Of a DNA stretch of 64,000 nt, positions 1 through 64,000 are shown in pieces. The stretch is from an uncultured Muribaculaceae bacterium (GTDB taxonomy: Bacteria > Bacillota_I > Bacilli_A > RF39 > UBA660): the NCBI GenBank assembly GCA_964371025.1, contig CAYJKH010000001.1, positions 2,077 to 66,076 of the forward strand. Direction: 5' to 3'. The position numbers were made by a program, and so were the translations under genes. Within the stretch, counting starts at the first letter, position 1. The number at the start of each line of letters is the position of its first letter. Under the pieces are notes generated by a model. It had not been told where the DNA came from. It did no database searches and saw only the letters and a list, made by a program, of their open reading frames with translations.

Positions 1-12
1 AGGGAGAAAAAT

Positions 13-471
13 ATGGAGTACAAAATAATTACAAATTCGGAGTATGATACTATTGAATTAGCTCAAAACTTTGAATCAGAAAAATTTGAAAATATGATAA
101 TATGCTTGGATGGCGAACTAGGATCTGGTAAAACAGTTTTTTCTAAGGGATTTGCTCAAGCAATGGAAATAAAAGAAGAAATAACTTCACCTACTTTTAA
201 TTTAATAAAAGAATATGAATCTGGAGAAATGGCTCTGTATCATATGGATTTATATAGAATAGGAGATAATATTGAAGAAATAGGATTAGAAGAATACTAT
301 TATAAAAAAGGAGTAGTATTAATTGAATGGTCTGATTTAATCCAAGATTATTTACCAAAGGAAAGATTAGAAATAAAAATTAGAACAACGGATGATTCTG
401 AAAATAAAAGAATTATCACAATTAAAGCCTTTGGAAAAAAATATGAAGAATTGTGTGAGGCAGTTTTATGA
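13..471 (+). CDS. tsaE: tRNA threonylcarbamoyladenosine biosynthesis protein TsaE (P-loop ATPase YjeE)
   Basis: GELGSGKT Walker A and SPTF motif; ~150 aa; first gene of the conserved tsaE-tsaB-rimI-tsaD cluster; TGA stop overlaps the next start (ATGA). Confidence 0.85.
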   Translation: MEYKIITNSEYDTIELAQNFESEKFENMIICLDGELGSGKTVFSKGFAQAMEIKEEITSPTFNLIKEYESGEMALYHMDLYRIGDNIEEIGLEEYYYKKGVVLIEWSDLIQDYLPKERLEIKIRTTDDSENKRIITIKAFGKKYEELCEAVL

Positions 472-1091
472 AAATATTATACTTAGATACATCTTCTGAT
501 TTTTTATACACAGGAATTGTGGAAAGTAATAAATTAATATGTGAAATAAAAAAAGAGTTCGGTCAAAATATTTCAGAGGTATCTATGATAGAAATTTCTG
601 AAATGTTTAAAAAAAATAAAATATTACCAACAGATATTAATAAAATTATTGTTGTTAATGGTCCTGGTTCATTTACTGGTATTAGAGTAGGGGTTACTAT
701 AGCGAAAACTTATGCTTGGAGTTTAAACATTCCTATAATTACAATATCTTCAATGGAAGCAATGGCTATTTCAACGAATACAAATAAATATAAAATTCCA
801 ATACTAGATGCTAGAAGAGATTTTGTTTATGCCGCTATTTTTGATAGTAATGATAACATAGTTTATAATATAAACCACATATTATTATCTAATATATTAG
901 CTATATCAAAAGAGTTAAAAGATTTTGAATTCATTAGTAATGATGTTTTTAATAAAGTTTCTATTACTAAATATAATCCAGATATTTTAAAAATAGTGGA
1001 AAAAGTTAAAAATAAAGAAGAAACTAACCCTCATGCAGTAAATCCTAATTATTATAAAAAAACAGAAGCAGAGGAAAAAGAGAATGCTTAA
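468..1091 (+). CDS. tsaB: tRNA t6A biosynthesis protein TsaB (YeaZ family)
   Basis: Kae1/YeaZ fold motifs LYLDTS, GPGSFTGIRVG; position between tsaE and rimI. Confidence 0.85.
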   Translation: MKILYLDTSSDFLYTGIVESNKLICEIKKEFGQNISEVSMIEISEMFKKNKILPTDINKIIVVNGPGSFTGIRVGVTIAKTYAWSLNIPIITISSMEAMAISTNTNKYKIPILDARRDFVYAAIFDSNDNIVYNINHILLSNILAISKELKDFEFISNDVFNKVSITKYNPDILKIVEKVKNKEETNPHAVNPNYYKKTEAEEKENA

Positions 1092-1470
1092 AGAGGTATT
1101 AAAAGATAATTTTAGTATAGAAAACCATGATGATATGTTAAATAATATTAAAGATGATTTTATAAATAATCCATATGGAAAATTAATAGTATATGAAGAA
1201 GAAACTATTATAGGATATTTATATTATAGTCTTATTTATGATAGAATTGAAATTAATCAGATAGAAGTAAAAGAAAAATTTCGTAACTTGAAAATTGCTT
1301 CTAAGCTAATGGAATACTTAGTTAATTTAAATAGTAGTAATATAACATTAGAAGTAAGAATAGATAATATACCAGCAATTAAACTATATGAAAAATACAA
1401 TTTTAAAAATGTTGCGATTAGAAAGAATTATTATAAGGATTGTGACGGAATTTTAATGATAAGGGAATAA
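1084..1470 (+). CDS. rimI: ribosomal-protein-alanine N-acetyltransferase (GNAT)
   Basis: GNAT-like 128-aa protein in the canonical tsaB-rimI-tsaD position; overlapping start. Confidence 0.7.
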   Translation: MLKEVLKDNFSIENHDDMLNNIKDDFINNPYGKLIVYEEETIIGYLYYSLIYDRIEINQIEVKEKFRNLKIASKLMEYLVNLNSSNITLEVRIDNIPAIKLYEKYNFKNVAIRKNYYKDCDGILMIRE

Positions 1471-1520
1471 TAGTATTATTTTCTTTTTTTTGATATAATA
1501 GAGATAGAAAGAGTGATTTT

Positions 1521-2525
1521 ATGAAAGAAATTTATGTTTTAGGAATTGAAAGTAGTTGTGACGAGACAAGTGTAGCAATAGTTAAAAATGGAAATGAGGA
1601 AATAGCAACAGTTATATCTTCTCAAATAAATATCCATAAAAAATATGGAGGAGTAGTTCCCGAAATTGCTAGTAGACATCATATTCAAAATATTAGTATT
1701 GTAATAGAAGAATGTTTAGAGCAAGCGAATATGTCAATAAGGGATATAGATGCAATAGCTGTAGCTTATGGTCCTGGATTAATTGGATCATTACTAATAG
1801 GATTAGAAGCTGCTAAAACATTAAGTTTTGTTCATAATATTCCATTAATTCCAGTACATCATATTGCTGGACATATATACGCAAACAATTTAGTAAAAGA
1901 AATGGAATTTCCACTTTTAGCGCTTGTTGTAAGTGGGGGACATACTGAAATTATAAAAATGAATAATCATTATAATTTTAAAAAATTAGGGGCAACTTTA
2001 GATGATGCTATTGGAGAATGTTATGATAAAGTGGGAAGAGTTTTAAATTTAGAATATCCAGGAGGTCCTAAAATAGATAAGTTAGCAATACTTGGAGAGC
2101 ATACATATAATTTGCCTGTGCCTCTTCAAGATAATACTTATAATTTTTCTTTTAGTGGATTAAAGAGTGCAGTTATTAATTTAGTTCATAATGAAAAACA
2201 AAAAAATAAAGAAATAAACCAAGCAAATCTAGCAAAATCTTTTCAAGAAGTAGCATTAGCATCTATAATAAATAAAATAAGAAAAGCAATAGTAAATGAA
2301 AATATTACTAACGTGGTAGTAGCAGGAGGTGTAGCTGCTAATAGTGGTTTAAAAAATAAATTAACTAAATTAGCAGAAGAACAAAATGTTAATCTTACAA
2401 TTCCTCCAATTAAGTATTGTACAGATAATGCTACAATGATAGCAGCAGCAGGATACTTTGCTTATAAAAATGATAAAGTTTCAGATTTATCATTAAAAGC
2501 AAAATCAAGTGATATCTTGTGTTAG
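1521..2525 (+). CDS. tsaD: tRNA N6-adenosine threonylcarbamoyltransferase TsaD (Kae1/YgjD)
   Basis: GIESSCDETSVAI N-terminus, HHIAGH metal-binding motif, GGVAAN; 334 aa; RBS AAAGAG upstream. Confidence 0.9.
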   Translation: MKEIYVLGIESSCDETSVAIVKNGNEEIATVISSQINIHKKYGGVVPEIASRHHIQNISIVIEECLEQANMSIRDIDAIAVAYGPGLIGSLLIGLEAAKTLSFVHNIPLIPVHHIAGHIYANNLVKEMEFPLLALVVSGGHTEIIKMNNHYNFKKLGATLDDAIGECYDKVGRVLNLEYPGGPKIDKLAILGEHTYNLPVPLQDNTYNFSFSGLKSAVINLVHNEKQKNKEINQANLAKSFQEVALASIINKIRKAIVNENITNVVVAGGVAANSGLKNKLTKLAEEQNVNLTIPPIKYCTDNATMIAAAGYFAYKNDKVSDLSLKAKSSDILC

Positions 2526-2532
2526 GAGTAAT

Positions 2533-2829
2533 ATGAATCTTATTGATCAGTATAAAATTTTGATTAGTGCATATTATGGGATATTAGAACTGGATGAATA
2601 TGATTTAAAATTATATTTATTGAAGGAAATAGAAGAATATATAAAAGATTATATAAAGCAAAATCCTATACCTAATTTGGATGAGTCATTAATAAAGGCA
2701 GAAGTTGAGAAAAAAGAAATGGATCGTAAACTGCAAGATGCTTTATTAACAGTTCCTAAAGTGACAAATAATATTGAACCAATCATTATCATTAAGCAAA
2801 AGTTAAGCAATTTAAAAAGAACTATTTAA
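2533..2829 (+). CDS. hypothetical small protein (start moved to ATG 2533 behind AGGAG RBS)
   Basis: ORF track 2509-2829; internal ATG at 2533 has RBS AGGAG 7 nt upstream; no recognisable domain; followed by a strong terminator. Confidence 0.4.
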   Translation: MNLIDQYKILISAYYGILELDEYDLKLYLLKEIEEYIKDYIKQNPIPNLDESLIKAEVEKKEMDRKLQDALLTVPKVTNNIEPIIIIKQKLSNLKRTI

Positions 2830-2853
2830 TTTAATTAAATAGTTCTTTTATTT
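2817..2853 (+). terminator. rho-independent terminator
   Basis: perfect 15-bp inverted repeat aagaactatttaatt/aattaaatagttctt followed by TTTTATTT. Confidence 0.7.
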
Positions 2854-2940
2854 ACACTTTTTTCTAAAATAAATGTAAAACTATTGATAGAAAAAAAAAT
2901 ATATGTTATTCTTAATAAGAATAAAGGATAGGTGAAGAGG

Positions 2941-3525
2941 ATGAATATAAGAAAAATGGCTATAGTAGCAGTATTACTTACAGTGTTTACTTTGGGTATA
3001 TCATATGCAAGTTTAAGTGTAATCTTAAACATTAATGGTACAGCTCAAGTAAGAGCAGCAAATTGGGATGTTCATTTTGAAAATTTAAGTGCTCCATTAA
3101 CAGAAGGCTTAGTACTAGTTAATGTTGAACCAACCTTAATTAGCAATTCAACTTCATTTTCAGACTTAAATGTAACATTTAATAGGACTAATTCAAGCAT
3201 TACTTATAATGTTGATTTAGTAAATGATGGAGATATTGATGCTCAAGTAAATAATGTTACTAGTACTACACCTTTATGTAATACAACATCAGTTGTTGCA
3301 GTTCCAAGTAATGCGGAACAAGATAAACAAGATGTTTGTAATGCTATCTCTCACTCTGTAAAGTATACAGCAGATGGGAGTGATGTAGCAATCGGAGATG
3401 ATTTACTTGCCGGTGAATCAAAAGAAGTAGCTATTAAAATCAATTATGCAGGTACTAATTTACCACTTAATGTAATTAGTATAAACAACTTAGAGACAGC
3501 TATAGGTTTTAGTCAAAAACCATAA
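2941..3525 (+). CDS. small exported protein with N-terminal signal anchor, paralog A (possible SipW substrate / TasA-like minor subunit)
   Basis: Lys/Arg N-terminus, hydrophobic segment, then ...SYASLSV...ANWDVHFENL. Shares the WDVHFENL block and overall architecture with the next ORF. Lies directly upstream of a SipW-type peptidase gene. Start placed at ATG 2941 behind AAGGATAGGTGAAGAGG. Confidence 0.55.
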   Translation: MNIRKMAIVAVLLTVFTLGISYASLSVILNINGTAQVRAANWDVHFENLSAPLTEGLVLVNVEPTLISNSTSFSDLNVTFNRTNSSITYNVDLVNDGDIDAQVNNVTSTTPLCNTTSVVAVPSNAEQDKQDVCNAISHSVKYTADGSDVAIGDDLLAGESKEVAIKINYAGTNLPLNVISINNLETAIGFSQKP

Positions 3526-3555
3526 AAATAAATAAAAAAGAGAGGAATTATAATT

Positions 3556-4146
3556 ATGAAAACAGAAAGAAATTTAAAAATATTAGTAATAGCAGCTATT
3601 ACTATAGCAATTGGAGGATTATCAATTGGATTTGCTGCATTTAGTAGAACACTAACAATTACAGGAGCAGAGGCTACAGTTAATAGTTCAAGTTGGGATG
3701 TACACTTTGAAAATTTAGTACCATCAACTACAGGAACAGCTACTACTACTGGAGGGTCTATCACACCAACTAATTCTACTAGTATTACAGGAATTGATAT
3801 GACACTTACATCTCCTGGAGATTCAGTAACTTATACTTTTGATGTAGTAAATGGTGGAGATTTTGATGCAATTGCTACTACTCTTAATATTGATACACCA
3901 ACATGTGTAGGGTCAGGAGTAAACGCAACAGTTGATGCAACAAATGTATGTAATAATTTAGAGTATACGTTAACTTATGCTGACGGATCAGATATTTTAA
4001 CTACACCTAGTTTAACAACAGCAGAAGGTACAAAAAGTATGAAATTAACATTAACTTATTCTAATGCTATAACAGCTGATCAATTACCAGCTTCAGCAGT
4101 TACAGTTTCAGATTTAAATGCATCAATTTTATATTCTCAAAACTAA
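3556..4146 (+). CDS. small exported protein, paralog B, with AAFS motif after the signal h-region (SipW-cognate-like)
   Basis: MKTERNLKILVIAAITIAIGGLSIGFAAFSRTLTITG: h-region followed by AAFS, reminiscent of the TasA/CalY AAF(N/S)D SipW-cognate signal; SSWDVHFENL block shared with paralog A; RBS GAGAGGA. Confidence 0.55.
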   Translation: MKTERNLKILVIAAITIAIGGLSIGFAAFSRTLTITGAEATVNSSSWDVHFENLVPSTTGTATTTGGSITPTNSTSITGIDMTLTSPGDSVTYTFDVVNGGDFDAIATTLNIDTPTCVGSGVNATVDATNVCNNLEYTLTYADGSDILTTPSLTTAEGTKSMKLTLTYSNAITADQLPASAVTVSDLNASILYSQN

Positions 4147-4240
4147 TATAAAATAAAATTAAGTAGGTGATAGTATTAAAAAGAGCTATATAAAAATTTT
4201 TCTACTATTTAGTACATTACTAGGATTAATATTAGCTAAT

Positions 4241-5305
4241 ATGTTTCTTTTTAAAAATGAAAACATATATATAATAGCTTCTGTAATAGCTCTTTTTTTA
4301 CTTTTAACAAAAGTATTAATTGGGATTGAAAGAAATAGAAGTAGATTAAAAAGTGAAGCAGTAATGAATGTATTTATATACGTAATGCTTTATCATATTA
4401 TATTATATATTTTAGGTATTTTTATAGGATTTACTAAATCACCTTATAGTTTTTCTATTATAAATTTAATTAGAAATATTACTCCAGTTTTATTAATAAT
4501 TGGATTAACAGAAGTATTTAGATATGCAAATGTAATTAAGAGTGAAAAAAGTAATAAATTATTATTATTTGTAACTATTGTTTTAATAATGTTAGATATT
4601 ACAGTTAAAACAAGTATGTATAATTTAGATGTAAGTACTAATTTATTAGAAATAGCATCTTTAGTAATATTACCAGCTATTGCAAATAATATTTTTTTAG
4701 GATATTTGGCGCTTTATTTTGGATGGGCTCCAGCTATATTATATAGAGTATTAATGGAAATACCGGAATATATAATTCCTATTTTACCAAATACTAATGA
4801 ATATTTAGATGCAATAGTAACCTTTTTATTTCCACTATTATTATTACTGCTATTTTATAGACTATTAAATAGAGATAAAAAAGATAAAAGTCCACTTAAG
4901 AAAAACTATTTTGGAATAGTAGTTACTAGTGTTTTAGTTATTATTACAGTATTTACAGTTGGTTTAACTAGTGGGTTATTTAAATATTATATGATAAGTA
5001 TAGGTTCAGGCTCGATGGAACCAAATATTTATGTGGGGGATTCAATAATTGTAAAAAAAGAAGATAATTTAAAAAATATTGAAATAGATGATATATTAGT
5101 TTTTAATCATAATAATTCTACAGTTGTTCATAGAGTAACTAGAATTATGGAAAAGAATAGTAGTTATGAATTTATAACAAAAGGAGACAATAACGAAGAA
5201 GAAGATAACTGGGTTGTTTCTGAAAAAGATGTTATAGGGACTGCAGAATTAAAAATAAGATACATTGGATATCCTACCATATGGTTAAATGAAAAGATTA
5301 ATTAG
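4241..5305 (+). CDS. sipW: signal peptidase I, SipW/archaeal-eukaryotic type (S26B), fused to a ~230-aa N-terminal polytopic membrane domain
   Basis: C-terminal ~120 aa carry all SipW boxes: GSGSMEP (catalytic Ser), VGDSIIV, VVHRVTRI (catalytic His), KGDNNEEED. N-terminal two-thirds is very hydrophobic with multiple predicted TM helices. Confidence 0.8.
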   Translation: MFLFKNENIYIIASVIALFLLLTKVLIGIERNRSRLKSEAVMNVFIYVMLYHIILYILGIFIGFTKSPYSFSIINLIRNITPVLLIIGLTEVFRYANVIKSEKSNKLLLFVTIVLIMLDITVKTSMYNLDVSTNLLEIASLVILPAIANNIFLGYLALYFGWAPAILYRVLMEIPEYIIPILPNTNEYLDAIVTFLFPLLLLLLFYRLLNRDKKDKSPLKKNYFGIVVTSVLVIITVFTVGLTSGLFKYYMISIGSGSMEPNIYVGDSIIVKKEDNLKNIEIDDILVFNHNNSTVVHRVTRIMEKNSSYEFITKGDNNEEEDNWVVSEKDVIGTAELKIRYIGYPTIWLNEKIN

Positions 5306-5319
5306 AAAGGGTTTATAAT

Positions 5320-6444
5320 ATGGCAAAAAAGATAACGTATAAAAGTAATGATAAAACATTTCATGTGCATTTGAGTTCAAAAAGAATAAGGAAATCAATT
5401 AAATTTGGATTTTTTCTTGTTGCGTCTATAATTTTTGTTGTATTATTTGCATTTTTCATTCTTAAATTAATTAGCACAAGTAATTCAGTATCAGTAGTTA
5501 CTTTTAATGAAAAAGGAACGGAAACATATAGAGTTTACTTAAAAGAAAATGATGACTATAAATCTGATTATCTAGGAGAAGATATGGAATATATATCATC
5601 TCTAATTGATTATGTTCAGTTTGATTATAATTATCAGTTGCACTCAAAAAATGAATTAACAATGGATTATAATTATAAAATTACAGCGGATTTAATTATT
5701 GCCAATAAAGAAGCTAATGGTAAGTACTTATATAAAGATACTTATGAATTAGAAAAAGGTAGTAAAAAAATAACTGATAAACAACTAATGATTTCAGATA
5801 GTGTTGAAATAGATTATGATAAATTTAATAAAATTTCTGAAGATATAAAAAAAGAACATGGTTTATATGCAGATAGTTATTTAGAAGTTAAATTTGAAAT
5901 GATTAATGACTCTACATCAAATGACGTGGATAATTCATTAAAAACAACTAATTCGTTGCTTGCAACTATCCCTTTAAATGAAATTACAATAGCAATTAGT
6001 ACTGCATCTAATACTTTTGATGAATCAAGAACAATTTCAAGAAAGAACTTAGAAGAGTTAATAAATTTGTATATGATTTTAGCAGGAGCATCATTCTTAT
6101 TAGCAGTAGTAAATGCATCTTTAGCAACTTATGTTTATCAAAAATATTATTCTAAAAAAGATATTTACTTAGCAACAGTAAAAAAATATTTAAGAGAATA
6201 TGATAGATTAATTGTTTCAAGTAAACAACCAGCTATTAATGAAAAACATTTTGAAAATAAAATAAGAGTAATGTCTATAGAGGAGTTAATTGATGCCCAT
6301 GATTCATCAGGAGCACCAATTATATACTATGAAGTAGAACCTAATGAAAAAAGTTACTTTGTTATTATAGATAATACAACATTATATAAATTAACAATTT
6401 CTAGAACATGGTTAGAAAATAATAAAAAAGACCCTATCGTTTAG
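5320..6444 (+). CDS. hypothetical membrane-anchored protein (two predicted TM segments), co-oriented with sipW
   Basis: N-terminal signal-anchor FGFFLVASIIFVVLFAFFIL and a second hydrophobic segment near residue 250; no recognisable domain. Confidence 0.45.
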   Translation: MAKKITYKSNDKTFHVHLSSKRIRKSIKFGFFLVASIIFVVLFAFFILKLISTSNSVSVVTFNEKGTETYRVYLKENDDYKSDYLGEDMEYISSLIDYVQFDYNYQLHSKNELTMDYNYKITADLIIANKEANGKYLYKDTYELEKGSKKITDKQLMISDSVEIDYDKFNKISEDIKKEHGLYADSYLEVKFEMINDSTSNDVDNSLKTTNSLLATIPLNEITIAISTASNTFDESRTISRKNLEELINLYMILAGASFLLAVVNASLATYVYQKYYSKKDIYLATVKKYLREYDRLIVSSKQPAINEKHFENKIRVMSIEELIDAHDSSGAPIIYYEVEPNEKSYFVIIDNTTLYKLTISRTWLENNKKDPIV

Positions 6445-6458
6445 GGCTTTTTTATTTT
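6430..6458 (+). terminator. weak rho-independent terminator
   Basis: CCCTA-tcgtt-TAGGG hairpin followed by CTTTTTTATTTTT; overlaps stop codon. Confidence 0.45.
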
Positions 6459-6500
6459 TGAAAAAATGGTATAATATAGTAGAAATAAAAGGAGTATATT

Positions 6501-7718
6501 ATGTTACATTTAAGAAAAGATTTTCCCGTATTAATAAATAATCCAGAATTAATTTACTTTGATTCAGGAGCAACTACACTAAAACCACTACCAGTAATAG
6601 AAGCAGTTAATAATTTTTATAATTTGTATACTGCCAATGTTAATAGGGCGAGTTATAAGAGTGCTAATATAGTATCAAAAATGTATGAAGATACTAGAGG
6701 AAAAGTTAAAGAATTTATCAATGCTAAAAGTATAAAAGAAATAATTTTTACATCAGGAGCTACTCATAGTTTAAATACAATTATCGATGGATATTTGGAG
6801 GATATAATAAAGGAAAATGATGTAGTACTTACTACTTTTTTTGAACATTCTTCTATGATTTTACCACTGTTTAGATTAAGAGATAATACAAAATGTTATA
6901 TTGAATATATTCCAGTAGATACTAATAATAAAATTAATTTAAATAGTTTAGAAGAAACACTTGAAAAAAGGCAGGTTAAAGCAATATGTTTATCCCATAT
7001 TTCAAATATTTTAGGAGTTATTAATGATATTGAAAAAATTGTGGAAATAGCTCATCGAAATAATGTTATTGTAATATTAGATGCTACACAATCAGCTCCT
7101 CATATAGAGATTGATGTGCAAAAATTAGATATTGATTTTATGGTGTTTTCATCACATAAAATGTTAGGCCCTTCAGGGCTTGGTATACTTTATGGAAAAG
7201 AAACAAAATTACTTGAAGTAAGACCTTTAATAGTAGGTGGTGGAGATAATATTAGATATGATAAAGATTTTAATGTTATATTTAAAGGATTACCACACAA
7301 ATTAGAAGCAGGAACTCCTCCAATTGAACAAGTTTTAGGATTTTCATCAGCTATTGATTATTTATCTAGTATTGGTATGAATAATATAGAAAAGTATGAG
7401 AAAGAATTATCGGAATATTTAATTTTAAAATTAAAAGAACTTAAAAATATAAATATAATAAATGAAAATAGTGAATCAGGAATAGTATCATTTAGTATTA
7501 AAGATATCTATTCTGAAGATGCAGTTAGTTACTTTTCTAAGCATAACATTAATATTAGAGGAGGATCTCATTGCGCAAAACTTATTAATAATATTACAGG
7601 AAATGATGATTATTTAAGAATAAGTTTATATTTTTATAATACATTTGAAGAAATAGATAAGTTTATTTTAATTGCTAAAGATATTACTTTAGAAGATTGT
7701 ATAGAGAGTATAATATGA
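6501..7718 (+). CDS. sufS: cysteine desulfurase (class V aminotransferase, SufS/Csd-like)
   Basis: FDSGATTLKP N-terminus, PLP-lysine region SSHKMLGPSGLG, catalytic-Cys loop RGGSHCA; 405 aa; followed by sufU. Confidence 0.8.
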   Translation: MLHLRKDFPVLINNPELIYFDSGATTLKPLPVIEAVNNFYNLYTANVNRASYKSANIVSKMYEDTRGKVKEFINAKSIKEIIFTSGATHSLNTIIDGYLEDIIKENDVVLTTFFEHSSMILPLFRLRDNTKCYIEYIPVDTNNKINLNSLEETLEKRQVKAICLSHISNILGVINDIEKIVEIAHRNNVIVILDATQSAPHIEIDVQKLDIDFMVFSSHKMLGPSGLGILYGKETKLLEVRPLIVGGGDNIRYDKDFNVIFKGLPHKLEAGTPPIEQVLGFSSAIDYLSSIGMNNIEKYEKELSEYLILKLKELKNINIINENSESGIVSFSIKDIYSEDAVSYFSKHNINIRGGSHCAKLINNITGNDDYLRISLYFYNTFEEIDKFILIAKDITLEDCIESII

Positions 7719-8152
7719 ATGTAGTAGAAAAAAGAGAAATTATTTATAAAAATATAAAAAACAGTGAATTTAGAGGTTTATTAAATAAAGGTGATTACAT
7801 ATTAGTTGAGGAAAATATTGATTCATGTATGGATACAATTTTTTTAGAAGTTAAAATTGAAGATTCTAAAGTAGAAGATATTCATTTTGATGGAAAAGCA
7901 TGTTCTATTGCATTAGCATCAACATCGATACTATGTCAAACAGTAATAAATAAATCATTAGATGAAGTTAATGTAATATTAGAAAATTATAGTAATATGC
8001 TAAATGGGGAAGATTATAAAGAAAGTATTTTAAATGATTTAGTAGTGTTTAGAGATATTTATAGACAAGAAAATAGAGTTAAATGTGCATCTATGGGAAT
8101 GTATGGATTACTAAAAGCTATTAAAATTTATCATGAAAATAAAAGTAATTAA
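7715..8152 (+). CDS. sufU: Fe-S cluster assembly sulfur-transfer/scaffold protein SufU (IscU-like N-domain)
   Basis: Cys ligand pattern (SCMDTIF..., DGKACSIALAS...) typical of SufU/NifU-N; ATGA overlap with sufS stop at 7715-7718. Confidence 0.7.
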   Translation: MNVVEKREIIYKNIKNSEFRGLLNKGDYILVEENIDSCMDTIFLEVKIEDSKVEDIHFDGKACSIALASTSILCQTVINKSLDEVNVILENYSNMLNGEDYKESILNDLVVFRDIYRQENRVKCASMGMYGLLKAIKIYHENKSN

Positions 8153-8226
8153 AATAGTGAATAATATTTGCTATTTTTTTAGTTTTATGTTATTATATAG
8201 ACCAAGTTTATTGCATGGAGGAAATT

Positions 8227-9477
8227 ATGAAAAAAATGTTTAAAATATTATTAATTATCGTTGTTTTTACAACAACTTTTATTGGAGTTATTCCAAGTGT
8301 TAGTGCTAAAGCACCAGCATCAGTTCAAGCAGGGGATGCAGAAAGATTAACACCACATATTGGAGGAGTTTCTTTTTCATATAAAACTTTATCTAATGGA
8401 GAATATGCTTATTGTTTAGAAGTAAAAAAAGGATTAACGCAAAATATAAAAGCAAATTTAGTAGGGGAATTAGATGCTGGATATGCATATATAGTAGCAA
8501 ATGGTTATCCAAATAAAAAAATAACTGGTAACAGAAACTACGATTACTCTATTACTCAAATAGCATTATGGCTTTATATGGACGAAACTAGTGGAACAGA
8601 TAATTTAGCATCTGGTTTTAGAAACAATGCAAGTGATCCTTATAATTTAATGTCACATGTTATCAAATTAACAGATGCAGCAAAAGCAGCAAAAGCAAAA
8701 GGGTATGCTAAACCTAGTATCAGTCTTTCAACACCTACATCTAGTATGAGCATTAGTGAAGATGGTAAATATTTTATTTCTAATCCTATAACACTAGGAG
8801 GAACATCTGTTTCATCGCCTAAAGTATCAATTGTAAGTAGCCCAGAGGGGACTATTATTACAGATGAAGAAGGAACTGAAAAAAAAGAATTTAAAATAGG
8901 GGATAAGTTTCTTTTAAAAACACCAGTAGAAAGTGTTACAGGAGAAGACGTTACCATTAATATTAAAACAAGTGGAACAGGTACAGTATATAAGGCTTAT
9001 GAATATAGCCCGGTAAATAATAATATGCAAAATATTGTACCACAATTAATTCCTGTAAGTACTGCAGTAGCAGATGAGGCTAGTTTTGACTTTTCAACAA
9101 CAACTGTTGTTATAAATAAAACGGATGCCTCAACTAAAAATTATTTAGCTGGAGCTGAATTAGTTATCAAAAAAGACGGGGTTGAAATAGATAGAATAAC
9201 TACAACAGGGGAAAAAATAGAAATTAAAAATTTAGGATATGGTAATTATACTATTGAAGAAGTTAAAGCACCTAATGGATATGAATTAACTACTAAAATA
9301 TATGAGTTTACTTTATCAGAGGAAAATCCTACGGCAGAAGTTACGATTGAAAACTTTCCAACTATAGAAGTACCAAATACTAGCAGTAGTTCAACATTAC
9401 TTCTATCATTAATAGGGTTTTTAATAATTTCATTCTCAGCAGGAATTATTTATAGACATGCAAAAGCAAAAAACTAA
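8227..9477 (+). CDS. cell-wall-anchored adhesin with thioester domain (TED) and CnaB-like domain; non-canonical sorting signal VPNTS
   Basis: Signal peptide. Cys in YAYCLEVKKG paired with the Gln motif SITQIALWLYMDE (TQxA(I/L)W thioester hallmark). C-terminal TIEEVKAPNGYEL (CnaB-like). C-terminus VPNTS + hydrophobic stretch + RHAKAKN. Start at ATG 8227 behind GGAGG. Confidence 0.7.
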   Translation: MKKMFKILLIIVVFTTTFIGVIPSVSAKAPASVQAGDAERLTPHIGGVSFSYKTLSNGEYAYCLEVKKGLTQNIKANLVGELDAGYAYIVANGYPNKKITGNRNYDYSITQIALWLYMDETSGTDNLASGFRNNASDPYNLMSHVIKLTDAAKAAKAKGYAKPSISLSTPTSSMSISEDGKYFISNPITLGGTSVSSPKVSIVSSPEGTIITDEEGTEKKEFKIGDKFLLKTPVESVTGEDVTINIKTSGTGTVYKAYEYSPVNNNMQNIVPQLIPVSTAVADEASFDFSTTTVVINKTDASTKNYLAGAELVIKKDGVEIDRITTTGEKIEIKNLGYGNYTIEEVKAPNGYELTTKIYEFTLSEENPTAEVTIENFPTIEVPNTSSSSTLLLSLIGFLIISFSAGIIYRHAKAKN

Positions 9478-10117
9478 TAAAAGAAAAGAATTCTCCCCAA
9501 ACACTATAGCAATATTTGGTTCAATATTAGCTATTTTAGGAGGATTTTTTCTTTCATATAATTATTTAGAAGAAAAAAAAATATATGCTCATGATCAAAT
9601 GGGGAATTTATTATACAAAGAGGAAGAACCAAAAGAAACTGTTGTAGAAGAAAAAGAAGAGGAAGTAGAACCTGTTCAAGAAGAAGTAAAAGTAGAAACT
9701 ATTGTTAACAAAAATGAATATTTAGGGTATTTAGAGATACCAAAAATTAATTTATTAAAAGGTTTTTATGATAAAACTTCTCCACTAAATGATGTGGAAA
9801 AAAATATTATGGTAATGCCAGAATCGTCATATCCGGATGTTGACCGAGGAAACTTAATTATTTCAGGTCACTCTGGAACAGGGTGGAAAGCATTTTTTGA
9901 CAACTTAGAAAAGCTTAATAAAGGTGATGAGTTAATTGTTAAATATAATAACAAAAAGTATACATACCAACTTACTAATATCTATGAAGTAGAAAAAGAT
10001 GGAACTGTTGCAATATATCGTAATTATAATAAAACAACTTTAACTTTAATCACGTGTACAAATAATATAGACACTTCACAAAGTATTTATATAGCAGAGT
10101 TAATATCTGTAGAATAA
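9458..10117 (+). CDS. sortase (TLxTC catalytic motif)
   Basis: N-terminal TM, YLGYLEIPKINL, active-site His in LIISGHSG, catalytic Cys in TLTLITCTNN; immediately downstream of the TED adhesin. Confidence 0.8.
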   Translation: MQKQKTNKRKEFSPNTIAIFGSILAILGGFFLSYNYLEEKKIYAHDQMGNLLYKEEEPKETVVEEKEEEVEPVQEEVKVETIVNKNEYLGYLEIPKINLLKGFYDKTSPLNDVEKNIMVMPESSYPDVDRGNLIISGHSGTGWKAFFDNLEKLNKGDELIVKYNNKKYTYQLTNIYEVEKDGTVAIYRNYNKTTLTLITCTNNIDTSQSIYIAELISVE

Positions 10118-10141
10118 AATATTTAAAAGGGGGTGAAGGTG

Positions 10142-11074
10142 ATGTCTAATATAAGTTTTTTAGATAAAATAAGAATAATTTTAGATCAAACTTCATCTTC
10201 AATTCTTTTTATTATTATCTTTATTTTAATGTTATTTTTCTGTTATATTATAGGAACTATGAATGAAGAAAAATTCAAAAATAATAAAAAGAAAATATTA
10301 ATTCCATTTTTACTATTACCAATTGGAATTATAATATTTTTCTTTGAACATATTACAAAATTATTTGATTCTATGATGAATAATTTATTTGTAATGATAT
10401 ACTTTCCAAATATTAGCTTATATATTAGTTTTATATTAATAACTAATATTATTGTAATAATATCTTTACTTAATAGTAAAATTTCAAAAGTTCTAAAGAT
10501 GGTTAATATCGGAGTATTCTTATTTTTAAATTTTATATTAATATTAATCCTAAACATAATAAAAACTAATGAATTAGATCCATTTAGTCAAACATCGCTA
10601 TATAGTAGTAATGATATAGTAGGATTAGTGGAAATATCTAGTGTCTTGTTTTTTATCTGGATTTTATTCTTAATAATTTATAAGGTTATTATTCAATATT
10701 TTGATTATAATAAATCTCCTATAAAAGAAGTAGAAGTAGTAGAAAAAATTGTATATGAAACTAAAAAAGAAATTCAAGTAGTAGAAAAAGAAGTATATAA
10801 AGAAGTTAATTTAGAAATGTTTACTCTTGCTGACTATAAAAAAATGCTTGAAATATTAAAAAAAGATAATCAAGTAATAAAACCATTAATTACAAAAACT
10901 TCTATAGAAGAAATAGTAGAAGAAAAAGAATACGAAATAAAAGAAGAAAAAGAATACGAAACAGAACTTGATCGTTTATTAGATTTTTCAAATAATACAG
11001 TATGTGACCCAATTGAGGTAACTACAAATTTAAAATATCTGGAATTACAAGAATTATATAAAAGTGTAAATTAA
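10142..11074 (+). CDS. hypothetical polytopic membrane protein with Lys/Glu-rich coiled-coil C-terminus
   Basis: multiple hydrophobic helices then KEVEVVEKIVYETKKEIQVVEKEVYKEV and tandem EEKEYE(I/T) repeats; ATG 10142 behind AAGGGGGTGAAGG. Confidence 0.45.
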   Translation: MSNISFLDKIRIILDQTSSSILFIIIFILMLFFCYIIGTMNEEKFKNNKKKILIPFLLLPIGIIIFFFEHITKLFDSMMNNLFVMIYFPNISLYISFILITNIIVIISLLNSKISKVLKMVNIGVFLFLNFILILILNIIKTNELDPFSQTSLYSSNDIVGLVEISSVLFFIWILFLIIYKVIIQYFDYNKSPIKEVEVVEKIVYETKKEIQVVEKEVYKEVNLEMFTLADYKKMLEILKKDNQVIKPLITKTSIEEIVEEKEYEIKEEKEYETELDRLLDFSNNTVCDPIEVTTNLKYLELQELYKSVN

Positions 11075-11101
11075 TACAAAAATTTACATGATCAAAAAAA
11101 T

Positions 11102-11135
11102 GCTCTTTACATATAAAAAGAGTATTTTCTTTTTA
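11102..11135 (+). terminator. possible rho-independent terminator
   Basis: CTCTTT-acatata-AAAGAG hairpin followed by TATTTTCTTTTT. Confidence 0.35.
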
Positions 11136-11182
11136 TATTAATAGTAATTTGATATAATGTATATTGTAGATTGGGGAACATT

Positions 11183-12367
11183 ATGAATTTAACAAAAAAA
11201 CATTCAGTAGTATTTTATATATCTTTATTTTTAATAATAACATTTACTACTTTAATTACAATTAGCTTTAATAGTACTTATTTAATTACTTTACCGATAA
11301 GAGTAATATTAATTATTTTAGTAGTTTTATTACTTGCTTATATTATATTTTATATTAAGATTAATAAAAAAATAAAAAAGGTTGCTTTTATTTTATTTAC
11401 AATTTATTTTTTAGGGTGTAGTGGATTTTTGTTTTTGTTATATGGATCTAACGAAACTTTTAGAACATGGTTAATTACTACTGCTATGAAAACTAAAACT
11501 CATCAGTATTATTGTATGTGGTTTTATAGTGATGAAACAATTGAAAAAGTTTTAAGTGAAAACTTCTTAGTAGAGCCAGAAGGAAATACAGATCCTAATT
11601 TAATAAATGGACAAGTTACATATGCTAATGAATATGAAAAGCAAATCCTAGATAGAGATAGTGATGCTTTATATAAAATTATTCGTTTTAAAGTAAATGA
11701 TCAAGATGCTTATTTAGCAGCAATTTATGATCCAGCTGATGTTCATGTTGCAGTTACTAAAGACTTAAATGTTTCAGGACAATTTGTAACCGAGATGGCT
11801 GAAGATCATAAAGCTCCACTAGCAATTAATGGTGGTAACTTTATAGATCCAAATTATAGTAGTACAGGAGGAACACCTAAGGGAATTACTTTCTCAATGG
11901 GGCAAATGTATACAGGAACTGGGCAAATTTCAAATATAGTAGGATTCAATGAAGATAATGTATTAATGTTAATGAGAAATACCTCATCAACTGAAGTTGA
12001 AAATAATAATATTAGAGATTGTGTATATGGATATCCCTTTTTAATAGTAAATGGGGAACCTGCCTTTGCTAGAGGTAATGGTGGATGGGGATATGCGGCA
12101 AGAACAGCGATTGGTCAAAGAAGCGATGGAATTGTTTTAATGTTAGTAGTAGATTCAAATGAGTTTAGAACTAATGGAGCGTCTATGATAGATATGACTG
12201 AAATAATGCAAAGATATGGAGCCGTTAATGCCTCAGCCTTAGATGGTGGAACATCTAGTGTAATGGTTGAAAATTATGAATTAATTAGTGATCCAATTGA
12301 TGGAGGATTAAGACATCAAACAAGACCAGTAGCAACAAGCTTTATTGTAAAAGATCTAGATAAATAA
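11183..12367 (+). CDS. membrane-anchored protein, probable phosphodiester glycosidase (NAGPA-like, DUF2233) family
   Basis: N-terminal TM helices; C-terminal region with LDGGTSSVMV resembling the conserved DGGGSS motif of the phosphodiester glycosidase family; weak call. Confidence 0.4.
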   Translation: MNLTKKHSVVFYISLFLIITFTTLITISFNSTYLITLPIRVILIILVVLLLAYIIFYIKINKKIKKVAFILFTIYFLGCSGFLFLLYGSNETFRTWLITTAMKTKTHQYYCMWFYSDETIEKVLSENFLVEPEGNTDPNLINGQVTYANEYEKQILDRDSDALYKIIRFKVNDQDAYLAAIYDPADVHVAVTKDLNVSGQFVTEMAEDHKAPLAINGGNFIDPNYSSTGGTPKGITFSMGQMYTGTGQISNIVGFNEDNVLMLMRNTSSTEVENNNIRDCVYGYPFLIVNGEPAFARGNGGWGYAARTAIGQRSDGIVLMLVVDSNEFRTNGASMIDMTEIMQRYGAVNASALDGGTSSVMVENYELISDPIDGGLRHQTRPVATSFIVKDLDK

Positions 12368-12383
12368 AATAACAGGAGTAGGT

Positions 12384-14480
12384 ATGAATATAAATGAACT
12401 AAATAATGAACAAAAAGAAGCAGTAATATATAATAGTGGACCATTATTAATAATAGCTGGAGCTGGAGCTGGAAAAACTAAAACTTTAACAACCAAAATT
12501 GCATATCTAATTGAAGAAGAACTAGCAAAGCCAACGGAAATTTTAGCTATTACATTTACAAATAAAGCAGCTAAAGAGATGAAAGATAGATTATATGGAA
12601 TGTTAACAGATATTTCATCAAGAATTCAAGTATCTACATTTCATAGCTTTGGTGTAAAACTATTAAGAGAAAATTATGAAGCTTTAGGATATGATAAAAA
12701 TTTTCTAATTATGGATAGTGATGATTCATTATCAGTAATAAAAAGAATATTAAAAGATTTGAATTATGATCCAAAATATTATAATCCAAGGGCAATTAGA
12801 AATAAAATTAGTAGTTGTAAAAATGAAATGATGACTCCTAATATGTATGAAAAATATGCAGTAGGAGAATATGATAAAGTAGTATTAGAAGTATATCAAA
12901 AATATGAAGAAAAGTTAAAAGCAAATAACTCAGTAGATTTTGATGATTTATTAATCCTACCAATTAAATTATTTGAAGAAAATGAAAGTATCTTAAATAA
13001 ATATCAAGATATTTATAAATATATATTAATAGACGAGTATCAAGATACTAATGAAGCACAGTATATTTTAACAAAAAAATTATCTTTAAAGTATAAAAAT
13101 ATTACGGTAGTAGGAGATGACTCTCAAAGTATATATAGTTTTAGAGGAGCCAATTATAAAAATATTTTAAACTTTGAAAAAGATTATACTAATGCTAAAA
13201 CAATTTTATTAGAAGAAAATTATAGATCAACTTCTAACATACTAGATGCTGCTAATGAAGTTATCAAAAATAATAAACAAAGAAAAGATAAAAAATTATG
13301 GACTTCAAAAACAGGAGGTAGTTTAATTAAGTATTATAGATCTTTTAATGAAAGAGACGAAGCTCAATATGTTATAAGAAAAATAAAAGAATTAATTAAG
13401 CAAGATGTTGAATATAAAGATATGGCAATTTTGTATCGTACTAATGCTCAATCACGTGTTTTAGAAGAAGAATTATTAAAAGAAAATTTTCCATATAAAG
13501 TAGTTGGAAGTTTTTACTTCTATTCCAGAAAAGAAATAAAAGACTTAATTGCATACTTAAGGGTTATTCATAATAGTAAAGATAATGTTTCTTTACTTAG
13601 AACTATAAATACTCCTAAGCGTGGTATTGGACTTAAGACTATTGAAAATTTAACAGTAAAAGCCGATGCAAATAATACAAGTATTTATGATGCAATAACT
13701 TCATCAAAAGAATTTGAATATAAGAAAATAATTGAACAACTAAAGAGTATAAAGGATGAACTAACACTTACTGAGTTAATTGATAAAGTATTAGATGCAA
13801 GTGGAATGAGACAAGAATTAGAAAATGAAAAGACCCTAGAAAGTGAAATTAGATTAGAAAATTTAGAAGAGTTTAAATCAATTACAAAGTCTTTTGAAGA
13901 AAAAGAGGGAGTAGTTTCATTAGAAGAATTTTTACTAGAAATTAGTTTAGTTAGTGATGTAGAAGAATATAAAAATGATCCTAATCGAATTAGTTTAATG
14001 ACGATTCACTCTGTTAAAGGATTAGAATATGATAATGTTTTTGTAGTGGGTATGGAAGAAGGAATATTTCCGCATGTTAATAGTTTAATGGAAAATTCTG
14101 AAATAGAAGAAGAAAGAAGATTATGCTATGTTGCAATAACTAGAGCTAAAAAAGAATTGCATTTAATCAATGCCCGTACCAGAACTTTATTTGGTAAAGA
14201 GCAAGTTAATCCAGTGAGTAGATTTATAGCAGAAATACCAAAAGAACTACTAGAAACTAATGTTAAAGAAGAAGTTTCAATAGCAAGTCAAAAGATTAAT
14301 GTTAGTAAAAACTTTAGAGTTGAAGAAGTAGAATATAAAGTAAATGATTTTGTTTATCATGATACATTTGGAACTGGTAAAGTTATGGAAGTTACTAATA
14401 CTTTAGTTACTGTTGCATTTAAACACCCACATGGTATTAAAAAATTAATGAAAAATCATATGAAATTATCGAAAGTGTAG
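12384..14480 (+). CDS. pcrA: ATP-dependent DNA helicase PcrA (UvrD family)
   Basis: Walker A GAGAGKTKTLT, helicase motifs (DEYQDTN, VVGDDSQSIYSFRGA, YRS, TIHSVKGLEYD..VF); 698 aa; upstream of ligA as is typical in Firmicutes. Confidence 0.9.
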   Translation: MNINELNNEQKEAVIYNSGPLLIIAGAGAGKTKTLTTKIAYLIEEELAKPTEILAITFTNKAAKEMKDRLYGMLTDISSRIQVSTFHSFGVKLLRENYEALGYDKNFLIMDSDDSLSVIKRILKDLNYDPKYYNPRAIRNKISSCKNEMMTPNMYEKYAVGEYDKVVLEVYQKYEEKLKANNSVDFDDLLILPIKLFEENESILNKYQDIYKYILIDEYQDTNEAQYILTKKLSLKYKNITVVGDDSQSIYSFRGANYKNILNFEKDYTNAKTILLEENYRSTSNILDAANEVIKNNKQRKDKKLWTSKTGGSLIKYYRSFNERDEAQYVIRKIKELIKQDVEYKDMAILYRTNAQSRVLEEELLKENFPYKVVGSFYFYSRKEIKDLIAYLRVIHNSKDNVSLLRTINTPKRGIGLKTIENLTVKADANNTSIYDAITSSKEFEYKKIIEQLKSIKDELTLTELIDKVLDASGMRQELENEKTLESEIRLENLEEFKSITKSFEEKEGVVSLEEFLLEISLVSDVEEYKNDPNRISLMTIHSVKGLEYDNVFVVGMEEGIFPHVNSLMENSEIEEERRLCYVAITRAKKELHLINARTRTLFGKEQVNPVSRFIAEIPKELLETNVKEEVSIASQKINVSKNFRVEEVEYKVNDFVYHDTFGTGKVMEVTNTLVTVAFKHPHGIKKLMKNHMKLSKV

Positions 14481-14487
14481 GGAAGAT

Positions 14488-15408
14488 ATGAAAAAAGATA
14501 TAACGCTACTAATATTAGCAGCCGGAATGGGATCACGTTTTGGAGGATTAAAACAAATTGAAGAAATGGGACCAAATAAAGAGTTTATTATCGATTACTC
14601 AATTTATGATGCTAAAAAAGCAGGATTTAATAAAGTAGTATTTCTAATTAAAGAAGAAAATTATGATAAATTTGTAGAAACAATCGGTAAAAGAGTAGAA
14701 CCTCATATTAAGGTTGAATATTGTTTTCAAAAAAATGATAATGTACCATCTAATATTAATATACCAAGTACTAGAATTAAGCCATTAGGAACAGCTCATG
14801 CAATATTATGTTGTAAGGATAAAATAAAAGAAAATTTTGCAATTATAAATGCAGATGATTTTTATGGATTTGATGCATTTTTAAAAGCATATCAATTTTT
14901 ATCAAAAGAAAATAATAAAATTCCTAATTATGGACTAATTGGTTATGAAGCTAGTAAAACAATTACAGAAAATGGTTCGGTAAAAAGAGGAATATGTATC
15001 TTTGATGAGGATAATAATATAGAAGATATAGTAGAAAGCGTTATTAAATATGATAATAATCATAATTTAGTAGCATCTCCTTTAAATAAAGAAGACTTTA
15101 AACCCATATCAAAAGATACTACTGTTTCTATGAATTTGCTATTATTTACGAAAGATATCTTTAAATATTTAGAGAGTGACTTTTCAAACTTTTTAGAGTA
15201 TAATATAAATGACTTAGATACTTGTGAATACCTTATTCCAGAAGTCTTATCAGATGTTGTTAATAAAAAACTTGCAACTGGGAAAGTGATAAAAACTTCT
15301 GCATTATGGTATGGAGTTACTTACAAAGAGGATACACCAATTGTTAAAGAAGCACTTGCCAATTTAATAGAGCAAAAAATATATAAATCTAAGTTATGGG
15401 AGGAATAA
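14488..15408 (+). CDS. sugar-phosphate nucleotidyltransferase family protein
   Basis: LAAGMGSRFGGLK (G-x-G-x-R nucleotide-binding signature of NTP_transferase family); 306 aa. Confidence 0.55.
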   Translation: MKKDITLLILAAGMGSRFGGLKQIEEMGPNKEFIIDYSIYDAKKAGFNKVVFLIKEENYDKFVETIGKRVEPHIKVEYCFQKNDNVPSNINIPSTRIKPLGTAHAILCCKDKIKENFAIINADDFYGFDAFLKAYQFLSKENNKIPNYGLIGYEASKTITENGSVKRGICIFDEDNNIEDIVESVIKYDNNHNLVASPLNKEDFKPISKDTTVSMNLLLFTKDIFKYLESDFSNFLEYNINDLDTCEYLIPEVLSDVVNKKLATGKVIKTSALWYGVTYKEDTPIVKEALANLIEQKIYKSKLWEE

Positions 15409-15409
15409 A

Positions 15410-18069
<2,660 letters not shown>

Positions 18070-18132
18070 AAACTTGCAAAAACAGTAAAAATTTGTTATT
18101 ATATATACCATTCATATGAAGGAGGAATTTAT

Positions 18133-18888
18133 ATGTTTAGTATTTTTAAAAAGAACGAATATTTATATACTGATGAATATTATGAAGAAAAAACTACAGA
18201 TGAAAATAAATTTAAAAACTTATTCAATAAGAAACAAAAAAATAAACATATAGATGATAACTATCAAGAAGAACCTAAAAACTTTAAAAGTAGTATGTTT
18301 AGTAATTTTAACCCAAATAAAAAAGAAGAAAAGAAAAATAGTAATAATATATTAAAATCTATCTTTATTAAGCCCCTAATTATACTAGTAATAATACTAA
18401 TATTAGTTACTATAGTTATTATTGATATATATAGGGTAAGTACTAGTGATAAAAAACCATTATTTGCAATAGAGACTAAAACACACGATGATGGTGGTAC
18501 AAAAGAGTATTTGGGGTTATTTTATAAAGTGATAAAATATAATCAAGATGATGGAAAGAAAAGTAATGAAGTAGGTTTCTGGACTTTAAATTATGATACT
18601 ACTCCTGTAAAAATTGATTTTAATAAAGTAAATAAAGAAAGTGAATTAAAAGAGTTATATAATACATATATTGAATTTACTTCTCCAATTAAATATTTAG
18701 GAATTGAAGATAAGTCATTTGTTTTTGAGTATGAAGTAGAGAATAATAAATATTTAGTATATTGTCAATTATATGACTTAGATATTAATATATCAGACTT
18801 CGCAGTTGATCAAGAAATTAAATTAACGGGAGTTGTATCTGAATATAGTGATAGTGAACTTTTAATTAATAATTGTAATTTAAAATAA
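18133..18888 (+). CDS. hypothetical membrane-anchored protein
   Basis: Lys/Asn-rich N-terminus, one TM (LIILVIILILVTIVIIDIY), extracytoplasmic C-terminus; no known motif. Confidence 0.45.
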   Translation: MFSIFKKNEYLYTDEYYEEKTTDENKFKNLFNKKQKNKHIDDNYQEEPKNFKSSMFSNFNPNKKEEKKNSNNILKSIFIKPLIILVIILILVTIVIIDIYRVSTSDKKPLFAIETKTHDDGGTKEYLGLFYKVIKYNQDDGKKSNEVGFWTLNYDTTPVKIDFNKVNKESELKELYNTYIEFTSPIKYLGIEDKSFVFEYEVENNKYLVYCQLYDLDINISDFAVDQEIKLTGVVSEYSDSELLINNCNLK

Positions 18889-18911
18889 GAAAATTTGTAA
18901 AAAATATACAA

Positions 18912-18940
18912 AAAGAATATTTAAAAATATTCTTTTTTAT
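18912..18940 (+). terminator. rho-independent terminator
   Basis: AAGAATATTT/AAATATTCTT inverted repeat followed by TTTTTT. Confidence 0.6.
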
Positions 18941-18977
18941 TGTATACTAATATTAATAATATAAGAAAGGTAAATAT

Positions 18978-21029
18978 ATGGGTGTATATCAAAAAGCATA
19001 TTTCGCATTTTTAGGATTAATACTAATGACACTAGTATTTTTCAACGTGTCTTATGCTATATATGACTCAACATATGAAGAACTAGGAGTAGTTCAAATG
19101 AGTTTATCTACTTTGGAACCCTTATTAGAAAGTGACTCATTTAATGAGAATAAAGAAATAACAGTTCCTGCTAATTCTACTAAAGAAGTTGTAATCACTT
19201 TAACTAATATATATGAAGATGAGATAAAAGCTAATTTATATTATCAGGCTAATCATGAAGATACAGCAGCATATTATGATAAAACACCTACCCCTCAAGA
19301 GGACGGAAAGTTAATACCAAAATATGGTGATGTTGGTCATGTTGAAACATATACAGTGTATTTAGAAAATAATGATATTTATAGTAGGACTTTCGCTTTT
19401 GGTAGTTCTGGAGGATTAAAGTATAATGATTTAATTTTTCCATCAAAAGAAGATGGATATAGAGTAGTAGAAATGTATCCTAATATAATGATGGAAGGAG
19501 GAGACTTTTTTGATACATTTGAAGGAGTTTATACTTCGGGGGTTGAATTTGAAGATGAAATCAATCCTAATTACAAAGATTATTCAAAATACTATGACTT
19601 ATCAGCTGGTAGAAATGGGCGAGTAATTGGCTATATCGATGAAAATAATATTTTAAAAATTCAAGCAAATGGTAAAATACAAGCTAATAAAAATTCTGCT
19701 TCCCTTTTCTTGAGGTTTCAAGCACCATACGTAAATTTTAATAATAATTTTGATACAAGTAAAGTAACAAGTATGTCTCATATGTTTGAGAGTAGTAAAT
19801 TTACTAATTTAGATTTAAGTTCATTTGATACAAGTAATGTTATAAGTATGTCCCATATGTTTGATGATTCGACAGCACAAAATATTAATATATCATCTTT
19901 TGATACAAGTAAAGTAACAGATATGTCTTATTTATTTTATTATAGTAACGTAACAGAAGTTGATATTAGTAACTTTAATACGAGTCAAGTAATAGATATG
20001 GAAGGTATGTTTAGAAACGCAGAAATTACGACATTAAATATTACTAATTTTGATACAAGTAAAGTAACAAGTATGTCGGGTATGTTTTATCAGACTAAAA
20101 TTACAAATATTGATTTATTAAATTTTAATACAAGCAATGTTATTGAAATGACAGCAATGTTTCGTAATAGTCAATTCCAAGAATTAGATTTAAGTTCATT
20201 TGATACTAGTAATGTAAAATATATGGGAGATATGTTTAGAGGATGTATTGCTACTAGTATGGATATATCTACATTTAACACAAATAATGTTATAACAATG
20301 TCATATATGTTTGGTGGAAATAAATTATCAACATTAGATATTACTCACTTTGATACAAGTCAAGTATTGGATATGTCGGGTATGTTTAGCGGGACACAAG
20401 ATTTAAATTTAGATGTTTCAACTATTGATACAAGTCAAGTGACAAATATGGAGTATATGTTTTCTACAAGTAAAGCTACAATACTAAATTTATCTAATTT
20501 CATCACTACTAATGTGACTAATATGGAAGGGATGTTTTCTAATAGTGATGTTTTAGATTTGAATCTATCTTCCTTTGATACAAGTAAAGTGACTAATATG
20601 GAAAAGATGTTTAATCAAACGAAAATGACGATATTAAACTTATCAAACTTTAATACGAGTAGTGTAACTAATATGAGAGAAATGTTTCTATATGCCAAAA
20701 TAATTAATATGGATTTAACTTCATTTAATACAAGTAAAGTAACAGATATGCATCGCATGTTTTATGGTTGCACTGCTTCCTCAATTAATGTAACCTCATT
20801 TAATACAAGTAAAGTAACTAATATGGGTGATATGTTTGTTTCTGTTAATGTTCCAGTTTTAGACTTGAGTTCATTTGATACTAGTAGTGCATCAGGTACA
20901 TATAGTATGTATAGAATGTTCCAAAATAGTTCAACTACATTAGTTTATGCTAGAACAGAGACTGATAAAGCAAGATTTGATGCAACATATTTAAAACCTG
21001 CTACTTTAAATGTAGAAGTAAAAAATTAA
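18978..21029 (+). CDS. secreted surface protein composed of ~20 tandem DUF285/BspA-type ~26-aa repeats
   Basis: N-terminal signal peptide. Repeated units (I/L)xxFDTS(K/N)V(T/I)xMxxMF... (e.g. FDTSKVTSMSHMF, FNTSQVIDMEGMF) from about residue 255 to 650. Matches the Mycoplasma/Clostridia DUF285 leucine-rich-like repeat pattern. Confidence 0.7.
   Translation: MGVYQKAYFAFLGLILMTLVFFNVSYAIYDSTYEELGVVQMSLSTLEPLLESDSFNENKEITVPANSTKEVVITLTNIYEDEIKANLYYQANHEDTAAYYDKTPTPQEDGKLIPKYGDVGHVETYTVYLENNDIYSRTFAFGSSGGLKYNDLIFPSKEDGYRVVEMYPNIMMEGGDFFDTFEGVYTSGVEFEDEINPNYKDYSKYYDLSAGRNGRVIGYIDENNILKIQANGKIQANKNSASLFLRFQAPYVNFNNNFDTSKVTSMSHMFESSKFTNLDLSSFDTSNVISMSHMFDDSTAQNINISSFDTSKVTDMSYLFYYSNVTEVDISNFNTSQVIDMEGMFRNAEITTLNITNFDTSKVTSMSGMFYQTKITNIDLLNFNTSNVIEMTAMFRNSQFQELDLSSFDTSNVKYMGDMFRGCIATSMDISTFNTNNVITMSYMFGGNKLSTLDITHFDTSQVLDMSGMFSGTQDLNLDVSTIDTSQVTNMEYMFSTSKATILNLSNFITTNVTNMEGMFSNSDVLDLNLSSFDTSKVTNMEKMFNQTKMTILNLSNFNTSSVTNMREMFLYAKIINMDLTSFNTSKVTDMHRMFYGCTASSINVTSFNTSKVTNMGDMFVSVNVPVLDLSSFDTSSASGTYSMYRMFQNSSTTLVYARTETDKARFDATYLKPATLNVEVKN
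19745..20925 (+). repeat. tandem ~78-nt coding repeats (DUF285 units) inside CDS 18978-21029
   Basis: recurring ttt(g/a)atac(a/g)agtaa(a/t)gt(a/t)ac(a/t)...atgt...atgttt units visible at DNA level. Confidence 0.7.
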
Positions 21030-21055
21030 GATAAGTTATTCTTATCTTTTTCTTT
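21027..21055 (+). terminator. rho-independent terminator
   Basis: AAGATAAG-ttatt-CTTATCTT followed by TTTCTTTT; stop codon inside stem. Confidence 0.65.
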
Positions 21056-21115
21056 TGATATTTTGAAAAAAAGTGATTTTATGATATAATATCACTTGAT
21101 AAAGGAGTAATTATT

Positions 21116-21412
21116 ATGAGTGATAAATTAACAAAAGAAGAAGTATTACATGTAGCAAATTTAGCTAAAATAGAGATAAATGATATGGAAATAGAGGAAT
21201 ATCAAATAAAATTAAAAAAACTTATGGATGATATTTCTAAAATAGAAAAAGTAGAAATTGAGGATGATAACATGTTAATAGCACCATTAACACATGTAGC
21301 AGAGTTAAGAGATGATGTTGAGGATAAAATGTTAGAGGCGAAAGAGGTTGTTAATAATGCACCTCGCAAGAGTGGTAATTTTATTGAAGTACCAGCAGTT
21401 ATAAAGGATTAG
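21116..21412 (+). CDS. gatC: Asp-tRNA(Asn)/Glu-tRNA(Gln) amidotransferase subunit C
   Basis: 98-aa protein immediately upstream of gatA/gatB; LTKEEVLHVANLAKIEI start typical of GatC. Confidence 0.85.
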   Translation: MSDKLTKEEVLHVANLAKIEINDMEIEEYQIKLKKLMDDISKIEKVEIEDDNMLIAPLTHVAELRDDVEDKMLEAKEVVNNAPRKSGNFIEVPAVIKD

Positions 21413-21419
21413 GTGAATT

Positions 21420-22862
21420 ATGAAATATTTAAATTTAGATATAGTAACAATAAATAATTTATTAAAAGAAAAAAAGATTACTCCAACTGACTTAGTGTTA
21501 GAATCTTTTGACTTGATAGAAAAAAACAAAGATTTGAATGCATATATTACATTAAATAAAGAAGAGGCGTTAAAAGAAGCAAAACTTTTGGAAGAAAAAG
21601 AAGTAGACTCTCTTACTTTTGGACTTCCAATAGCTATAAAAGATAATATATTAACAAAAAACCTTAAGACAACAGCAGCTTCTAAAATTTTAGAAAACTT
21701 TAATCCAATATATGATGCTGATGTTATTAAACAAATTAAAGATAGTAATATGATAATAATTGGTAAGACTAATATGGATGAATTTGCAATGGGATCATCC
21801 AATCAAACATCATTCTTTGGGGCAGTTAAAAACCCTTGGAATAAAGCATTAGTTCCAGGTGGTTCATCAGGAGGAAGTGCGGCAGCAATCGCATCAAGAA
21901 CAGCTTTTTTTGCTTTAGGTACTGATACTGGTGGTTCAATTCGTCAACCTTCTAGTTTTTGTGGTTTAGTAGGATTAAAACCAACATATGGAAGAATATC
22001 TAGATATGGAATAATTGCCTTTGGATCATCTTTTGACCAAGCAGGTCCAATGACAAAAAATGTTTATGAAAATGCCGTATTATTAAATGTCCTTGCTAAG
22101 AAAAGTGATAAAGATTTAACTACTTTTGAAACAAATGAAGACTTTACAAGACTTATTAATAAAGATGTTAATAATTTAAAAGTAGCAATTCCAAACTTTT
22201 TCATTAGTGATTTAATAGATAAAGAAATACGAGATAAATTTAATAATATAATTAAATTACTAGAAGAAAAAAATGTTCAAGTAGATTATATAGATATAGA
22301 TTATTTAGATAAAGCGGTAATGCTTTATCAAATTCTTGCTCTAGGAGAAGCTAGCTCAAACTTGGCAAGATATGATGGGATTAGATATGGATATAGTTAT
22401 GATAATCCAAAAAATATAGATCAATTATATAAGAAAACTAGAGGAGAAGGTTTTGGTAGTGAAGTAAAGCGTAGAATTATGATTGGAAGTTATGTATTAA
22501 GTGGAAGTAAAGCAATTACTCATTATACAAAGGCTTTAGAAATAAGACATGCTATGCGTGAGAGTTTCTTAGAAAAATTTAGTAATTATGATTTAATTAT
22601 TGGTCCAACTACAACAACATTTGCTTATGAACTTGGAAAAGATTTAGATGATGCGGTTAAATCATTCTTAGATGATATCTTAACAATTCCAGTTAATTTA
22701 GCAGGTTTACCAGGACTTAATTTACCGATTGGTTTTTCTAAAACTAATTTACCAATTGGGATGCAAATAATTGCAGGGCCTAAAAATGAAGCAGTTATAT
22801 ATCAATTAGCAAGTTTCATTGAAAAAGAATTAAATCTAAATTTAGAAATAGAGGTGAAATAA
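21420..22862 (+). CDS. gatA: Asp-tRNA(Asn)/Glu-tRNA(Gln) amidotransferase subunit A (amidase signature)
   Basis: amidase signature GGSSGGSAAAIA...GTDTGGSIRQP; 480 aa. Confidence 0.92.
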   Translation: MKYLNLDIVTINNLLKEKKITPTDLVLESFDLIEKNKDLNAYITLNKEEALKEAKLLEEKEVDSLTFGLPIAIKDNILTKNLKTTAASKILENFNPIYDADVIKQIKDSNMIIIGKTNMDEFAMGSSNQTSFFGAVKNPWNKALVPGGSSGGSAAAIASRTAFFALGTDTGGSIRQPSSFCGLVGLKPTYGRISRYGIIAFGSSFDQAGPMTKNVYENAVLLNVLAKKSDKDLTTFETNEDFTRLINKDVNNLKVAIPNFFISDLIDKEIRDKFNNIIKLLEEKNVQVDYIDIDYLDKAVMLYQILALGEASSNLARYDGIRYGYSYDNPKNIDQLYKKTRGEGFGSEVKRRIMIGSYVLSGSKAITHYTKALEIRHAMRESFLEKFSNYDLIIGPTTTTFAYELGKDLDDAVKSFLDDILTIPVNLAGLPGLNLPIGFSKTNLPIGMQIIAGPKNEAVIYQLASFIEKELNLNLEIEVK

Positions 22863-24292
22863 TGAAGTACATTCCAACTATTGGGATTGAAGTCCATGTT
22901 GAATTAAAAACTAATACTAAGTTATTTTCATCATCTTTAAATGAATATGGGAAAATGGCAAATAGTTTAACAAATGAAATAGATTTAGGATATCCTGGAA
23001 CACTTCCTACTGTTAATAAAGAAGTAATTAATAATGCTATAAAAGCAGCACATATCCTAAATTGTAGTATCCAAGATACTATTCATTTTGATAGAAAAAA
23101 CTATTTTTATCCAGATAATTCTAAGAATTATCAAATTACTCAAAATAAAACTCCAATTGGAACTAATGGATATATAAATATTAATATAGATGGAAATATT
23201 AAAAAAATATATATCAATGAAATGCATATTGAAGAAGATACTTGTAAAAGTACTCATAAAAGTGAAAAAACATTATTAGATTTTAATCGATCAGGAGTTC
23301 CATTAATTGAAATAGTTACAACAGCATGTATGTCATCTAGTAAGGAAGCGGTTCTTTATTTAGAAAAATTAAAAGAATTACTATTTTATAGTGATATAAG
23401 TAACTGTAAAATGGAAGAAGGGTCGATGAGATGTGATGCTAATATATCACTTCGTAAAAATGAAAATGATCCACTTGGAGTAAAATGTGAAGTTAAAAAT
23501 ATAGGATCAATTTCAAATGTCGGACTTGCTATTGAAAAAGAAATTGTTAGACAAACTAAAATGCTTGATAATAATGAAACTTTCAAAGAACAAACGCGTA
23601 GATTTGATGAGAAATTACAAGATACAATATTAATGAGGGTAAAAGAAACAGGAAATGATTATAGATATTTTCCAGAACCAGATATTCCTTATATTAATAT
23701 AACAGAAGAAATGAAAGATAATGCTATTAAAGAAATACCGATGTTACCGGATGAACGAAGAAAACTTTACCTAGATAATGGAGTTAATGAACTTAATAGT
23801 AATAAATTAATTCAAAATAGAGATTTAAGTGACTTCTTTAATAATTTAGTTGATAAAAATATAGATTTAAAAGTAGCTAGTAATCTTTTACTAGGGGATA
23901 TATCAGCATATTTAAATAAAACTAACAAAGAAATTACTGATACAAAATTAACTATTGAAAAAATGGCTGAATTAACAATTAAGATTACATCTAATGAAAT
24001 AACTAATAAGAATGTAAAAGAAATCTTAATAGATGTTATGGAAAGTGATAACAAAATAGAAAAAATTATAAAAGATGCTAATATTTCAAATATTGTTGAT
24101 AATAGTTTTATAAAAGAAATTATTAGTAAAATAATTAATGATAATCCAGAAAGTGTTCAAGATTATCAAATGGGAAAAGATAGAGCAATTAAGTATTTAA
24201 TGGGGCAAGTAATGAAAGAAACAAAAGGTTCTGTTAATCCAAAGGTTGCAAATCAACTTTTATTAGAAGAATTAACAAAACTTGTTGATTGA
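22862..24292 (+). CDS. gatB: Asp-tRNA(Asn)/Glu-tRNA(Gln) amidotransferase subunit B
   Basis: IGIEVHVEL N-terminus, GatB/YqeY C-terminal domain; 476 aa; ATGA overlap with gatA stop. Confidence 0.92.
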   Translation: MKYIPTIGIEVHVELKTNTKLFSSSLNEYGKMANSLTNEIDLGYPGTLPTVNKEVINNAIKAAHILNCSIQDTIHFDRKNYFYPDNSKNYQITQNKTPIGTNGYININIDGNIKKIYINEMHIEEDTCKSTHKSEKTLLDFNRSGVPLIEIVTTACMSSSKEAVLYLEKLKELLFYSDISNCKMEEGSMRCDANISLRKNENDPLGVKCEVKNIGSISNVGLAIEKEIVRQTKMLDNNETFKEQTRRFDEKLQDTILMRVKETGNDYRYFPEPDIPYINITEEMKDNAIKEIPMLPDERRKLYLDNGVNELNSNKLIQNRDLSDFFNNLVDKNIDLKVASNLLLGDISAYLNKTNKEITDTKLTIEKMAELTIKITSNEITNKNVKEILIDVMESDNKIEKIIKDANISNIVDNSFIKEIISKIINDNPESVQDYQMGKDRAIKYLMGQVMKETKGSVNPKVANQLLLEELTKLVD

Positions 24293-24345
24293 AAAAAAAA
24301 CTTTAGTAGTGTATAATAATAGTAATATAATAAGGATGTGAATAT

Positions 24346-24801
24346 ATGAAACAATTTGTAATAAAAAATAAAAAAACTTTTATAATTATCGTGATTTTTC
24401 TTATAGTAATGTTTTTACTAGGATTATTAGTGAGTTCTTTTTTCATTGATGCTACTAATGCAGGATATGGGAATAGATTAGACGGTATAAAAGAAGTAGA
24501 AATAAGTAAAACAGAATTAGAAGGTATTTCTTCTAAATTAGAAGAAGATGACAAAGTTCAAACAGCAGACACACGTATTTCTGGTAAAACAATTAATATT
24601 GTTATGACTTTAGAAGATTCAGTAAGTGTTAAAAATGCAAAAACGCTAGCAACTTTAGTAAAAGAACAATTATCTGAAGAAGAAATGGAATTTTATGATG
24701 TTCAACTATTTGTAGATAAATCAACAGCAGAGGAGGCTTTTCCAATAATAGGATATAAGAGTCATACTAATGCTGATTTTACATGGACACAAGAAAGATA
24801 G
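24346..24801 (+). CDS. hypothetical membrane-anchored protein
   Basis: N-terminal TM (FIIIVIFLIVMFLLGLLVSSFF), acidic extracytoplasmic remainder. Confidence 0.45.
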   Translation: MKQFVIKNKKTFIIIVIFLIVMFLLGLLVSSFFIDATNAGYGNRLDGIKEVEISKTELEGISSKLEEDDKVQTADTRISGKTINIVMTLEDSVSVKNAKTLATLVKEQLSEEEMEFYDVQLFVDKSTAEEAFPIIGYKSHTNADFTWTQER

Positions 24802-24810
24802 GTAAAATTA

Positions 24811-26850
24811 ATGAAAAAAAAATTATTTATAATAATACCAATTTTAATTATAAGTATTACAGTTATTTTTGTTTATAATTATTATTACTCAGAAGATGAG
24901 TTTAGTTCATTAACAATTGGAGAAAAAAGATGGGTAGAAGAAAATAAAGAGAGCATTATTGATATAAATATAGTTAATGATTATCCTTTATATGCTTCTA
25001 ACGGAGAAGGAATATTATTTGACTTTATTGATGATATTGAAAAAAATGTTGGCTTAGAGTTTAATAAAATACCATATTTAAAAAACAGTGAACCAAGTAG
25101 TGAAGGTTTAGGGATAGAAATTTTAGATAATGATAAGAAATTATCTAAAAATGATTTACTAATCTTTGAAGATTATTATATTGCAATTGGTAAAAATTAT
25201 GAAAGACTTAATAAAATAGAGGATATTAAAAATAAAACTTTTGGAGTGTTTGAAAGTGATTTTAATGATATTAGCTATTATTTGAAAAGTGGTACAAATT
25301 TATCGTATAACAAATATACTTCTATTGATCAACTTTATACTGCATTAGAAAAAAATGAAATAGATATGATTATTATTCCAAATATTATGTATTTAAATAA
25401 GACTATTGAAAATGATAAATATTCAATTAATTATTACTTTACAGAAATGAAAAAACAAATAGTATTATCACTTGATGAAAGTCAAACTGAATTAAATAAG
25501 ATTATTACAAAATACTATGATAAATGGAAAACTACAAAATATATTGAAGAATATAATAAAGCCTATTTGGATTACTATTATGAAATGAACAATGTTGAGG
25601 ATAAGGATAGAGCAGAATTATCATCAAAAAGTTATACATATGGTTATATAGATAACCTACCTTATGAAGGTGAAGTAAATGGAATGGTAGCAGGAATTGC
25701 TGGAGAATACATTGATCGAATAGAAAGACTTGCTAATATATCCTTTAAATATGAAAAATATGATTCTTTAGAAGAGTTAGAAAAAGCTATTAAGGATAAT
25801 AAAGTTGATATTTATTTTAATTATTATAATATTAAAAATGATAAATATTTAGATACAGTATCTACTTTTATTGAAGATTATGTTGTTCTTGGTAAACAAG
25901 AAGATAATCATATTGTTAGTTCTTTAGAAAGTTTAAAAGATAAAAATATTATTATGTTAAATAATGATTCCTTATATGACTATTTTAAGACTAATTCACA
26001 AGCATCTATTAAAACAGAAGATTCTATAAGCAATTTAGAAAAAGAAGCTGGAACTAATATGATTGTTATGGATGAAGAAAAATATAACTATTATAAAGAT
26101 AAATACTTTAGAGACTATAATTTATTATATAATAATACAATGATGAATGATTATAACTTCAAAATAAAAGAAGATAATAAAGCATTTTACGATTTATTTA
26201 ATTACATTATAAATACTAATTCATACTATAATTATAGAAATAGTGGAATAGAATCTTTAGATGACTCAATTTTAGAAGATACTACATTTAACCAATTTCT
26301 AACTATTATATTATTATTTGTAACATTGCCTATATTAATACTAGTAGTTATATATGTTTTATTTAAAAGAAAAAGAAGAATTAAAAAAGTTAAAATTGTA
26401 GATAAACATAAATATACCGATATGCTTACATCTTTGAAAAACAGAAATTACTTGAAAGATATGACTAATCAATGGGATGATGCAAAAGTTTATCCTAAAG
26501 CAATTATTATGATAGATTTAAATAACATCAAATATGTTAATGATAATTATGGGCATGAAGAGGGAGATAAATTAATTATAAGTGCAGCAAGTATTTTAGT
26601 TAATTCTCAACTTGAAAATAGTGAAATCATTAGAACTGATGGAAATGAATTTTTAATTTATTTAGTTGGTTATCGTAGAACACAAGTAGTAGCATATTGT
26701 CAAAAATTAACAAAAGCTATGAAAAATTTACCATATGAATTTGGCGCTGCTATTGGATATAGTATGATAGAAGATGATATTACAACATTAGACGATGCTA
26801 TAAATGAAGCGACTTTAGAAATGATTACGGCAAAAGAAGAGAGTAAGTAG
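24811..26850 (+). CDS. membrane sensor protein: N-terminal TM + ~480-aa extracytoplasmic domain + TM + C-terminal degenerate GGDEF domain (RTDGNEF)
   Basis: The C-terminal ~170 aa follow the GGDEF fold pattern (IMIDLNNIKYVNDNYGHEEGDKLI ... RTDGNEFLIYLVG). The signature reads R-T-D-G-N-E-F where R-x-G-G-(D/E)-E-F is expected. Confidence 0.65.
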   Translation: MKKKLFIIIPILIISITVIFVYNYYYSEDEFSSLTIGEKRWVEENKESIIDINIVNDYPLYASNGEGILFDFIDDIEKNVGLEFNKIPYLKNSEPSSEGLGIEILDNDKKLSKNDLLIFEDYYIAIGKNYERLNKIEDIKNKTFGVFESDFNDISYYLKSGTNLSYNKYTSIDQLYTALEKNEIDMIIIPNIMYLNKTIENDKYSINYYFTEMKKQIVLSLDESQTELNKIITKYYDKWKTTKYIEEYNKAYLDYYYEMNNVEDKDRAELSSKSYTYGYIDNLPYEGEVNGMVAGIAGEYIDRIERLANISFKYEKYDSLEELEKAIKDNKVDIYFNYYNIKNDKYLDTVSTFIEDYVVLGKQEDNHIVSSLESLKDKNIIMLNNDSLYDYFKTNSQASIKTEDSISNLEKEAGTNMIVMDEEKYNYYKDKYFRDYNLLYNNTMMNDYNFKIKEDNKAFYDLFNYIINTNSYYNYRNSGIESLDDSILEDTTFNQFLTIILLFVTLPILILVVIYVLFKRKRRIKKVKIVDKHKYTDMLTSLKNRNYLKDMTNQWDDAKVYPKAIIMIDLNNIKYVNDNYGHEEGDKLIISAASILVNSQLENSEIIRTDGNEFLIYLVGYRRTQVVAYCQKLTKAMKNLPYEFGAAIGYSMIEDDITTLDDAINEATLEMITAKEESK

Positions 26851-26858
26851 GGATAAAT

Positions 26859-27698
26859 ATGATAGAGAAAGCTAATCGATATTTTAAAATTATTATTAAT
26901 AAAGTGAAAGATCCAAAGTTAAGAATATTACCAGGACAATTAGCTTTCTTTACTGTTATTTCGCTTGTCCCTTTGTTAACTTTAATCATATTAATAGCGA
27001 GTTCATTATCATTACCATATAATGAAATAGTTGGATTTTCTTTTTTAGAAATTTTTTCTGCTAATACGGAAGAAGTTTTATTGGAAAATTTAGAAGCTGG
27101 ACTTAATTTTAATATGATTATGTTTTTTGTAGTAGCATTTATACTAGCATCTAATGGACCTCATTCAATTATTCTAATATCAAATGAAATATATAATACT
27201 AAGGCTAAATCTTTTATAAAAAGAAGAGCTAAGGCTATATTAATGACCCTTATATTGGTTATGTTAGTCTTAATTTTATTATTAGTTCCATTATTTGGGA
27301 ATTTGATAAAACAGGCATTAATTGAAAATAATTCTAATAACATAGAAACATTTACTAATATATATTTGATGATTAAATATCCAATTACAATTATATTAAT
27401 ATTTATAAACGTAAAGATATTATATTTAATATCAGCAGATGTTAAAATAAAACCATCATCTACAACAAAAGGAGCTATATTTACAACTATTTGCTGGATT
27501 ATAGCTACTGAAATATATTCATTTTATGTAGGAATGTTCTCAGATTATAATTTATTCTATGGGAGTATTTCTAATTTAATTATAGCTTTAATATGGATAT
27601 ATATAATCTCATACATTTTTGTACTAGGCCTTGCATTTAATGCAGCATCTAATAGGAAAGGGGGAAATACATATGAAGCAATTACTAAAAAAAATTAA
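26859..27698 (+). CDS. YihY/virulence factor BrkB family membrane protein
   Basis: N-terminal consensus ...LPGQLAFFTVISLVPLL... and 6 TM helices typical of YihY/BrkB (formerly RNase BN) family. Confidence 0.7.
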   Translation: MIEKANRYFKIIINKVKDPKLRILPGQLAFFTVISLVPLLTLIILIASSLSLPYNEIVGFSFLEIFSANTEEVLLENLEAGLNFNMIMFFVVAFILASNGPHSIILISNEIYNTKAKSFIKRRAKAILMTLILVMLVLILLLVPLFGNLIKQALIENNSNNIETFTNIYLMIKYPITIILIFINVKILYLISADVKIKPSSTTKGAIFTTICWIIATEIYSFYVGMFSDYNLFYGSISNLIIALIWIYIISYIFVLGLAFNAASNRKGGNTYEAITKKN

Positions 27699-29739
27699 AC
27701 GGAAAAGTAAATCATTTATAAAAAAAATAGACTTAAAAAAGAGATTACTAAGTATTAAAGAAGATAAGTTAATTATTAAGTTTATAAAAGAAAATAATTT
27801 ATTTTTAATATTTGTAGGGACTGGGATATTAAACGAAGTATTATTAAGAGTTAATACAATTGGTGGTATTAGTCAGGTATTTTCATTTAGACCTATTTTT
27901 GCAGATTTAACATTACTAATAATTATTGGTTCGATAGGTTTTTTAATAAAAGAGCGTAATAGAATTAATTATTATTTACCAGTATCAATAGTATTAACAG
28001 CATTATGCTTGATTAATGCAATATATTATACTTATTACTCATCATTTGCATCATTTTCAATGTTATCATTAACTCAATATGTTAACGAAGTAGGAGATGC
28101 TGTATCAATTATTTTTTCACCAGTGGATATTATTTATTTGCTAGCACCAGTATTATTAATTATTGTTAATTATCGAAATAAAAAAAGATATAAAAAAGAA
28201 CATGTCATAACTCATATTGAAACTAGAAGAAAATCTATGTTTAAAGTATTAGGAGTAGGAGGAACTTTATTAGTTTTATACTTACTTACTATGTCATCAC
28301 TAGATGTATCAAGATTTAATTCACAATGGAATAAAGAATATATAGTTATGAGATTTGGTACTTATATATATCAAATAAATGATGCTATAGCTTCAATTCA
28401 ACCCCAAGTAAATTCGTTATTTGGGTATGAAGAGGCAAAACGTAATTTTGAAGAATACTTTGAAGATACAGTACCTGAGGTGGATAATGAATATACAGAT
28501 ATGTTTAAAGATAAAAATGTCTTAGTTATTCATGCGGAAAGTATTCAAACAATTTTATTTGATATGAAATTTAATAATCAAGAAGTATTACCTAATTTAA
28601 GTAAGATAGCAAATGAAGGATTATATTTTTCAAACTTTTATGCTCAAGTAAGCGTAGGAACTAGTAGTGATACAGAACTTACATATAATACCTCTTTAAT
28701 GCCTACTCAAAGTGGGACAGCATTTGTTTCTTATCCTGACAAAACGTATATAGCAACTCCCAACTTAATGCAAGATTTAGGATACTATACATTTAGTATG
28801 CATGCTAATAATGCTGATTTTTGGAATAGAAGAACTATGTATCAAACAATTGGATATGAAAGATTTTATAGTAAAACAGATTATGAAGTAACAGAAGAAA
28901 ATACAATTGGTTTAGGTCTTTCAGATAAAGACTTCTTTAAACAGTCTATGCCTTATTTAAAAGATATAAATGAAAATAATGAAAAATGGTATGGGTTAAT
29001 GATTCAATTATCAAATCATACACCTTTTGCAGATGTTGATAAATATGGAGAATTTCCAGTGGATATTAAAGAAACTGTTAATGGAGAAGAAGTTGTTTAT
29101 CCTTATTTAGAAGGGACAACATTTGGTAACTATATTAAATCAGCTCATTATGCAGATGCTGCTTTAGGAGAGTTATTTACTTCATTAGAAAATGAAGCTC
29201 TACTCGAAGATACGGTTATTGTAATTTATGGTGATCATGATGCTAGAATATCAAAAAAAGATTATGATTTATATTATAATTATGATAGGGAAACTAATGA
29301 GTTATATAAGGAAGATGACCCTAGATATGTACCATATGATACTTATATGTTTGAAATGGATAAAAAAGTACCATTTATTATTTGGTCAAAAGATTTAGTA
29401 GAAGAGAATAAAAATAAAGAAATTACTAATGTAATGGGAATGTATGATGTAATGCCTACATTAGGAAATATGGTAGGATTTGATAATAAGTATGCTTTAG
29501 GAAATGATATTTTTAATATTAAAGATAAGAATATTGTAGTATTTCCTGATGGTAATTGGGTAACTAATGACATTTATTATGATAATCAAAAAGGAGAATA
29601 TAGTCCTATCACTAAAAATCCTATAAGCCAAGAGCAAATTGATTATAATAATGAATATGTAACTAATTTATTGAAAGTTTCAAATGATATGATAGTTCAT
29701 GATTTATTAAATGAAGATAATCCAGAAGGAGTTGAATAG
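27673..29739 (+). CDS. ltaS: lipoteichoic acid synthase family protein (LtaS-type sulfatase-domain phosphoglycerol transferase)
   Basis: Five N-terminal TM helices then an extracellular sulfatase-like domain (…HAESIQT…, …MHANNADFWNRR…, …VIYGDHD…). Start chosen at ATG 27673 behind AGGAAAGGGGG; it overlaps the yihY-like gene by 26 nt. Confidence 0.8.
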   Translation: MKQLLKKIKRKSKSFIKKIDLKKRLLSIKEDKLIIKFIKENNLFLIFVGTGILNEVLLRVNTIGGISQVFSFRPIFADLTLLIIIGSIGFLIKERNRINYYLPVSIVLTALCLINAIYYTYYSSFASFSMLSLTQYVNEVGDAVSIIFSPVDIIYLLAPVLLIIVNYRNKKRYKKEHVITHIETRRKSMFKVLGVGGTLLVLYLLTMSSLDVSRFNSQWNKEYIVMRFGTYIYQINDAIASIQPQVNSLFGYEEAKRNFEEYFEDTVPEVDNEYTDMFKDKNVLVIHAESIQTILFDMKFNNQEVLPNLSKIANEGLYFSNFYAQVSVGTSSDTELTYNTSLMPTQSGTAFVSYPDKTYIATPNLMQDLGYYTFSMHANNADFWNRRTMYQTIGYERFYSKTDYEVTEENTIGLGLSDKDFFKQSMPYLKDINENNEKWYGLMIQLSNHTPFADVDKYGEFPVDIKETVNGEEVVYPYLEGTTFGNYIKSAHYADAALGELFTSLENEALLEDTVIVIYGDHDARISKKDYDLYYNYDRETNELYKEDDPRYVPYDTYMFEMDKKVPFIIWSKDLVEENKNKEITNVMGMYDVMPTLGNMVGFDNKYALGNDIFNIKDKNIVVFPDGNWVTNDIYYDNQKGEYSPITKNPISQEQIDYNNEYVTNLLKVSNDMIVHDLLNEDNPEGVE

Positions 29740-29740
29740 T

Positions 29741-30373
29741 ATGAGATTAAAGAAAAAAGCTAAAGTTACAATAGCAGTATCAGTTATTTTAATAGTTCTA
29801 GTTTTAGGAGGATTATTTGTATATAATGTATTCTTTGACAAAAAAGTAGCAAGAGAAGCAAAAATTTTAAAAGAAATTGATGAATACGGATATGAATTAA
29901 AAGATACTAGAAACGATAAATATCATGAACTATTTGCAGAATTAGAAGAAATACTATCTAAAGAAGAAGTAGATGAAAAAGCTTATGTTTCTAAAATAAG
30001 TGAAATGGTTATATATGATTTTTATACATTAGATGATAAGATAGCAAAAACAGATGTTGGAGCAGTAGATTTTTTATATAGTGAAGTAGTAGATAATTTC
30101 TTAATGAATGCAGAAGATACTTACTATAAGTACTTAGAAAGTGATATTTATAGTGATAGAGAACAAATACTACCAATTGTAGAATCTGTAACAATTGGAG
30201 ATATAGAAAATATAAGCTATGATTATTTAGATAAAACAGATGAGAATGCTTACAAAGTACCTGTGACATGGACATATGGAGCAGCAGATTATGCTTCATA
30301 TCAGTCAAGTGCAACTTTAATTTTTATACATAACGAAAATAGATTAGATTTAGTAGAATTAAGCAATGAATAA
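29741..30373 (+). CDS. hypothetical membrane-anchored/secreted protein
   Basis: MRLKKKAKVTIAVSVILIVLVLGGLFVY signal anchor; ATG 29741 behind GGAG; no known motif. Confidence 0.45.
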   Translation: MRLKKKAKVTIAVSVILIVLVLGGLFVYNVFFDKKVAREAKILKEIDEYGYELKDTRNDKYHELFAELEEILSKEEVDEKAYVSKISEMVIYDFYTLDDKIAKTDVGAVDFLYSEVVDNFLMNAEDTYYKYLESDIYSDREQILPIVESVTIGDIENISYDYLDKTDENAYKVPVTWTYGAADYASYQSSATLIFIHNENRLDLVELSNE

Positions 30374-30387
30374 TTGCTTTTTTTATT
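30362..30387 (+). terminator. rho-independent terminator for 29741-30373
   Basis: AGCAAT-gaata-ATTGCT followed by TTTTTTTATT; stop codon in loop. Confidence 0.6.
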
Positions 30388-30389
30388 GC

Positions 30390-30414
30390 AATAAAAAAGA
30401 GTGATTAACACTCT
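30390..30414 (-). terminator. rho-independent terminator for convergent LCP gene
   Basis: AGAGTG-attaa-CACTCT hairpin preceded on + strand by AAAAAA (U-tract on minus strand). Confidence 0.55.
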
Positions 30415-30433
30415 ATATTTATTAGTTTAAATA

Positions 30434-32425
30434 TTAACCGCCAATACCATCAGTAGGGTCAGTTGGTTCTTCAGTACCAGTTGAGCCTTCTTCAGTACCA
30501 GTTGAGCCTTCGTCTTCAGTAGGTCCACCTGTCTGATTTTCATCTTCAGTAGGATCACTTGTAGATTCTTCCTCAACCTCTGGTGTTGGAGTAGGTGCAG
30601 GTTCTGGTTGTGCTTCACCTGACATTGTAATAGTAATAGATCCTCCAATTAAATCAGTTCTTTTACCTGCTGGATAGTTTTGTTTAATAACAGTACCACC
30701 ACTTCCAATAACTGTAACGCTTAAGCCATTTCGACTAGCAATACTTCTTGCAGTTGCTTCGCTATATCCAATTAGATTAGGGACTAAATTATAACTACCT
30801 GATGTATTATATGGTCCTTCTCCAATAACTGTTTTTTCATAAGGTTCATTAATTGAGAATGAGAATTCAGTAATTGGTTCTGCTTCTTCTAGTTCTAAAT
30901 TTACTTTCATTGCTTCTGTAATATCGTCACGACTTTCTTCAATTGGAACATAGTTCCATAAGTTTAATCCGCTTCTTTCATCATAAATAGTTTGGCCACT
31001 TCCTGATAAGTAAAGTTGTTGCATATTTATTAATTCAGAATCTTCATTAGCTAAACTTTTAGTTAATATATCTTTTGCAATATCATAAAATGATAATAAT
31101 TGATCAGTAGTTAAGTTAGTATCTAAGCTATTAGATATAGTATCTAATATATCCATAAATACTGATACATCTGTAATAGTTTTAACTTTTTCAGTTAATG
31201 CCATTACAATTTCTTGTTGATGCTGCGCTCTTCCAAAATCACCATTTGGTAATTGCTTTCTATTTCTTGCAAATACTAATGCTTCTTCACCTGCTAAAGT
31301 TTGAGTACCTTGACTAATACATACTTTACCATTTCTTGAAGAGTTATCAGTACATAATTCATAAGGGACGTCAACTTCAACACCTCCAACGGCATCGATA
31401 AGTTTTACAAATCCTTTAAAGTTAATTTTAGCATAATAATCAATTTCTAAATCAAAATATTCTCCTAAACTATTAATCATGCAGTCATTACCATATGCTG
31501 CAGCATGAGTTATTTTATTTTCTGGTTTTCCACTCCAACATGAAATTGGTATATATGAATCCCTCGGAACAGATAACATTGTTGCATTTAATGTTTTAGG
31601 ATTGAATGTCACTAGTATCAACGTATCTCCAAGGGCTGCTGCATTTGGATCTAATACTTCAGTGGTAGAATCAACTCCCATTAATAACATAGTAAATGGT
31701 TCATTAACATCTTTTCCTTTTGAAGCATTATCAATATCTGAAATATCACTTTTATTAAATTTCTTTGTTTCTGTATGAATTACTTTTGTATCAGTAGCAA
31801 TATTTTGATATCCATCTAATTGATTAAAAGTATCAATATAAGTAGCATTTAAAAATGCTAAATCAATTTCTTCTGCATATAAGTCTGCTACCATTGAATT
31901 ATAATCATCATAAGAAATAACTTCATTAGTGTCATGTAAATCAAATTCTTTTATAATATCTTGCGGAATTAGATATCCATCAGGAGAATCCTCATCACTT
32001 AAAATAGCAATTTTACTATCTTCTACATCTTTAGCAGTTTCAAAGTTACTAGAACTTAAAGCTACTAAGTTAGATGTATATTCAACTTGCTCTTTATTAA
32101 AACTACTTAGTTGACTATAAAAATAAAATATAATCCCTCCAAGTACTCCTGTAATTAAAGAGTATATAATTAAGAAAAATATAAATCCAATTCTTTTTTT
32201 ATTTTTATTTTTATCCTTCTTATTTTTCCATATGACTTTATTTTTTATTAAAATAATTAAATCTATAAAGATAATTAGTCCAATCGCAATCATTCTTAGT
32301 AATGTTTCAATACTACTTAGTTGTAATAATTGATATATTAAAAAACCACTAGCAAGTATTGCTATAATAGTTAGTATTAAAATAAATTTTTGTAGTTTAG
32401 TTTTTCTCTTTTTTTCAAACTCCAT
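30434..32425 (-). CDS. LytR-CpsA-Psr (LCP) family cell-wall polymer transferase with C-terminal PASTA-like domain and acidic low-complexity tail
   Basis: N-terminal TM helices. LCP core: FTMLLMGVDS..., LSVPRDSYIPIS..., AAAYGNDCMINSL.., INFKGFVKLIDAVGGVEVDVP. C-terminal NLIGYSEATARSIASRNGLSVTVIG (PASTA-like), then PTPTPEVEEESTSDPTEDE... with a tandem STGTEEG repeat. Confidence 0.8.
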   Translation of the reverse strand: MEFEKKRKTKLQKFILILTIIAILASGFLIYQLLQLSSIETLLRMIAIGLIIFIDLIILIKNKVIWKNKKDKNKNKKRIGFIFFLIIYSLITGVLGGIIFYFYSQLSSFNKEQVEYTSNLVALSSSNFETAKDVEDSKIAILSDEDSPDGYLIPQDIIKEFDLHDTNEVISYDDYNSMVADLYAEEIDLAFLNATYIDTFNQLDGYQNIATDTKVIHTETKKFNKSDISDIDNASKGKDVNEPFTMLLMGVDSTTEVLDPNAAALGDTLILVTFNPKTLNATMLSVPRDSYIPISCWSGKPENKITHAAAYGNDCMINSLGEYFDLEIDYYAKINFKGFVKLIDAVGGVEVDVPYELCTDNSSRNGKVCISQGTQTLAGEEALVFARNRKQLPNGDFGRAQHQQEIVMALTEKVKTITDVSVFMDILDTISNSLDTNLTTDQLLSFYDIAKDILTKSLANEDSELINMQQLYLSGSGQTIYDERSGLNLWNYVPIEESRDDITEAMKVNLELEEAEPITEFSFSINEPYEKTVIGEGPYNTSGSYNLVPNLIGYSEATARSIASRNGLSVTVIGSGGTVIKQNYPAGKRTDLIGGSITITMSGEAQPEPAPTPTPEVEEESTSDPTEDENQTGGPTEDEGSTGTEEGSTGTEEPTDPTDGIGG

Positions 32426-32605
32426 AAATATACCTCCGTGGTATATATTATACCATATTTCTATATATATTTTTGGATACTAAAAAAAAACATATAGATA
32501 TAAGTGTCTATTTACGTAAAATAGGCTCTTATACTATATAGGGTAAAAACTAAACTTTGTTATTTTTGGTATTTGTTGGTATAATTTAAATGTATAAAAT
32601 CGGAG

Positions 32606-35600
32606 GTGGATATATTGAAAAATAAATTTTTTATGATAATTTTCTTTTTAATGTTTAGTTTTTTAATTTTACCAGAAGATGTTGATGCATTAACTGTTTC
32701 TCAATATAAATCTAGAAATGTTTGTTCTAATTATGAAGTAGCTGAAGCAAAAACAGATGGTAGTGCAGTATATAAAAAATGTTTTACAACATATAGTGAA
32801 GCAGAAACCTATATGAATTCATCTTCAATTACAAATTTAATAATATTTGATTCAACTGCTACTAATACAGTTATAGCAAGTGCTAAATATGCTTTAGTAG
32901 ATTTAACAATTCCATCAGGGTTAACATACTTTTATGAACAAAGAGATTTAACTACAAGAGTATATACTTATATGGATACAGGTTCACTATATGGTGGAGT
33001 AGATGGAGCATTCATTGACGTTTATTATCCTAAATCGGCAAAAGTTATGATCGGTGGATTAGAAGCTTGGATTAAAAAAAGTGATTATGAAATAGTACCA
33101 CTAGCATGGGTTAAATCAAGTAGTTCTTATACAGTAACTGATCACATTAAACATAATTACGTTAGTAAAATTCAAGAAACTTACTCAGGTACCAAAGGAT
33201 CAACGATTGGACCAAAACCAGACCAACTTAATAAAGGAACTTATTATTCATATGATGGACACTATTTTTATACAAGTCGATATACCATGATAAGTGATTA
33301 TAAAAAAGGAGTTAGAACATCATCTGTTAATAAATCATCTCCTTATTATAATTACTATATGTATTTAAGTAATCATTCTAAAACAAATTACTCATCACTC
33401 AATATTGATGAATATATTAGAAATAATATGGGTTTAACAAGGACAACTTATGGTGAGTTGGCAACAAGCAATTCTTCTAAATTGTATGGACAAGGGACAT
33501 TTTTTTATAACTCTCAACAAGTATATGGAGTTAATGCAGTTTTATCACTTTCTTTAAGTCGAAATGAAACTGGTAACGGAAGAAGTTCACTTGCAATTAA
33601 TAATAATAATGGTTTTGGACTTAATGCCGTTGATTCAAGTCCAACTGAATCAGCATATTGGTATCCATCATTTGCATCAAGTATTAATGGATATGCCTCT
33701 AAATGGGTAACTGATGGATATGCTGATCCTGCTGATTGGAGATATTTTGGACCAGCTTTTGGAGATAAATATATTGGAATGAATGTTAAGTATGCATCAG
33801 ACACTTATTGGAGTGAAAAGATGGCTGCTAACTATTATAGCTTAGATTTAGCTAAAGGTTTACAAGATTATAATTATTATCAACTAGGAAAAACAAATGG
33901 AGTGGTAAAAGCCTATTTAAGTGCTTCAACTTCTTCAAAGATTATGTATACATACCCAGAAAAAGATGATAATGTTTTGATAGTTGGAGAATATGGTAAT
34001 TATTATATTTTACAAAGTGATGTGAGTATAACAAACGGAGTAGGATCTACTAATGGAGTTTATAATTGGAACTCTTATGTATATGTTTTAAAATCTAGTA
34101 TAACTAAAATAAATACAGCTAAAAGTGGTTATAAAAAACCTAGTGAAGTGTACCAATATGCTGATGCTACTTATACATATGATTTAATGGATGATAATAC
34201 TACATTAAGTCCAAAAGTAGCAGTTACAACAAAGAATTTATCATATTATTATGATTCAACACTAAGTCAAAAAACAGGTAAGACTCTACTTAGTAATAAG
34301 TATATAATGGTTTATTCAATAGCTAAAAACTCTAAAGGGGAAGCTGTTGCTTATTTAGTAACATCGGATTATAAATTTGATCAAAAACACTGGATACCAG
34401 CAGGAGGAATTACTTTTAAAACATCAAGTTATGGTAAAGTTAAATTAACTAACTTAGATGGATATTTTACAGAAGTATATTCGACTGCTTCTACAAGTTC
34501 AACTATGATAGGAGGTCAATTCTCATATTCATATGTTCCAATACTAGAAACAAAAACAGTATCTGGAAAAACTTGGTATAAAGTACCAGTTAGTTTAACA
34601 TCTACATCAAATGCATATGGATGGACATTGAAATCTTATACAAATGTTGCAATTACACCTTACAGTTATAATGGAACAGCAGATAATAATGCACTAGCTA
34701 AAAATACTGCTCCTGTAATTACAGCAAGTAATAAGGAAGTGACTATCAAAAAATCACTTGATTTAATGAAAGATGTATCAGCTACTGATAAAGAAGACGG
34801 AAATTTAACTACATCAATAAAAATTACAAGTAATAATATAAACTATAACGCTATAGGAACATATTCAGTTACATATTCAGTTACTGATTTAGATAATTTA
34901 ACAACTACTAAAACAATTTCTGTTAAAGTTATAGCAGATGAAGCTCCAGTAATTAATGCGAGTAATCAAAATGTTATAACTAATTCAGAATTTAATCCAC
35001 TAATTGGAGTAACAGCAACAGATAAAGAAGATGGAACTATTACTAAAGTAGAGGTAACATCAAATAATGTTGATGTTACTACTAATGGTAATTATTCTGT
35101 TACTTATAAAGTAGTAGATAGTTATGGTAATATAACTACTAAAACAATAGCGGTAGTAGTTGCAGAAAAATTCTTAACTGAAAAAGATTCTTTATTCTAT
35201 TTTGATTATTTAAAAGAAGTAGATGGTAAATTAGAATTAAAAGGATATCAAACTATTAATGGAATTGATCATTTATTAAATACAAATATTGATTATACTA
35301 TTATTTTTGAAAATAAAGATACAAATGAAATATTTACAGATACTATGACTAGAATTACTAATACGACAGAAATGACTAGACCTATTTTTGGAGTAGATAA
35401 TAAAAATTATACATACTCTTGGTTTAAATATTCAATTGATACAAGTAAGTTTGAAAACGGAAATTATATAATGTATGTTTTAGCAGAAAGTGATGAATAT
35501 TATACAAAAAATTTAGTAAATAATAAATTATTTAGACCTCAAGTAGGAGGTTACACAACTGCTTCAAGTAGTACAATTATTAGAAATGACTATAATGTAA

Positions 35601-36112
35601 AAACAACTCCAGTAGAGTTAATTATAAGAGGTGAAGAATTAGCTAAGAAGACAGCAGATACATATTTTAACCAATTTGATACATATAGAGCATTTGAATT
35701 TACAGAAGATAATAAACTACATTTAATGGGATTAAGCTATTCATATGGAATGGATTTAGGAAAAGACACTAATGTAGAAAGAACAATAATTTTTGAAAAT
35801 AAAGAAACATATGAAACATATAAAATGGATTTAGGAAGTATAACTACTGGTCTATATCCGGCTATGTTACCTGAAGATGATAAATTATCAAAAACAAGGG
35901 CATGGTATGATAAAGAATTAGATATATCTAATATTCCAAAAGGAGAATATATTCTTTATATAACTACCAAATCTAATGTAACTGATATTTATGAGTTTTC
36001 CGAAAAGCTTAGTAGAACACTAGATCATGTTAAAGCTACAATAAATGAAAAGAATTATTCATTTACAATTAATCATGATAAAGGTAGTAGAATAGAAATG
36101 AAAGTAGAATAG
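32606..36112 (+). CDS. secreted cell-wall hydrolase: N-acetylglucosaminidase (LytD/GH73-like) domain followed by Ig-like (DUF5011-type) domains
   Basis: Signal peptide. The segment SRNETGNGRSSLAINNNNGFGLNAVD matches the glucosaminidase family E(T/S)GwG...NN.FGi core. Two consecutive TDKEDG(N/T) Ig-like repeats (residues ~700-850). 1168 aa. Confidence 0.6.
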   Translation: MDILKNKFFMIIFFLMFSFLILPEDVDALTVSQYKSRNVCSNYEVAEAKTDGSAVYKKCFTTYSEAETYMNSSSITNLIIFDSTATNTVIASAKYALVDLTIPSGLTYFYEQRDLTTRVYTYMDTGSLYGGVDGAFIDVYYPKSAKVMIGGLEAWIKKSDYEIVPLAWVKSSSSYTVTDHIKHNYVSKIQETYSGTKGSTIGPKPDQLNKGTYYSYDGHYFYTSRYTMISDYKKGVRTSSVNKSSPYYNYYMYLSNHSKTNYSSLNIDEYIRNNMGLTRTTYGELATSNSSKLYGQGTFFYNSQQVYGVNAVLSLSLSRNETGNGRSSLAINNNNGFGLNAVDSSPTESAYWYPSFASSINGYASKWVTDGYADPADWRYFGPAFGDKYIGMNVKYASDTYWSEKMAANYYSLDLAKGLQDYNYYQLGKTNGVVKAYLSASTSSKIMYTYPEKDDNVLIVGEYGNYYILQSDVSITNGVGSTNGVYNWNSYVYVLKSSITKINTAKSGYKKPSEVYQYADATYTYDLMDDNTTLSPKVAVTTKNLSYYYDSTLSQKTGKTLLSNKYIMVYSIAKNSKGEAVAYLVTSDYKFDQKHWIPAGGITFKTSSYGKVKLTNLDGYFTEVYSTASTSSTMIGGQFSYSYVPILETKTVSGKTWYKVPVSLTSTSNAYGWTLKSYTNVAITPYSYNGTADNNALAKNTAPVITASNKEVTIKKSLDLMKDVSATDKEDGNLTTSIKITSNNINYNAIGTYSVTYSVTDLDNLTTTKTISVKVIADEAPVINASNQNVITNSEFNPLIGVTATDKEDGTITKVEVTSNNVDVTTNGNYSVTYKVVDSYGNITTKTIAVVVAEKFLTEKDSLFYFDYLKEVDGKLELKGYQTINGIDHLLNTNIDYTIIFENKDTNEIFTDTMTRITNTTEMTRPIFGVDNKNYTYSWFKYSIDTSKFENGNYIMYVLAESDEYYTKNLVNNKLFRPQVGGYTTASSSTIIRNDYNVKTTPVELIIRGEELAKKTADTYFNQFDTYRAFEFTEDNKLHLMGLSYSYGMDLGKDTNVERTIIFENKETYETYKMDLGSITTGLYPAMLPEDDKLSKTRAWYDKELDISNIPKGEYILYITTKSNVTDIYEFSEKLSRTLDHVKATINEKNYSFTINHDKGSRIEMKVE

Positions 36113-36132
36113 CATATGCTATTCTTTTTTTT
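36107..36132 (+). terminator. rho-independent terminator
   Basis: perfect palindrome GAATAGCATATGCTATTC followed by T8; stop codon within stem. Confidence 0.8.
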
Positions 36133-36138
36133 ACAATT

Positions 36139-36165
36139 AAAAACATATGCTTAGCATATGTTTTT
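36139..36165 (-). terminator. rho-independent terminator for convergent PASTA-protein gene (hairpin flanked by A5 and T5, potentially bidirectional)
   Basis: AAAAA-CATATGC-tta-GCATATG-TTTTT. Confidence 0.6.
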
Positions 36166-36176
36166 AATTTATATAA

Positions 36177-38027
36177 TTATTTAACAATAGTAACTGTATA
36201 TGTATCACAGTAATTAACTACCATATCTGCTCCATTACATACTGAACCACTATTAGTACTTCCGTTAGAGCAGCTATCAACTAAATTGAAAGCCCATTTT
36301 ATACTACCATAATAGCTTTGTATCATACTTTTAACTTGTGCTCCCGTATTACCAACAGGGAAGTAAACAGTAGTTGTTTTAGTTCTATCACATGTTGGAG
36401 TTGTTGACCCACTACTATTATTATTGCTGCTTCCGCTATTACTATTATTACTACTACTTGAAGAAGAACTAGTTTGTTTATTACTATTTGAACTACTTGC
36501 TGTATATTTACCACTTGAAACAGTTAGTGTGATAGAAGTATCACCACTAACTTTAGAACCACTACTTATAGATTGTGATATAATATTTCCTTCTTTAACA
36601 GTAGAGGAAAAAGCGTAAGTATAAGCTGCTTTAAGACCGGCTTTTTCAATTGATGAAGTGGCGTTAGCTTTACTAAGACCTACAACATTAGGAACACTTA
36701 TTTCTTTACCATCTGATATAGTAATGATAATAACATCTCCGTTTTTTATAACATCACCAATATTATGAGAAATTTTAATTATTTCTCCTTGTTTAACGTC
36801 ATTATTAAATTCATTTTTTTCTTCATATTTAACATTGTTTTCATTTGCCCAGTCATAAAAATCATCAATATTAGAAAATTCAGGCATTTTTAATTTTCCT
36901 TTTGATAATACAAATGAAATAATTGTACCTTCTTCAACAATATCACCAAATTCATAGTTAGCACTAATAAAATTATTTTCTTTAATTGAATCATCATATT
37001 TATAACTAAAAGTTAATTTAAGTCTATTTGTTATTATATAATTTGTTATTTCTTCTAAGTCCATCTTTTCAAAATCAGGTAGTTTAATTTCTTTTCCTTT
37101 ACTTAATGTAACAATAATTTCTTCATCATTAGGTTTAACCATTGTGCCAGATTTAATACTTTGTTTTCCTACTAAACCACGGTCAGTGTTGTTAAAGAAA
37201 TCTTTTTCAAATTTATATTTTAAACCATGTTTTTTCATGTAAAACATAACTTCAAACTCTGTTTTATCTATTAAATTAATTAACTTAGTTTCTACAAATT
37301 CATCTTCTCCTAAAGAGAAAGTTAATTCTAAGGGGTCACTTCTTTTCATATTACCACTTGCATTTTGCTCAATTACAGTGTCTTTTGCTTTAGCATCTTT
37401 TATAAAAGTAACTCCAACATTATTTAAATGATTTTCTAAAACATAATCAATAACTCTTTCATCACTCCAAGTTAACATGTTAGGAACTAAAATTTCTTTA
37501 TCCGGATTAGGTCCTGATGAAACTGCTATTGTTAGAGTTTTAACATCATTAATAGAAGTACCTTCTTTTATATCTTGTCCAATTATATGGTATTCTTCAA
37601 TCATATCACTGTATTCATATACTTGCTCAATTGCAACATTATTTTTACTTGCCCAAGCAACTACTTCAGTTAGATTCTCATTTTCAAAATCTAATACTTT
37701 ATTAAAAGCGGGAATATTAATAATATTAGTAGCAAGTAATATATTAAAGGTGTTAAATAATATTAAAATTATAGCACTAATAAATAGGATTACTTTATTT
37801 CTAATTCTATTAGAGATACAAATAAATGTAAAAAGAATAGAAAAACAAAATAATAATACTAAACTAATTACATTAGCAATGATATCTATATTATTATCAA
37901 ATATTATCGTAGCAGTAATACTACAAATATTAGATAGAATAACCACTAATAATAAGAAATTTATAAATTTATTTTTATCTTTTTTCTTTATTTCCTTTAC
38001 TTTGTCAAAATCTTTATTTATATCCAT
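36177..38027 (-). CDS. membrane protein with ~5 tandem PASTA-like domains, Ser/Asn-rich linker and Cys-containing C-terminal domain; no kinase or PBP domain
   Basis: Two N-terminal TM helices, then repeated ~65-aa units of PASTA type (e.g. VPNVVGLSKANATSSIEKAGLKA...GDTSITLTVSSG, VPNMLTWSDERVIDYVLENH...). Then a poly-S/N tract (SSSSSSSNNSNSGSSNNNSSG) and a final ~90 aa with 6 Cys. Confidence 0.55.
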   Translation of the reverse strand: MDINKDFDKVKEIKKKDKNKFINFLLLVVILSNICSITATIIFDNNIDIIANVISLVLLFCFSILFTFICISNRIRNKVILFISAIILILFNTFNILLATNIINIPAFNKVLDFENENLTEVVAWASKNNVAIEQVYEYSDMIEEYHIIGQDIKEGTSINDVKTLTIAVSSGPNPDKEILVPNMLTWSDERVIDYVLENHLNNVGVTFIKDAKAKDTVIEQNASGNMKRSDPLELTFSLGEDEFVETKLINLIDKTEFEVMFYMKKHGLKYKFEKDFFNNTDRGLVGKQSIKSGTMVKPNDEEIIVTLSKGKEIKLPDFEKMDLEEITNYIITNRLKLTFSYKYDDSIKENNFISANYEFGDIVEEGTIISFVLSKGKLKMPEFSNIDDFYDWANENNVKYEEKNEFNNDVKQGEIIKISHNIGDVIKNGDVIIITISDGKEISVPNVVGLSKANATSSIEKAGLKAAYTYAFSSTVKEGNIISQSISSGSKVSGDTSITLTVSSGKYTASSSNSNKQTSSSSSSSNNSNSGSSNNNSSGSTTPTCDRTKTTTVYFPVGNTGAQVKSMIQSYYGSIKWAFNLVDSCSNGSTNSGSVCNGADMVVNYCDTYTVTIVK

Positions 38028-38166
38028 CTTTTCACCTCATCTATTATAACTATATATAATTATATACTATATTAGTAAAAATAAAAATATATATATTTTT
38101 TGAAACGTAAAGATATGTATATTTTTATGATATATGGTATAATAAATTGATAAAGGAAGTGGTTTA

Positions 38167-39120
38167 ATGAAAAAATGTGTAATTATTATAAATCCTAAGA
38201 GTGGTAGTAATAAAGGTAAATTAGACCCCAAAGTCTTTATTAAAGTATTAAAAAAATATGAATACACAACAGAGTTTATATATACTAAGTATGCAGGACA
38301 TGCTACTGAATTAATGAAAAACTTAGATGATGATATAGATTTAGTTATATCAGCAGGTGGAGATGGGACTTTAAATGAAATAGTTACTGGGAATACTAAA
38401 AGGAAAAAAAGATTATTACTAGCTAACTTACCTCTTGGAACTAGTAATGATGTTGGTAATATGTATGGACTAACTAAAAATAAAATTAAGAATTTGGAAT
38501 TAATTTTAAAAGGTGTTAAAAAAAATATAGATGTTTGTCATATTAATAAAAAAACTTTTATATATGTTGCTTGTTTGGGCGATTATATTGATATGACTTA
38601 TAATACTCCAAGTGATTTAAAGAAAAAATATGGAAGACTAGCTTATATTATGTATGGGTTGAAACAAACTAGAAAAAAGATAAATAGTTATAAAATTGAA
38701 TATAAAATAGATGGTAAAAAATATAGTGGAGAATATTCATTTATATTTATAACTAATGCTACAAGGATTGCCGGAATTAACAATGTTTATTATGATATCA
38801 AACTAGATGATGGAATGTTTGAAGTGGCATTTGCTCATATTAAAACAAAAAAAATGATGTTACAAAAAATAATTCAAATAAATGGGGCAATCGATATAAA
38901 AGATATTCCAGAATTTACTCATTATAAAACGAATAACTTAGAAATAAAATTTATAGATAAACCAAAAACATCTTGGTGTGTTGATGGGGAAGAATATAAA
39001 AGTGATAGTATGAAATTTAAATTTGGAGTCGATGTTGATACTAAAATGATGATGCCTCCAGTTAATATAAATAAATTATTTGAAAAGAGGGATTTAGATG
39101 AAGAAAATAAAAACCACTAA
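38167..39120 (+). CDS. dagK: diacylglycerol kinase-family lipid kinase (YegS/DagK)
   Basis: DAGK catalytic domain motifs: VIIINPKSG, DLVISAGGDGTLNEIVTG, LPLGTSNDV; 317 aa. Confidence 0.8.
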   Translation: MKKCVIIINPKSGSNKGKLDPKVFIKVLKKYEYTTEFIYTKYAGHATELMKNLDDDIDLVISAGGDGTLNEIVTGNTKRKKRLLLANLPLGTSNDVGNMYGLTKNKIKNLELILKGVKKNIDVCHINKKTFIYVACLGDYIDMTYNTPSDLKKKYGRLAYIMYGLKQTRKKINSYKIEYKIDGKKYSGEYSFIFITNATRIAGINNVYYDIKLDDGMFEVAFAHIKTKKMMLQKIIQINGAIDIKDIPEFTHYKTNNLEIKFIDKPKTSWCVDGEEYKSDSMKFKFGVDVDTKMMMPPVNINKLFEKRDLDEENKNH

Positions 39121-39868
39121 AAAAACTAAGTTAACAATATTTATTGTATTAAGATTTTTAGTAGTAATAAGTTTAATTTTACAATTATATAGAGGAGAGT
39201 GGAATAATGCCTTCTTATGTATATTAACGCTTATTCTTTTTACAATACCTACTATTATTAAGAAGAAATTTAAAGTTGAATTACCTTCTGTCTTAGAGGG
39301 AATCATATATTTATTTATCTTTTCAGCTGAGATACTTGGTGAAATAAATAATTTTTATGGAATATTTCCTTATTGGGATAGTATGTTACATACTATAAAT
39401 GGATTCTTAGCAGCAGCTATTGGATTTGCTTTAATTGATTTATTAAATAAAGAGAGTAAGTTAATAGTACTATCACCAATATTTGTAGCCCTTACAGCGT
39501 TTTGTTTTTCGATGACAGTAGGAGTACTTTGGGAATTTTTTGAATATGCAGGAGATCAAAAACTTAATTTAGATATGCAAAAAGATTTTTATACTGATCA
39601 TATTAATACGGTTATATTAGATGAAACCAATACTAATACAGTAGTTAAGATAGAAGATATTAATAAAGTAGAAATAACTTATAATAATGACCAAGTTATA
39701 GTACTAGATAATTATATTGATATAGGTATTAAAGATACTATGAAAGATTTATTTGTAAATTTTATTGGAGCAATTGTATTTTCAATTATTGGACTTTTAT
39801 ATATAAAAAATAGAGATGGATTTAAAATAGCAGAAATGTTCATACCAACAAAAAAGAAGACTACTTAG
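39098..39868 (+). CDS. hypothetical polytopic membrane protein
   Basis: 5-6 predicted TM helices; overlaps dagK end by 23 nt; RBS AGAGGGA; no known motif. Confidence 0.45.
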   Translation: MKKIKTTKKTKLTIFIVLRFLVVISLILQLYRGEWNNAFLCILTLILFTIPTIIKKKFKVELPSVLEGIIYLFIFSAEILGEINNFYGIFPYWDSMLHTINGFLAAAIGFALIDLLNKESKLIVLSPIFVALTAFCFSMTVGVLWEFFEYAGDQKLNLDMQKDFYTDHINTVILDETNTNTVVKIEDINKVEITYNNDQVIVLDNYIDIGIKDTMKDLFVNFIGAIVFSIIGLLYIKNRDGFKIAEMFIPTKKKTT

Positions 39869-39921
39869 TAGTTTTTTTTATATTAATATGATACAATTAA
39901 ACAAGTTTAGAAGGTGATTAT

Positions 39922-40635
39922 ATGGAATTTATTATAGATGAATTTGAAGGGCCATTAGATTTATTACTTCATTTGATTAAAGAATCTAAAATGGATATAT
40001 TTGATATAAAAATTGATTCAATTACAGATCAATATTTAGAATATATTAATAAACAAGAAAGTCTTAATTTAGAAGTATCTAGTGAATACTTAGTCTTAGC
40101 ATCTGAATTAATTGAATTAAAGTCAAAATTATTATTACCCACTGCAAGTAATAATGATGAAGAGGAAGAATATAATCCAGAAGAAGAATTAATTAATCGT
40201 TTACTAGAATATCAAGCTTATCAAGAAGTATCAAAATTACTAAAAGAAAAAGAGGCTAAAAGAAAAGATATTCATACTAAAATTCCAGAAAATTTAAATA
40301 ATTATTTAGAACAAGATAAAAAAATAGAATTAAATGTTGAATTAGATGATTTAGTAAATGCCTTTAAAGATTATTTAGAAAGAAAAGAGTTAGAAAAACC
40401 CTTAAAAACTAAAATAGCTACTAAAGAATTATCAGTTTCATCTAGAAAAAAAGAAATTTTAGATATATTTAAAACTAAAAATAAGGTATCATTTTATGAA
40501 TTATTTAGTGAAAATACAAAACCATATTTAGTAGTAACTTTTTTAGCAGTATTGGAATTAGTAAAAAAGAATAAATTACTTATTACACAAGAACAAGAAT
40601 TTGAAGAAATTATATGTGAGGTATACAATGGATAA
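39922..40635 (+). CDS. scpA: segregation and condensation protein A
   Basis: N-terminus EFEGPLDLLLHLIKESKMDIFDI.I..ITDQYLEYI is the ScpA signature; followed by scpB. Confidence 0.85.
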   Translation: MEFIIDEFEGPLDLLLHLIKESKMDIFDIKIDSITDQYLEYINKQESLNLEVSSEYLVLASELIELKSKLLLPTASNNDEEEEYNPEEELINRLLEYQAYQEVSKLLKEKEAKRKDIHTKIPENLNNYLEQDKKIELNVELDDLVNAFKDYLERKELEKPLKTKIATKELSVSSRKKEILDIFKTKNKVSFYELFSENTKPYLVVTFLAVLELVKKNKLLITQEQEFEEIICEVYNG

Positions 40636-41197
40636 TAAAGCGGTATTAGAAGGCCTTCTTTATGTAGTTGGAGAAGAAGGTTTATCAATAGAACAAATAA
40701 GTGAAGTATTAGATACTGATCATGATGCTTCTAAAGAATTAATTCATTCATTGAAACAAGAATATTTATCAGAAAATCGTGGTCTTAGAATTGAATTTTT
40801 AGGGAATAGATTTAAAGTAACAACTAAATTTGAACATAAAGAATATTATCAAAAATTATTAGTTAATCCTAAAACAAATACCCTAAGTCAAGCGGCTTTA
40901 GAGACTTTAGCAATTATTGCTTATAATGAACCAATAACTAGAGTAGAGATAGATAAAACTCGTGGAGTTGATAGTGTTCATATGATTAGAAAACTATTAG
41001 CAAAAGGATTAATTAAAGAAAAGGGAAGAAGTAATTTACCGGGAAGACCAATTCTTTATAAAACAACAGATGATTTTCTTGATTATTTTGGACTTTCTTG
41101 TATCGAAGATTTACCACCGATGCAAGAAGTAGAACAAGAAGAAGATATTGAAAAAGACTTATATAATTCTAAATATAGAGAAATTGAAAGAGAGTGA
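40628..41197 (+). CDS. scpB: segregation and condensation protein B
   Basis: LEGLLYVVGEEGLSIEQI...; winged-helix ScpB pattern; ATG 40628 behind GAGG, 8-nt overlap with scpA. Confidence 0.85.
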   Translation: MDNKAVLEGLLYVVGEEGLSIEQISEVLDTDHDASKELIHSLKQEYLSENRGLRIEFLGNRFKVTTKFEHKEYYQKLLVNPKTNTLSQAALETLAIIAYNEPITRVEIDKTRGVDSVHMIRKLLAKGLIKEKGRSNLPGRPILYKTTDDFLDYFGLSCIEDLPPMQEVEQEEDIEKDLYNSKYREIERE

Positions 41198-41201
41198 TTA
41201 G

Positions 41202-42509
41202 ATGTTAGAAACATTAGGAGATAGATTGCAAAATGCAATAAAAAATATAAAAGGTTATGGAAAAATAACAGAAGATAATATATCAGAAATGATGCGAGAA
41301 ATAAGACTTGCGCTATTAGAAGCAGATGTAAATTATAAAGTAGTAAAAGAATTTACAAATAATGTACGTGAAAAAGCTTTAGGCGAAGAAGTTAGAAAAA
41401 GTATTAATCCAGGGGATTTATTTGTAAAAATAGTTCAAGATGAATTAACTGACTTACTAGGAGGAGATGCTAAAAGTATTAACTTATTAGGGAACCCTGC
41501 TATTTTAATGTTAGTAGGATTACAAGGATCTGGAAAAACTACTACAATTGGAAAACTTAGTTTATTATTAAGAAAAAAACATGCTAAAAAACCTTTACTA
41601 GTAGCATGCGATATTTATAGACCAGCAGCAATTGAACAATTAATTCAAATAGGAAAGCAATTAGGAATTGAAGTATATTATGAAGAAGGGAATAATCCAG
41701 TTCTAATTAGTCAAAATGCAATTAAATATGCACAAGAAAATAATTTTGATTATGTTTTAATAGATACAGCCGGAAGATTACATATTGATGAAGAATTAAT
41801 GACGGAGTTAATTAATATTAATGAAGAAGTTACTCCAAAAGAGATAATTTTAGTAATAGACTCTATGATGGGACAAGATGCTATAAATGTTATTACAGGG
41901 TTTAATGAAAAATTACCATTAACGGGTGTAATATTAACAAAATTAGATGGAGATACTAGAGGTGGAGTAGCACTGTCAGTAAGACATTTAACAAATATTC
42001 CTATTAAATTTATTGGTGTATCAGAAAAACTAGATGGATTAGAAGAATTTGATCCTAAAAGACTAGCAGGAAGAATTCTTGGAATGGGAGATATTGTTTC
42101 TTTAGTAGAAAAAGCCGAAGCAGCAATAGATAAAAATGAAGCGGAGAAAACCGCTAATAGAATGAAATCAGGTAAGTTTGATTTAGAAGATTTTTTATCT
42201 ACTATGAAGCAAATGAAAAAATTGGGACCTCTTGAAAATTTAATCAAATTAATCCCTGGAGCTTCAAAAATGGGACTTAATAATGTTCAAATAGATCCAA
42301 AACAAATGGCCAGAGTAGAGGCAATTGTATTATCTATGACTATAGAAGAAAGAAGAAATCCTGATATTTTAAAGGCAAGCCGTAAAATAAGAATAGCAAA
42401 AGGTAGTGGAACAACAGTACCTGAAGTTAATAAGTTACTACAACAATTTGAGCAAATGAAAAAAATGATGAAACAAATGAGTAATGGTAATATGAAAATG
42501 CCTTTTTAA
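41202..42509 (+). CDS. ffh: signal recognition particle protein Ffh (SRP54)
   Basis: N domain, G domain with LLVGLQGSGKTTT, DTAGRLH, TKLDGDTRGG, and Met-rich M domain ending MKKMMKQMSNGNMKMPF. Confidence 0.92.
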   Translation: MLETLGDRLQNAIKNIKGYGKITEDNISEMMREIRLALLEADVNYKVVKEFTNNVREKALGEEVRKSINPGDLFVKIVQDELTDLLGGDAKSINLLGNPAILMLVGLQGSGKTTTIGKLSLLLRKKHAKKPLLVACDIYRPAAIEQLIQIGKQLGIEVYYEEGNNPVLISQNAIKYAQENNFDYVLIDTAGRLHIDEELMTELININEEVTPKEIILVIDSMMGQDAINVITGFNEKLPLTGVILTKLDGDTRGGVALSVRHLTNIPIKFIGVSEKLDGLEEFDPKRLAGRILGMGDIVSLVEKAEAAIDKNEAEKTANRMKSGKFDLEDFLSTMKQMKKLGPLENLIKLIPGASKMGLNNVQIDPKQMARVEAIVLSMTIEERRNPDILKASRKIRIAKGSGTTVPEVNKLLQQFEQMKKMMKQMSNGNMKMPF

Positions 42510-42597
42510 AAAAATGTATAATACTGTATAATTATCTTAGATTTATTGCACATATTAAAAAATTCATATATTCTAATAATATAGGGAGAGTGATAGT

Positions 42598-42804
42598 GTG
42601 ATTTATCCGTCAATTGATAAGCTATTAAACATAATTGATTCTAAATACGAACTTGTTCATATAGCAGCAAAAAGAAGTAGAGAAATTTCAGAATATAACA
42701 ATTTACAGTTACCAAATGATAATTATAAATGTTATAAAAATATTGGAAGAGCTTTAGAAGAAATTAGTGAAGGTAAATTAACAATAAGAAAGAACCAAGA
42801 TTAA
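42598..42804 (+). CDS. rpoZ: DNA-directed RNA polymerase subunit omega
   Basis: IYPSIDKLLNIIDSKYELVHIAAKRSREI matches RpoZ N-terminal consensus (PSID.LL...SKY.LV..AAKRAR); GTG start behind GGGAGAG. Confidence 0.7.
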   Translation: MIYPSIDKLLNIIDSKYELVHIAAKRSREISEYNNLQLPNDNYKCYKNIGRALEEISEGKLTIRKNQD

Positions 42805-42819
42805 GTTCTTTTTTATTTT
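42790..42819 (+). terminator. rho-independent terminator
   Basis: AAGAAC-caagattaa-GTTCTT followed by TTTTTATTTT; stop codon in loop. Confidence 0.6.
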
Positions 42820-42863
42820 GAGGATATTTATATGATATACTTAATATATAAGTAGGTGATAAA

Positions 42864-43607
42864 ATGAAAATAGTTAAATATAAAAAAGAAAAAGATCAAA
42901 ATTATAAAATATTTTTAGATAATTTAGATGAGGTTATCTTAAATGAAGAAGTAATTTTAGAATATAATCTCCTAATAAAAAAAGAAATAGATAATGGAGA
43001 ATTAAATCAAATAAAAAAAAGAAATGAATTTTATATTATATACTATGATGGATTAAAATTATTAAAAAATAATATAAAAAGCATTAATGAAGTATCAAGT
43101 TACTTACAAAAAAAAGATTATGATAAAGAAGAAATTAACAAAGTAATAGAAAAGTTAATTAAACAAGGTTATTTAGATGATTTAGATTATTCAATAAGAT
43201 ATACAAGAACTATTATTAATACTACTAATAAAGGACCAAGTAAAGTAAGAGATAAATTGAAATCATTAAAAATTAAAGATGAATATATAGAAGAGTCCTT
43301 AAAGCTATATACTAAAGAGAAAGAATCAGAAAAATTAGAAAAAATTATTCCTAAGCTTTTAAAAAGTGAAAAGAAAGTTTATGGGAATGTATTAAAGCAA
43401 AAGATTATGTTAAAACTATTACTTGAAGGATTTAATAGGGAACTAATAACAATTTATTTGGATAATTATTCTTTTAATATAGATAATAATATATATGAAA
43501 AAGAATATACTAAATTATTAAAAAAATATGAAAGAAAATATCAAGATAAAGAATTAGAATTAAAAATAAAAAGTGCTTTATATAAAAAAGGAATTAGTAA
43601 AAACTAA
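42864..43607 (+). CDS. recX: regulatory protein RecX (putative)
   Basis: ~247-aa all-helical Lys/Glu-rich protein with RecX-like N-terminus (IT.I....K....Y.I.LD..........V....L..G); tentative. Confidence 0.5.
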   Translation: MKIVKYKKEKDQNYKIFLDNLDEVILNEEVILEYNLLIKKEIDNGELNQIKKRNEFYIIYYDGLKLLKNNIKSINEVSSYLQKKDYDKEEINKVIEKLIKQGYLDDLDYSIRYTRTIINTTNKGPSKVRDKLKSLKIKDEYIEESLKLYTKEKESEKLEKIIPKLLKSEKKVYGNVLKQKIMLKLLLEGFNRELITIYLDNYSFNIDNNIYEKEYTKLLKKYERKYQDKELELKIKSALYKKGISKN

Positions 43608-43619
43608 TTCCTTTTATTT
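43585..43619. terminator. bidirectional rho-independent terminator between convergent recX and prsA
   Basis: GGAATTAGT-aaaa-ACTAATTCC flanked by AAAAAA upstream and TTTTATTT downstream. Confidence 0.7.
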
Positions 43620-43627
43620 ATATTTAA

Positions 43628-44623
43628 TTAAGTTGTTGGTGTGTTAGCACTACTAATTAATGAATCCATGAAGTCTTCATATTCTTTTTTTAATTCATCA
43701 TCTTCAAATTTAACATCGTGTTCATCTCTAATAGCCATAAGAGTTGTATAAACAAGAGATGGATCTGTTAATAATTTTGATTGTGCAATTGATGATTTAA
43801 TATTATCTTCTTCATCTTCTAAAGAAGGTTTTTCTTTTTCATCAACTTTTAAAATAATATGATATCCAAATTGTGACTTAACTGGTTCACTACTATATTT
43901 ACCTTTTTTTAGTTCTAAAGCCGCTTCTGAGAAGTTATCATCCATTTCATCAGGTGAAAAGAATCCTAAATCTCCACCATTAGTAGCAGTACCTTCATCA
44001 TCAGAATATTTTTTAGCAAGGTCTTCAAAATCCTCACCATCATCTAACTTTTTAATAAGGTCTTTTGCTTCTTCTTCCGCTTTTTCTTCTGCTTTTGTTT
44101 TTTCTTCAGCAGATGCATCATCTTCTACATCTGGAATAATTAAAATATGTTTAGCACTTAATTCACCATGAATATTATCTTCATAATATTGTTCAATTTC
44201 TTTTTCATCAATATTATCAGAGATATGTTTTTCAACAGCTTCATTTCTTTTATACTCTAATCTTAAAACTTCTTCTAATTCTTTTTCATTACTTGCACCA
44301 AAGTATTGACTAATAGCAGTTTCAAATGCTGCTTGATCATTTTCGTAACTAGCTTTAATTTGTTCTATTTGATTAGCTACATATTCATCTTCTTCTTCAG
44401 TAGATTCGATATCTTTTAATATATCAGCATCAATTAGATCTACTAATTTAGCGATTTGACTATATTTAATACTATCATAATATGAGTCAGCACTAATCCC
44501 ATCTTTATCTCCAATTGATACAACTTTTTCTTCACCATTTTTTAAAGTAGCAACTTCACCACAACCTGTTGCAGTTAAACTAATACTTAATAAGGCAATT
44601 ATTAATAAATTCTTTTTCTTCAT
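43628..44623 (-). CDS. prsA: foldase lipoprotein PrsA-like (parvulin-type peptidyl-prolyl isomerase)
   Basis: lipoprotein signal MKKKNLLIIALLSISLTATGCGE (lipobox LTATG-C); parvulin motifs SAKHILI, FGYHIILKV; 331 aa. Confidence 0.75.
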   Translation of the reverse strand: MKKKNLLIIALLSISLTATGCGEVATLKNGEEKVVSIGDKDGISADSYYDSIKYSQIAKLVDLIDADILKDIESTEEEDEYVANQIEQIKASYENDQAAFETAISQYFGASNEKELEEVLRLEYKRNEAVEKHISDNIDEKEIEQYYEDNIHGELSAKHILIIPDVEDDASAEEKTKAEEKAEEEAKDLIKKLDDGEDFEDLAKKYSDDEGTATNGGDLGFFSPDEMDDNFSEAALELKKGKYSSEPVKSQFGYHIILKVDEKEKPSLEDEEDNIKSSIAQSKLLTDPSLVYTTLMAIRDEHDVKFEDDELKKEYEDFMDSLISSANTPTT

Positions 44624-44689
44624 TCTTTCCTATCCTCCTAGTTCCTTTATATCATAACAAAAAAAACTATTCTTGCAAACAGTTTTTAA

Positions 44690-45085
44690 TTATTTAGTTA
44701 ACTTAGTATAAATATCATCTACTGAAACTAGTAGGTCACTATTATAAGTGAAATCAACTAAATCATTTTTATATCTAGGAGTTAAGTGAAAATGAAAATG
44801 TCTTATTTCTTGTCCTAAAAAGTTATTTTCAGAAATAGTTAGTCCTTCACAACCTAGCTTTTCTTTTAAAAGTGGGTATAAAATTTCTTTAGTTATTTTA
44901 AAGCTATTGCTTATAAAATTTTCATCAATATCATTAATATTCACTTGGTGTAATTTAGGAATTATTAATAAATGACCATTAGTAGTTGGGTTAATATTCA
45001 TAATAGTTAAGGATATATCATCTTCATAAACTACCTTAGAAGGAAGTTCTCCTTTAATTATTTTACAAAATATACAATCTTCCAT
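44690..45085 (-). CDS. HIT family (histidine triad) hydrolase
   Basis: C-terminal HFHFHL histidine triad (HxHxHxx), N-terminal CIFCKI; 131 aa. Confidence 0.75.
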   Translation of the reverse strand: MEDCIFCKIIKGELPSKVVYEDDISLTIMNINPTTNGHLLIIPKLHQVNINDIDENFISNSFKITKEILYPLLKEKLGCEGLTISENNFLGQEIRHFHFHLTPRYKNDLVDFTYNSDLLVSVDDIYTKLTK

Positions 45086-45196
45086 AAATCCTCCTTATAA
45101 ATATAGTATACCATTAAAAATAAAAATAATAATAAATAGTTGTCATAATAAAAAAAATATGCTATTATTTAAATGAATAATAGGTGGTGTATAGTT

Positions 45197-46375
45197 ATGA
45201 AAATAGAAAAAGGTATAGTAAGAGATCAAGGTTATCCTGATTATGAATTAACTTATGGTGTATTAGAGGATAATACACAGTATTTTTTCGTGGCAAATGG
45301 GACTTTATATAATGGTAATATTATTGCAAGTACTGTTTTAAAAGAAGCGATTGGTCATGCTAAAAATACTTCATTAGGGTTAATAGATAGTGAAGGTAAA
45401 GTTATAATACCATTTATTAATAAAATCTTAAAAGTAGTAAATGAAGATTACTTATTAGTGGAAAAAGAAAAACCAGAAAGTCCTAAAGTATTAGAAGCAT
45501 TAGGATTAAGAGGAGATCCACTAGCAGCAACTAGATTAGTGGGAAATGCTGCTGCTATTAAAGAAAAAGTAGTAGCAAATATGGAACCAACTGGAAGATT
45601 TATTTTTAATGATCAATTCTCAGAGGCTGCTATTTATGATTTAGCAGGGAATAATATTATGGGTGATGAATATTTTAGTTTTATTGGACTAGATGAAAAA
45701 GGATTCTATTTCTTTAAAAATGATTCTGAAACAGATATTGTTACATATAAATTTAATAACGAAGAAGAAACTATTGAAGAGCCGGTAGTACCAGAAATTG
45801 ATGTTGCTAATTTACCAAGTGATTTAAATATAGTAGAAGATGCTATTTCTGAAATAACAACTGAAGAAGAACCTAGTGAAGTAGATATTAGTTTTGAACC
45901 AGAAGAAATAAAAGAAATCATTGAAGAACCTATAGAAAATTCAAATCTAAAAGAAGAAAAAATAATTGATGAAGAATATACTCCATTAATGAATATGCAA
46001 ATAAAAGATTCTATAATGGAAGATGTTGCTGGAACTATGAAAAGACTAATTCAACAAAATAAAACACAAAGAGAAACGCTAATAGATTCAAAAGAAGAGA
46101 TTAGTACTTTACGTGAAGAAAGCAAAATGATGCAAGATAAAAACTTAGATCAAACTAGAGAAATTAGTTCTTTAAAAGATAAGTTAGAAAAATATGAAAG
46201 TATGTTAATGAAGTTAGAGGGAAAAACAGAGACATTATCTACTCAATTAACAGACATGTCAAAAGATAAAGAAAAATTACTTGAAGAAGTAAAAATATTA
46301 AGACCACAAGTTGCTGGTAAAGAGCAATTGGCAAACTTACTAGAAGTAGCAAATGAAACTTTAGAAAAGTATTAA
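45197..46375 (+). CDS. hypothetical protein with acidic middle region and C-terminal coiled coil
   Basis: no TM; heptad-like region LREESKMMQDKNLDQTREISSLKDKLEKYESMLMKLEGKTETL; ATG 45197 behind AGGTGGTG. Confidence 0.4.
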   Translation: MKIEKGIVRDQGYPDYELTYGVLEDNTQYFFVANGTLYNGNIIASTVLKEAIGHAKNTSLGLIDSEGKVIIPFINKILKVVNEDYLLVEKEKPESPKVLEALGLRGDPLAATRLVGNAAAIKEKVVANMEPTGRFIFNDQFSEAAIYDLAGNNIMGDEYFSFIGLDEKGFYFFKNDSETDIVTYKFNNEEETIEEPVVPEIDVANLPSDLNIVEDAISEITTEEEPSEVDISFEPEEIKEIIEEPIENSNLKEEKIIDEEYTPLMNMQIKDSIMEDVAGTMKRLIQQNKTQRETLIDSKEEISTLREESKMMQDKNLDQTREISSLKDKLEKYESMLMKLEGKTETLSTQLTDMSKDKEKLLEEVKILRPQVAGKEQLANLLEVANETLEKY

Positions 46376-46406
46376 ACTTGCATAAATAAAATAATAATAA
46401 TACTAA

Positions 46407-46442
46407 AAAGATATTTTCTTATAAGAAATATCTTTTTTTAAT
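46407..46442 (+). terminator. rho-independent terminator
   Basis: AAGATATTTTCTTA/TAAGAAATATCTT inverted repeat followed by T7. Confidence 0.65.
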
Positions 46443-46527
46443 TAAAAAAAGTATACCAATTAATCAAAATAGCCTTTTGTATTAATTGGTAATATAATAT
46501 AAAATCACATTGTGAGGAGGTGATTTA

Positions 46528-46869
46528 GTGTTAAATCAAGTAGTTTTAGTAGGGCGACTAGTAAGAGATATAGTTGTTAATAAAACAGAAAATGGTAAAA
46601 AAGTCACAACAGTATCTCTAGCAATTCCCAGAAGTTTTAAAAATATAGAAGGGAATTATGAAACAGATTTTATTGATTGTATATTATGGGAAGCAGTTGC
46701 TCAAAATACAGCTGATTACTGTAAAAAAGGGGATATAGTGGGAATAAAAGGAAGAATTCAATCAAGAATAATAGAGAAAAACAAAGAAGAAAAAGAACAT
46801 TTAATGGAAGTTATAGCAGAAAAAGTAACATTTTTATCAAGTAAAAAAGAAGAAGTAAATCCTAAGTAA
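46528..46869 (+). CDS. ssb: single-stranded DNA-binding protein (short OB-fold SSB lacking acidic C-terminal tail)
   Basis: MLNQVVLVGRLVRD..., ...TDFIDCILWEAVAQNTADYCKKGDIVGIKGRIQSR: SSB OB-fold pattern. Only 113 aa and ends ...KKEEVNPK, without the DDD(I/L)PF tip. GTG start behind GGAGG. Confidence 0.7.
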   Translation: MLNQVVLVGRLVRDIVVNKTENGKKVTTVSLAIPRSFKNIEGNYETDFIDCILWEAVAQNTADYCKKGDIVGIKGRIQSRIIEKNKEEKEHLMEVIAEKVTFLSSKKEEVNPK

Positions 46870-46875
46870 TATAAA

Positions 46876-46904
46876 TAGTCTTATAAAAGACTATTTTTTA
46901 TTTT
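46876..46904 (+). terminator. rho-independent terminator
   Basis: TAGTCTT-ataa-AAGACTA followed by TTTTTTATTTT. Confidence 0.6.
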
Positions 46905-46969
46905 AATATATACATATAGTTATAGACATGATATAATTTTATAGAATAAAAGAATAGTAAGGAGCATAT

Positions 46970-48196
46970 ATGGTTATAGATATTATAGATAAGAAAAGAT
47001 TAGGGAAAAGTCTTTCTTATAATGAATTAAGTTATATATTTAATGGTTATAAAGAAAAAAGTATTAAAGATTATCAAATGTCAGCATTATTAATGGCAAT
47101 TTGTATAAATGGAATGAAAGAAAAGGAAATATTTGATTTAACAAAAGTATTCTTAGAAACAAGTGGTAGATTAGATTTTTCTGATATAGTTGATAATAAA
47201 GTAGATAAACACTCAACTGGAGGAGTTGGAGATAAGACAACTTTAATAGTAGCTCCAATTGTAGCATCACTTGGAATTCCTGTTATAAAAATGAGTGGAA
47301 AAGGACTTGGAATAACAGGGGGAACTATTGATAAATTAGATTCAATTCCAGGATTTCAAACTAATTTAAGTATTTCTAATATCAAAAAACAAGTAAAAGA
47401 GATAGGAATAGCGATAACTTCCCAAACTTCTAATTTAGTTCCGCTTGATAAAATGATTTATAGTTTAAGAGATGTTAGTGGTACAACTAATTCAATTCCT
47501 TTAATTGCAGTTAGTATTATGAGTAAAAAAATAGCAAGTGGTGCTAATAAATTAGTTCTTGATATTAAGTATGGTAAAGGAGCTTTAATTAGTACTAAAA
47601 AAGAAGCAAAACAACTTAGTGATATTATGATTAAATTAGGGGAAAAATATAATATTGAGACAGTTTCTATTTTAAGTAATATGGACATTCCTCTAGGGAA
47701 AACAATTGGTAATTCACTAGAAGTAAAAGAAGCTATCGATATTTTAAGTGGAAAAGAAGAAGATAATAACTTAACAAAATTATGTGTTGAACTAGCAACA
47801 GAAATGGTAATGTTAGGAAAATCTATAAGTTATAACTCGGCAAAGTTATTAGTAAAAAATGCAATAGAAGATAAAAGTGCATATAATAAATTTATGGAAT
47901 TAGTTGCTTATCAAGGTGGTAACACGAAAAAATTAAAAACTACAAGAAAGTCTATTTTTATTAAATCCTCTGTTAAAGGAGAAATTAAAAGTATTAATGC
48001 TCATACTTTAGGAAAATTATCATTAAAACTTGGAGCAGGACGTATTAATAAAGATGATTTAATTAATTATGGAGTAGGTATTAAATTAAATAAATTAGTA
48101 GGAGATAAAGTAACTAAAGGAGAAACTTTATGTGAAATATTTGTAGAAGATGTTATTAATTTAGATGAAGTAAAAGAAATATTTGAAATTAAATAA
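46970..48196 (+). CDS. pdp: pyrimidine-nucleoside (thymidine) phosphorylase
   Basis: glycosyl-transferase family 3 motifs incl. KHSTGGVGDKTTL and SGRGLGITGGTIDKLDSIPGF; 408 aa. Confidence 0.88.
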   Translation: MVIDIIDKKRLGKSLSYNELSYIFNGYKEKSIKDYQMSALLMAICINGMKEKEIFDLTKVFLETSGRLDFSDIVDNKVDKHSTGGVGDKTTLIVAPIVASLGIPVIKMSGKGLGITGGTIDKLDSIPGFQTNLSISNIKKQVKEIGIAITSQTSNLVPLDKMIYSLRDVSGTTNSIPLIAVSIMSKKIASGANKLVLDIKYGKGALISTKKEAKQLSDIMIKLGEKYNIETVSILSNMDIPLGKTIGNSLEVKEAIDILSGKEEDNNLTKLCVELATEMVMLGKSISYNSAKLLVKNAIEDKSAYNKFMELVAYQGGNTKKLKTTRKSIFIKSSVKGEIKSINAHTLGKLSLKLGAGRINKDDLINYGVGIKLNKLVGDKVTKGETLCEIFVEDVINLDEVKEIFEIK

Positions 48197-48244
48197 ATAT
48201 TGTAAATATAATAATATTATTATATTATTATATTAAAGGAAGGT

Positions 48245-49411
48245 ATGAAAATGGAAAAAATATATATTGAAAACAATAAAAACGGAGATAAAAAACATAA
48301 AAATTATATTAATTTGTCAACTATTTCATCATTTATATTAGCATTTACAGCAATTGCATTAGTGGGAACTTCTTATTTTCTGGGAAATTCATATGCTTTA
48401 CCAGAAGTAAAAGAAAGTCTCCCGGATAATTTTACAACTTCAGTTCCATCTGCTAAAGTTAATGGTAACTCACCAAGTGGAGCATTTCCAATTATGGTTT
48501 ATAAAACTACTGGAGGAGAACTTGTATATTGCTTAGAAAGAGATATTAACTATACTGGTAATACTAACTATTCCAAAGATGGTTTAATTGAGGATTATGG
48601 TTTATTATATGTAATGGCGAATTCATATCCCCATAAAACTTTTAAAGATAAAGCAGGAGTAGCTTACCCTGAAGAAATCCAAGTATGGATAACACAAGCT
48701 ATGATATGGGAATATTTACATGATATAGGAGCGGCTAACAATACATCTGATACTGCTATGACTCTAGATTTATTAGAGAGTATAAGAGAATTAGATATAG
48801 ATGATGGGAATATTGCAAATGCAATTGATTTAGATGACTCTGTTTATAATTTATATATGAAAGATATTATAAATGTTGCCAAAACTTTAAAAACTCCACA
48901 AGGTAATTTATCTATAACAGCACAAAATGATAAAATGACTTTAACAAATGAAGGTAAATATTATCAAAGTTCATTAATTACAGTAACAGGAAGTCCTTCT
49001 GATAATTTCATTGGACATAAAATATCATTTACTGGTCCAAAAGATACGGTATTAATATCAGAAAATGGAGATATTATTACCAATCTTGATTTTGTTACAC
49101 CAAATACAAAATTTTATGTAAGAGTTCCAGTTGAGTCGGTTGATGAAAATAATAAAGTTATTAAATTAAGTACAACAGGATCTTTTAGATTATATGAAGG
49201 TTATTACTACAAATCACCAGGAGCTCAGACAATATCTTCAGTACATACTGTAGATAAACAATTAAGTCAAGGATTAGAAATTCCGATTAACTTAGAAATT
49301 AAAGCTCCAGATACGAAAGTAGATACTTCAATTATTATATACATTGTAGCAGGAGTAATCTTTGTTGCCGGAGTAATAATTATTGTAAGAAGTTCAAAGC
49401 CTAGAAAATAA
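48245..49411 (+). CDS. cell-wall-anchored thioester-domain (TED) pilin/adhesin paralog 1; sorting signal APDTK
   Basis: N-terminal signal/TM. Cys in GELVYCLERDIN paired with QVWITQAMIWEYL (TQxxIW thioester Gln motif). C-terminal KAPDTKVDTS + hydrophobic segment + RSSKPRK. Confidence 0.7.
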   Translation: MKMEKIYIENNKNGDKKHKNYINLSTISSFILAFTAIALVGTSYFLGNSYALPEVKESLPDNFTTSVPSAKVNGNSPSGAFPIMVYKTTGGELVYCLERDINYTGNTNYSKDGLIEDYGLLYVMANSYPHKTFKDKAGVAYPEEIQVWITQAMIWEYLHDIGAANNTSDTAMTLDLLESIRELDIDDGNIANAIDLDDSVYNLYMKDIINVAKTLKTPQGNLSITAQNDKMTLTNEGKYYQSSLITVTGSPSDNFIGHKISFTGPKDTVLISENGDIITNLDFVTPNTKFYVRVPVESVDENNKVIKLSTTGSFRLYEGYYYKSPGAQTISSVHTVDKQLSQGLEIPINLEIKAPDTKVDTSIIIYIVAGVIFVAGVIIIVRSSKPRK

Positions 49412-49530
49412 AAAGAGTAAAATCTTTTTATTTTTTTGTAAACTTTTTGTCAACGAAGTCAATTTACTTGTAAAACGCTTGATAATGTGTAAAGAAGAGT
49501 GTAATATAACATTAAAGGAAGGTGTATTAT

Positions 49531-50595
49531 ATGAAAAATAATATTAAAAAAATTACAAAACTTACTATGATAATAGCAGTATTTGCTACTATGATCTTTA
49601 GTAGTATTGCCCCTGTAAAGGCAACATCATTTTTAGATAAGTTTACAACAGCAACAATTGGTGCTAAAACAACAGGATCAGGCGGAACTACTCCAATTGC
49701 AGTATTTGAATACACTACTACTAGTGGTCAAATAGTTTATTGTTTGGAAAGGGATATTAACTTTGTAGCAGGAAGAGAATTTAATAAAAGTGAATTAATT
49801 AATGATTATGGATTAATGCATGTTATGTCAAATGTTTATCCACATAAAAAATTCACTGATTCAACTGGGGCTGAATTACCAAAAGGGCACCAAGTTTGGA
49901 TATCTCAAGTAATGATTTGGGAATATTTATACCAAACAAAAGCAGCTAATAATACTTCAACAACTTCTAATTCATTAGAATCTATTAAAGATATTAATAA
50001 ATTATTAACAGGAGATACAATAACGGACGAAGTAACTTATTCTAAATCTTTATATGAATTATATATGAAAGAAATTTTAGAAAAAGCTTATACTATAAAA
50101 GAACCAAATCCAAGTGTAAATATGGAAACTACAAGTAAATATATGACTTTATCGAGTGATGGTAAATATTATATGAGTAGTGCCATTAATATTACAACTT
50201 CAGATAGTGGAACTTACGGGCTAAAAGTAGAAGGTCCAACTGGAACACAAATAGTAGATAAAGATGGGAAAGTTGTAACAACAGGAATGCCGTCACAAGT
50301 ATTTATTAAAATACCAGTTGATTCAGTTACAGAAACTAATAAAAAAATAACACTAACTGCAACAGGAGATGCTAAAGCTTATGAAGGATATTATTATAAA
50401 GCGACTGGAGCACAAACTATTGCCTTTGTTGATACAAAAGATATCGGAGTAGATATTCCAATTACTTTAGAAATAAAAGCGCCAGATACAGCTATAGATG
50501 TTTCGAATTCAACTTATGTAATTGGAGCATTAATAATAGCAATAGGAGCATTTGCAGTAATTAATAGTAATAGAAAAAAAACAAGTCGTAGATAA
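49531..50595 (+). CDS. TED pilin/adhesin paralog 2 (SQxxIW variant); sorting signal APDTA
   Basis: GQIVYCLERDINF + QVWISQVMIWEYL; C-terminal KAPDTAIDVS + hydrophobic + NSNRKKTSRR; ATG 49531 behind AAAGGAAGGTG. Confidence 0.65.
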   Translation: MKNNIKKITKLTMIIAVFATMIFSSIAPVKATSFLDKFTTATIGAKTTGSGGTTPIAVFEYTTTSGQIVYCLERDINFVAGREFNKSELINDYGLMHVMSNVYPHKKFTDSTGAELPKGHQVWISQVMIWEYLYQTKAANNTSTTSNSLESIKDINKLLTGDTITDEVTYSKSLYELYMKEILEKAYTIKEPNPSVNMETTSKYMTLSSDGKYYMSSAINITTSDSGTYGLKVEGPTGTQIVDKDGKVVTTGMPSQVFIKIPVDSVTETNKKITLTATGDAKAYEGYYYKATGAQTIAFVDTKDIGVDIPITLEIKAPDTAIDVSNSTYVIGALIIAIGAFAVINSNRKKTSRR

Positions 50596-50600
50596 ATTTA

Positions 50601-50626
50601 AAAGAACTTAACAGTTCTTTTTTTCT
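50601..50626 (+). terminator. rho-independent terminator (partial read-through to paralog 3 possible)
   Basis: AAAGAACT-taac-AGTTCTTT followed by T-run. Confidence 0.6.
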
Positions 50627-50678
50627 TGATAAAATGTTTTTTTTAAGTTATTATATATATAGTAAAGAAGGTAGAATT

Positions 50679-51842
50679 ATGGGTAAAATAAATACTAAAA
50701 ATTTAATACTTATTGTAAGTAGTTTATTATTAATAATAGGAATAGGAATATATTATTTTAATCAACCATCATCTGCTCAAAAAGACTCTATTAGTCTAAA
50801 AGAATATAGTGAATATTTTGCAGTTACTATATTTAATAATGATTCAAAATATTATTCGGATCGTAATAATAGAATTAAAATAACACCTTATATAGATGAA
50901 AACAATAATTTTGTTTATACTCCATACATTTATGATGATTCATCTAGTGCTACGCTTAATACATTTTTACAAGAACAATTGATTACTGATCCAGGATATA
51001 AATATCTATTAGAAAATATATTTCCTAAAGTGGAGTGGGATAATAAATATTACTCTCCAGAACTAAAAGAAATTGATTTAAATGATTATGAAGATCCTAT
51101 AACTAAGGAACCAGATTATGTGATGTCACAATTAATTATATGGGCATATTACTACACTAAATACCCTGAAGAAGATAAAAATGAATATCTTAATAAAATA
51201 AAAGAAACTAAGTATATATTTTTTCAAGATGATGAGGTAAATGTAGATATTTATGGCGATTTATATGATGAAGTTATTAAGGATTTGGTTGATGAAGCCC
51301 TTCGTCAAAATGAACAGCCAGTTATAGACCCAGTTGTTAATGTTGTTAATACTGACAAAAATATAGCAGTAACTACAGATGAAGAATATTATCAAACAGG
51401 TGCTATAAATATAAGTAAGAGTAATATAGAAAATTATATTGATCATGAATTTATAATTAATGGACCAAAAGGAACTTATTTAATAGATGGTGATGGTAAT
51501 AAAATAGAAGGAAAAACTACAGCTACCGAAGTTTATGCAAGAATTCCAATTGATAATGTTACCGATGAAAATAAAGTAGTAGTATTAAATATGATATCTT
51601 ATTATGAGACAGATGAATTAGTTACATATGTTGATTCTAATGGAAATAGTTTAATATCTGTAAAACCAGTTATAAAAACGTTAAATAGTACTATTAATGT
51701 TCCTTTATTATTAAAAATAAATGTGCCAGATACTAATATATTTGTATCTAATAGTATTTATTTTATTGGAGCAATATTTTTATTATTAGGAGCAGGAGTG
51801 ATTTATTTATATGAGAGAAGAAAAAAGAAAATTAAAGAATAG
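50679..51842 (+). CDS. pilin-like paralog 3, TED-related but lacking the thioester Cys; sorting signal VPDTN
   Basis: Signal anchor MGKINTKNLILIVSSLLLIIGIGIYYF. SQLIIWAYYY block present, but no Cys in the preceding ~100 aa. C-terminal VPDTNIFVS + hydrophobic + YERRKKKIKE. Start at ATG 50679 behind AAGAAGG. Confidence 0.5.
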   Translation: MGKINTKNLILIVSSLLLIIGIGIYYFNQPSSAQKDSISLKEYSEYFAVTIFNNDSKYYSDRNNRIKITPYIDENNNFVYTPYIYDDSSSATLNTFLQEQLITDPGYKYLLENIFPKVEWDNKYYSPELKEIDLNDYEDPITKEPDYVMSQLIIWAYYYTKYPEEDKNEYLNKIKETKYIFFQDDEVNVDIYGDLYDEVIKDLVDEALRQNEQPVIDPVVNVVNTDKNIAVTTDEEYYQTGAINISKSNIENYIDHEFIINGPKGTYLIDGDGNKIEGKTTATEVYARIPIDNVTDENKVVVLNMISYYETDELVTYVDSNGNSLISVKPVIKTLNSTINVPLLLKINVPDTNIFVSNSIYFIGAIFLLLGAGVIYLYERRKKKIKE

Positions 51843-52458
51843 TCACTTAATAATCATTGGAGTTATTTTAATGTTAATAGGAGTTACAATATTATCTTCT
51901 AATTACATTTTAAAATTAAAAAATGAAGTTTTTACTGATGCCCTTATTATGATTTATAACGATAAAGGTGAAGTTGTAAATGAAATATTAAATGATGTTC
52001 CGGAAGTGGATGTCGTTAATGATATACCTAATGCTCCTAAAGCAAAAAAAATAGATTATTCTAAGTACTTGGGAGTTTTAGAAATACCTAAAATTAGTTT
52101 GAAGAGTGGCTTTTATGATTTAGATTCTAAATATAATAACATTGAAAAAAATGTTACACTTTCACTAGGGTCAAGAATGCCAGATGTTGAAAATGGTAAC
52201 TTAATATTAATGGCACATTCTGGTAATGCTTACATTGCTTATTTTGCCTATTTATATAAATTAAAAGTAAATGATAAAATGTATGTTACTTATAATAATA
52301 TAAAATATGAATATGAATTAGTAGATATTTACGATGTTGAAAAAACAGGAACGGTTGAAATAAAGAGAAATTATAGTAAAAAAACACTAACTTTAATTAC
52401 ATGTACAAAAGATAGTGATACTAAACAAACTGTATATATAGCAGAAATGGTAGAATAG
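51811..52458 (+). CDS. sortase (TLxTC catalytic motif), paralog of 9458-10117
   Basis: N-terminal TM, YLGVLEIPKISL, LILMAHSGNA (His), TLTLITCTKDS (Cys); ends ...YIAEMVE like the first sortase (...YIAELISVE). Confidence 0.8.
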   Translation: MREEKRKLKNSHLIIIGVILMLIGVTILSSNYILKLKNEVFTDALIMIYNDKGEVVNEILNDVPEVDVVNDIPNAPKAKKIDYSKYLGVLEIPKISLKSGFYDLDSKYNNIEKNVTLSLGSRMPDVENGNLILMAHSGNAYIAYFAYLYKLKVNDKMYVTYNNIKYEYELVDIYDVEKTGTVEIKRNYSKKTLTLITCTKDSDTKQTVYIAEMVE

Positions 52459-52466
52459 GAGGAAAT

Positions 52467-53042
52467 ATGACATTTAATTTAATTGATCAACTTCAAATAA
52501 TATTTAATTATATATTTTCATCTTTTTTAGGATTAGAATTATTTATATTTGTTATTTTATTTACAGCAGTTTTAATTTTAAATATATTTTATGATTATAA
52601 AATAATTAAAGTTTGTTCATTATCTCTTATGATAGCTTTTATAATTGGAATATTTATATTTAATAGAGATTATGTGATAGATAGCATTTCTTTATTTATT
52701 AAATTTATAATAGAATATATATATTTTCCTTCTATATTAATGTATTTTTTAATCATAGTAGCAGTAACTATATATATGATTATTAATATGTATTCAACTA
52801 AAATATCAAAAAGAAAGAAAATTTTTAATTATTCTGTATTTTCAATTCTATACTTTTGCTTTTTTTCATTCTTAGCTATTTCTATAATAGGGGAATTTGA
52901 TTTATCAAATGAAAGCATTTTATACCAAGATGAGGTTATATTAGCCTTAATTCAAGTAAGTAATTTATTTTTATTTTCTTTTATTATATTTGATCTTATA
53001 TATCATTTATATAAGTTTCTACAAAAAAAAGATAAAGAATAG
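52467..53042 (+). CDS. hypothetical polytopic membrane protein
   Basis: 5 predicted TM helices; RBS AGGAGG; no known motif. Confidence 0.4.
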   Translation: MTFNLIDQLQIIFNYIFSSFLGLELFIFVILFTAVLILNIFYDYKIIKVCSLSLMIAFIIGIFIFNRDYVIDSISLFIKFIIEYIYFPSILMYFLIIVAVTIYMIINMYSTKISKRKKIFNYSVFSILYFCFFSFLAISIIGEFDLSNESILYQDEVILALIQVSNLFLFSFIIFDLIYHLYKFLQKKDKE

Positions 53043-53090
53043 TGCTATTTTAAAAAGGTAGTGTTAATATAAAGAGGAAAGGAGTAAATC

Positions 53091-53504
53091 ATGAATAATA
53101 AAATGTTAAAAGTAGTAGGAGTTCTTATGATAATTTTTGGGGGACTTGGAGTATTACTTAGTGGTTTTGCTTTTTTAGGATTATCTATGTTTATGGATAC
53201 TATAAAGGCATCTGGAGAAATTGTTGATGAAACAATAGTTTATGGAAGTTTAGCAATTGGAATTGTTTATGCAATATTACAACTAGCAACAGGAATTATT
53301 GCAGTTATAAATTATCAAGAACCTGAAAAAGCTAAATTAATTATTATCTTAGGTTTTATATTAGTGGCTATAAATATTATTTCTACAATAATGGTATTAT
53401 CATATGAAGAAACTAATATTTTAAGTATATTAATTAGTTTTGTATTACCAACTTTATTGATAATTGCAGGATTTAATGGTAAAAAAGCATTGAATAGTAA
53501 ATAA
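53091..53504 (+). CDS. hypothetical small polytopic membrane protein
   Basis: 4 predicted TM helices; RBS AGGAG. Confidence 0.4.
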   Translation: MNNKMLKVVGVLMIIFGGLGVLLSGFAFLGLSMFMDTIKASGEIVDETIVYGSLAIGIVYAILQLATGIIAVINYQEPEKAKLIIILGFILVAINIISTIMVLSYEETNILSILISFVLPTLLIIAGFNGKKALNSK

Positions 53505-53521
53505 ATAATATATATTTTAAT

Positions 53522-53551
53522 ACTTATACATTTTATGTATAAGTTTTTTTG
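53522..53551 (+). terminator. rho-independent terminator
   Basis: ACTTATACA-tttta-TGTATAAGT followed by T7. Confidence 0.7.
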
Positions 53552-53679
53552 TACAAATTTTTACTGTAAAGTTTACTGTTTGATAAATTATAAATCTATT
53601 GAGTATATAGTGATTTCAAAATTGATTTACACTCTATTTAGAACTTTTTCAAAAAAAGAAAACAATAAATCAATCCTTA

Positions 53680-53708
53680 TTGACATCCATTAAAATAATA
53701 GATACAAT
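53680..53708 (+). promoter_or_regulatory. consensus sigma-A-type promoter (TTGACA-17 nt-TACAAT) driving the 53829-58329 cluster through a ~115-nt leader
   Basis: TTGACA at 53680-53685, 17-nt spacer, TACAAT at 53703-53708; no ORF between promoter and 53829. Confidence 0.6.
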
Positions 53709-53828
53709 ATATTTGTATATTATAGAGAGAGTAGCAAAGTCAGATAGACTACTATAATCTAAATGCTATATATTATTATATTGTCTATACTAATATACTA
53801 AAAATCTTTAAACAAAGGATATAAGTGT

Positions 53829-54527
53829 ATGAATGAAAAAATTAACGTAAAAGCAACTAAAGTAGGAACAAGAAAAAAAATTGTTAAAATTGTAAAGATA
53901 ATATTATTAATAATAGTGTTTATATTGTTAGTATTGTATTTGGTAATGGGAGTCATCTATAATAGTGGCAATTTCAGTATAACACTTGATAAGAACTTGT
54001 ATTTTGATAAAGGAATAATCATTTATGATGATCCTGATTACAAAGTATATCGTTCTGAATTGTTTGCAGAAACTATTCCAACATTTGATAATATATCAGG
54101 TAAGTGGATTCCAGAAGATGTTTGGGCTGGTAATGGTTCGAATAACGGAAAGAATTATATGGCTTATTCATTTTATATGGAAAATGAAGGTAAAGATCCT
54201 GCGAATATTTGGGCGGAAGTAATTATTGATGATGTTATAAAAAATCTAGATGAGGCAGTTAGAGTCCGTGTGTATAAGGATGGGGAGTACAATACTTATG
54301 CTAAATTGGGCGCTAATGGGGAAGCGGAACCTGAAACAGAATCTTTTTATAATGACAAGTATATTATGCTTGAAGAAGTAAAAGATTTTAAACCAGGAGA
54401 TATAATCAAATATACGGTAGTTGTTTGGTTAGAAGGTGCTGACCCAGAATGTACTGATAACATTTTAGGTGGAGAGATTAAATTTCATATGAACTTTAAC
54501 TCAGAATTTGTCGAAGAAGAAAAATAA
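53829..54527 (+). CDS. hypothetical membrane-anchored protein, first gene of exported-paralog cluster
   Basis: Basic N-terminus (KATKVGTRKKIVKIVK) + TM (IILLIIVFILLVLYLVMGVIY), then a ~190-aa extracytoplasmic domain with an acidic tail; RBS AAGGA. Confidence 0.45.
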   Translation: MNEKINVKATKVGTRKKIVKIVKIILLIIVFILLVLYLVMGVIYNSGNFSITLDKNLYFDKGIIIYDDPDYKVYRSELFAETIPTFDNISGKWIPEDVWAGNGSNNGKNYMAYSFYMENEGKDPANIWAEVIIDDVIKNLDEAVRVRVYKDGEYNTYAKLGANGEAEPETESFYNDKYIMLEEVKDFKPGDIIKYTVVVWLEGADPECTDNILGGEIKFHMNFNSEFVEEEK

Positions 54528-54541
54528 AAGGAGAGAGTGTT

Positions 54542-55789
54542 ATGAACAAACATAGTCAAAAACGTAGTCGTAAGATTAAAAAATTAGTTTTAGTTACTGT
54601 TTTATGTGCTGTTTTACTTGGTGTATCTACATATGCATGGTTTATCGGTATGAAAAAAGTAAATGTTACTAGTTTTGATATCAAAATCGCTACAACTGAA
54701 AGCTTACAATTATCATTAAATGGTACGGCTTTCGCGCAAGATATTGCAATATCTGAAACAACTTACAATGTTGAAACAGATACTACAAATCCACAAAATG
54801 CTGTTTATGCAGGGCATACAAACAGTTGGGGAGATTTAGTACCTGTATCTACTGTTGGAGTTATTGATACAACAGCATCAAGACTTACAATGTATGAAAA
54901 AGGAAGTTTAACAACTTCACCAGGTGGTTATAGAATTATGGCCAGTGAAGTAACAAATAAGGGAGCAGCTGAAGCTAAAGGTTATGTTGCATTTGATTTA
55001 TTTGTTAAAAACTTGTCTGGAGAAGAATATTATGTTGAAAACAATCAACTTAATGAAGAAGCAATTTATTTAAATATTGATTCTAAAGTTGAAGGAAGTG
55101 GAACTACAACAGGAGCTGAAAACAGTGGGATTGAAAACTCAATTAGAGTTGCATTTGCACAAATTGGTCGTGTAGAAGCTACTACAACTACAGCATCAAC
55201 TATTACAGGAATTAGCTGTTCTACAGCTGGAGAAGTTACTGGAATTTGTAGAAATGCTACAATCTGGGAACCAAATGATACTAAACATGTACAAAATGCT
55301 ATTAACTGGTATGATACTTCATGTGCATCAAGAACAGGAGCAGATATTACTGCGGCAGCTTCATACGGAGCATTCGGATCTTGTGCAGAGGTTACTACAA
55401 CAGGAGCAGTGCCAACTTATGCAGTAGCTCAAGAAATTGATTATACTGATCAAGTTGATGCTTATGATGGAGCAGCATTAAATGGATATACTGGAAGTAC
55501 TACTTCTGGACATTTACAAGCTATGGATTACTTTACTGATACTGAAAGAGATTTATCAGGAACTGCACGTCCAACATTCATGACGTTAGCGCCAAATAGT
55601 ATTACTAAAGTAAGAGTTTATATTTACTTAGAAGGTCAAGATATTGATAATTATGATTTTGCTTCATTAGGAGAAAAAATCACTATGAACTTCGGATTTA
55701 CTAAAGAAAGATTCTTCGGTGAAGATATTGGATATACAGGAACACCTACATTACCAGATGATGTAGTAGAAGCTGAACAAAATCCATAA
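54542..55789 (+). CDS. large exported protein with SipW-cognate-like signal peptide (TasA/camelysin-like candidate fibre subunit), paralog 1
   Basis: Basic N-terminus, h-region LVLVTVLCAVLLGVSTYAWFIGMKK with YAWF right after it (compare TasA TWAAFND, CalY TFAYFSD). Conserved C-terminal block GTARPTFMTLAPNSITKVRVYIYLEGQDIDNYDFASLG...NFGFTKERF. Conserved Cys pairs; acidic C-terminal tail. Confidence 0.6.
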   Translation: MNKHSQKRSRKIKKLVLVTVLCAVLLGVSTYAWFIGMKKVNVTSFDIKIATTESLQLSLNGTAFAQDIAISETTYNVETDTTNPQNAVYAGHTNSWGDLVPVSTVGVIDTTASRLTMYEKGSLTTSPGGYRIMASEVTNKGAAEAKGYVAFDLFVKNLSGEEYYVENNQLNEEAIYLNIDSKVEGSGTTTGAENSGIENSIRVAFAQIGRVEATTTTASTITGISCSTAGEVTGICRNATIWEPNDTKHVQNAINWYDTSCASRTGADITAAASYGAFGSCAEVTTTGAVPTYAVAQEIDYTDQVDAYDGAALNGYTGSTTSGHLQAMDYFTDTERDLSGTARPTFMTLAPNSITKVRVYIYLEGQDIDNYDFASLGEKITMNFGFTKERFFGEDIGYTGTPTLPDDVVEAEQNP

Positions 55790-55883
55790 TATAAATTATA
55801 GATTAAAGTTAATATTATATATAAATATACTATAAGTTACTTATTATAAGTAGCTTATAGATATAAATTTGAAAGGGAATAAT

Positions 55884-57170
55884 ATGAAAAAAAGAACAAA
55901 CACTAAAAAATTAAGAAGAACTATTATGGTATTCTTATTATGTGCTGTTGTATTAGGTGTATCTACGTATGCATGGTTCATCGGTATGAAAAAAGTAAAT
56001 GTTAGTAGTTTCGATATTAATATTGCTACTACTGAAGGTTTATTCTTATCAATGACTGGTGAAGAAGATTCATGGAAATATACTTTAGATGCAGCGGGTG
56101 CTGATGTTACAGCTTACCCAAATAATTCTAATACATGGGCAACAGATGGTTTAATTCCAATGTCATCAATTGGTGATATGGATTCTACATCTTCAACTAT
56201 GATGATGTATGAAAAAGGAAGTTTAACAGCTTCACCTGGTGGGTACCGTTTACTTGCTAGTAGAGTAGAAAATTATGCAGCAACTGCAGATGGTTTTGAA
56301 GTAGGAAAAGGTTATGTAGCTTTTGACTTATTCATTAAAAACTTATCTGGAGAAGAATATTATACAGATAATGAGCCTCTAAATGAAGAAGCAATTTACT
56401 TAAATACTAACTCATCTGTAGGAGTAGCTACAACTGGTGGAGTTGCTAATACAGGAATTGAAAATTCAGTTAGAGTTGCATTTGCACAAATTGGTCGTGT
56501 TGAAGCTACAACTACAAATGAAACAAATATTCAAGATATTGAATGTTCTGATGTGGCAGCTGATACTGATCAAGCTCAAGTAACTGGTATTTGTAGAAAT
56601 GCAGCAATTTGGGAGCCAAATGATACTGCACATAATGCAAATGCAATTGGTTGGTACAACACTGCGTGTGATCCAAGAAATACTGATGGAACAGATGTAA
56701 CTGATCCTTCATCATTTGATGAATCTGGAACTTGTGGAACTGTAGCAAATGGAACAGCTAATAAAACTTATGCAATTAGTAGAGAAATCAATATTGCTGA
56801 TAATGTAGATGTATATGATGGATTAGAATATAATACATATGAAGCTAATACTAATACATATGATGAATATCTTGCAGCTGATGCAGCAGCAAAAGCTGAT
56901 ATGAAATTAGTAGATTTCGATGCATTTACTGATACAGAAAAAAATCTTACAGGAACTGCACGTCCAACATTTATGACGTTAGCTCCAAACAGTATTACTA
57001 AAGTAAGAGTATATGTATACTTAGAAGGACAAGATGTTGATAACTATGATTTTGCATCATTAGGAGCAGCAATCTCTGTTAACTTTGGATTTACTAAAGA
57101 AAGATTTGAAACAAGTGATATTACTGATTACGATGGACCAGCTCCAGTTGTGGGTACTGACACTCCTTAA
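55884..57170 (+). CDS. large exported SipW-cognate-like protein, paralog 2
   Basis: The N-terminal 45 aa and the C-terminal ~70 aa are near-identical to paralog 1 (VLGVSTYAWFIGMKKVNV...; GTARPTFMTLAPNSITKVRVYVYLEGQDVDNYDFASLG). The central region has diverged. Start at ATG 55884 behind AAGGGA. Confidence 0.6.
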   Translation: MKKRTNTKKLRRTIMVFLLCAVVLGVSTYAWFIGMKKVNVSSFDINIATTEGLFLSMTGEEDSWKYTLDAAGADVTAYPNNSNTWATDGLIPMSSIGDMDSTSSTMMMYEKGSLTASPGGYRLLASRVENYAATADGFEVGKGYVAFDLFIKNLSGEEYYTDNEPLNEEAIYLNTNSSVGVATTGGVANTGIENSVRVAFAQIGRVEATTTNETNIQDIECSDVAADTDQAQVTGICRNAAIWEPNDTAHNANAIGWYNTACDPRNTDGTDVTDPSSFDESGTCGTVANGTANKTYAISREINIADNVDVYDGLEYNTYEANTNTYDEYLAADAAAKADMKLVDFDAFTDTEKNLTGTARPTFMTLAPNSITKVRVYVYLEGQDVDNYDFASLGAAISVNFGFTKERFETSDITDYDGPAPVVGTDTP

Positions 57171-57199
57171 TCAATAATAAAGAAAACTATATATTGGAT

Positions 57200-57228
57200 A
57201 AAGAGTAATCAAATTACTCTTTATTTAT
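57200..57228 (+). terminator. possible rho-independent terminator/attenuator
   Basis: AAGAGTAAT-caa-ATTACTCTT followed by TTATTTAT (weak U-tract). Confidence 0.45.
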
Positions 57229-57249
57229 ATATATATAATAGGTGGTATT

Positions 57250-58329
57250 ATGGAAGAAAATAAAAATGAAGAGCAAGTAATTGTTATTAAGAAAATAAGG
57301 AAAAGAATGTCAAAGAAAAAGAAATATTTAACAATATTTTATATCTTTTTGCTTACTGTTTTACTAATTGTTACTACTTATGCATGGTTTTCTACAGCAT
57401 TAAATGTTCAAATTAGGGATTTTAATGTAGTAGCAGCCAAAAATAGTGGACTTTCGATATCGTTTGATGCTATTAATTATGATACTTTCCTAGAAATATC
57501 TCGAGAAAATATAATTGAAGATTTAGGAGCTAGATACCCAACTCATACTAATCATTGGTCTGATAATGGACTTGTACCAGTATCTACAAACGGAATAGGA
57601 TCTATTCCAGATAAATTTGATTTTTATTTTACAGATGGAATATATTATTTAAATAATGATAAAGAACAACCATTCTTAAGAACTTTAAAATCAAAAGAAG
57701 ATGATCCTAATCCATATTCATACTTCACGTCATTTGATATATTTTTGAAAAATGAAACAGGTTCTCCTGTACCAGATAATTTATATTTAACAAATGAAAC
57801 AAAAGCTATTTTTAATGGTGAATATTCAGAAGAAATGGATAGTTTATTAAATACTATGCGATTTGGTTTTGTTAAAATAGGATCAGTAGACCATGATACT
57901 CCAGCTACAACAGTTCAAAATATGACATGTATTGGAACTTGTGAGGATGTTATTTATGAACCATATCATACGACACATACTGATTTATCAATTGAAAGAG
58001 CTAAAAAATATGGAATTAATTTAAGAGATGGTTCGGCATTTCCAACATTTGGAATGATTAAAGCAGGTGGTCCAATTATGATGAAAAATGCAGTAAGTGG
58101 TTCCACTAGTTTAGAACCAGAGTATTTTAGATTACAAGAAACATTTAATTCACAAGAATTAAGTCAATCTTTATTTGAAGTGCCAGATGGTGTTACTAAG
58201 GTGAGAGTTTATGCTTGGTTAGAAGCACAAGATATTGACAGTTTAGAGACTAACTCAACAGGGGCAGAGTTGACATTATCAATTGATTTTGAGAAAGATA
58301 CTGCTGGTTGGGAAGCATTTAATTATTAA
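57250..58329 (+). CDS. exported SipW-cognate-like protein, divergent paralog 3
   Basis: Signal LTIFYIFLLTVLLIVTTYAWFSTALNV (YAWF). The C-terminal VTKVRVYAWLEAQDIDSLE...LSIDFEKD parallels the paralog 1/2 C-block. CxxxC pair (CIGTC). RBS AGGTGG. Confidence 0.55.
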   Translation: MEENKNEEQVIVIKKIRKRMSKKKKYLTIFYIFLLTVLLIVTTYAWFSTALNVQIRDFNVVAAKNSGLSISFDAINYDTFLEISRENIIEDLGARYPTHTNHWSDNGLVPVSTNGIGSIPDKFDFYFTDGIYYLNNDKEQPFLRTLKSKEDDPNPYSYFTSFDIFLKNETGSPVPDNLYLTNETKAIFNGEYSEEMDSLLNTMRFGFVKIGSVDHDTPATTVQNMTCIGTCEDVIYEPYHTTHTDLSIERAKKYGINLRDGSAFPTFGMIKAGGPIMMKNAVSGSTSLEPEYFRLQETFNSQELSQSLFEVPDGVTKVRVYAWLEAQDIDSLETNSTGAELTLSIDFEKDTAGWEAFNY

Positions 58330-58497
58330 AATAAAAGAATAAATAGAGTGAAAAGGTGGTTATTATGGATAAAGATTCAAGACAAGTTGACTTTGATTTG
58401 TCATTACTAAAATTAGATGAATTAATTAAGTTACATAATGAAATATCGCAGTTTAAGGTATTTCTTAGTGATAAATTAATAGAAGATAAGGAGAGTG

Positions 58498-60120
58498 ATG
58501 ATAATGAATAGTAATTTTTTAAACTATATTTTAGATGATATAGATACAAAAAAGAAAACTCTAGCATCAATGCCTATTAAGACTAAAACAAATATAAAAA
58601 AATATAATGATTTAGTGGATAGTATTTTAAAGTCATATGATGAATATGAAAATAATGTTACTAAATATATAACAGCAAAGAGTAATTCATTTCAAGTTCC
58701 AACAGTTGTTAAAAATAATGATATAGATAATATTAATAACCAAATTAAAGAATTAGAAGAAGCAAAGTTTCTGATTAATCCTTTTAATACTTTTTACGAA
58801 AAGTTAAAATTTGATGAAATGTTATATGAATTAGATTTTTATGGTGATTATGATTTTAGTAATATATATGTTGTATTAGATAAGTTGTTAGATAAATTTG
58901 AAGCTATTGGAGTAAGACTTACTTCAACAGAATTTAATTATACACCATATGTTTATGATTTTATGAGAGCTTTTTTAGAAGTAAGAATAAGCAATAGTTC
59001 GAATTTTGAAAGAGTTACTAAAATATTTGAAGAAATATACTGGACAAACCCTGATTTAGTAAGGCATATCGTATTTAACTTTAAAAAGCTAATTAGAAAA
59101 CATGCTAAAAAATTTGATGCGTATTTAACTGTGTTACAAAAAAAAGTAATTGCTTCTAATAGACTGTCAAGTTATGGTGATTGTATTAGTCGATTAGAGG
59201 ATTTATATATAAGTAAAAATAATATAGATAAAGAAACAATTGAAGATATAGTTAATAAATCATTAAATGGAGAAATTAATATTGCTCTATATTTAGAAGG
59301 CTCTAAATACAGAGATAGTGTAGCAAAAGAATTTAAAGATGACTTAGATTTAAATAATTTAGAAGACTTTAAATTAGTTTGTGATAATTTAGAAAAACTT
59401 AAAATTAATATAGAAGAATTTGCTTATTATAAGAAATTATTACCATTAATTGATTATATTAAAGTTGAGTTTGACAAAACTAGTGAAAATATTACTAAGT
59501 TTGATTCTAAAAGAGTTAAACAAATTGAAAACTTAATTATAGAAAAAGAAAATAAAATGGATAAACTTAATAAAAAAGTTGTTAATCCATCTCGTTTATT
59601 TGGAAAACCAAATGAACTTGAAGTTTCTAAAATTAAAGCAGAATCTTTAAATGTTGCTAAAGAGTTAACTAAAATGTATGAAAAATATGATGAAACATAT
59701 TTTATTGATAAGTTAATAAGAGTTTATTCTACATCAATGACAGTTTCTGACTTTTTGACAGTTTTAAATAGTTTTGAAGCCTTTAAAAGAATTTTACTGA
59801 AAAAAGTATTTAATTTAAAATCAAAAGCAGAGGTAGAAGAGTATGTAGATTGTTTTAATTATTATGTAGGTAATCCTCTTAATATTATTTCAAAAGGGAT
59901 TTTAATATTTGATACTAATGATATTGCTAGAATTATTATTAATAAGTATAGATTAAATAATATTAATATTAATGAAGCAAGTTTAATTAATAGTGATTTG
60001 GAAGACTTTCTAGGAAAAATAAACTTAATGTTAAGAGTATTTATTATTAAAAATAGTGAAATTACAGAAGAGCAAATTTGGTTTAAATCAGAAGTTAAAA
60101 ATAAAATAAAGGGAAATTAA
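58498..60120 (+). CDS. hypothetical cytoplasmic all-helical protein (541 aa), unknown function
   Basis: no TM or signal peptide; no recognisable catalytic motif. Start ambiguous: GTG 58495, ATG 58498 or ATG 58504 behind AAGGAGAG. Confidence 0.5.
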   Translation: MIMNSNFLNYILDDIDTKKKTLASMPIKTKTNIKKYNDLVDSILKSYDEYENNVTKYITAKSNSFQVPTVVKNNDIDNINNQIKELEEAKFLINPFNTFYEKLKFDEMLYELDFYGDYDFSNIYVVLDKLLDKFEAIGVRLTSTEFNYTPYVYDFMRAFLEVRISNSSNFERVTKIFEEIYWTNPDLVRHIVFNFKKLIRKHAKKFDAYLTVLQKKVIASNRLSSYGDCISRLEDLYISKNNIDKETIEDIVNKSLNGEINIALYLEGSKYRDSVAKEFKDDLDLNNLEDFKLVCDNLEKLKINIEEFAYYKKLLPLIDYIKVEFDKTSENITKFDSKRVKQIENLIIEKENKMDKLNKKVVNPSRLFGKPNELEVSKIKAESLNVAKELTKMYEKYDETYFIDKLIRVYSTSMTVSDFLTVLNSFEAFKRILLKKVFNLKSKAEVEEYVDCFNYYVGNPLNIISKGILIFDTNDIARIIINKYRLNNININEASLINSDLEDFLGKINLMLRVFIIKNSEITEEQIWFKSEVKNKIKGN

Positions 60121-60133
60121 TTCCCTTTTTTTA
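60111..60133 (+). terminator. rho-independent terminator
   Basis: GGGAA-attaa-TTCCC followed by T7; stop codon in loop. Confidence 0.7.
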
Positions 60134-60237
60134 GTGTGTAAAATATATTCTAATTTTAATAATATATATGTTATTTTTATTTTGAATATGTTATAATTAC
60201 TATTGTATAATAAAGTGAATAATAAGAGGATATAAAT

Positions 60238-63200
60238 ATGATGAAAATTGTTAAAACTTATAAAAACTTACCAATAAATAAAAAAATGATTTTAATCGGA
60301 TCATTTATAATTATATGTACATTATTAGTAGTAGCTATTCCCTCGCTTGCTCGCTTTGATAATAGAAATACTTTGTATTCATCATCAGTGTGGGATGGGA
60401 CAACAGCTTCTAAATATAGAAGTGGAACTGGTACCATTAGTGATCCTTATGTTATAGCTAACGGATCGGAGCTTGCTTTCTTTGGGGAAGAGTTGAAAAC
60501 AAAAACTTATCAAGATACATATTTTGTTTTAAATAATGATATAGTTTTAAATGATGGTTTATTTAATTATTCCAAGGAAGAAGGAATTACTTATACATAT
60601 GAAGGAAAAAAATATTTTGTTGATGATAAAACGGGAAAATACTACACTAGTATAAATAAGAGTGGAAGTTATAGTGGTATAGTTAATTTATTTAGTTCTC
60701 TTGACAATTTTAAAGGACACTTAGATGGTAAACATCATAGAATATATGGAACAATGATTAGTAATTTAAAATCTCAAAAAGTAGGATTATTTACTAATTT
60801 AAATGCTGATATAAATGATTTATATGTAGAAAATTCAATAATTAATGGGGGTATTGTTACTGGGGGTATTGCTAGTAATATGAATAATACCAATATTGAT
60901 AATGTTATGTTTGAAGGTAATGTTATTAACAATCAAACTCTTGCTAGTAAAGAAGTAACTACAACGGTAGCTGATAAAGCAATTGAAATTAATGATTATA
61001 ATGTAATAGATACAACAACTTTAACACCTCCTGAAATACCAGAAAATGCTACTTTAGTTAGTGCTAAATTAACAGGTAAATATAAAGTTATTGATAATGA
61101 TGCAGTATTTGTATCATCAGATACTGGAATATTAGAAAACGGAGAATTCACTTTTGATTTGACAAATGATGATTTGTACTCTTTAAACTTAACAATAAGT
61201 TCCCTAGAAACTATAGGAACTGTTGAGTTAACAGATGTTGTTTATACAAAAGTGTATGATGAGAGTGTAGTAGGTGGAATTAGTGGTACTGCTAGTAATA
61301 CTAATTTATTGAATACAATTGTAAAAGGTGGTATATATTCTTCGAATATAGCAGGAGGAATGTTTGGTAACTTTGAAAATCTAATTAATATTGATAGTTC
61401 TTATAATAATGCTTATGTAAGCACTGTTATTGGAGGGGGAATAGTAGGGCTTAATATAAATGATACTTATACCATTGATGTAGTGGATAGTTATAATACT
61501 GGATTAATTAATGGAGGTAAAACTGGAGGAATAGCTGCTAGTTTAACTGGAGTTAATAGTACTGCTAGTTTTGAAAAAGTATTTGATACAAGTGATACTA
61601 ACTTTGCTTTTAATACTGTAGAATTAGAAAATTCATCATTTATAAATGTATTTTATACATCAGGAAGAGCACATGATACATCAGTTGCAACAACAACACC
61701 TGTATTAATTAGCAAAAGTAATTTGATTGATAAAGATTATATGACTACAACATTATTATTTAATGAATTCATATCGTATGATGATGTTAATAATGATGCT
61801 AAAAATAAATGGATATTTGATGGAGAAAATTTACCAGTAATATATATTGATGATGTAATATCTCCAATTGCTTCTATCCATGCAGGATATTATAAATGGA
61901 ATAACTTTGCAAAAAATTTAGACACAATTACAACTAGTAAAGAATTTTCATTTACAATTAAACCAACTGACGAATTAGAAGTTTTAAAAGAAATTAGTTA
62001 TTATGTATCTACTACAGAATTAACAACAGAAGAATTAGAACCATTATTAATTCCTTATGTTGATGTAGTAACATTATCTGAAGAAGGCGAATATATAATA
62101 TATGCTAAAGTAGTAGATAATAATGATCAAGTAACATATATTAATTCTGATATTTTACAAATTGATTTTATGAATAAATCTCATGAAATAAAAGTAGGTA
62201 ATTATTCATATGATGAGTATGTTGAAAGTAATAAATATCAATATTTTGATGATATTATAAATGTTAATATAAGAACAGATGATCAATTATCAAATAACGG
62301 GGATATTAAATACTATATTTCTAATACAATGATGACTTTAGAAGAATTGAAAAATTTAGAAGATTCAAATTTTGCAACATATACTGATACAATTACATTA
62401 GATACAATGGGAACATATGTAGTTTATGCAAGAATTGGAAATGATGCCTCTAATTATATATATATGAATACAGACTACTTAGTATATGATGGATACACAA
62501 CTAATGTAAGTCTTGGAAGAAATAAGAATAGTTATTCAAAAACTTATTCAAAAGTTAGTAATGATTCAATTATAAGAGTAGATTTAGCTTATAATAATGA
62601 AAAAGAAGTAGATAATACTGATATTCATAATTTTGTAAGTAATATTTTGTTACCAGTCGATACTAAAATTACAATGATTGATAACATTACTGGCAAAGTA
62701 TACACGTATGAAGTATCTACTGATGAAGATTTATACGGTTATACAAGTAGTTGTAAAAATATGGGTCCTAGTTGTGAAAATGTAGCAAAATATCCACTAA
62801 CTTTATTTAAAGAAATTGGTACTGCAGTTATGAGTATTCCATATGAAGAACAAACTTATTATACTGATGGAATAGTTAATGAAGATTTTACATTTTTAGT
62901 GGATTTTAAAAATACTAATATTACTGATAATTACGATGAAACTAAATTTTATATGGATTTAACAAATAAAGATGATAAAACTGTTAGACCAGCATTAAAT
63001 ACTAGTTTGAAAACAATAGATATTAAAATGGGTAATAATGAAAGTAGTGTTATTTTAGAAACTCAAAATATAAATCAAGAAATTGTAATTAATAGTGAAA
63101 GTACTACAACAATTCCATTAAGTATTAATACAAATTATAAAGAAGATATATTAAATACAAATTTAGAAGATAAGAAATATGGAATTGCTATTAAAGTAGT

Positions 63201-63897
63201 TGATAGTAATAATAAAATAGTTAGCAAAGAACACTTAAAAGAAATTAAATTTACTTTTAATAATAATTCTTTTGGAATAGCAAATGATAATATAGCAAGA
63301 ATAAATCTTGGGAGTGGATTAAATCAAATAAATGGTAATTTGGTAATTAATACAACGGGAGTAAATACTAATTTAAGTGATGGTAGTTATAAGTTTATAA
63401 TTTCAACTTATACTTCAAGTGATGGATTCTTTTATACTAAAACTAATAATGAAGAAATAACTATTCAAGCACGTGTTAGTAATAATTACTCTAATATAAA
63501 TTACAGTTTTGATTGCTTAACAAATGATTCTATAATTAATAAAACAAGTGAAAATGACAATATATTTAATTATGATATTATTCAAAAAACAGAACTTGCT
63601 AATTCAACATTAAGAGTATCACTTTATAAGAAAGATCAGTTAACTGCATATAATCAGGATTATTCAGTAATTGATTTAAATAAATATATAACCAATGACT
63701 TAGTAAAACATAGCGATAATGTTTATATAGGACTGGATAATTTACTTGAGTATGATGAGACAGATAAATCAATAAATAAGTTTAGCTTAAATTTTGATAA
63801 AAATACACTAGATAAAGGGGGATACAAAGTAGTATTTGATCTTTATAGTGATAATAAAAAGATAGGGACTATTAATAAGTATTTTATAGTTAAATAG
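60238..63897 (+). CDS. very large (1219 aa) membrane-anchored surface protein with GLUG-like beta-helix repeats
   Basis: N-terminal signal anchor (MILIGSFIIICTLLVVAIPSLA). Gly-rich motifs INGGIVTGGIASN, GGISGTASN, GGIYSSNIAGGMFGN, GGGIVGLNIN, GGKTGGIAASLTG, spaced as in GLUG-motif parallel beta-helix proteins. RBS AAGAGGA. Confidence 0.5.
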   Translation: MMKIVKTYKNLPINKKMILIGSFIIICTLLVVAIPSLARFDNRNTLYSSSVWDGTTASKYRSGTGTISDPYVIANGSELAFFGEELKTKTYQDTYFVLNNDIVLNDGLFNYSKEEGITYTYEGKKYFVDDKTGKYYTSINKSGSYSGIVNLFSSLDNFKGHLDGKHHRIYGTMISNLKSQKVGLFTNLNADINDLYVENSIINGGIVTGGIASNMNNTNIDNVMFEGNVINNQTLASKEVTTTVADKAIEINDYNVIDTTTLTPPEIPENATLVSAKLTGKYKVIDNDAVFVSSDTGILENGEFTFDLTNDDLYSLNLTISSLETIGTVELTDVVYTKVYDESVVGGISGTASNTNLLNTIVKGGIYSSNIAGGMFGNFENLINIDSSYNNAYVSTVIGGGIVGLNINDTYTIDVVDSYNTGLINGGKTGGIAASLTGVNSTASFEKVFDTSDTNFAFNTVELENSSFINVFYTSGRAHDTSVATTTPVLISKSNLIDKDYMTTTLLFNEFISYDDVNNDAKNKWIFDGENLPVIYIDDVISPIASIHAGYYKWNNFAKNLDTITTSKEFSFTIKPTDELEVLKEISYYVSTTELTTEELEPLLIPYVDVVTLSEEGEYIIYAKVVDNNDQVTYINSDILQIDFMNKSHEIKVGNYSYDEYVESNKYQYFDDIINVNIRTDDQLSNNGDIKYYISNTMMTLEELKNLEDSNFATYTDTITLDTMGTYVVYARIGNDASNYIYMNTDYLVYDGYTTNVSLGRNKNSYSKTYSKVSNDSIIRVDLAYNNEKEVDNTDIHNFVSNILLPVDTKITMIDNITGKVYTYEVSTDEDLYGYTSSCKNMGPSCENVAKYPLTLFKEIGTAVMSIPYEEQTYYTDGIVNEDFTFLVDFKNTNITDNYDETKFYMDLTNKDDKTVRPALNTSLKTIDIKMGNNESSVILETQNINQEIVINSESTTTIPLSINTNYKEDILNTNLEDKKYGIAIKVVDSNNKIVSKEHLKEIKFTFNNNSFGIANDNIARINLGSGLNQINGNLVINTTGVNTNLSDGSYKFIISTYTSSDGFFYTKTNNEEITIQARVSNNYSNINYSFDCLTNDSIINKTSENDNIFNYDIIQKTELANSTLRVSLYKKDQLTAYNQDYSVIDLNKYITNDLVKHSDNVYIGLDNLLEYDETDKSINKFSLNFDKNTLDKGGYKVVFDLYSDNKKIGTINKYFIVK

Positions 63898-63906
63898 GGA
63901 ATAATA

Positions 63907-64000
63907 TGAAGAAAAGATTAATAATTTTTATGGGTATAGCAACGTTCATCATTTTTGGATTTGGTCTTACATACTCTATGTTTATATCAGATGGTAATTT
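63907..64000 (+). CDS. hypothetical membrane-anchored protein, 5' fragment (runs off window end)
   Basis: MKKRLIIFMGIATFIIFGFGLTYSMFISDGN...; RBS TAGGGA; truncated. Confidence 0.35.

Follow-up and report, generated by a model that had tools for sequence, protein, structure and literature searches.

A conserved gene cluster of uncultured Bacilli that probably encodes a TasA-like extracellular fibre or surface coat with its own SipW-type signal peptidases

Results

A conserved cluster at the end of the window

Genes A, B, C and D, located near the end of the analysed stretch of DNA (64,000 nucleotides, hereafter the window), belong to a conserved cluster of approximately 15 genes (~20 kb), the product of which is probably a TasA-like extracellular fibre or surface coat with its own SipW-type signal peptidases. 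Of the protein scaffolds of Gram-positive biofilms, TasA-type fibres are understood best, and the TasA superfamily has lately been extended to archaea. The cluster comprises A, B/C (one to three pairs), D, s, E, F, t, u, p, W, M, N, w and G and is found in more than 70 species-level genomes, all of them from uncultured gut or rumen Bacilli. The original prediction of four co-oriented genes was confirmed, as all four open reading frames were found on the + strand; however, the unit does not stop at 58329 but goes on through s, which the original prediction had overlooked, E, F and t. The 541-residue E, the 1219-residue F and t all belong to the conserved cluster together with A-D. The features are as follows.

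53522-53551, + strand: terminator-like hairpin (fold -8.4 kcal/mol, z -3.0) followed by a run of seven U (UUUUUUU)
53680-53708, + strand: sigma-70-type promoter TTGACA-17-TACAAT (11/12 match)
53709-53828, + strand: 5' leader of ~115 nt with an AAAGGA ribosome-binding site, read from the sequence
53829-54527, + strand: A, 232 aa, ATG start at 53829
54542-55789, + strand: B, open reading frame of 415 aa
55825-55864, + strand: stem-loop between B and C (-16.4 kcal/mol, z -5.2, 0 of 200 shuffles as stable)
55884 (ATG, 428 aa) or 55869 (TTG, 433 aa) to 57170, + strand: C, open reading frame
57190-57233, + strand: stem-loop and U-rich tract between C and D (-15.2 kcal/mol, z -5.4)
57250-58329, + strand: D, open reading frame of 359 aa
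58356-58511, + strand: s, 51 aa from GTG 58356 or 48 aa from ATG 58365, overlapping the start of E
58495-60120, + strand: E, 541 aa, syntenic in 58 open reading frames of related loci
60238-63897, + strand: F, 1219 aa, exported, with a ...P-S-L-A↓R-F signal and a GSGT.SDPY.I cap
63906-64000, + strand: start of t, cut by the window end, MKKRLIIFMGIATFIIFGFGLTYS↓MFISDGN, following the family consensus

Comparison was made with 79 related loci, the relatives in the genome collection being at 65% identity or less. The gene set is kept in the 79 loci, in an order that varies between genomes by circular permutation (for example, WMNwG-ABCDsEFtup, ABDsEFtup-WMNwG and Ftup-ABCDsE-WMNwG). There are two to seven B/C/D paralogues per cluster, arranged in some loci as B-C-B-C-B-C tandem arrays. 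Beyond t, the relatives encode a degenerate peptidase, two SipW-type peptidases (TIGR02228), a membrane McrB-like NTPase, a DUF2357 protein and another "LAWF" protein. Both W and w pass the TIGR02228 model (60.1 and 78.6 bits vs a cutoff of 51.85), and the catalytic SGSM/GSME and THR/THE boxes of the relatives' cluster peptidases are intact. The possibility that genomes with homologues lack a SipW-type peptidase was checked and does not hold: one or two archaeal-type signal peptidase I genes are co-oriented in the cluster, within +/-10 kb, in 26 of the 79 loci. With the order t-u-p-W-M-N-w-G the peptidases lie a few kb past t, and in relatives with the A-B-C-D-s-E-F-t order p, W and w come next wherever the sequence is long enough (L048, L050, L051, L058, L064, L071, L076 and L077). 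Judging by this gene order, the W and w genes of the present genome would be located just past base 64000.

The original prediction envisaged a split system, with the B/C/D array lacking its own peptidase and being cleaved in trans by the SipW-like peptidase at 4241-5305, some 50 kb away. That enzyme is of the archaeal/SipW type (TIGR02228, 82.2 bits), no second peptidase is visible in the 64 kb, and several relatives carry satellite A-B-C arrays apart from the main cluster (L016, L029, L031 and L062), from which we reason that processing in trans does occur in this group. The claim that no sipW is adjacent stands for the 53-64 kb part of the window, where no TIGR02228-type peptidase was found, but the window closes within the cluster, at t. 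Because A-D are the front part of a larger cluster with SipW-type peptidases of its own, the remote-peptidase arrangement is probably an effect of the window end. Furthermore, the 4241-5305 enzyme is a different paralogue (at least seven membrane segments, 30-39% identity to W and w over ~85 aa) and adjoins its own substrates, two exported ~197-aa proteins, and a DUF5305 partner. Such an arrangement has been described as a self-contained locus type in the AbpX preprint (bioRxiv 10.64898/2026.01.04.697558). When the two adjoining proteins, t197a and t196b (window 2932-4146), were compared with the cluster families by hhalign, no clear relationship was seen. Overall, a split system appears very unlikely.

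Products of the cluster genes

In A, an N-terminal membrane helix of ~23 residues is followed by a predicted beta-sandwich (AF2 pLDDT 79.7), and a conserved motif, G-I-I-Y-N-x-G-N-F-S-I-T-L-D, replaces TYAWF. Its C-terminal ~85 residues are homologous to B/C/D (hhalign probability 63-65%, E ~6e-5), and none of its 930 homologues has a name; we propose that A is a membrane anchor or nucleator. The predicted mature form of B is an acidic beta-sandwich of 383 aa (pI 4.3), proposed to be the major subunit. C, whose ATG start (55884, 428 aa) is the one with a GAAAGGG ribosome-binding site, is a paralogue of B with 58.6% identity and the same STYA↓WF signal (the arrow marks the predicted cleavage site), and D is a divergent paralogue, proposed to be a minor subunit. 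The claimed paralogy of the three was borne out by hhalign (100% for BC vs D). Predicted mature C and D have 398 and 314 aa, respectively, and all three mature proteins are predicted to be acidic (pI 4.0-4.4, 13-15% D+E). More than 2,200 B/C/D-like proteins fall into ~1,600 clusters at 50% identity, and in some members of the family the C-terminus bears an extracellular module (Flg_new_2, DUF6273 or the ALK/LTK glycine-rich domain).

Among the genes that follow, s encodes a small, acidic, conserved cytoplasmic protein (orthologue in 46 open reading frames of related loci). E is presumably cytoplasmic, without a membrane segment, and a 32-member E alignment gave no family match in Pfam, NCBIfam and PADLOC and no PDB match in a profile search. 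F is a GLUG-type surface protein, with GLUG and M26_N domains in distant relatives, and is proposed to be a tip or adhesin component. The t protein is TasA/camelysin-like: PF12389 matches 15 of 31 family members (best E 3.6e-6), and hhalign of t with TasA gives 81% probability and E 1.2e-5, with the cleavage sites aligned.

A SipW-type signal on B, C and D

The originally noted TYAWF after a hydrophobic stretch is present in all three proteins, where a short signal peptide ends in S-T-Y-A↓W-F (...LGVSTYA↓WF in B and C, ...IVTTYA↓WF in D). T30, Y31, A32, W33 and F34 are invariant in the 35-sequence B/C/D family alignment, and STYAWF is kept in at least 80% of 190 B/C/D orthologues. The proteins display the SipW-type signal architecture, namely a basic N-region, a short hydrophobic region and T/S-aromatic-A/S↓x-F/Y, and the claim of such a signal agrees with the match of T-Y-A↓W-F to T-W-A↓A-F of TasA; the TasA comparison site is GGGTWA↓AF, to which the motif was matched by inspection. 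TasA fibre subunits begin at A28, after TWA (PMC9674648), as does PDB entry 8aur, and the aromatic residues of TasA at P2 (W26) and P2' (F) hinder LepB-type cleavage, SipW being the dedicated enzyme (PMC10269814). Other cluster proteins (F, t, u and G) also have sites of the type [ST]-[YFL]-[ASG]↓x-[FY]. Both the cleavage of B/C/D at STYA↓WF and the peptidase responsible are predicted from sequence, and genomic context supports the putative SipW dependence.

Alternatively, B, C and D might stay uncleaved, with a signal anchor and an aromatic YAWF belt at the membrane interface, and form a membrane-tethered, S-layer-like coat instead of a fibre. The AF2 single-chain model agrees with this, showing one continuous helix over residues 3-35, TYAWF included, and aromatic residues at helix ends are common among membrane proteins. 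Fold comparisons give weak evidence for fibre subunits, and B/C/D have neither a cell-wall anchor nor a second membrane segment, their single hydrophobic segment being N-terminal and their C-termini acidic and hydrophilic. However, a hydrophobic stretch of ~15-16 residues after a strongly basic N-region is signal-peptide geometry, in contrast to the long, anchor-like helix of A (~23 residues), which lacks the motif. Positions -1 and -3 always carry the same small residues (A and T), a true TasA-like protein has the motif too, its site aligning with the TasA cleavage site, and the cluster encodes two SipW-type peptidases that appear active. We consider an uncleaved coat unlikely.

Conserved ends, variable cores and transcription signals

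The block GTARPTFMTLAPNSITKVRVY.YLEGQD.DNYDFASLG, claimed to be conserved, was found in B and in C. Conservation is highest in the N-terminal strand of the mature protein and in the C-terminal block, between paralogues and orthologues alike. Gene conversion or diversifying selection had been suggested as the cause of conserved ends and a variable core, but orthologues display the same pattern, and nucleotide identities in the conserved blocks are alike (83-87% for paralogues, 80-87% for orthologues). B-C gene conversion was rejected, since the identity profile mirrors that of orthologues and the ends have no surplus nucleotide identity.

The hairpin at 53522-53551 closes off the upstream gene and is the 5' boundary of the unit. 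Both the TTGACA-17-TACAAT promoter and the ~115-nt leader of the original prediction were found, the promoter being near-consensus (11/12). It is the sole 11/12 match within 52.5-60 kb, although promoter-like sites in the region total 48 vs 56.2 in shuffles and are thus not in excess. Because an 11-12/12 promoter is kept 5' of the A orthologue in 62 of 69 distinct loci, vs 4.6% of random 360-nt windows, the promoter at 53680-53708 is genuine as judged by conservation. The leader is not a known riboswitch, as an Rfam search of the whole window found no family at the gathering threshold. The stem-loop between B and C is possibly an attenuator or mRNA stabiliser, and the one between C and D a possible partial terminator. 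Together, the conserved near-consensus promoter and the stem-loops after B and C would suit abundant structural subunits.

These features also bear on the idea that B, C and D are secreted as binding proteins or enzymes that do not polymerise (for example, glycan-binding modules with host or dietary polymers as targets), for which the SipW route would serve export only. Catalytic and CBM families have no sequence match to them; tandem repetition as B-C-B-C-B-C, a consensus promoter and stem-loops after the genes are typical features of structural subunits made in abundance; and conservation is highest in the first ~20 mature residues, which is expected of a donor strand and unusual for a binding module. 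This idea appears quite unlikely.

Family and fold searches

Scans of A-F and of the 35-member B/C/D alignment against Pfam, NCBIfam and PADLOC gave no match. Membership in the M73/TasA family or TIGR04088 found no support in profile searches of B/C/D: A, B, C and D did not match PF12389 (Peptidase_M73) even at E<=1-10, nor TIGR04088 in NCBIfam at E<=1, and the B/C profile aligned with TasA by hhalign with a probability of 0.2%. Since the two proteins beside the SipW-like gene at 4241-5305 also had no TIGR04088 match (E<=0.01), this model seems insensitive in the lineage. A PDB sequence search with the B/C/D profile returned nothing, and Foldseek found no significant match in PDB.

A-D contain no Pfam domain, including SLH, CWB2 and other wall-binding domains. 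B/C/D did not match SpaA, pilin or Gram_pos_anchor models (Pfam, NCBIfam) and lack a C-terminal LPXTG-type sorting signal with a membrane segment; sortase-pilin and type IV pilin readings were rejected on signal and sorting motifs. PADLOC models had no match in A, B, D, E, F, W, N, w and G. The NTPase domain of M from relatives matches the candidate defence model PDC-M26A, and a defence-island reading was rejected because only this domain resembles a candidate defence protein.

Discussion

As in the tapA-sipW-tasA operon of B. subtilis and sipW-tasA-calY of B. cereus (PF12389), putative substrates are accompanied by an archaeal-type signal peptidase of their own in related loci. Shared with TasA are the residues of the predicted cleavage site (T at P3, an aromatic P2, A at P1 and F at P2') and exported proteins modelled as beta-sandwiches; one gene, t, is a detectable TasA relative, and A may be an accessory anchor/nucleator by analogy with TapA. 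In sequence, B, C and D show no similarity to TasA; they are 1.5-2 times its size, and each cluster has two to seven such paralogues. The cluster, with ~15 genes, also differs from the tasA operon in having two peptidases and a degenerate one, as well as a peptidase fused to a ~550-aa cytoplasmic region; the membrane McrB-like NTPase, the DUF2357 protein, the 541-aa cytoplasmic protein and the 1200-aa GLUG protein are absent from that operon. To our knowledge, no TasA-like system linked to an NTPase module has been described, and the mature subunits (314-398 aa) exceed any characterised TasA-superfamily subunit.

TasA superfamily loci of archaea and bacteria include AbpX, AbpA bundling pili, Tafi, Saci_0406 threads and CanA cannulae, AbpX-like matrix proteins are acidic, and an acidic mature subunit of ~100-350 aa serves as a criterion for the superfamily (bioRxiv 10.64898/2026.01.04.697558). 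By this measure, the pI of 4.0-4.4 and D (314 aa) fall inside, whereas B (383 aa) and C (398 aa) fall outside. Sortase-assembled Gram-positive pili differ in their LPXTG signal, pilin motif and sortase, none of which the cluster has; a sortase at 9458-10117 is part of another locus. Neither the periplasmic chaperone nor the usher of chaperone-usher pili is present, as expected in a Gram-positive-type cell.

We consider it somewhat more probable than the converse that A-D are the promoter-proximal part of a cluster making a TasA-superfamily-like extracellular fibre or matrix by means of the cluster's own SipW-type peptidases. In such a model, B, C and D would leave the cell through Sec on a short basic signal peptide and would be cut at S-T-Y-A↓W-F by the cluster-encoded archaeal-type (SipW-like) enzyme, the aromatic P2 and P2' residues keeping off the housekeeping signal peptidase, as in TasA. 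Cleavage would bare the highly conserved amphipathic N-terminal strand WFIGMK.VNVSSFDI.IA, which might fit into the conserved C-terminal sheet of the following subunit by donor-strand complementation, so that B/C co-polymers would form. A, which has a membrane helix of full length and lacks the cleavage motif, would remain membrane-bound as an anchor/nucleator like TapA, and the tip or minor components would be F (a GLUG beta-helix), D, G, t and u. Polymerisation by donor-strand exchange and the roles of individual proteins are what we infer. Several observations stand against the fibre model: B, C and D have no detectable sequence kinship to TasA/M73, TIGR04088 or any PDB chain; their mature forms are larger than characterised TasA-superfamily subunits; the window shows no peptidase gene of the cluster; and E, s, the McrB-like NTPase and DUF2357 have no role in TasA-type assembly. 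Because these four are foreign to such assembly, the mechanism of the cluster may differ from that of TasA.

It is conceivable, though doubtful, that the cluster encodes an undescribed multi-component surface filament machinery, in which B/C/D, as a new family of large subunits, are freed by the cluster SipW-type peptidases and polymerise through the N-terminal strand with the help of dedicated cytoplasmic and membrane assembly factors. These would be the McrB-like NTPase with its DUF2357 partner, the peptidase-cytoplasmic-domain fusion, the pseudo-peptidase and the E/s pair, and assembly or anchoring would depend on them, in contrast to the chaperone-free TasA, AbpX and cannulae pathways.

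The cluster would add a large, wholly unannotated branch to TasA-type structures. Invariant STYA↓WF substrates together with three peptidase variants would make a clean natural set for studies of SipW-type specificity. These commensals probably owe a major surface structure to the cluster, which would bear on gut adhesion, aggregation and antigenicity.

A conserved promoter and a longer gene unit

The original prediction placed four co-oriented genes behind a TTGACA-17-TACAAT promoter and a leader of ~115 nt, and all of these elements are present.

53522-53551 (+), hairpin and seven U, ending the upstream gene
53680-53708 (+), promoter TTGACA-17-TACAAT, the sole 11/12 match within 52.5-60 kb
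53829-54527 (+), gene A, ORF of 232 aa
54542-55789 (+), gene B, ORF of 415 aa
55825-55864 (+), very stable stem-loop after B (z about -5)
55869-57170 (+), gene C, ORF of 433 aa from TTG, or of 428 aa from the ATG at 55884
57190-57233 (+), very stable stem-loop after C (z about -5), a U-rich tract next to it
57250-58329 (+), gene D, ORF of 359 aa

The region is AT-rich and its count of promoter-like sites is no higher than in shuffles; despite this we accept the promoter as genuine on grounds of conservation: of 69 distinct related loci, 62 have an 11-12/12 promoter ahead of their A orthologue, compared with 4.6% of randomly chosen 360-nt windows. The ~115-nt leader ahead of A matched no Rfam family. 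The ATG of C at 55884 is preceded by a GAAAGGG ribosome-binding site, and the stem-loops after B and C may control subunit stoichiometry by attenuation. The predicted unit of four genes proved too short, as it continues through four further genes to the window end.

58356-58511 (+), s, conserved small gene (48-51 aa), product acidic and cytoplasmic
58495-60120 (+), E, 541 aa, without a membrane segment
60238-63897 (+), F, 1219 aa, exported, signal ending in ...PSLA↓RF (here and below, the arrow marks the predicted cleavage point)
63906-64000 (+), t, beginning only, cut by the window end

Orthologues of s occur in most related loci, and the overlap of its 3' end with the start of E suggests translational coupling. 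Distant relatives of F carry GLUG and M26_N domains. Nine bases past the F stop codon begins MKKRLIIFMGIATFIIFGFGLTYSMFISDGN, which corresponds to the N-terminal end of a family (~180 aa) found 3' of F in relatives. Gene t starts at 63906 and, being cut at the window end, shows that the cluster extends further.

Related loci and the recurring gene set

Homologues of B number more than 2,286 in a set of 5.8 billion proteins (1,624 clusters at 50% identity), none with a Pfam domain or a name, while the best annotation among 930 homologues of A is “hypothetical protein [Bacilli bacterium]”. By tblastn and blastp we mapped 79 loci in gut, rumen and other metagenome-assembled genomes labelled Bacilli, Tenericutes or Mollicutes. 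Several contigs labelled Muribaculaceae (L005, L022, L061, L063, L064, L066, L067, L070, L074) also carry the low-GC, Bacilli-type cluster; these assemblies were probably misbinned or mislabelled.

The recurring set comprises A, one to three B/C pairs, D, s, E, F and t, followed by genes known from the relatives: u (~290 aa), p (~176 aa), W (680-750 aa), M (~510 aa), N (~375 aa), w (~190 aa) and G (~410 aa). Almost all of the cluster proteins are unannotated. Gene order is circularly permuted among loci, for example WMNwG-ABCDsEFtup in L040, ABDsEFtup-WMNwG in L077 and Ftup-ABCDsE-WMNwG in L069, and B-C pairs are tandemly amplified in L011 and L014 (B-C-B-C-B-C). The continuation of the cluster with p, W, M, N, w and G lies at the following positions in three relatives.

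L077, 15241-22697
L069, 15597-20877
L078, 15118-23615

W and w are signal peptidases I of the archaeal/ER type (60.1 and 78.6 bits on TIGR02228, cutoff 51.85), with SipW as the next-best model and with intact Ser and His boxes. In W, the SipW domain is fused to a cytoplasmic region of ~550 aa, whereas p has the W/w-like topology without the SGSM box and is a pseudo-peptidase. M has a membrane anchor, a coiled coil and an McrB-like NTPase domain (PADLOC candidate PDC-M26A, E 3.4e-35), and N carries DUF2357. A SipW-type gene was found in 26 of the 79 loci within the +/-10 kb fetched; of the rest, most break off at one of the cluster genes or consist of satellite A-B-C arrays.

Signal motif and homology of the exported proteins

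The N-termini of B, C and D consist of a basic region, a hydrophobic stretch of ~15 residues and then S/T-T-Y-A-W-F. T30, Y31, A32, W33 and F34 are invariant in an alignment of 35 sequences, and STYAWF is kept by at least 80% of 190 orthologues. This T-Y-A↓W-F site shares its architecture with T-W-A↓A-F of TasA, where aromatic residues at P2 and P2' impede cleavage by the housekeeping LepB-type peptidase and leave it to SipW, the dedicated enzyme (PMC10269814; PMC9674648). The TasA sequence used for comparison is an exact match to PDB 8aur, and the fibre subunit begins at A28. G (410 aa) also bears ...TLA↓WF.

Profile comparison identifies the t family as a true but distant relative of TasA/camelysin. 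PF12389 matches 15 of its 31 members (best E 3.6e-6), a PDB search with the family profile returned TasA chains at E 0.6-0.8, and hhalign to TasA gave a probability of 81% (E 1.2e-5), with GITYS↓KF aligned to the TasA site GGTWA↓AF. B, C and D themselves belong to neither the TIGR04088 nor the TasA/M73 family by any sequence test; in their genomic context and type of signal they behave as substrates of this kind. The SipW-cognate signal originally predicted for them is supported, since the site matches the TasA architecture and the genomes link the family with SipW-type peptidases and a TasA-like gene.

B, C and D are mutually homologous (hhalign 100%), and conservation among them peaks over ~20 residues after the predicted cleavage point and over the C-terminal strands. 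A shares with them its C-terminal ~85 residues, including a V.V.WLEG.D motif (probability 63-65%). It has a long helix with ~23 hydrophobic residues and, where B, C and D have the cleavage motif, a strongly conserved G-I-I-Y-N-x-G-N-F-S-I-T-L-D; both features are consistent with an uncleaved anchor or nucleator. That B, C and D, which keep the cleavage motif, would likewise stay uncleaved as membrane-tethered coat proteins is unlikely.

Two cysteines of B (54542-55789), C226 and C236, are invariant and two more, C261 and C281, are at least 90% conserved, all within the extracellular part of B/C, which suggests two conserved disulfides; these would be notable in gut-derived organisms, presumably anaerobes. 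Four B homologues (P0132, P0178, P0168, P0173) have C-terminal extensions of ALK/LTK glycine-rich, InlB-type B-repeat (Flg_new_2) or DUF6273 type, suggesting extracellular display modules grafted onto the subunit.

Gene conversion or diversifying selection had been proposed from the pattern of divergence between B and C. In their alignment, columns 31-60 and 391-420 are conserved, and columns 61-120 and 271-360 are variable. Each gene shows this identity profile against its L002 orthologue as well, and within the conserved blocks paralogues share 83-87% and orthologues 80-87% of their nucleotides; neither process is supported.

Predicted fold

AlphaFold2 models of B (pLDDT 73.1, pTM 0.76) and A (pLDDT 79.7, pTM 0.72) are beta-sandwiches. 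Structural matches of B include the Saci_0406 thread (5.7), FmlH (5.1), CS17 and CfaB (4.6), the TasA fibre (4.5) and CanX (4.4); those of A include the PorA N-terminal domain (7.7), the PapG pilin domain (6.3), Saci_0406 (5.9), CanX (5.5), TasA and AbpA (both 5.3) and CsuA/B (5.2). The fold is not diagnostic, because carbohydrate-binding and glycosidase accessory sandwiches occur among the matches of both proteins and Foldseek gave no significant match. The modelled fold is compatible with a TasA-superfamily subunit without identifying one. Secreted binding proteins that do not polymerise are an improbable alternative.

Location of the processing peptidase

The original prediction had B, C and D processed in trans by the peptidase at 4241-5305, about 50 kb away, in a novel split organisation. 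The split most likely arises from where the window ends: the order A-B-C-D-s-E-F-t is that of the main cluster, and in relatives with this order u, p and W follow t wherever sequence suffices (L048, L050, L051, L058, L064, L071, L076, L077). We infer that W and w of this genome lie beyond base 64000. Satellite arrays (A-B-C or A-B-D-E alone) away from the main cluster in L016, L029, L031 and L062 imply that some copies must undergo trans processing in those genomes. For the window, which is cut inside the cluster, remote processing is very unlikely, and the 4241-5305 enzyme, with 30-39% identity to W/w over ~85 residues, is a distinct paralogue.

This enzyme, a signal peptidase I of 354 aa with at least seven membrane segments (TIGR02228, 82 bits), belongs to a second, self-contained locus (window 2932-6444 and 8215-10117). 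It is flanked by a DUF5305 protein and two acidic exported proteins of ~197 aa, with signals ending in ...GISYA↓SL and ...SIGFA↓AF and no Pfam or PDB sequence match; a class C-like sortase and a surface-exposed TED (thioester)/SpaA-domain protein are nearby. The locus resembles the bacterial AbpX-type loci of a 2026 preprint, in which a signal peptidase I with multiple membrane segments occurs together with DUF5305 as accessory protein and with LPXTG/sortase anchors (bioRxiv 10.64898/2026.01.04.697558).

A candidate surface fibre cluster

On balance we lean towards A-D being the structural genes nearest the promoter in a SipW-dependent, TasA-superfamily-like cluster for a surface fibre or matrix. 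Circumstantial support comes from the acidic predicted mature proteins (pI 4.0-4.4), the conserved N-strand and C-terminal strands, the tandem B-C pairs, the stem-loops and the extracellular C-terminal modules. Described TasA-type loci have no counterpart of its McrB-like NTPase, DUF2357, E/s, fused peptidase or pseudo-peptidase. In such a fibre, B and C would be the major subunits and D a minor one, A would serve as the anchor, and F could be a tip or adhesin component.
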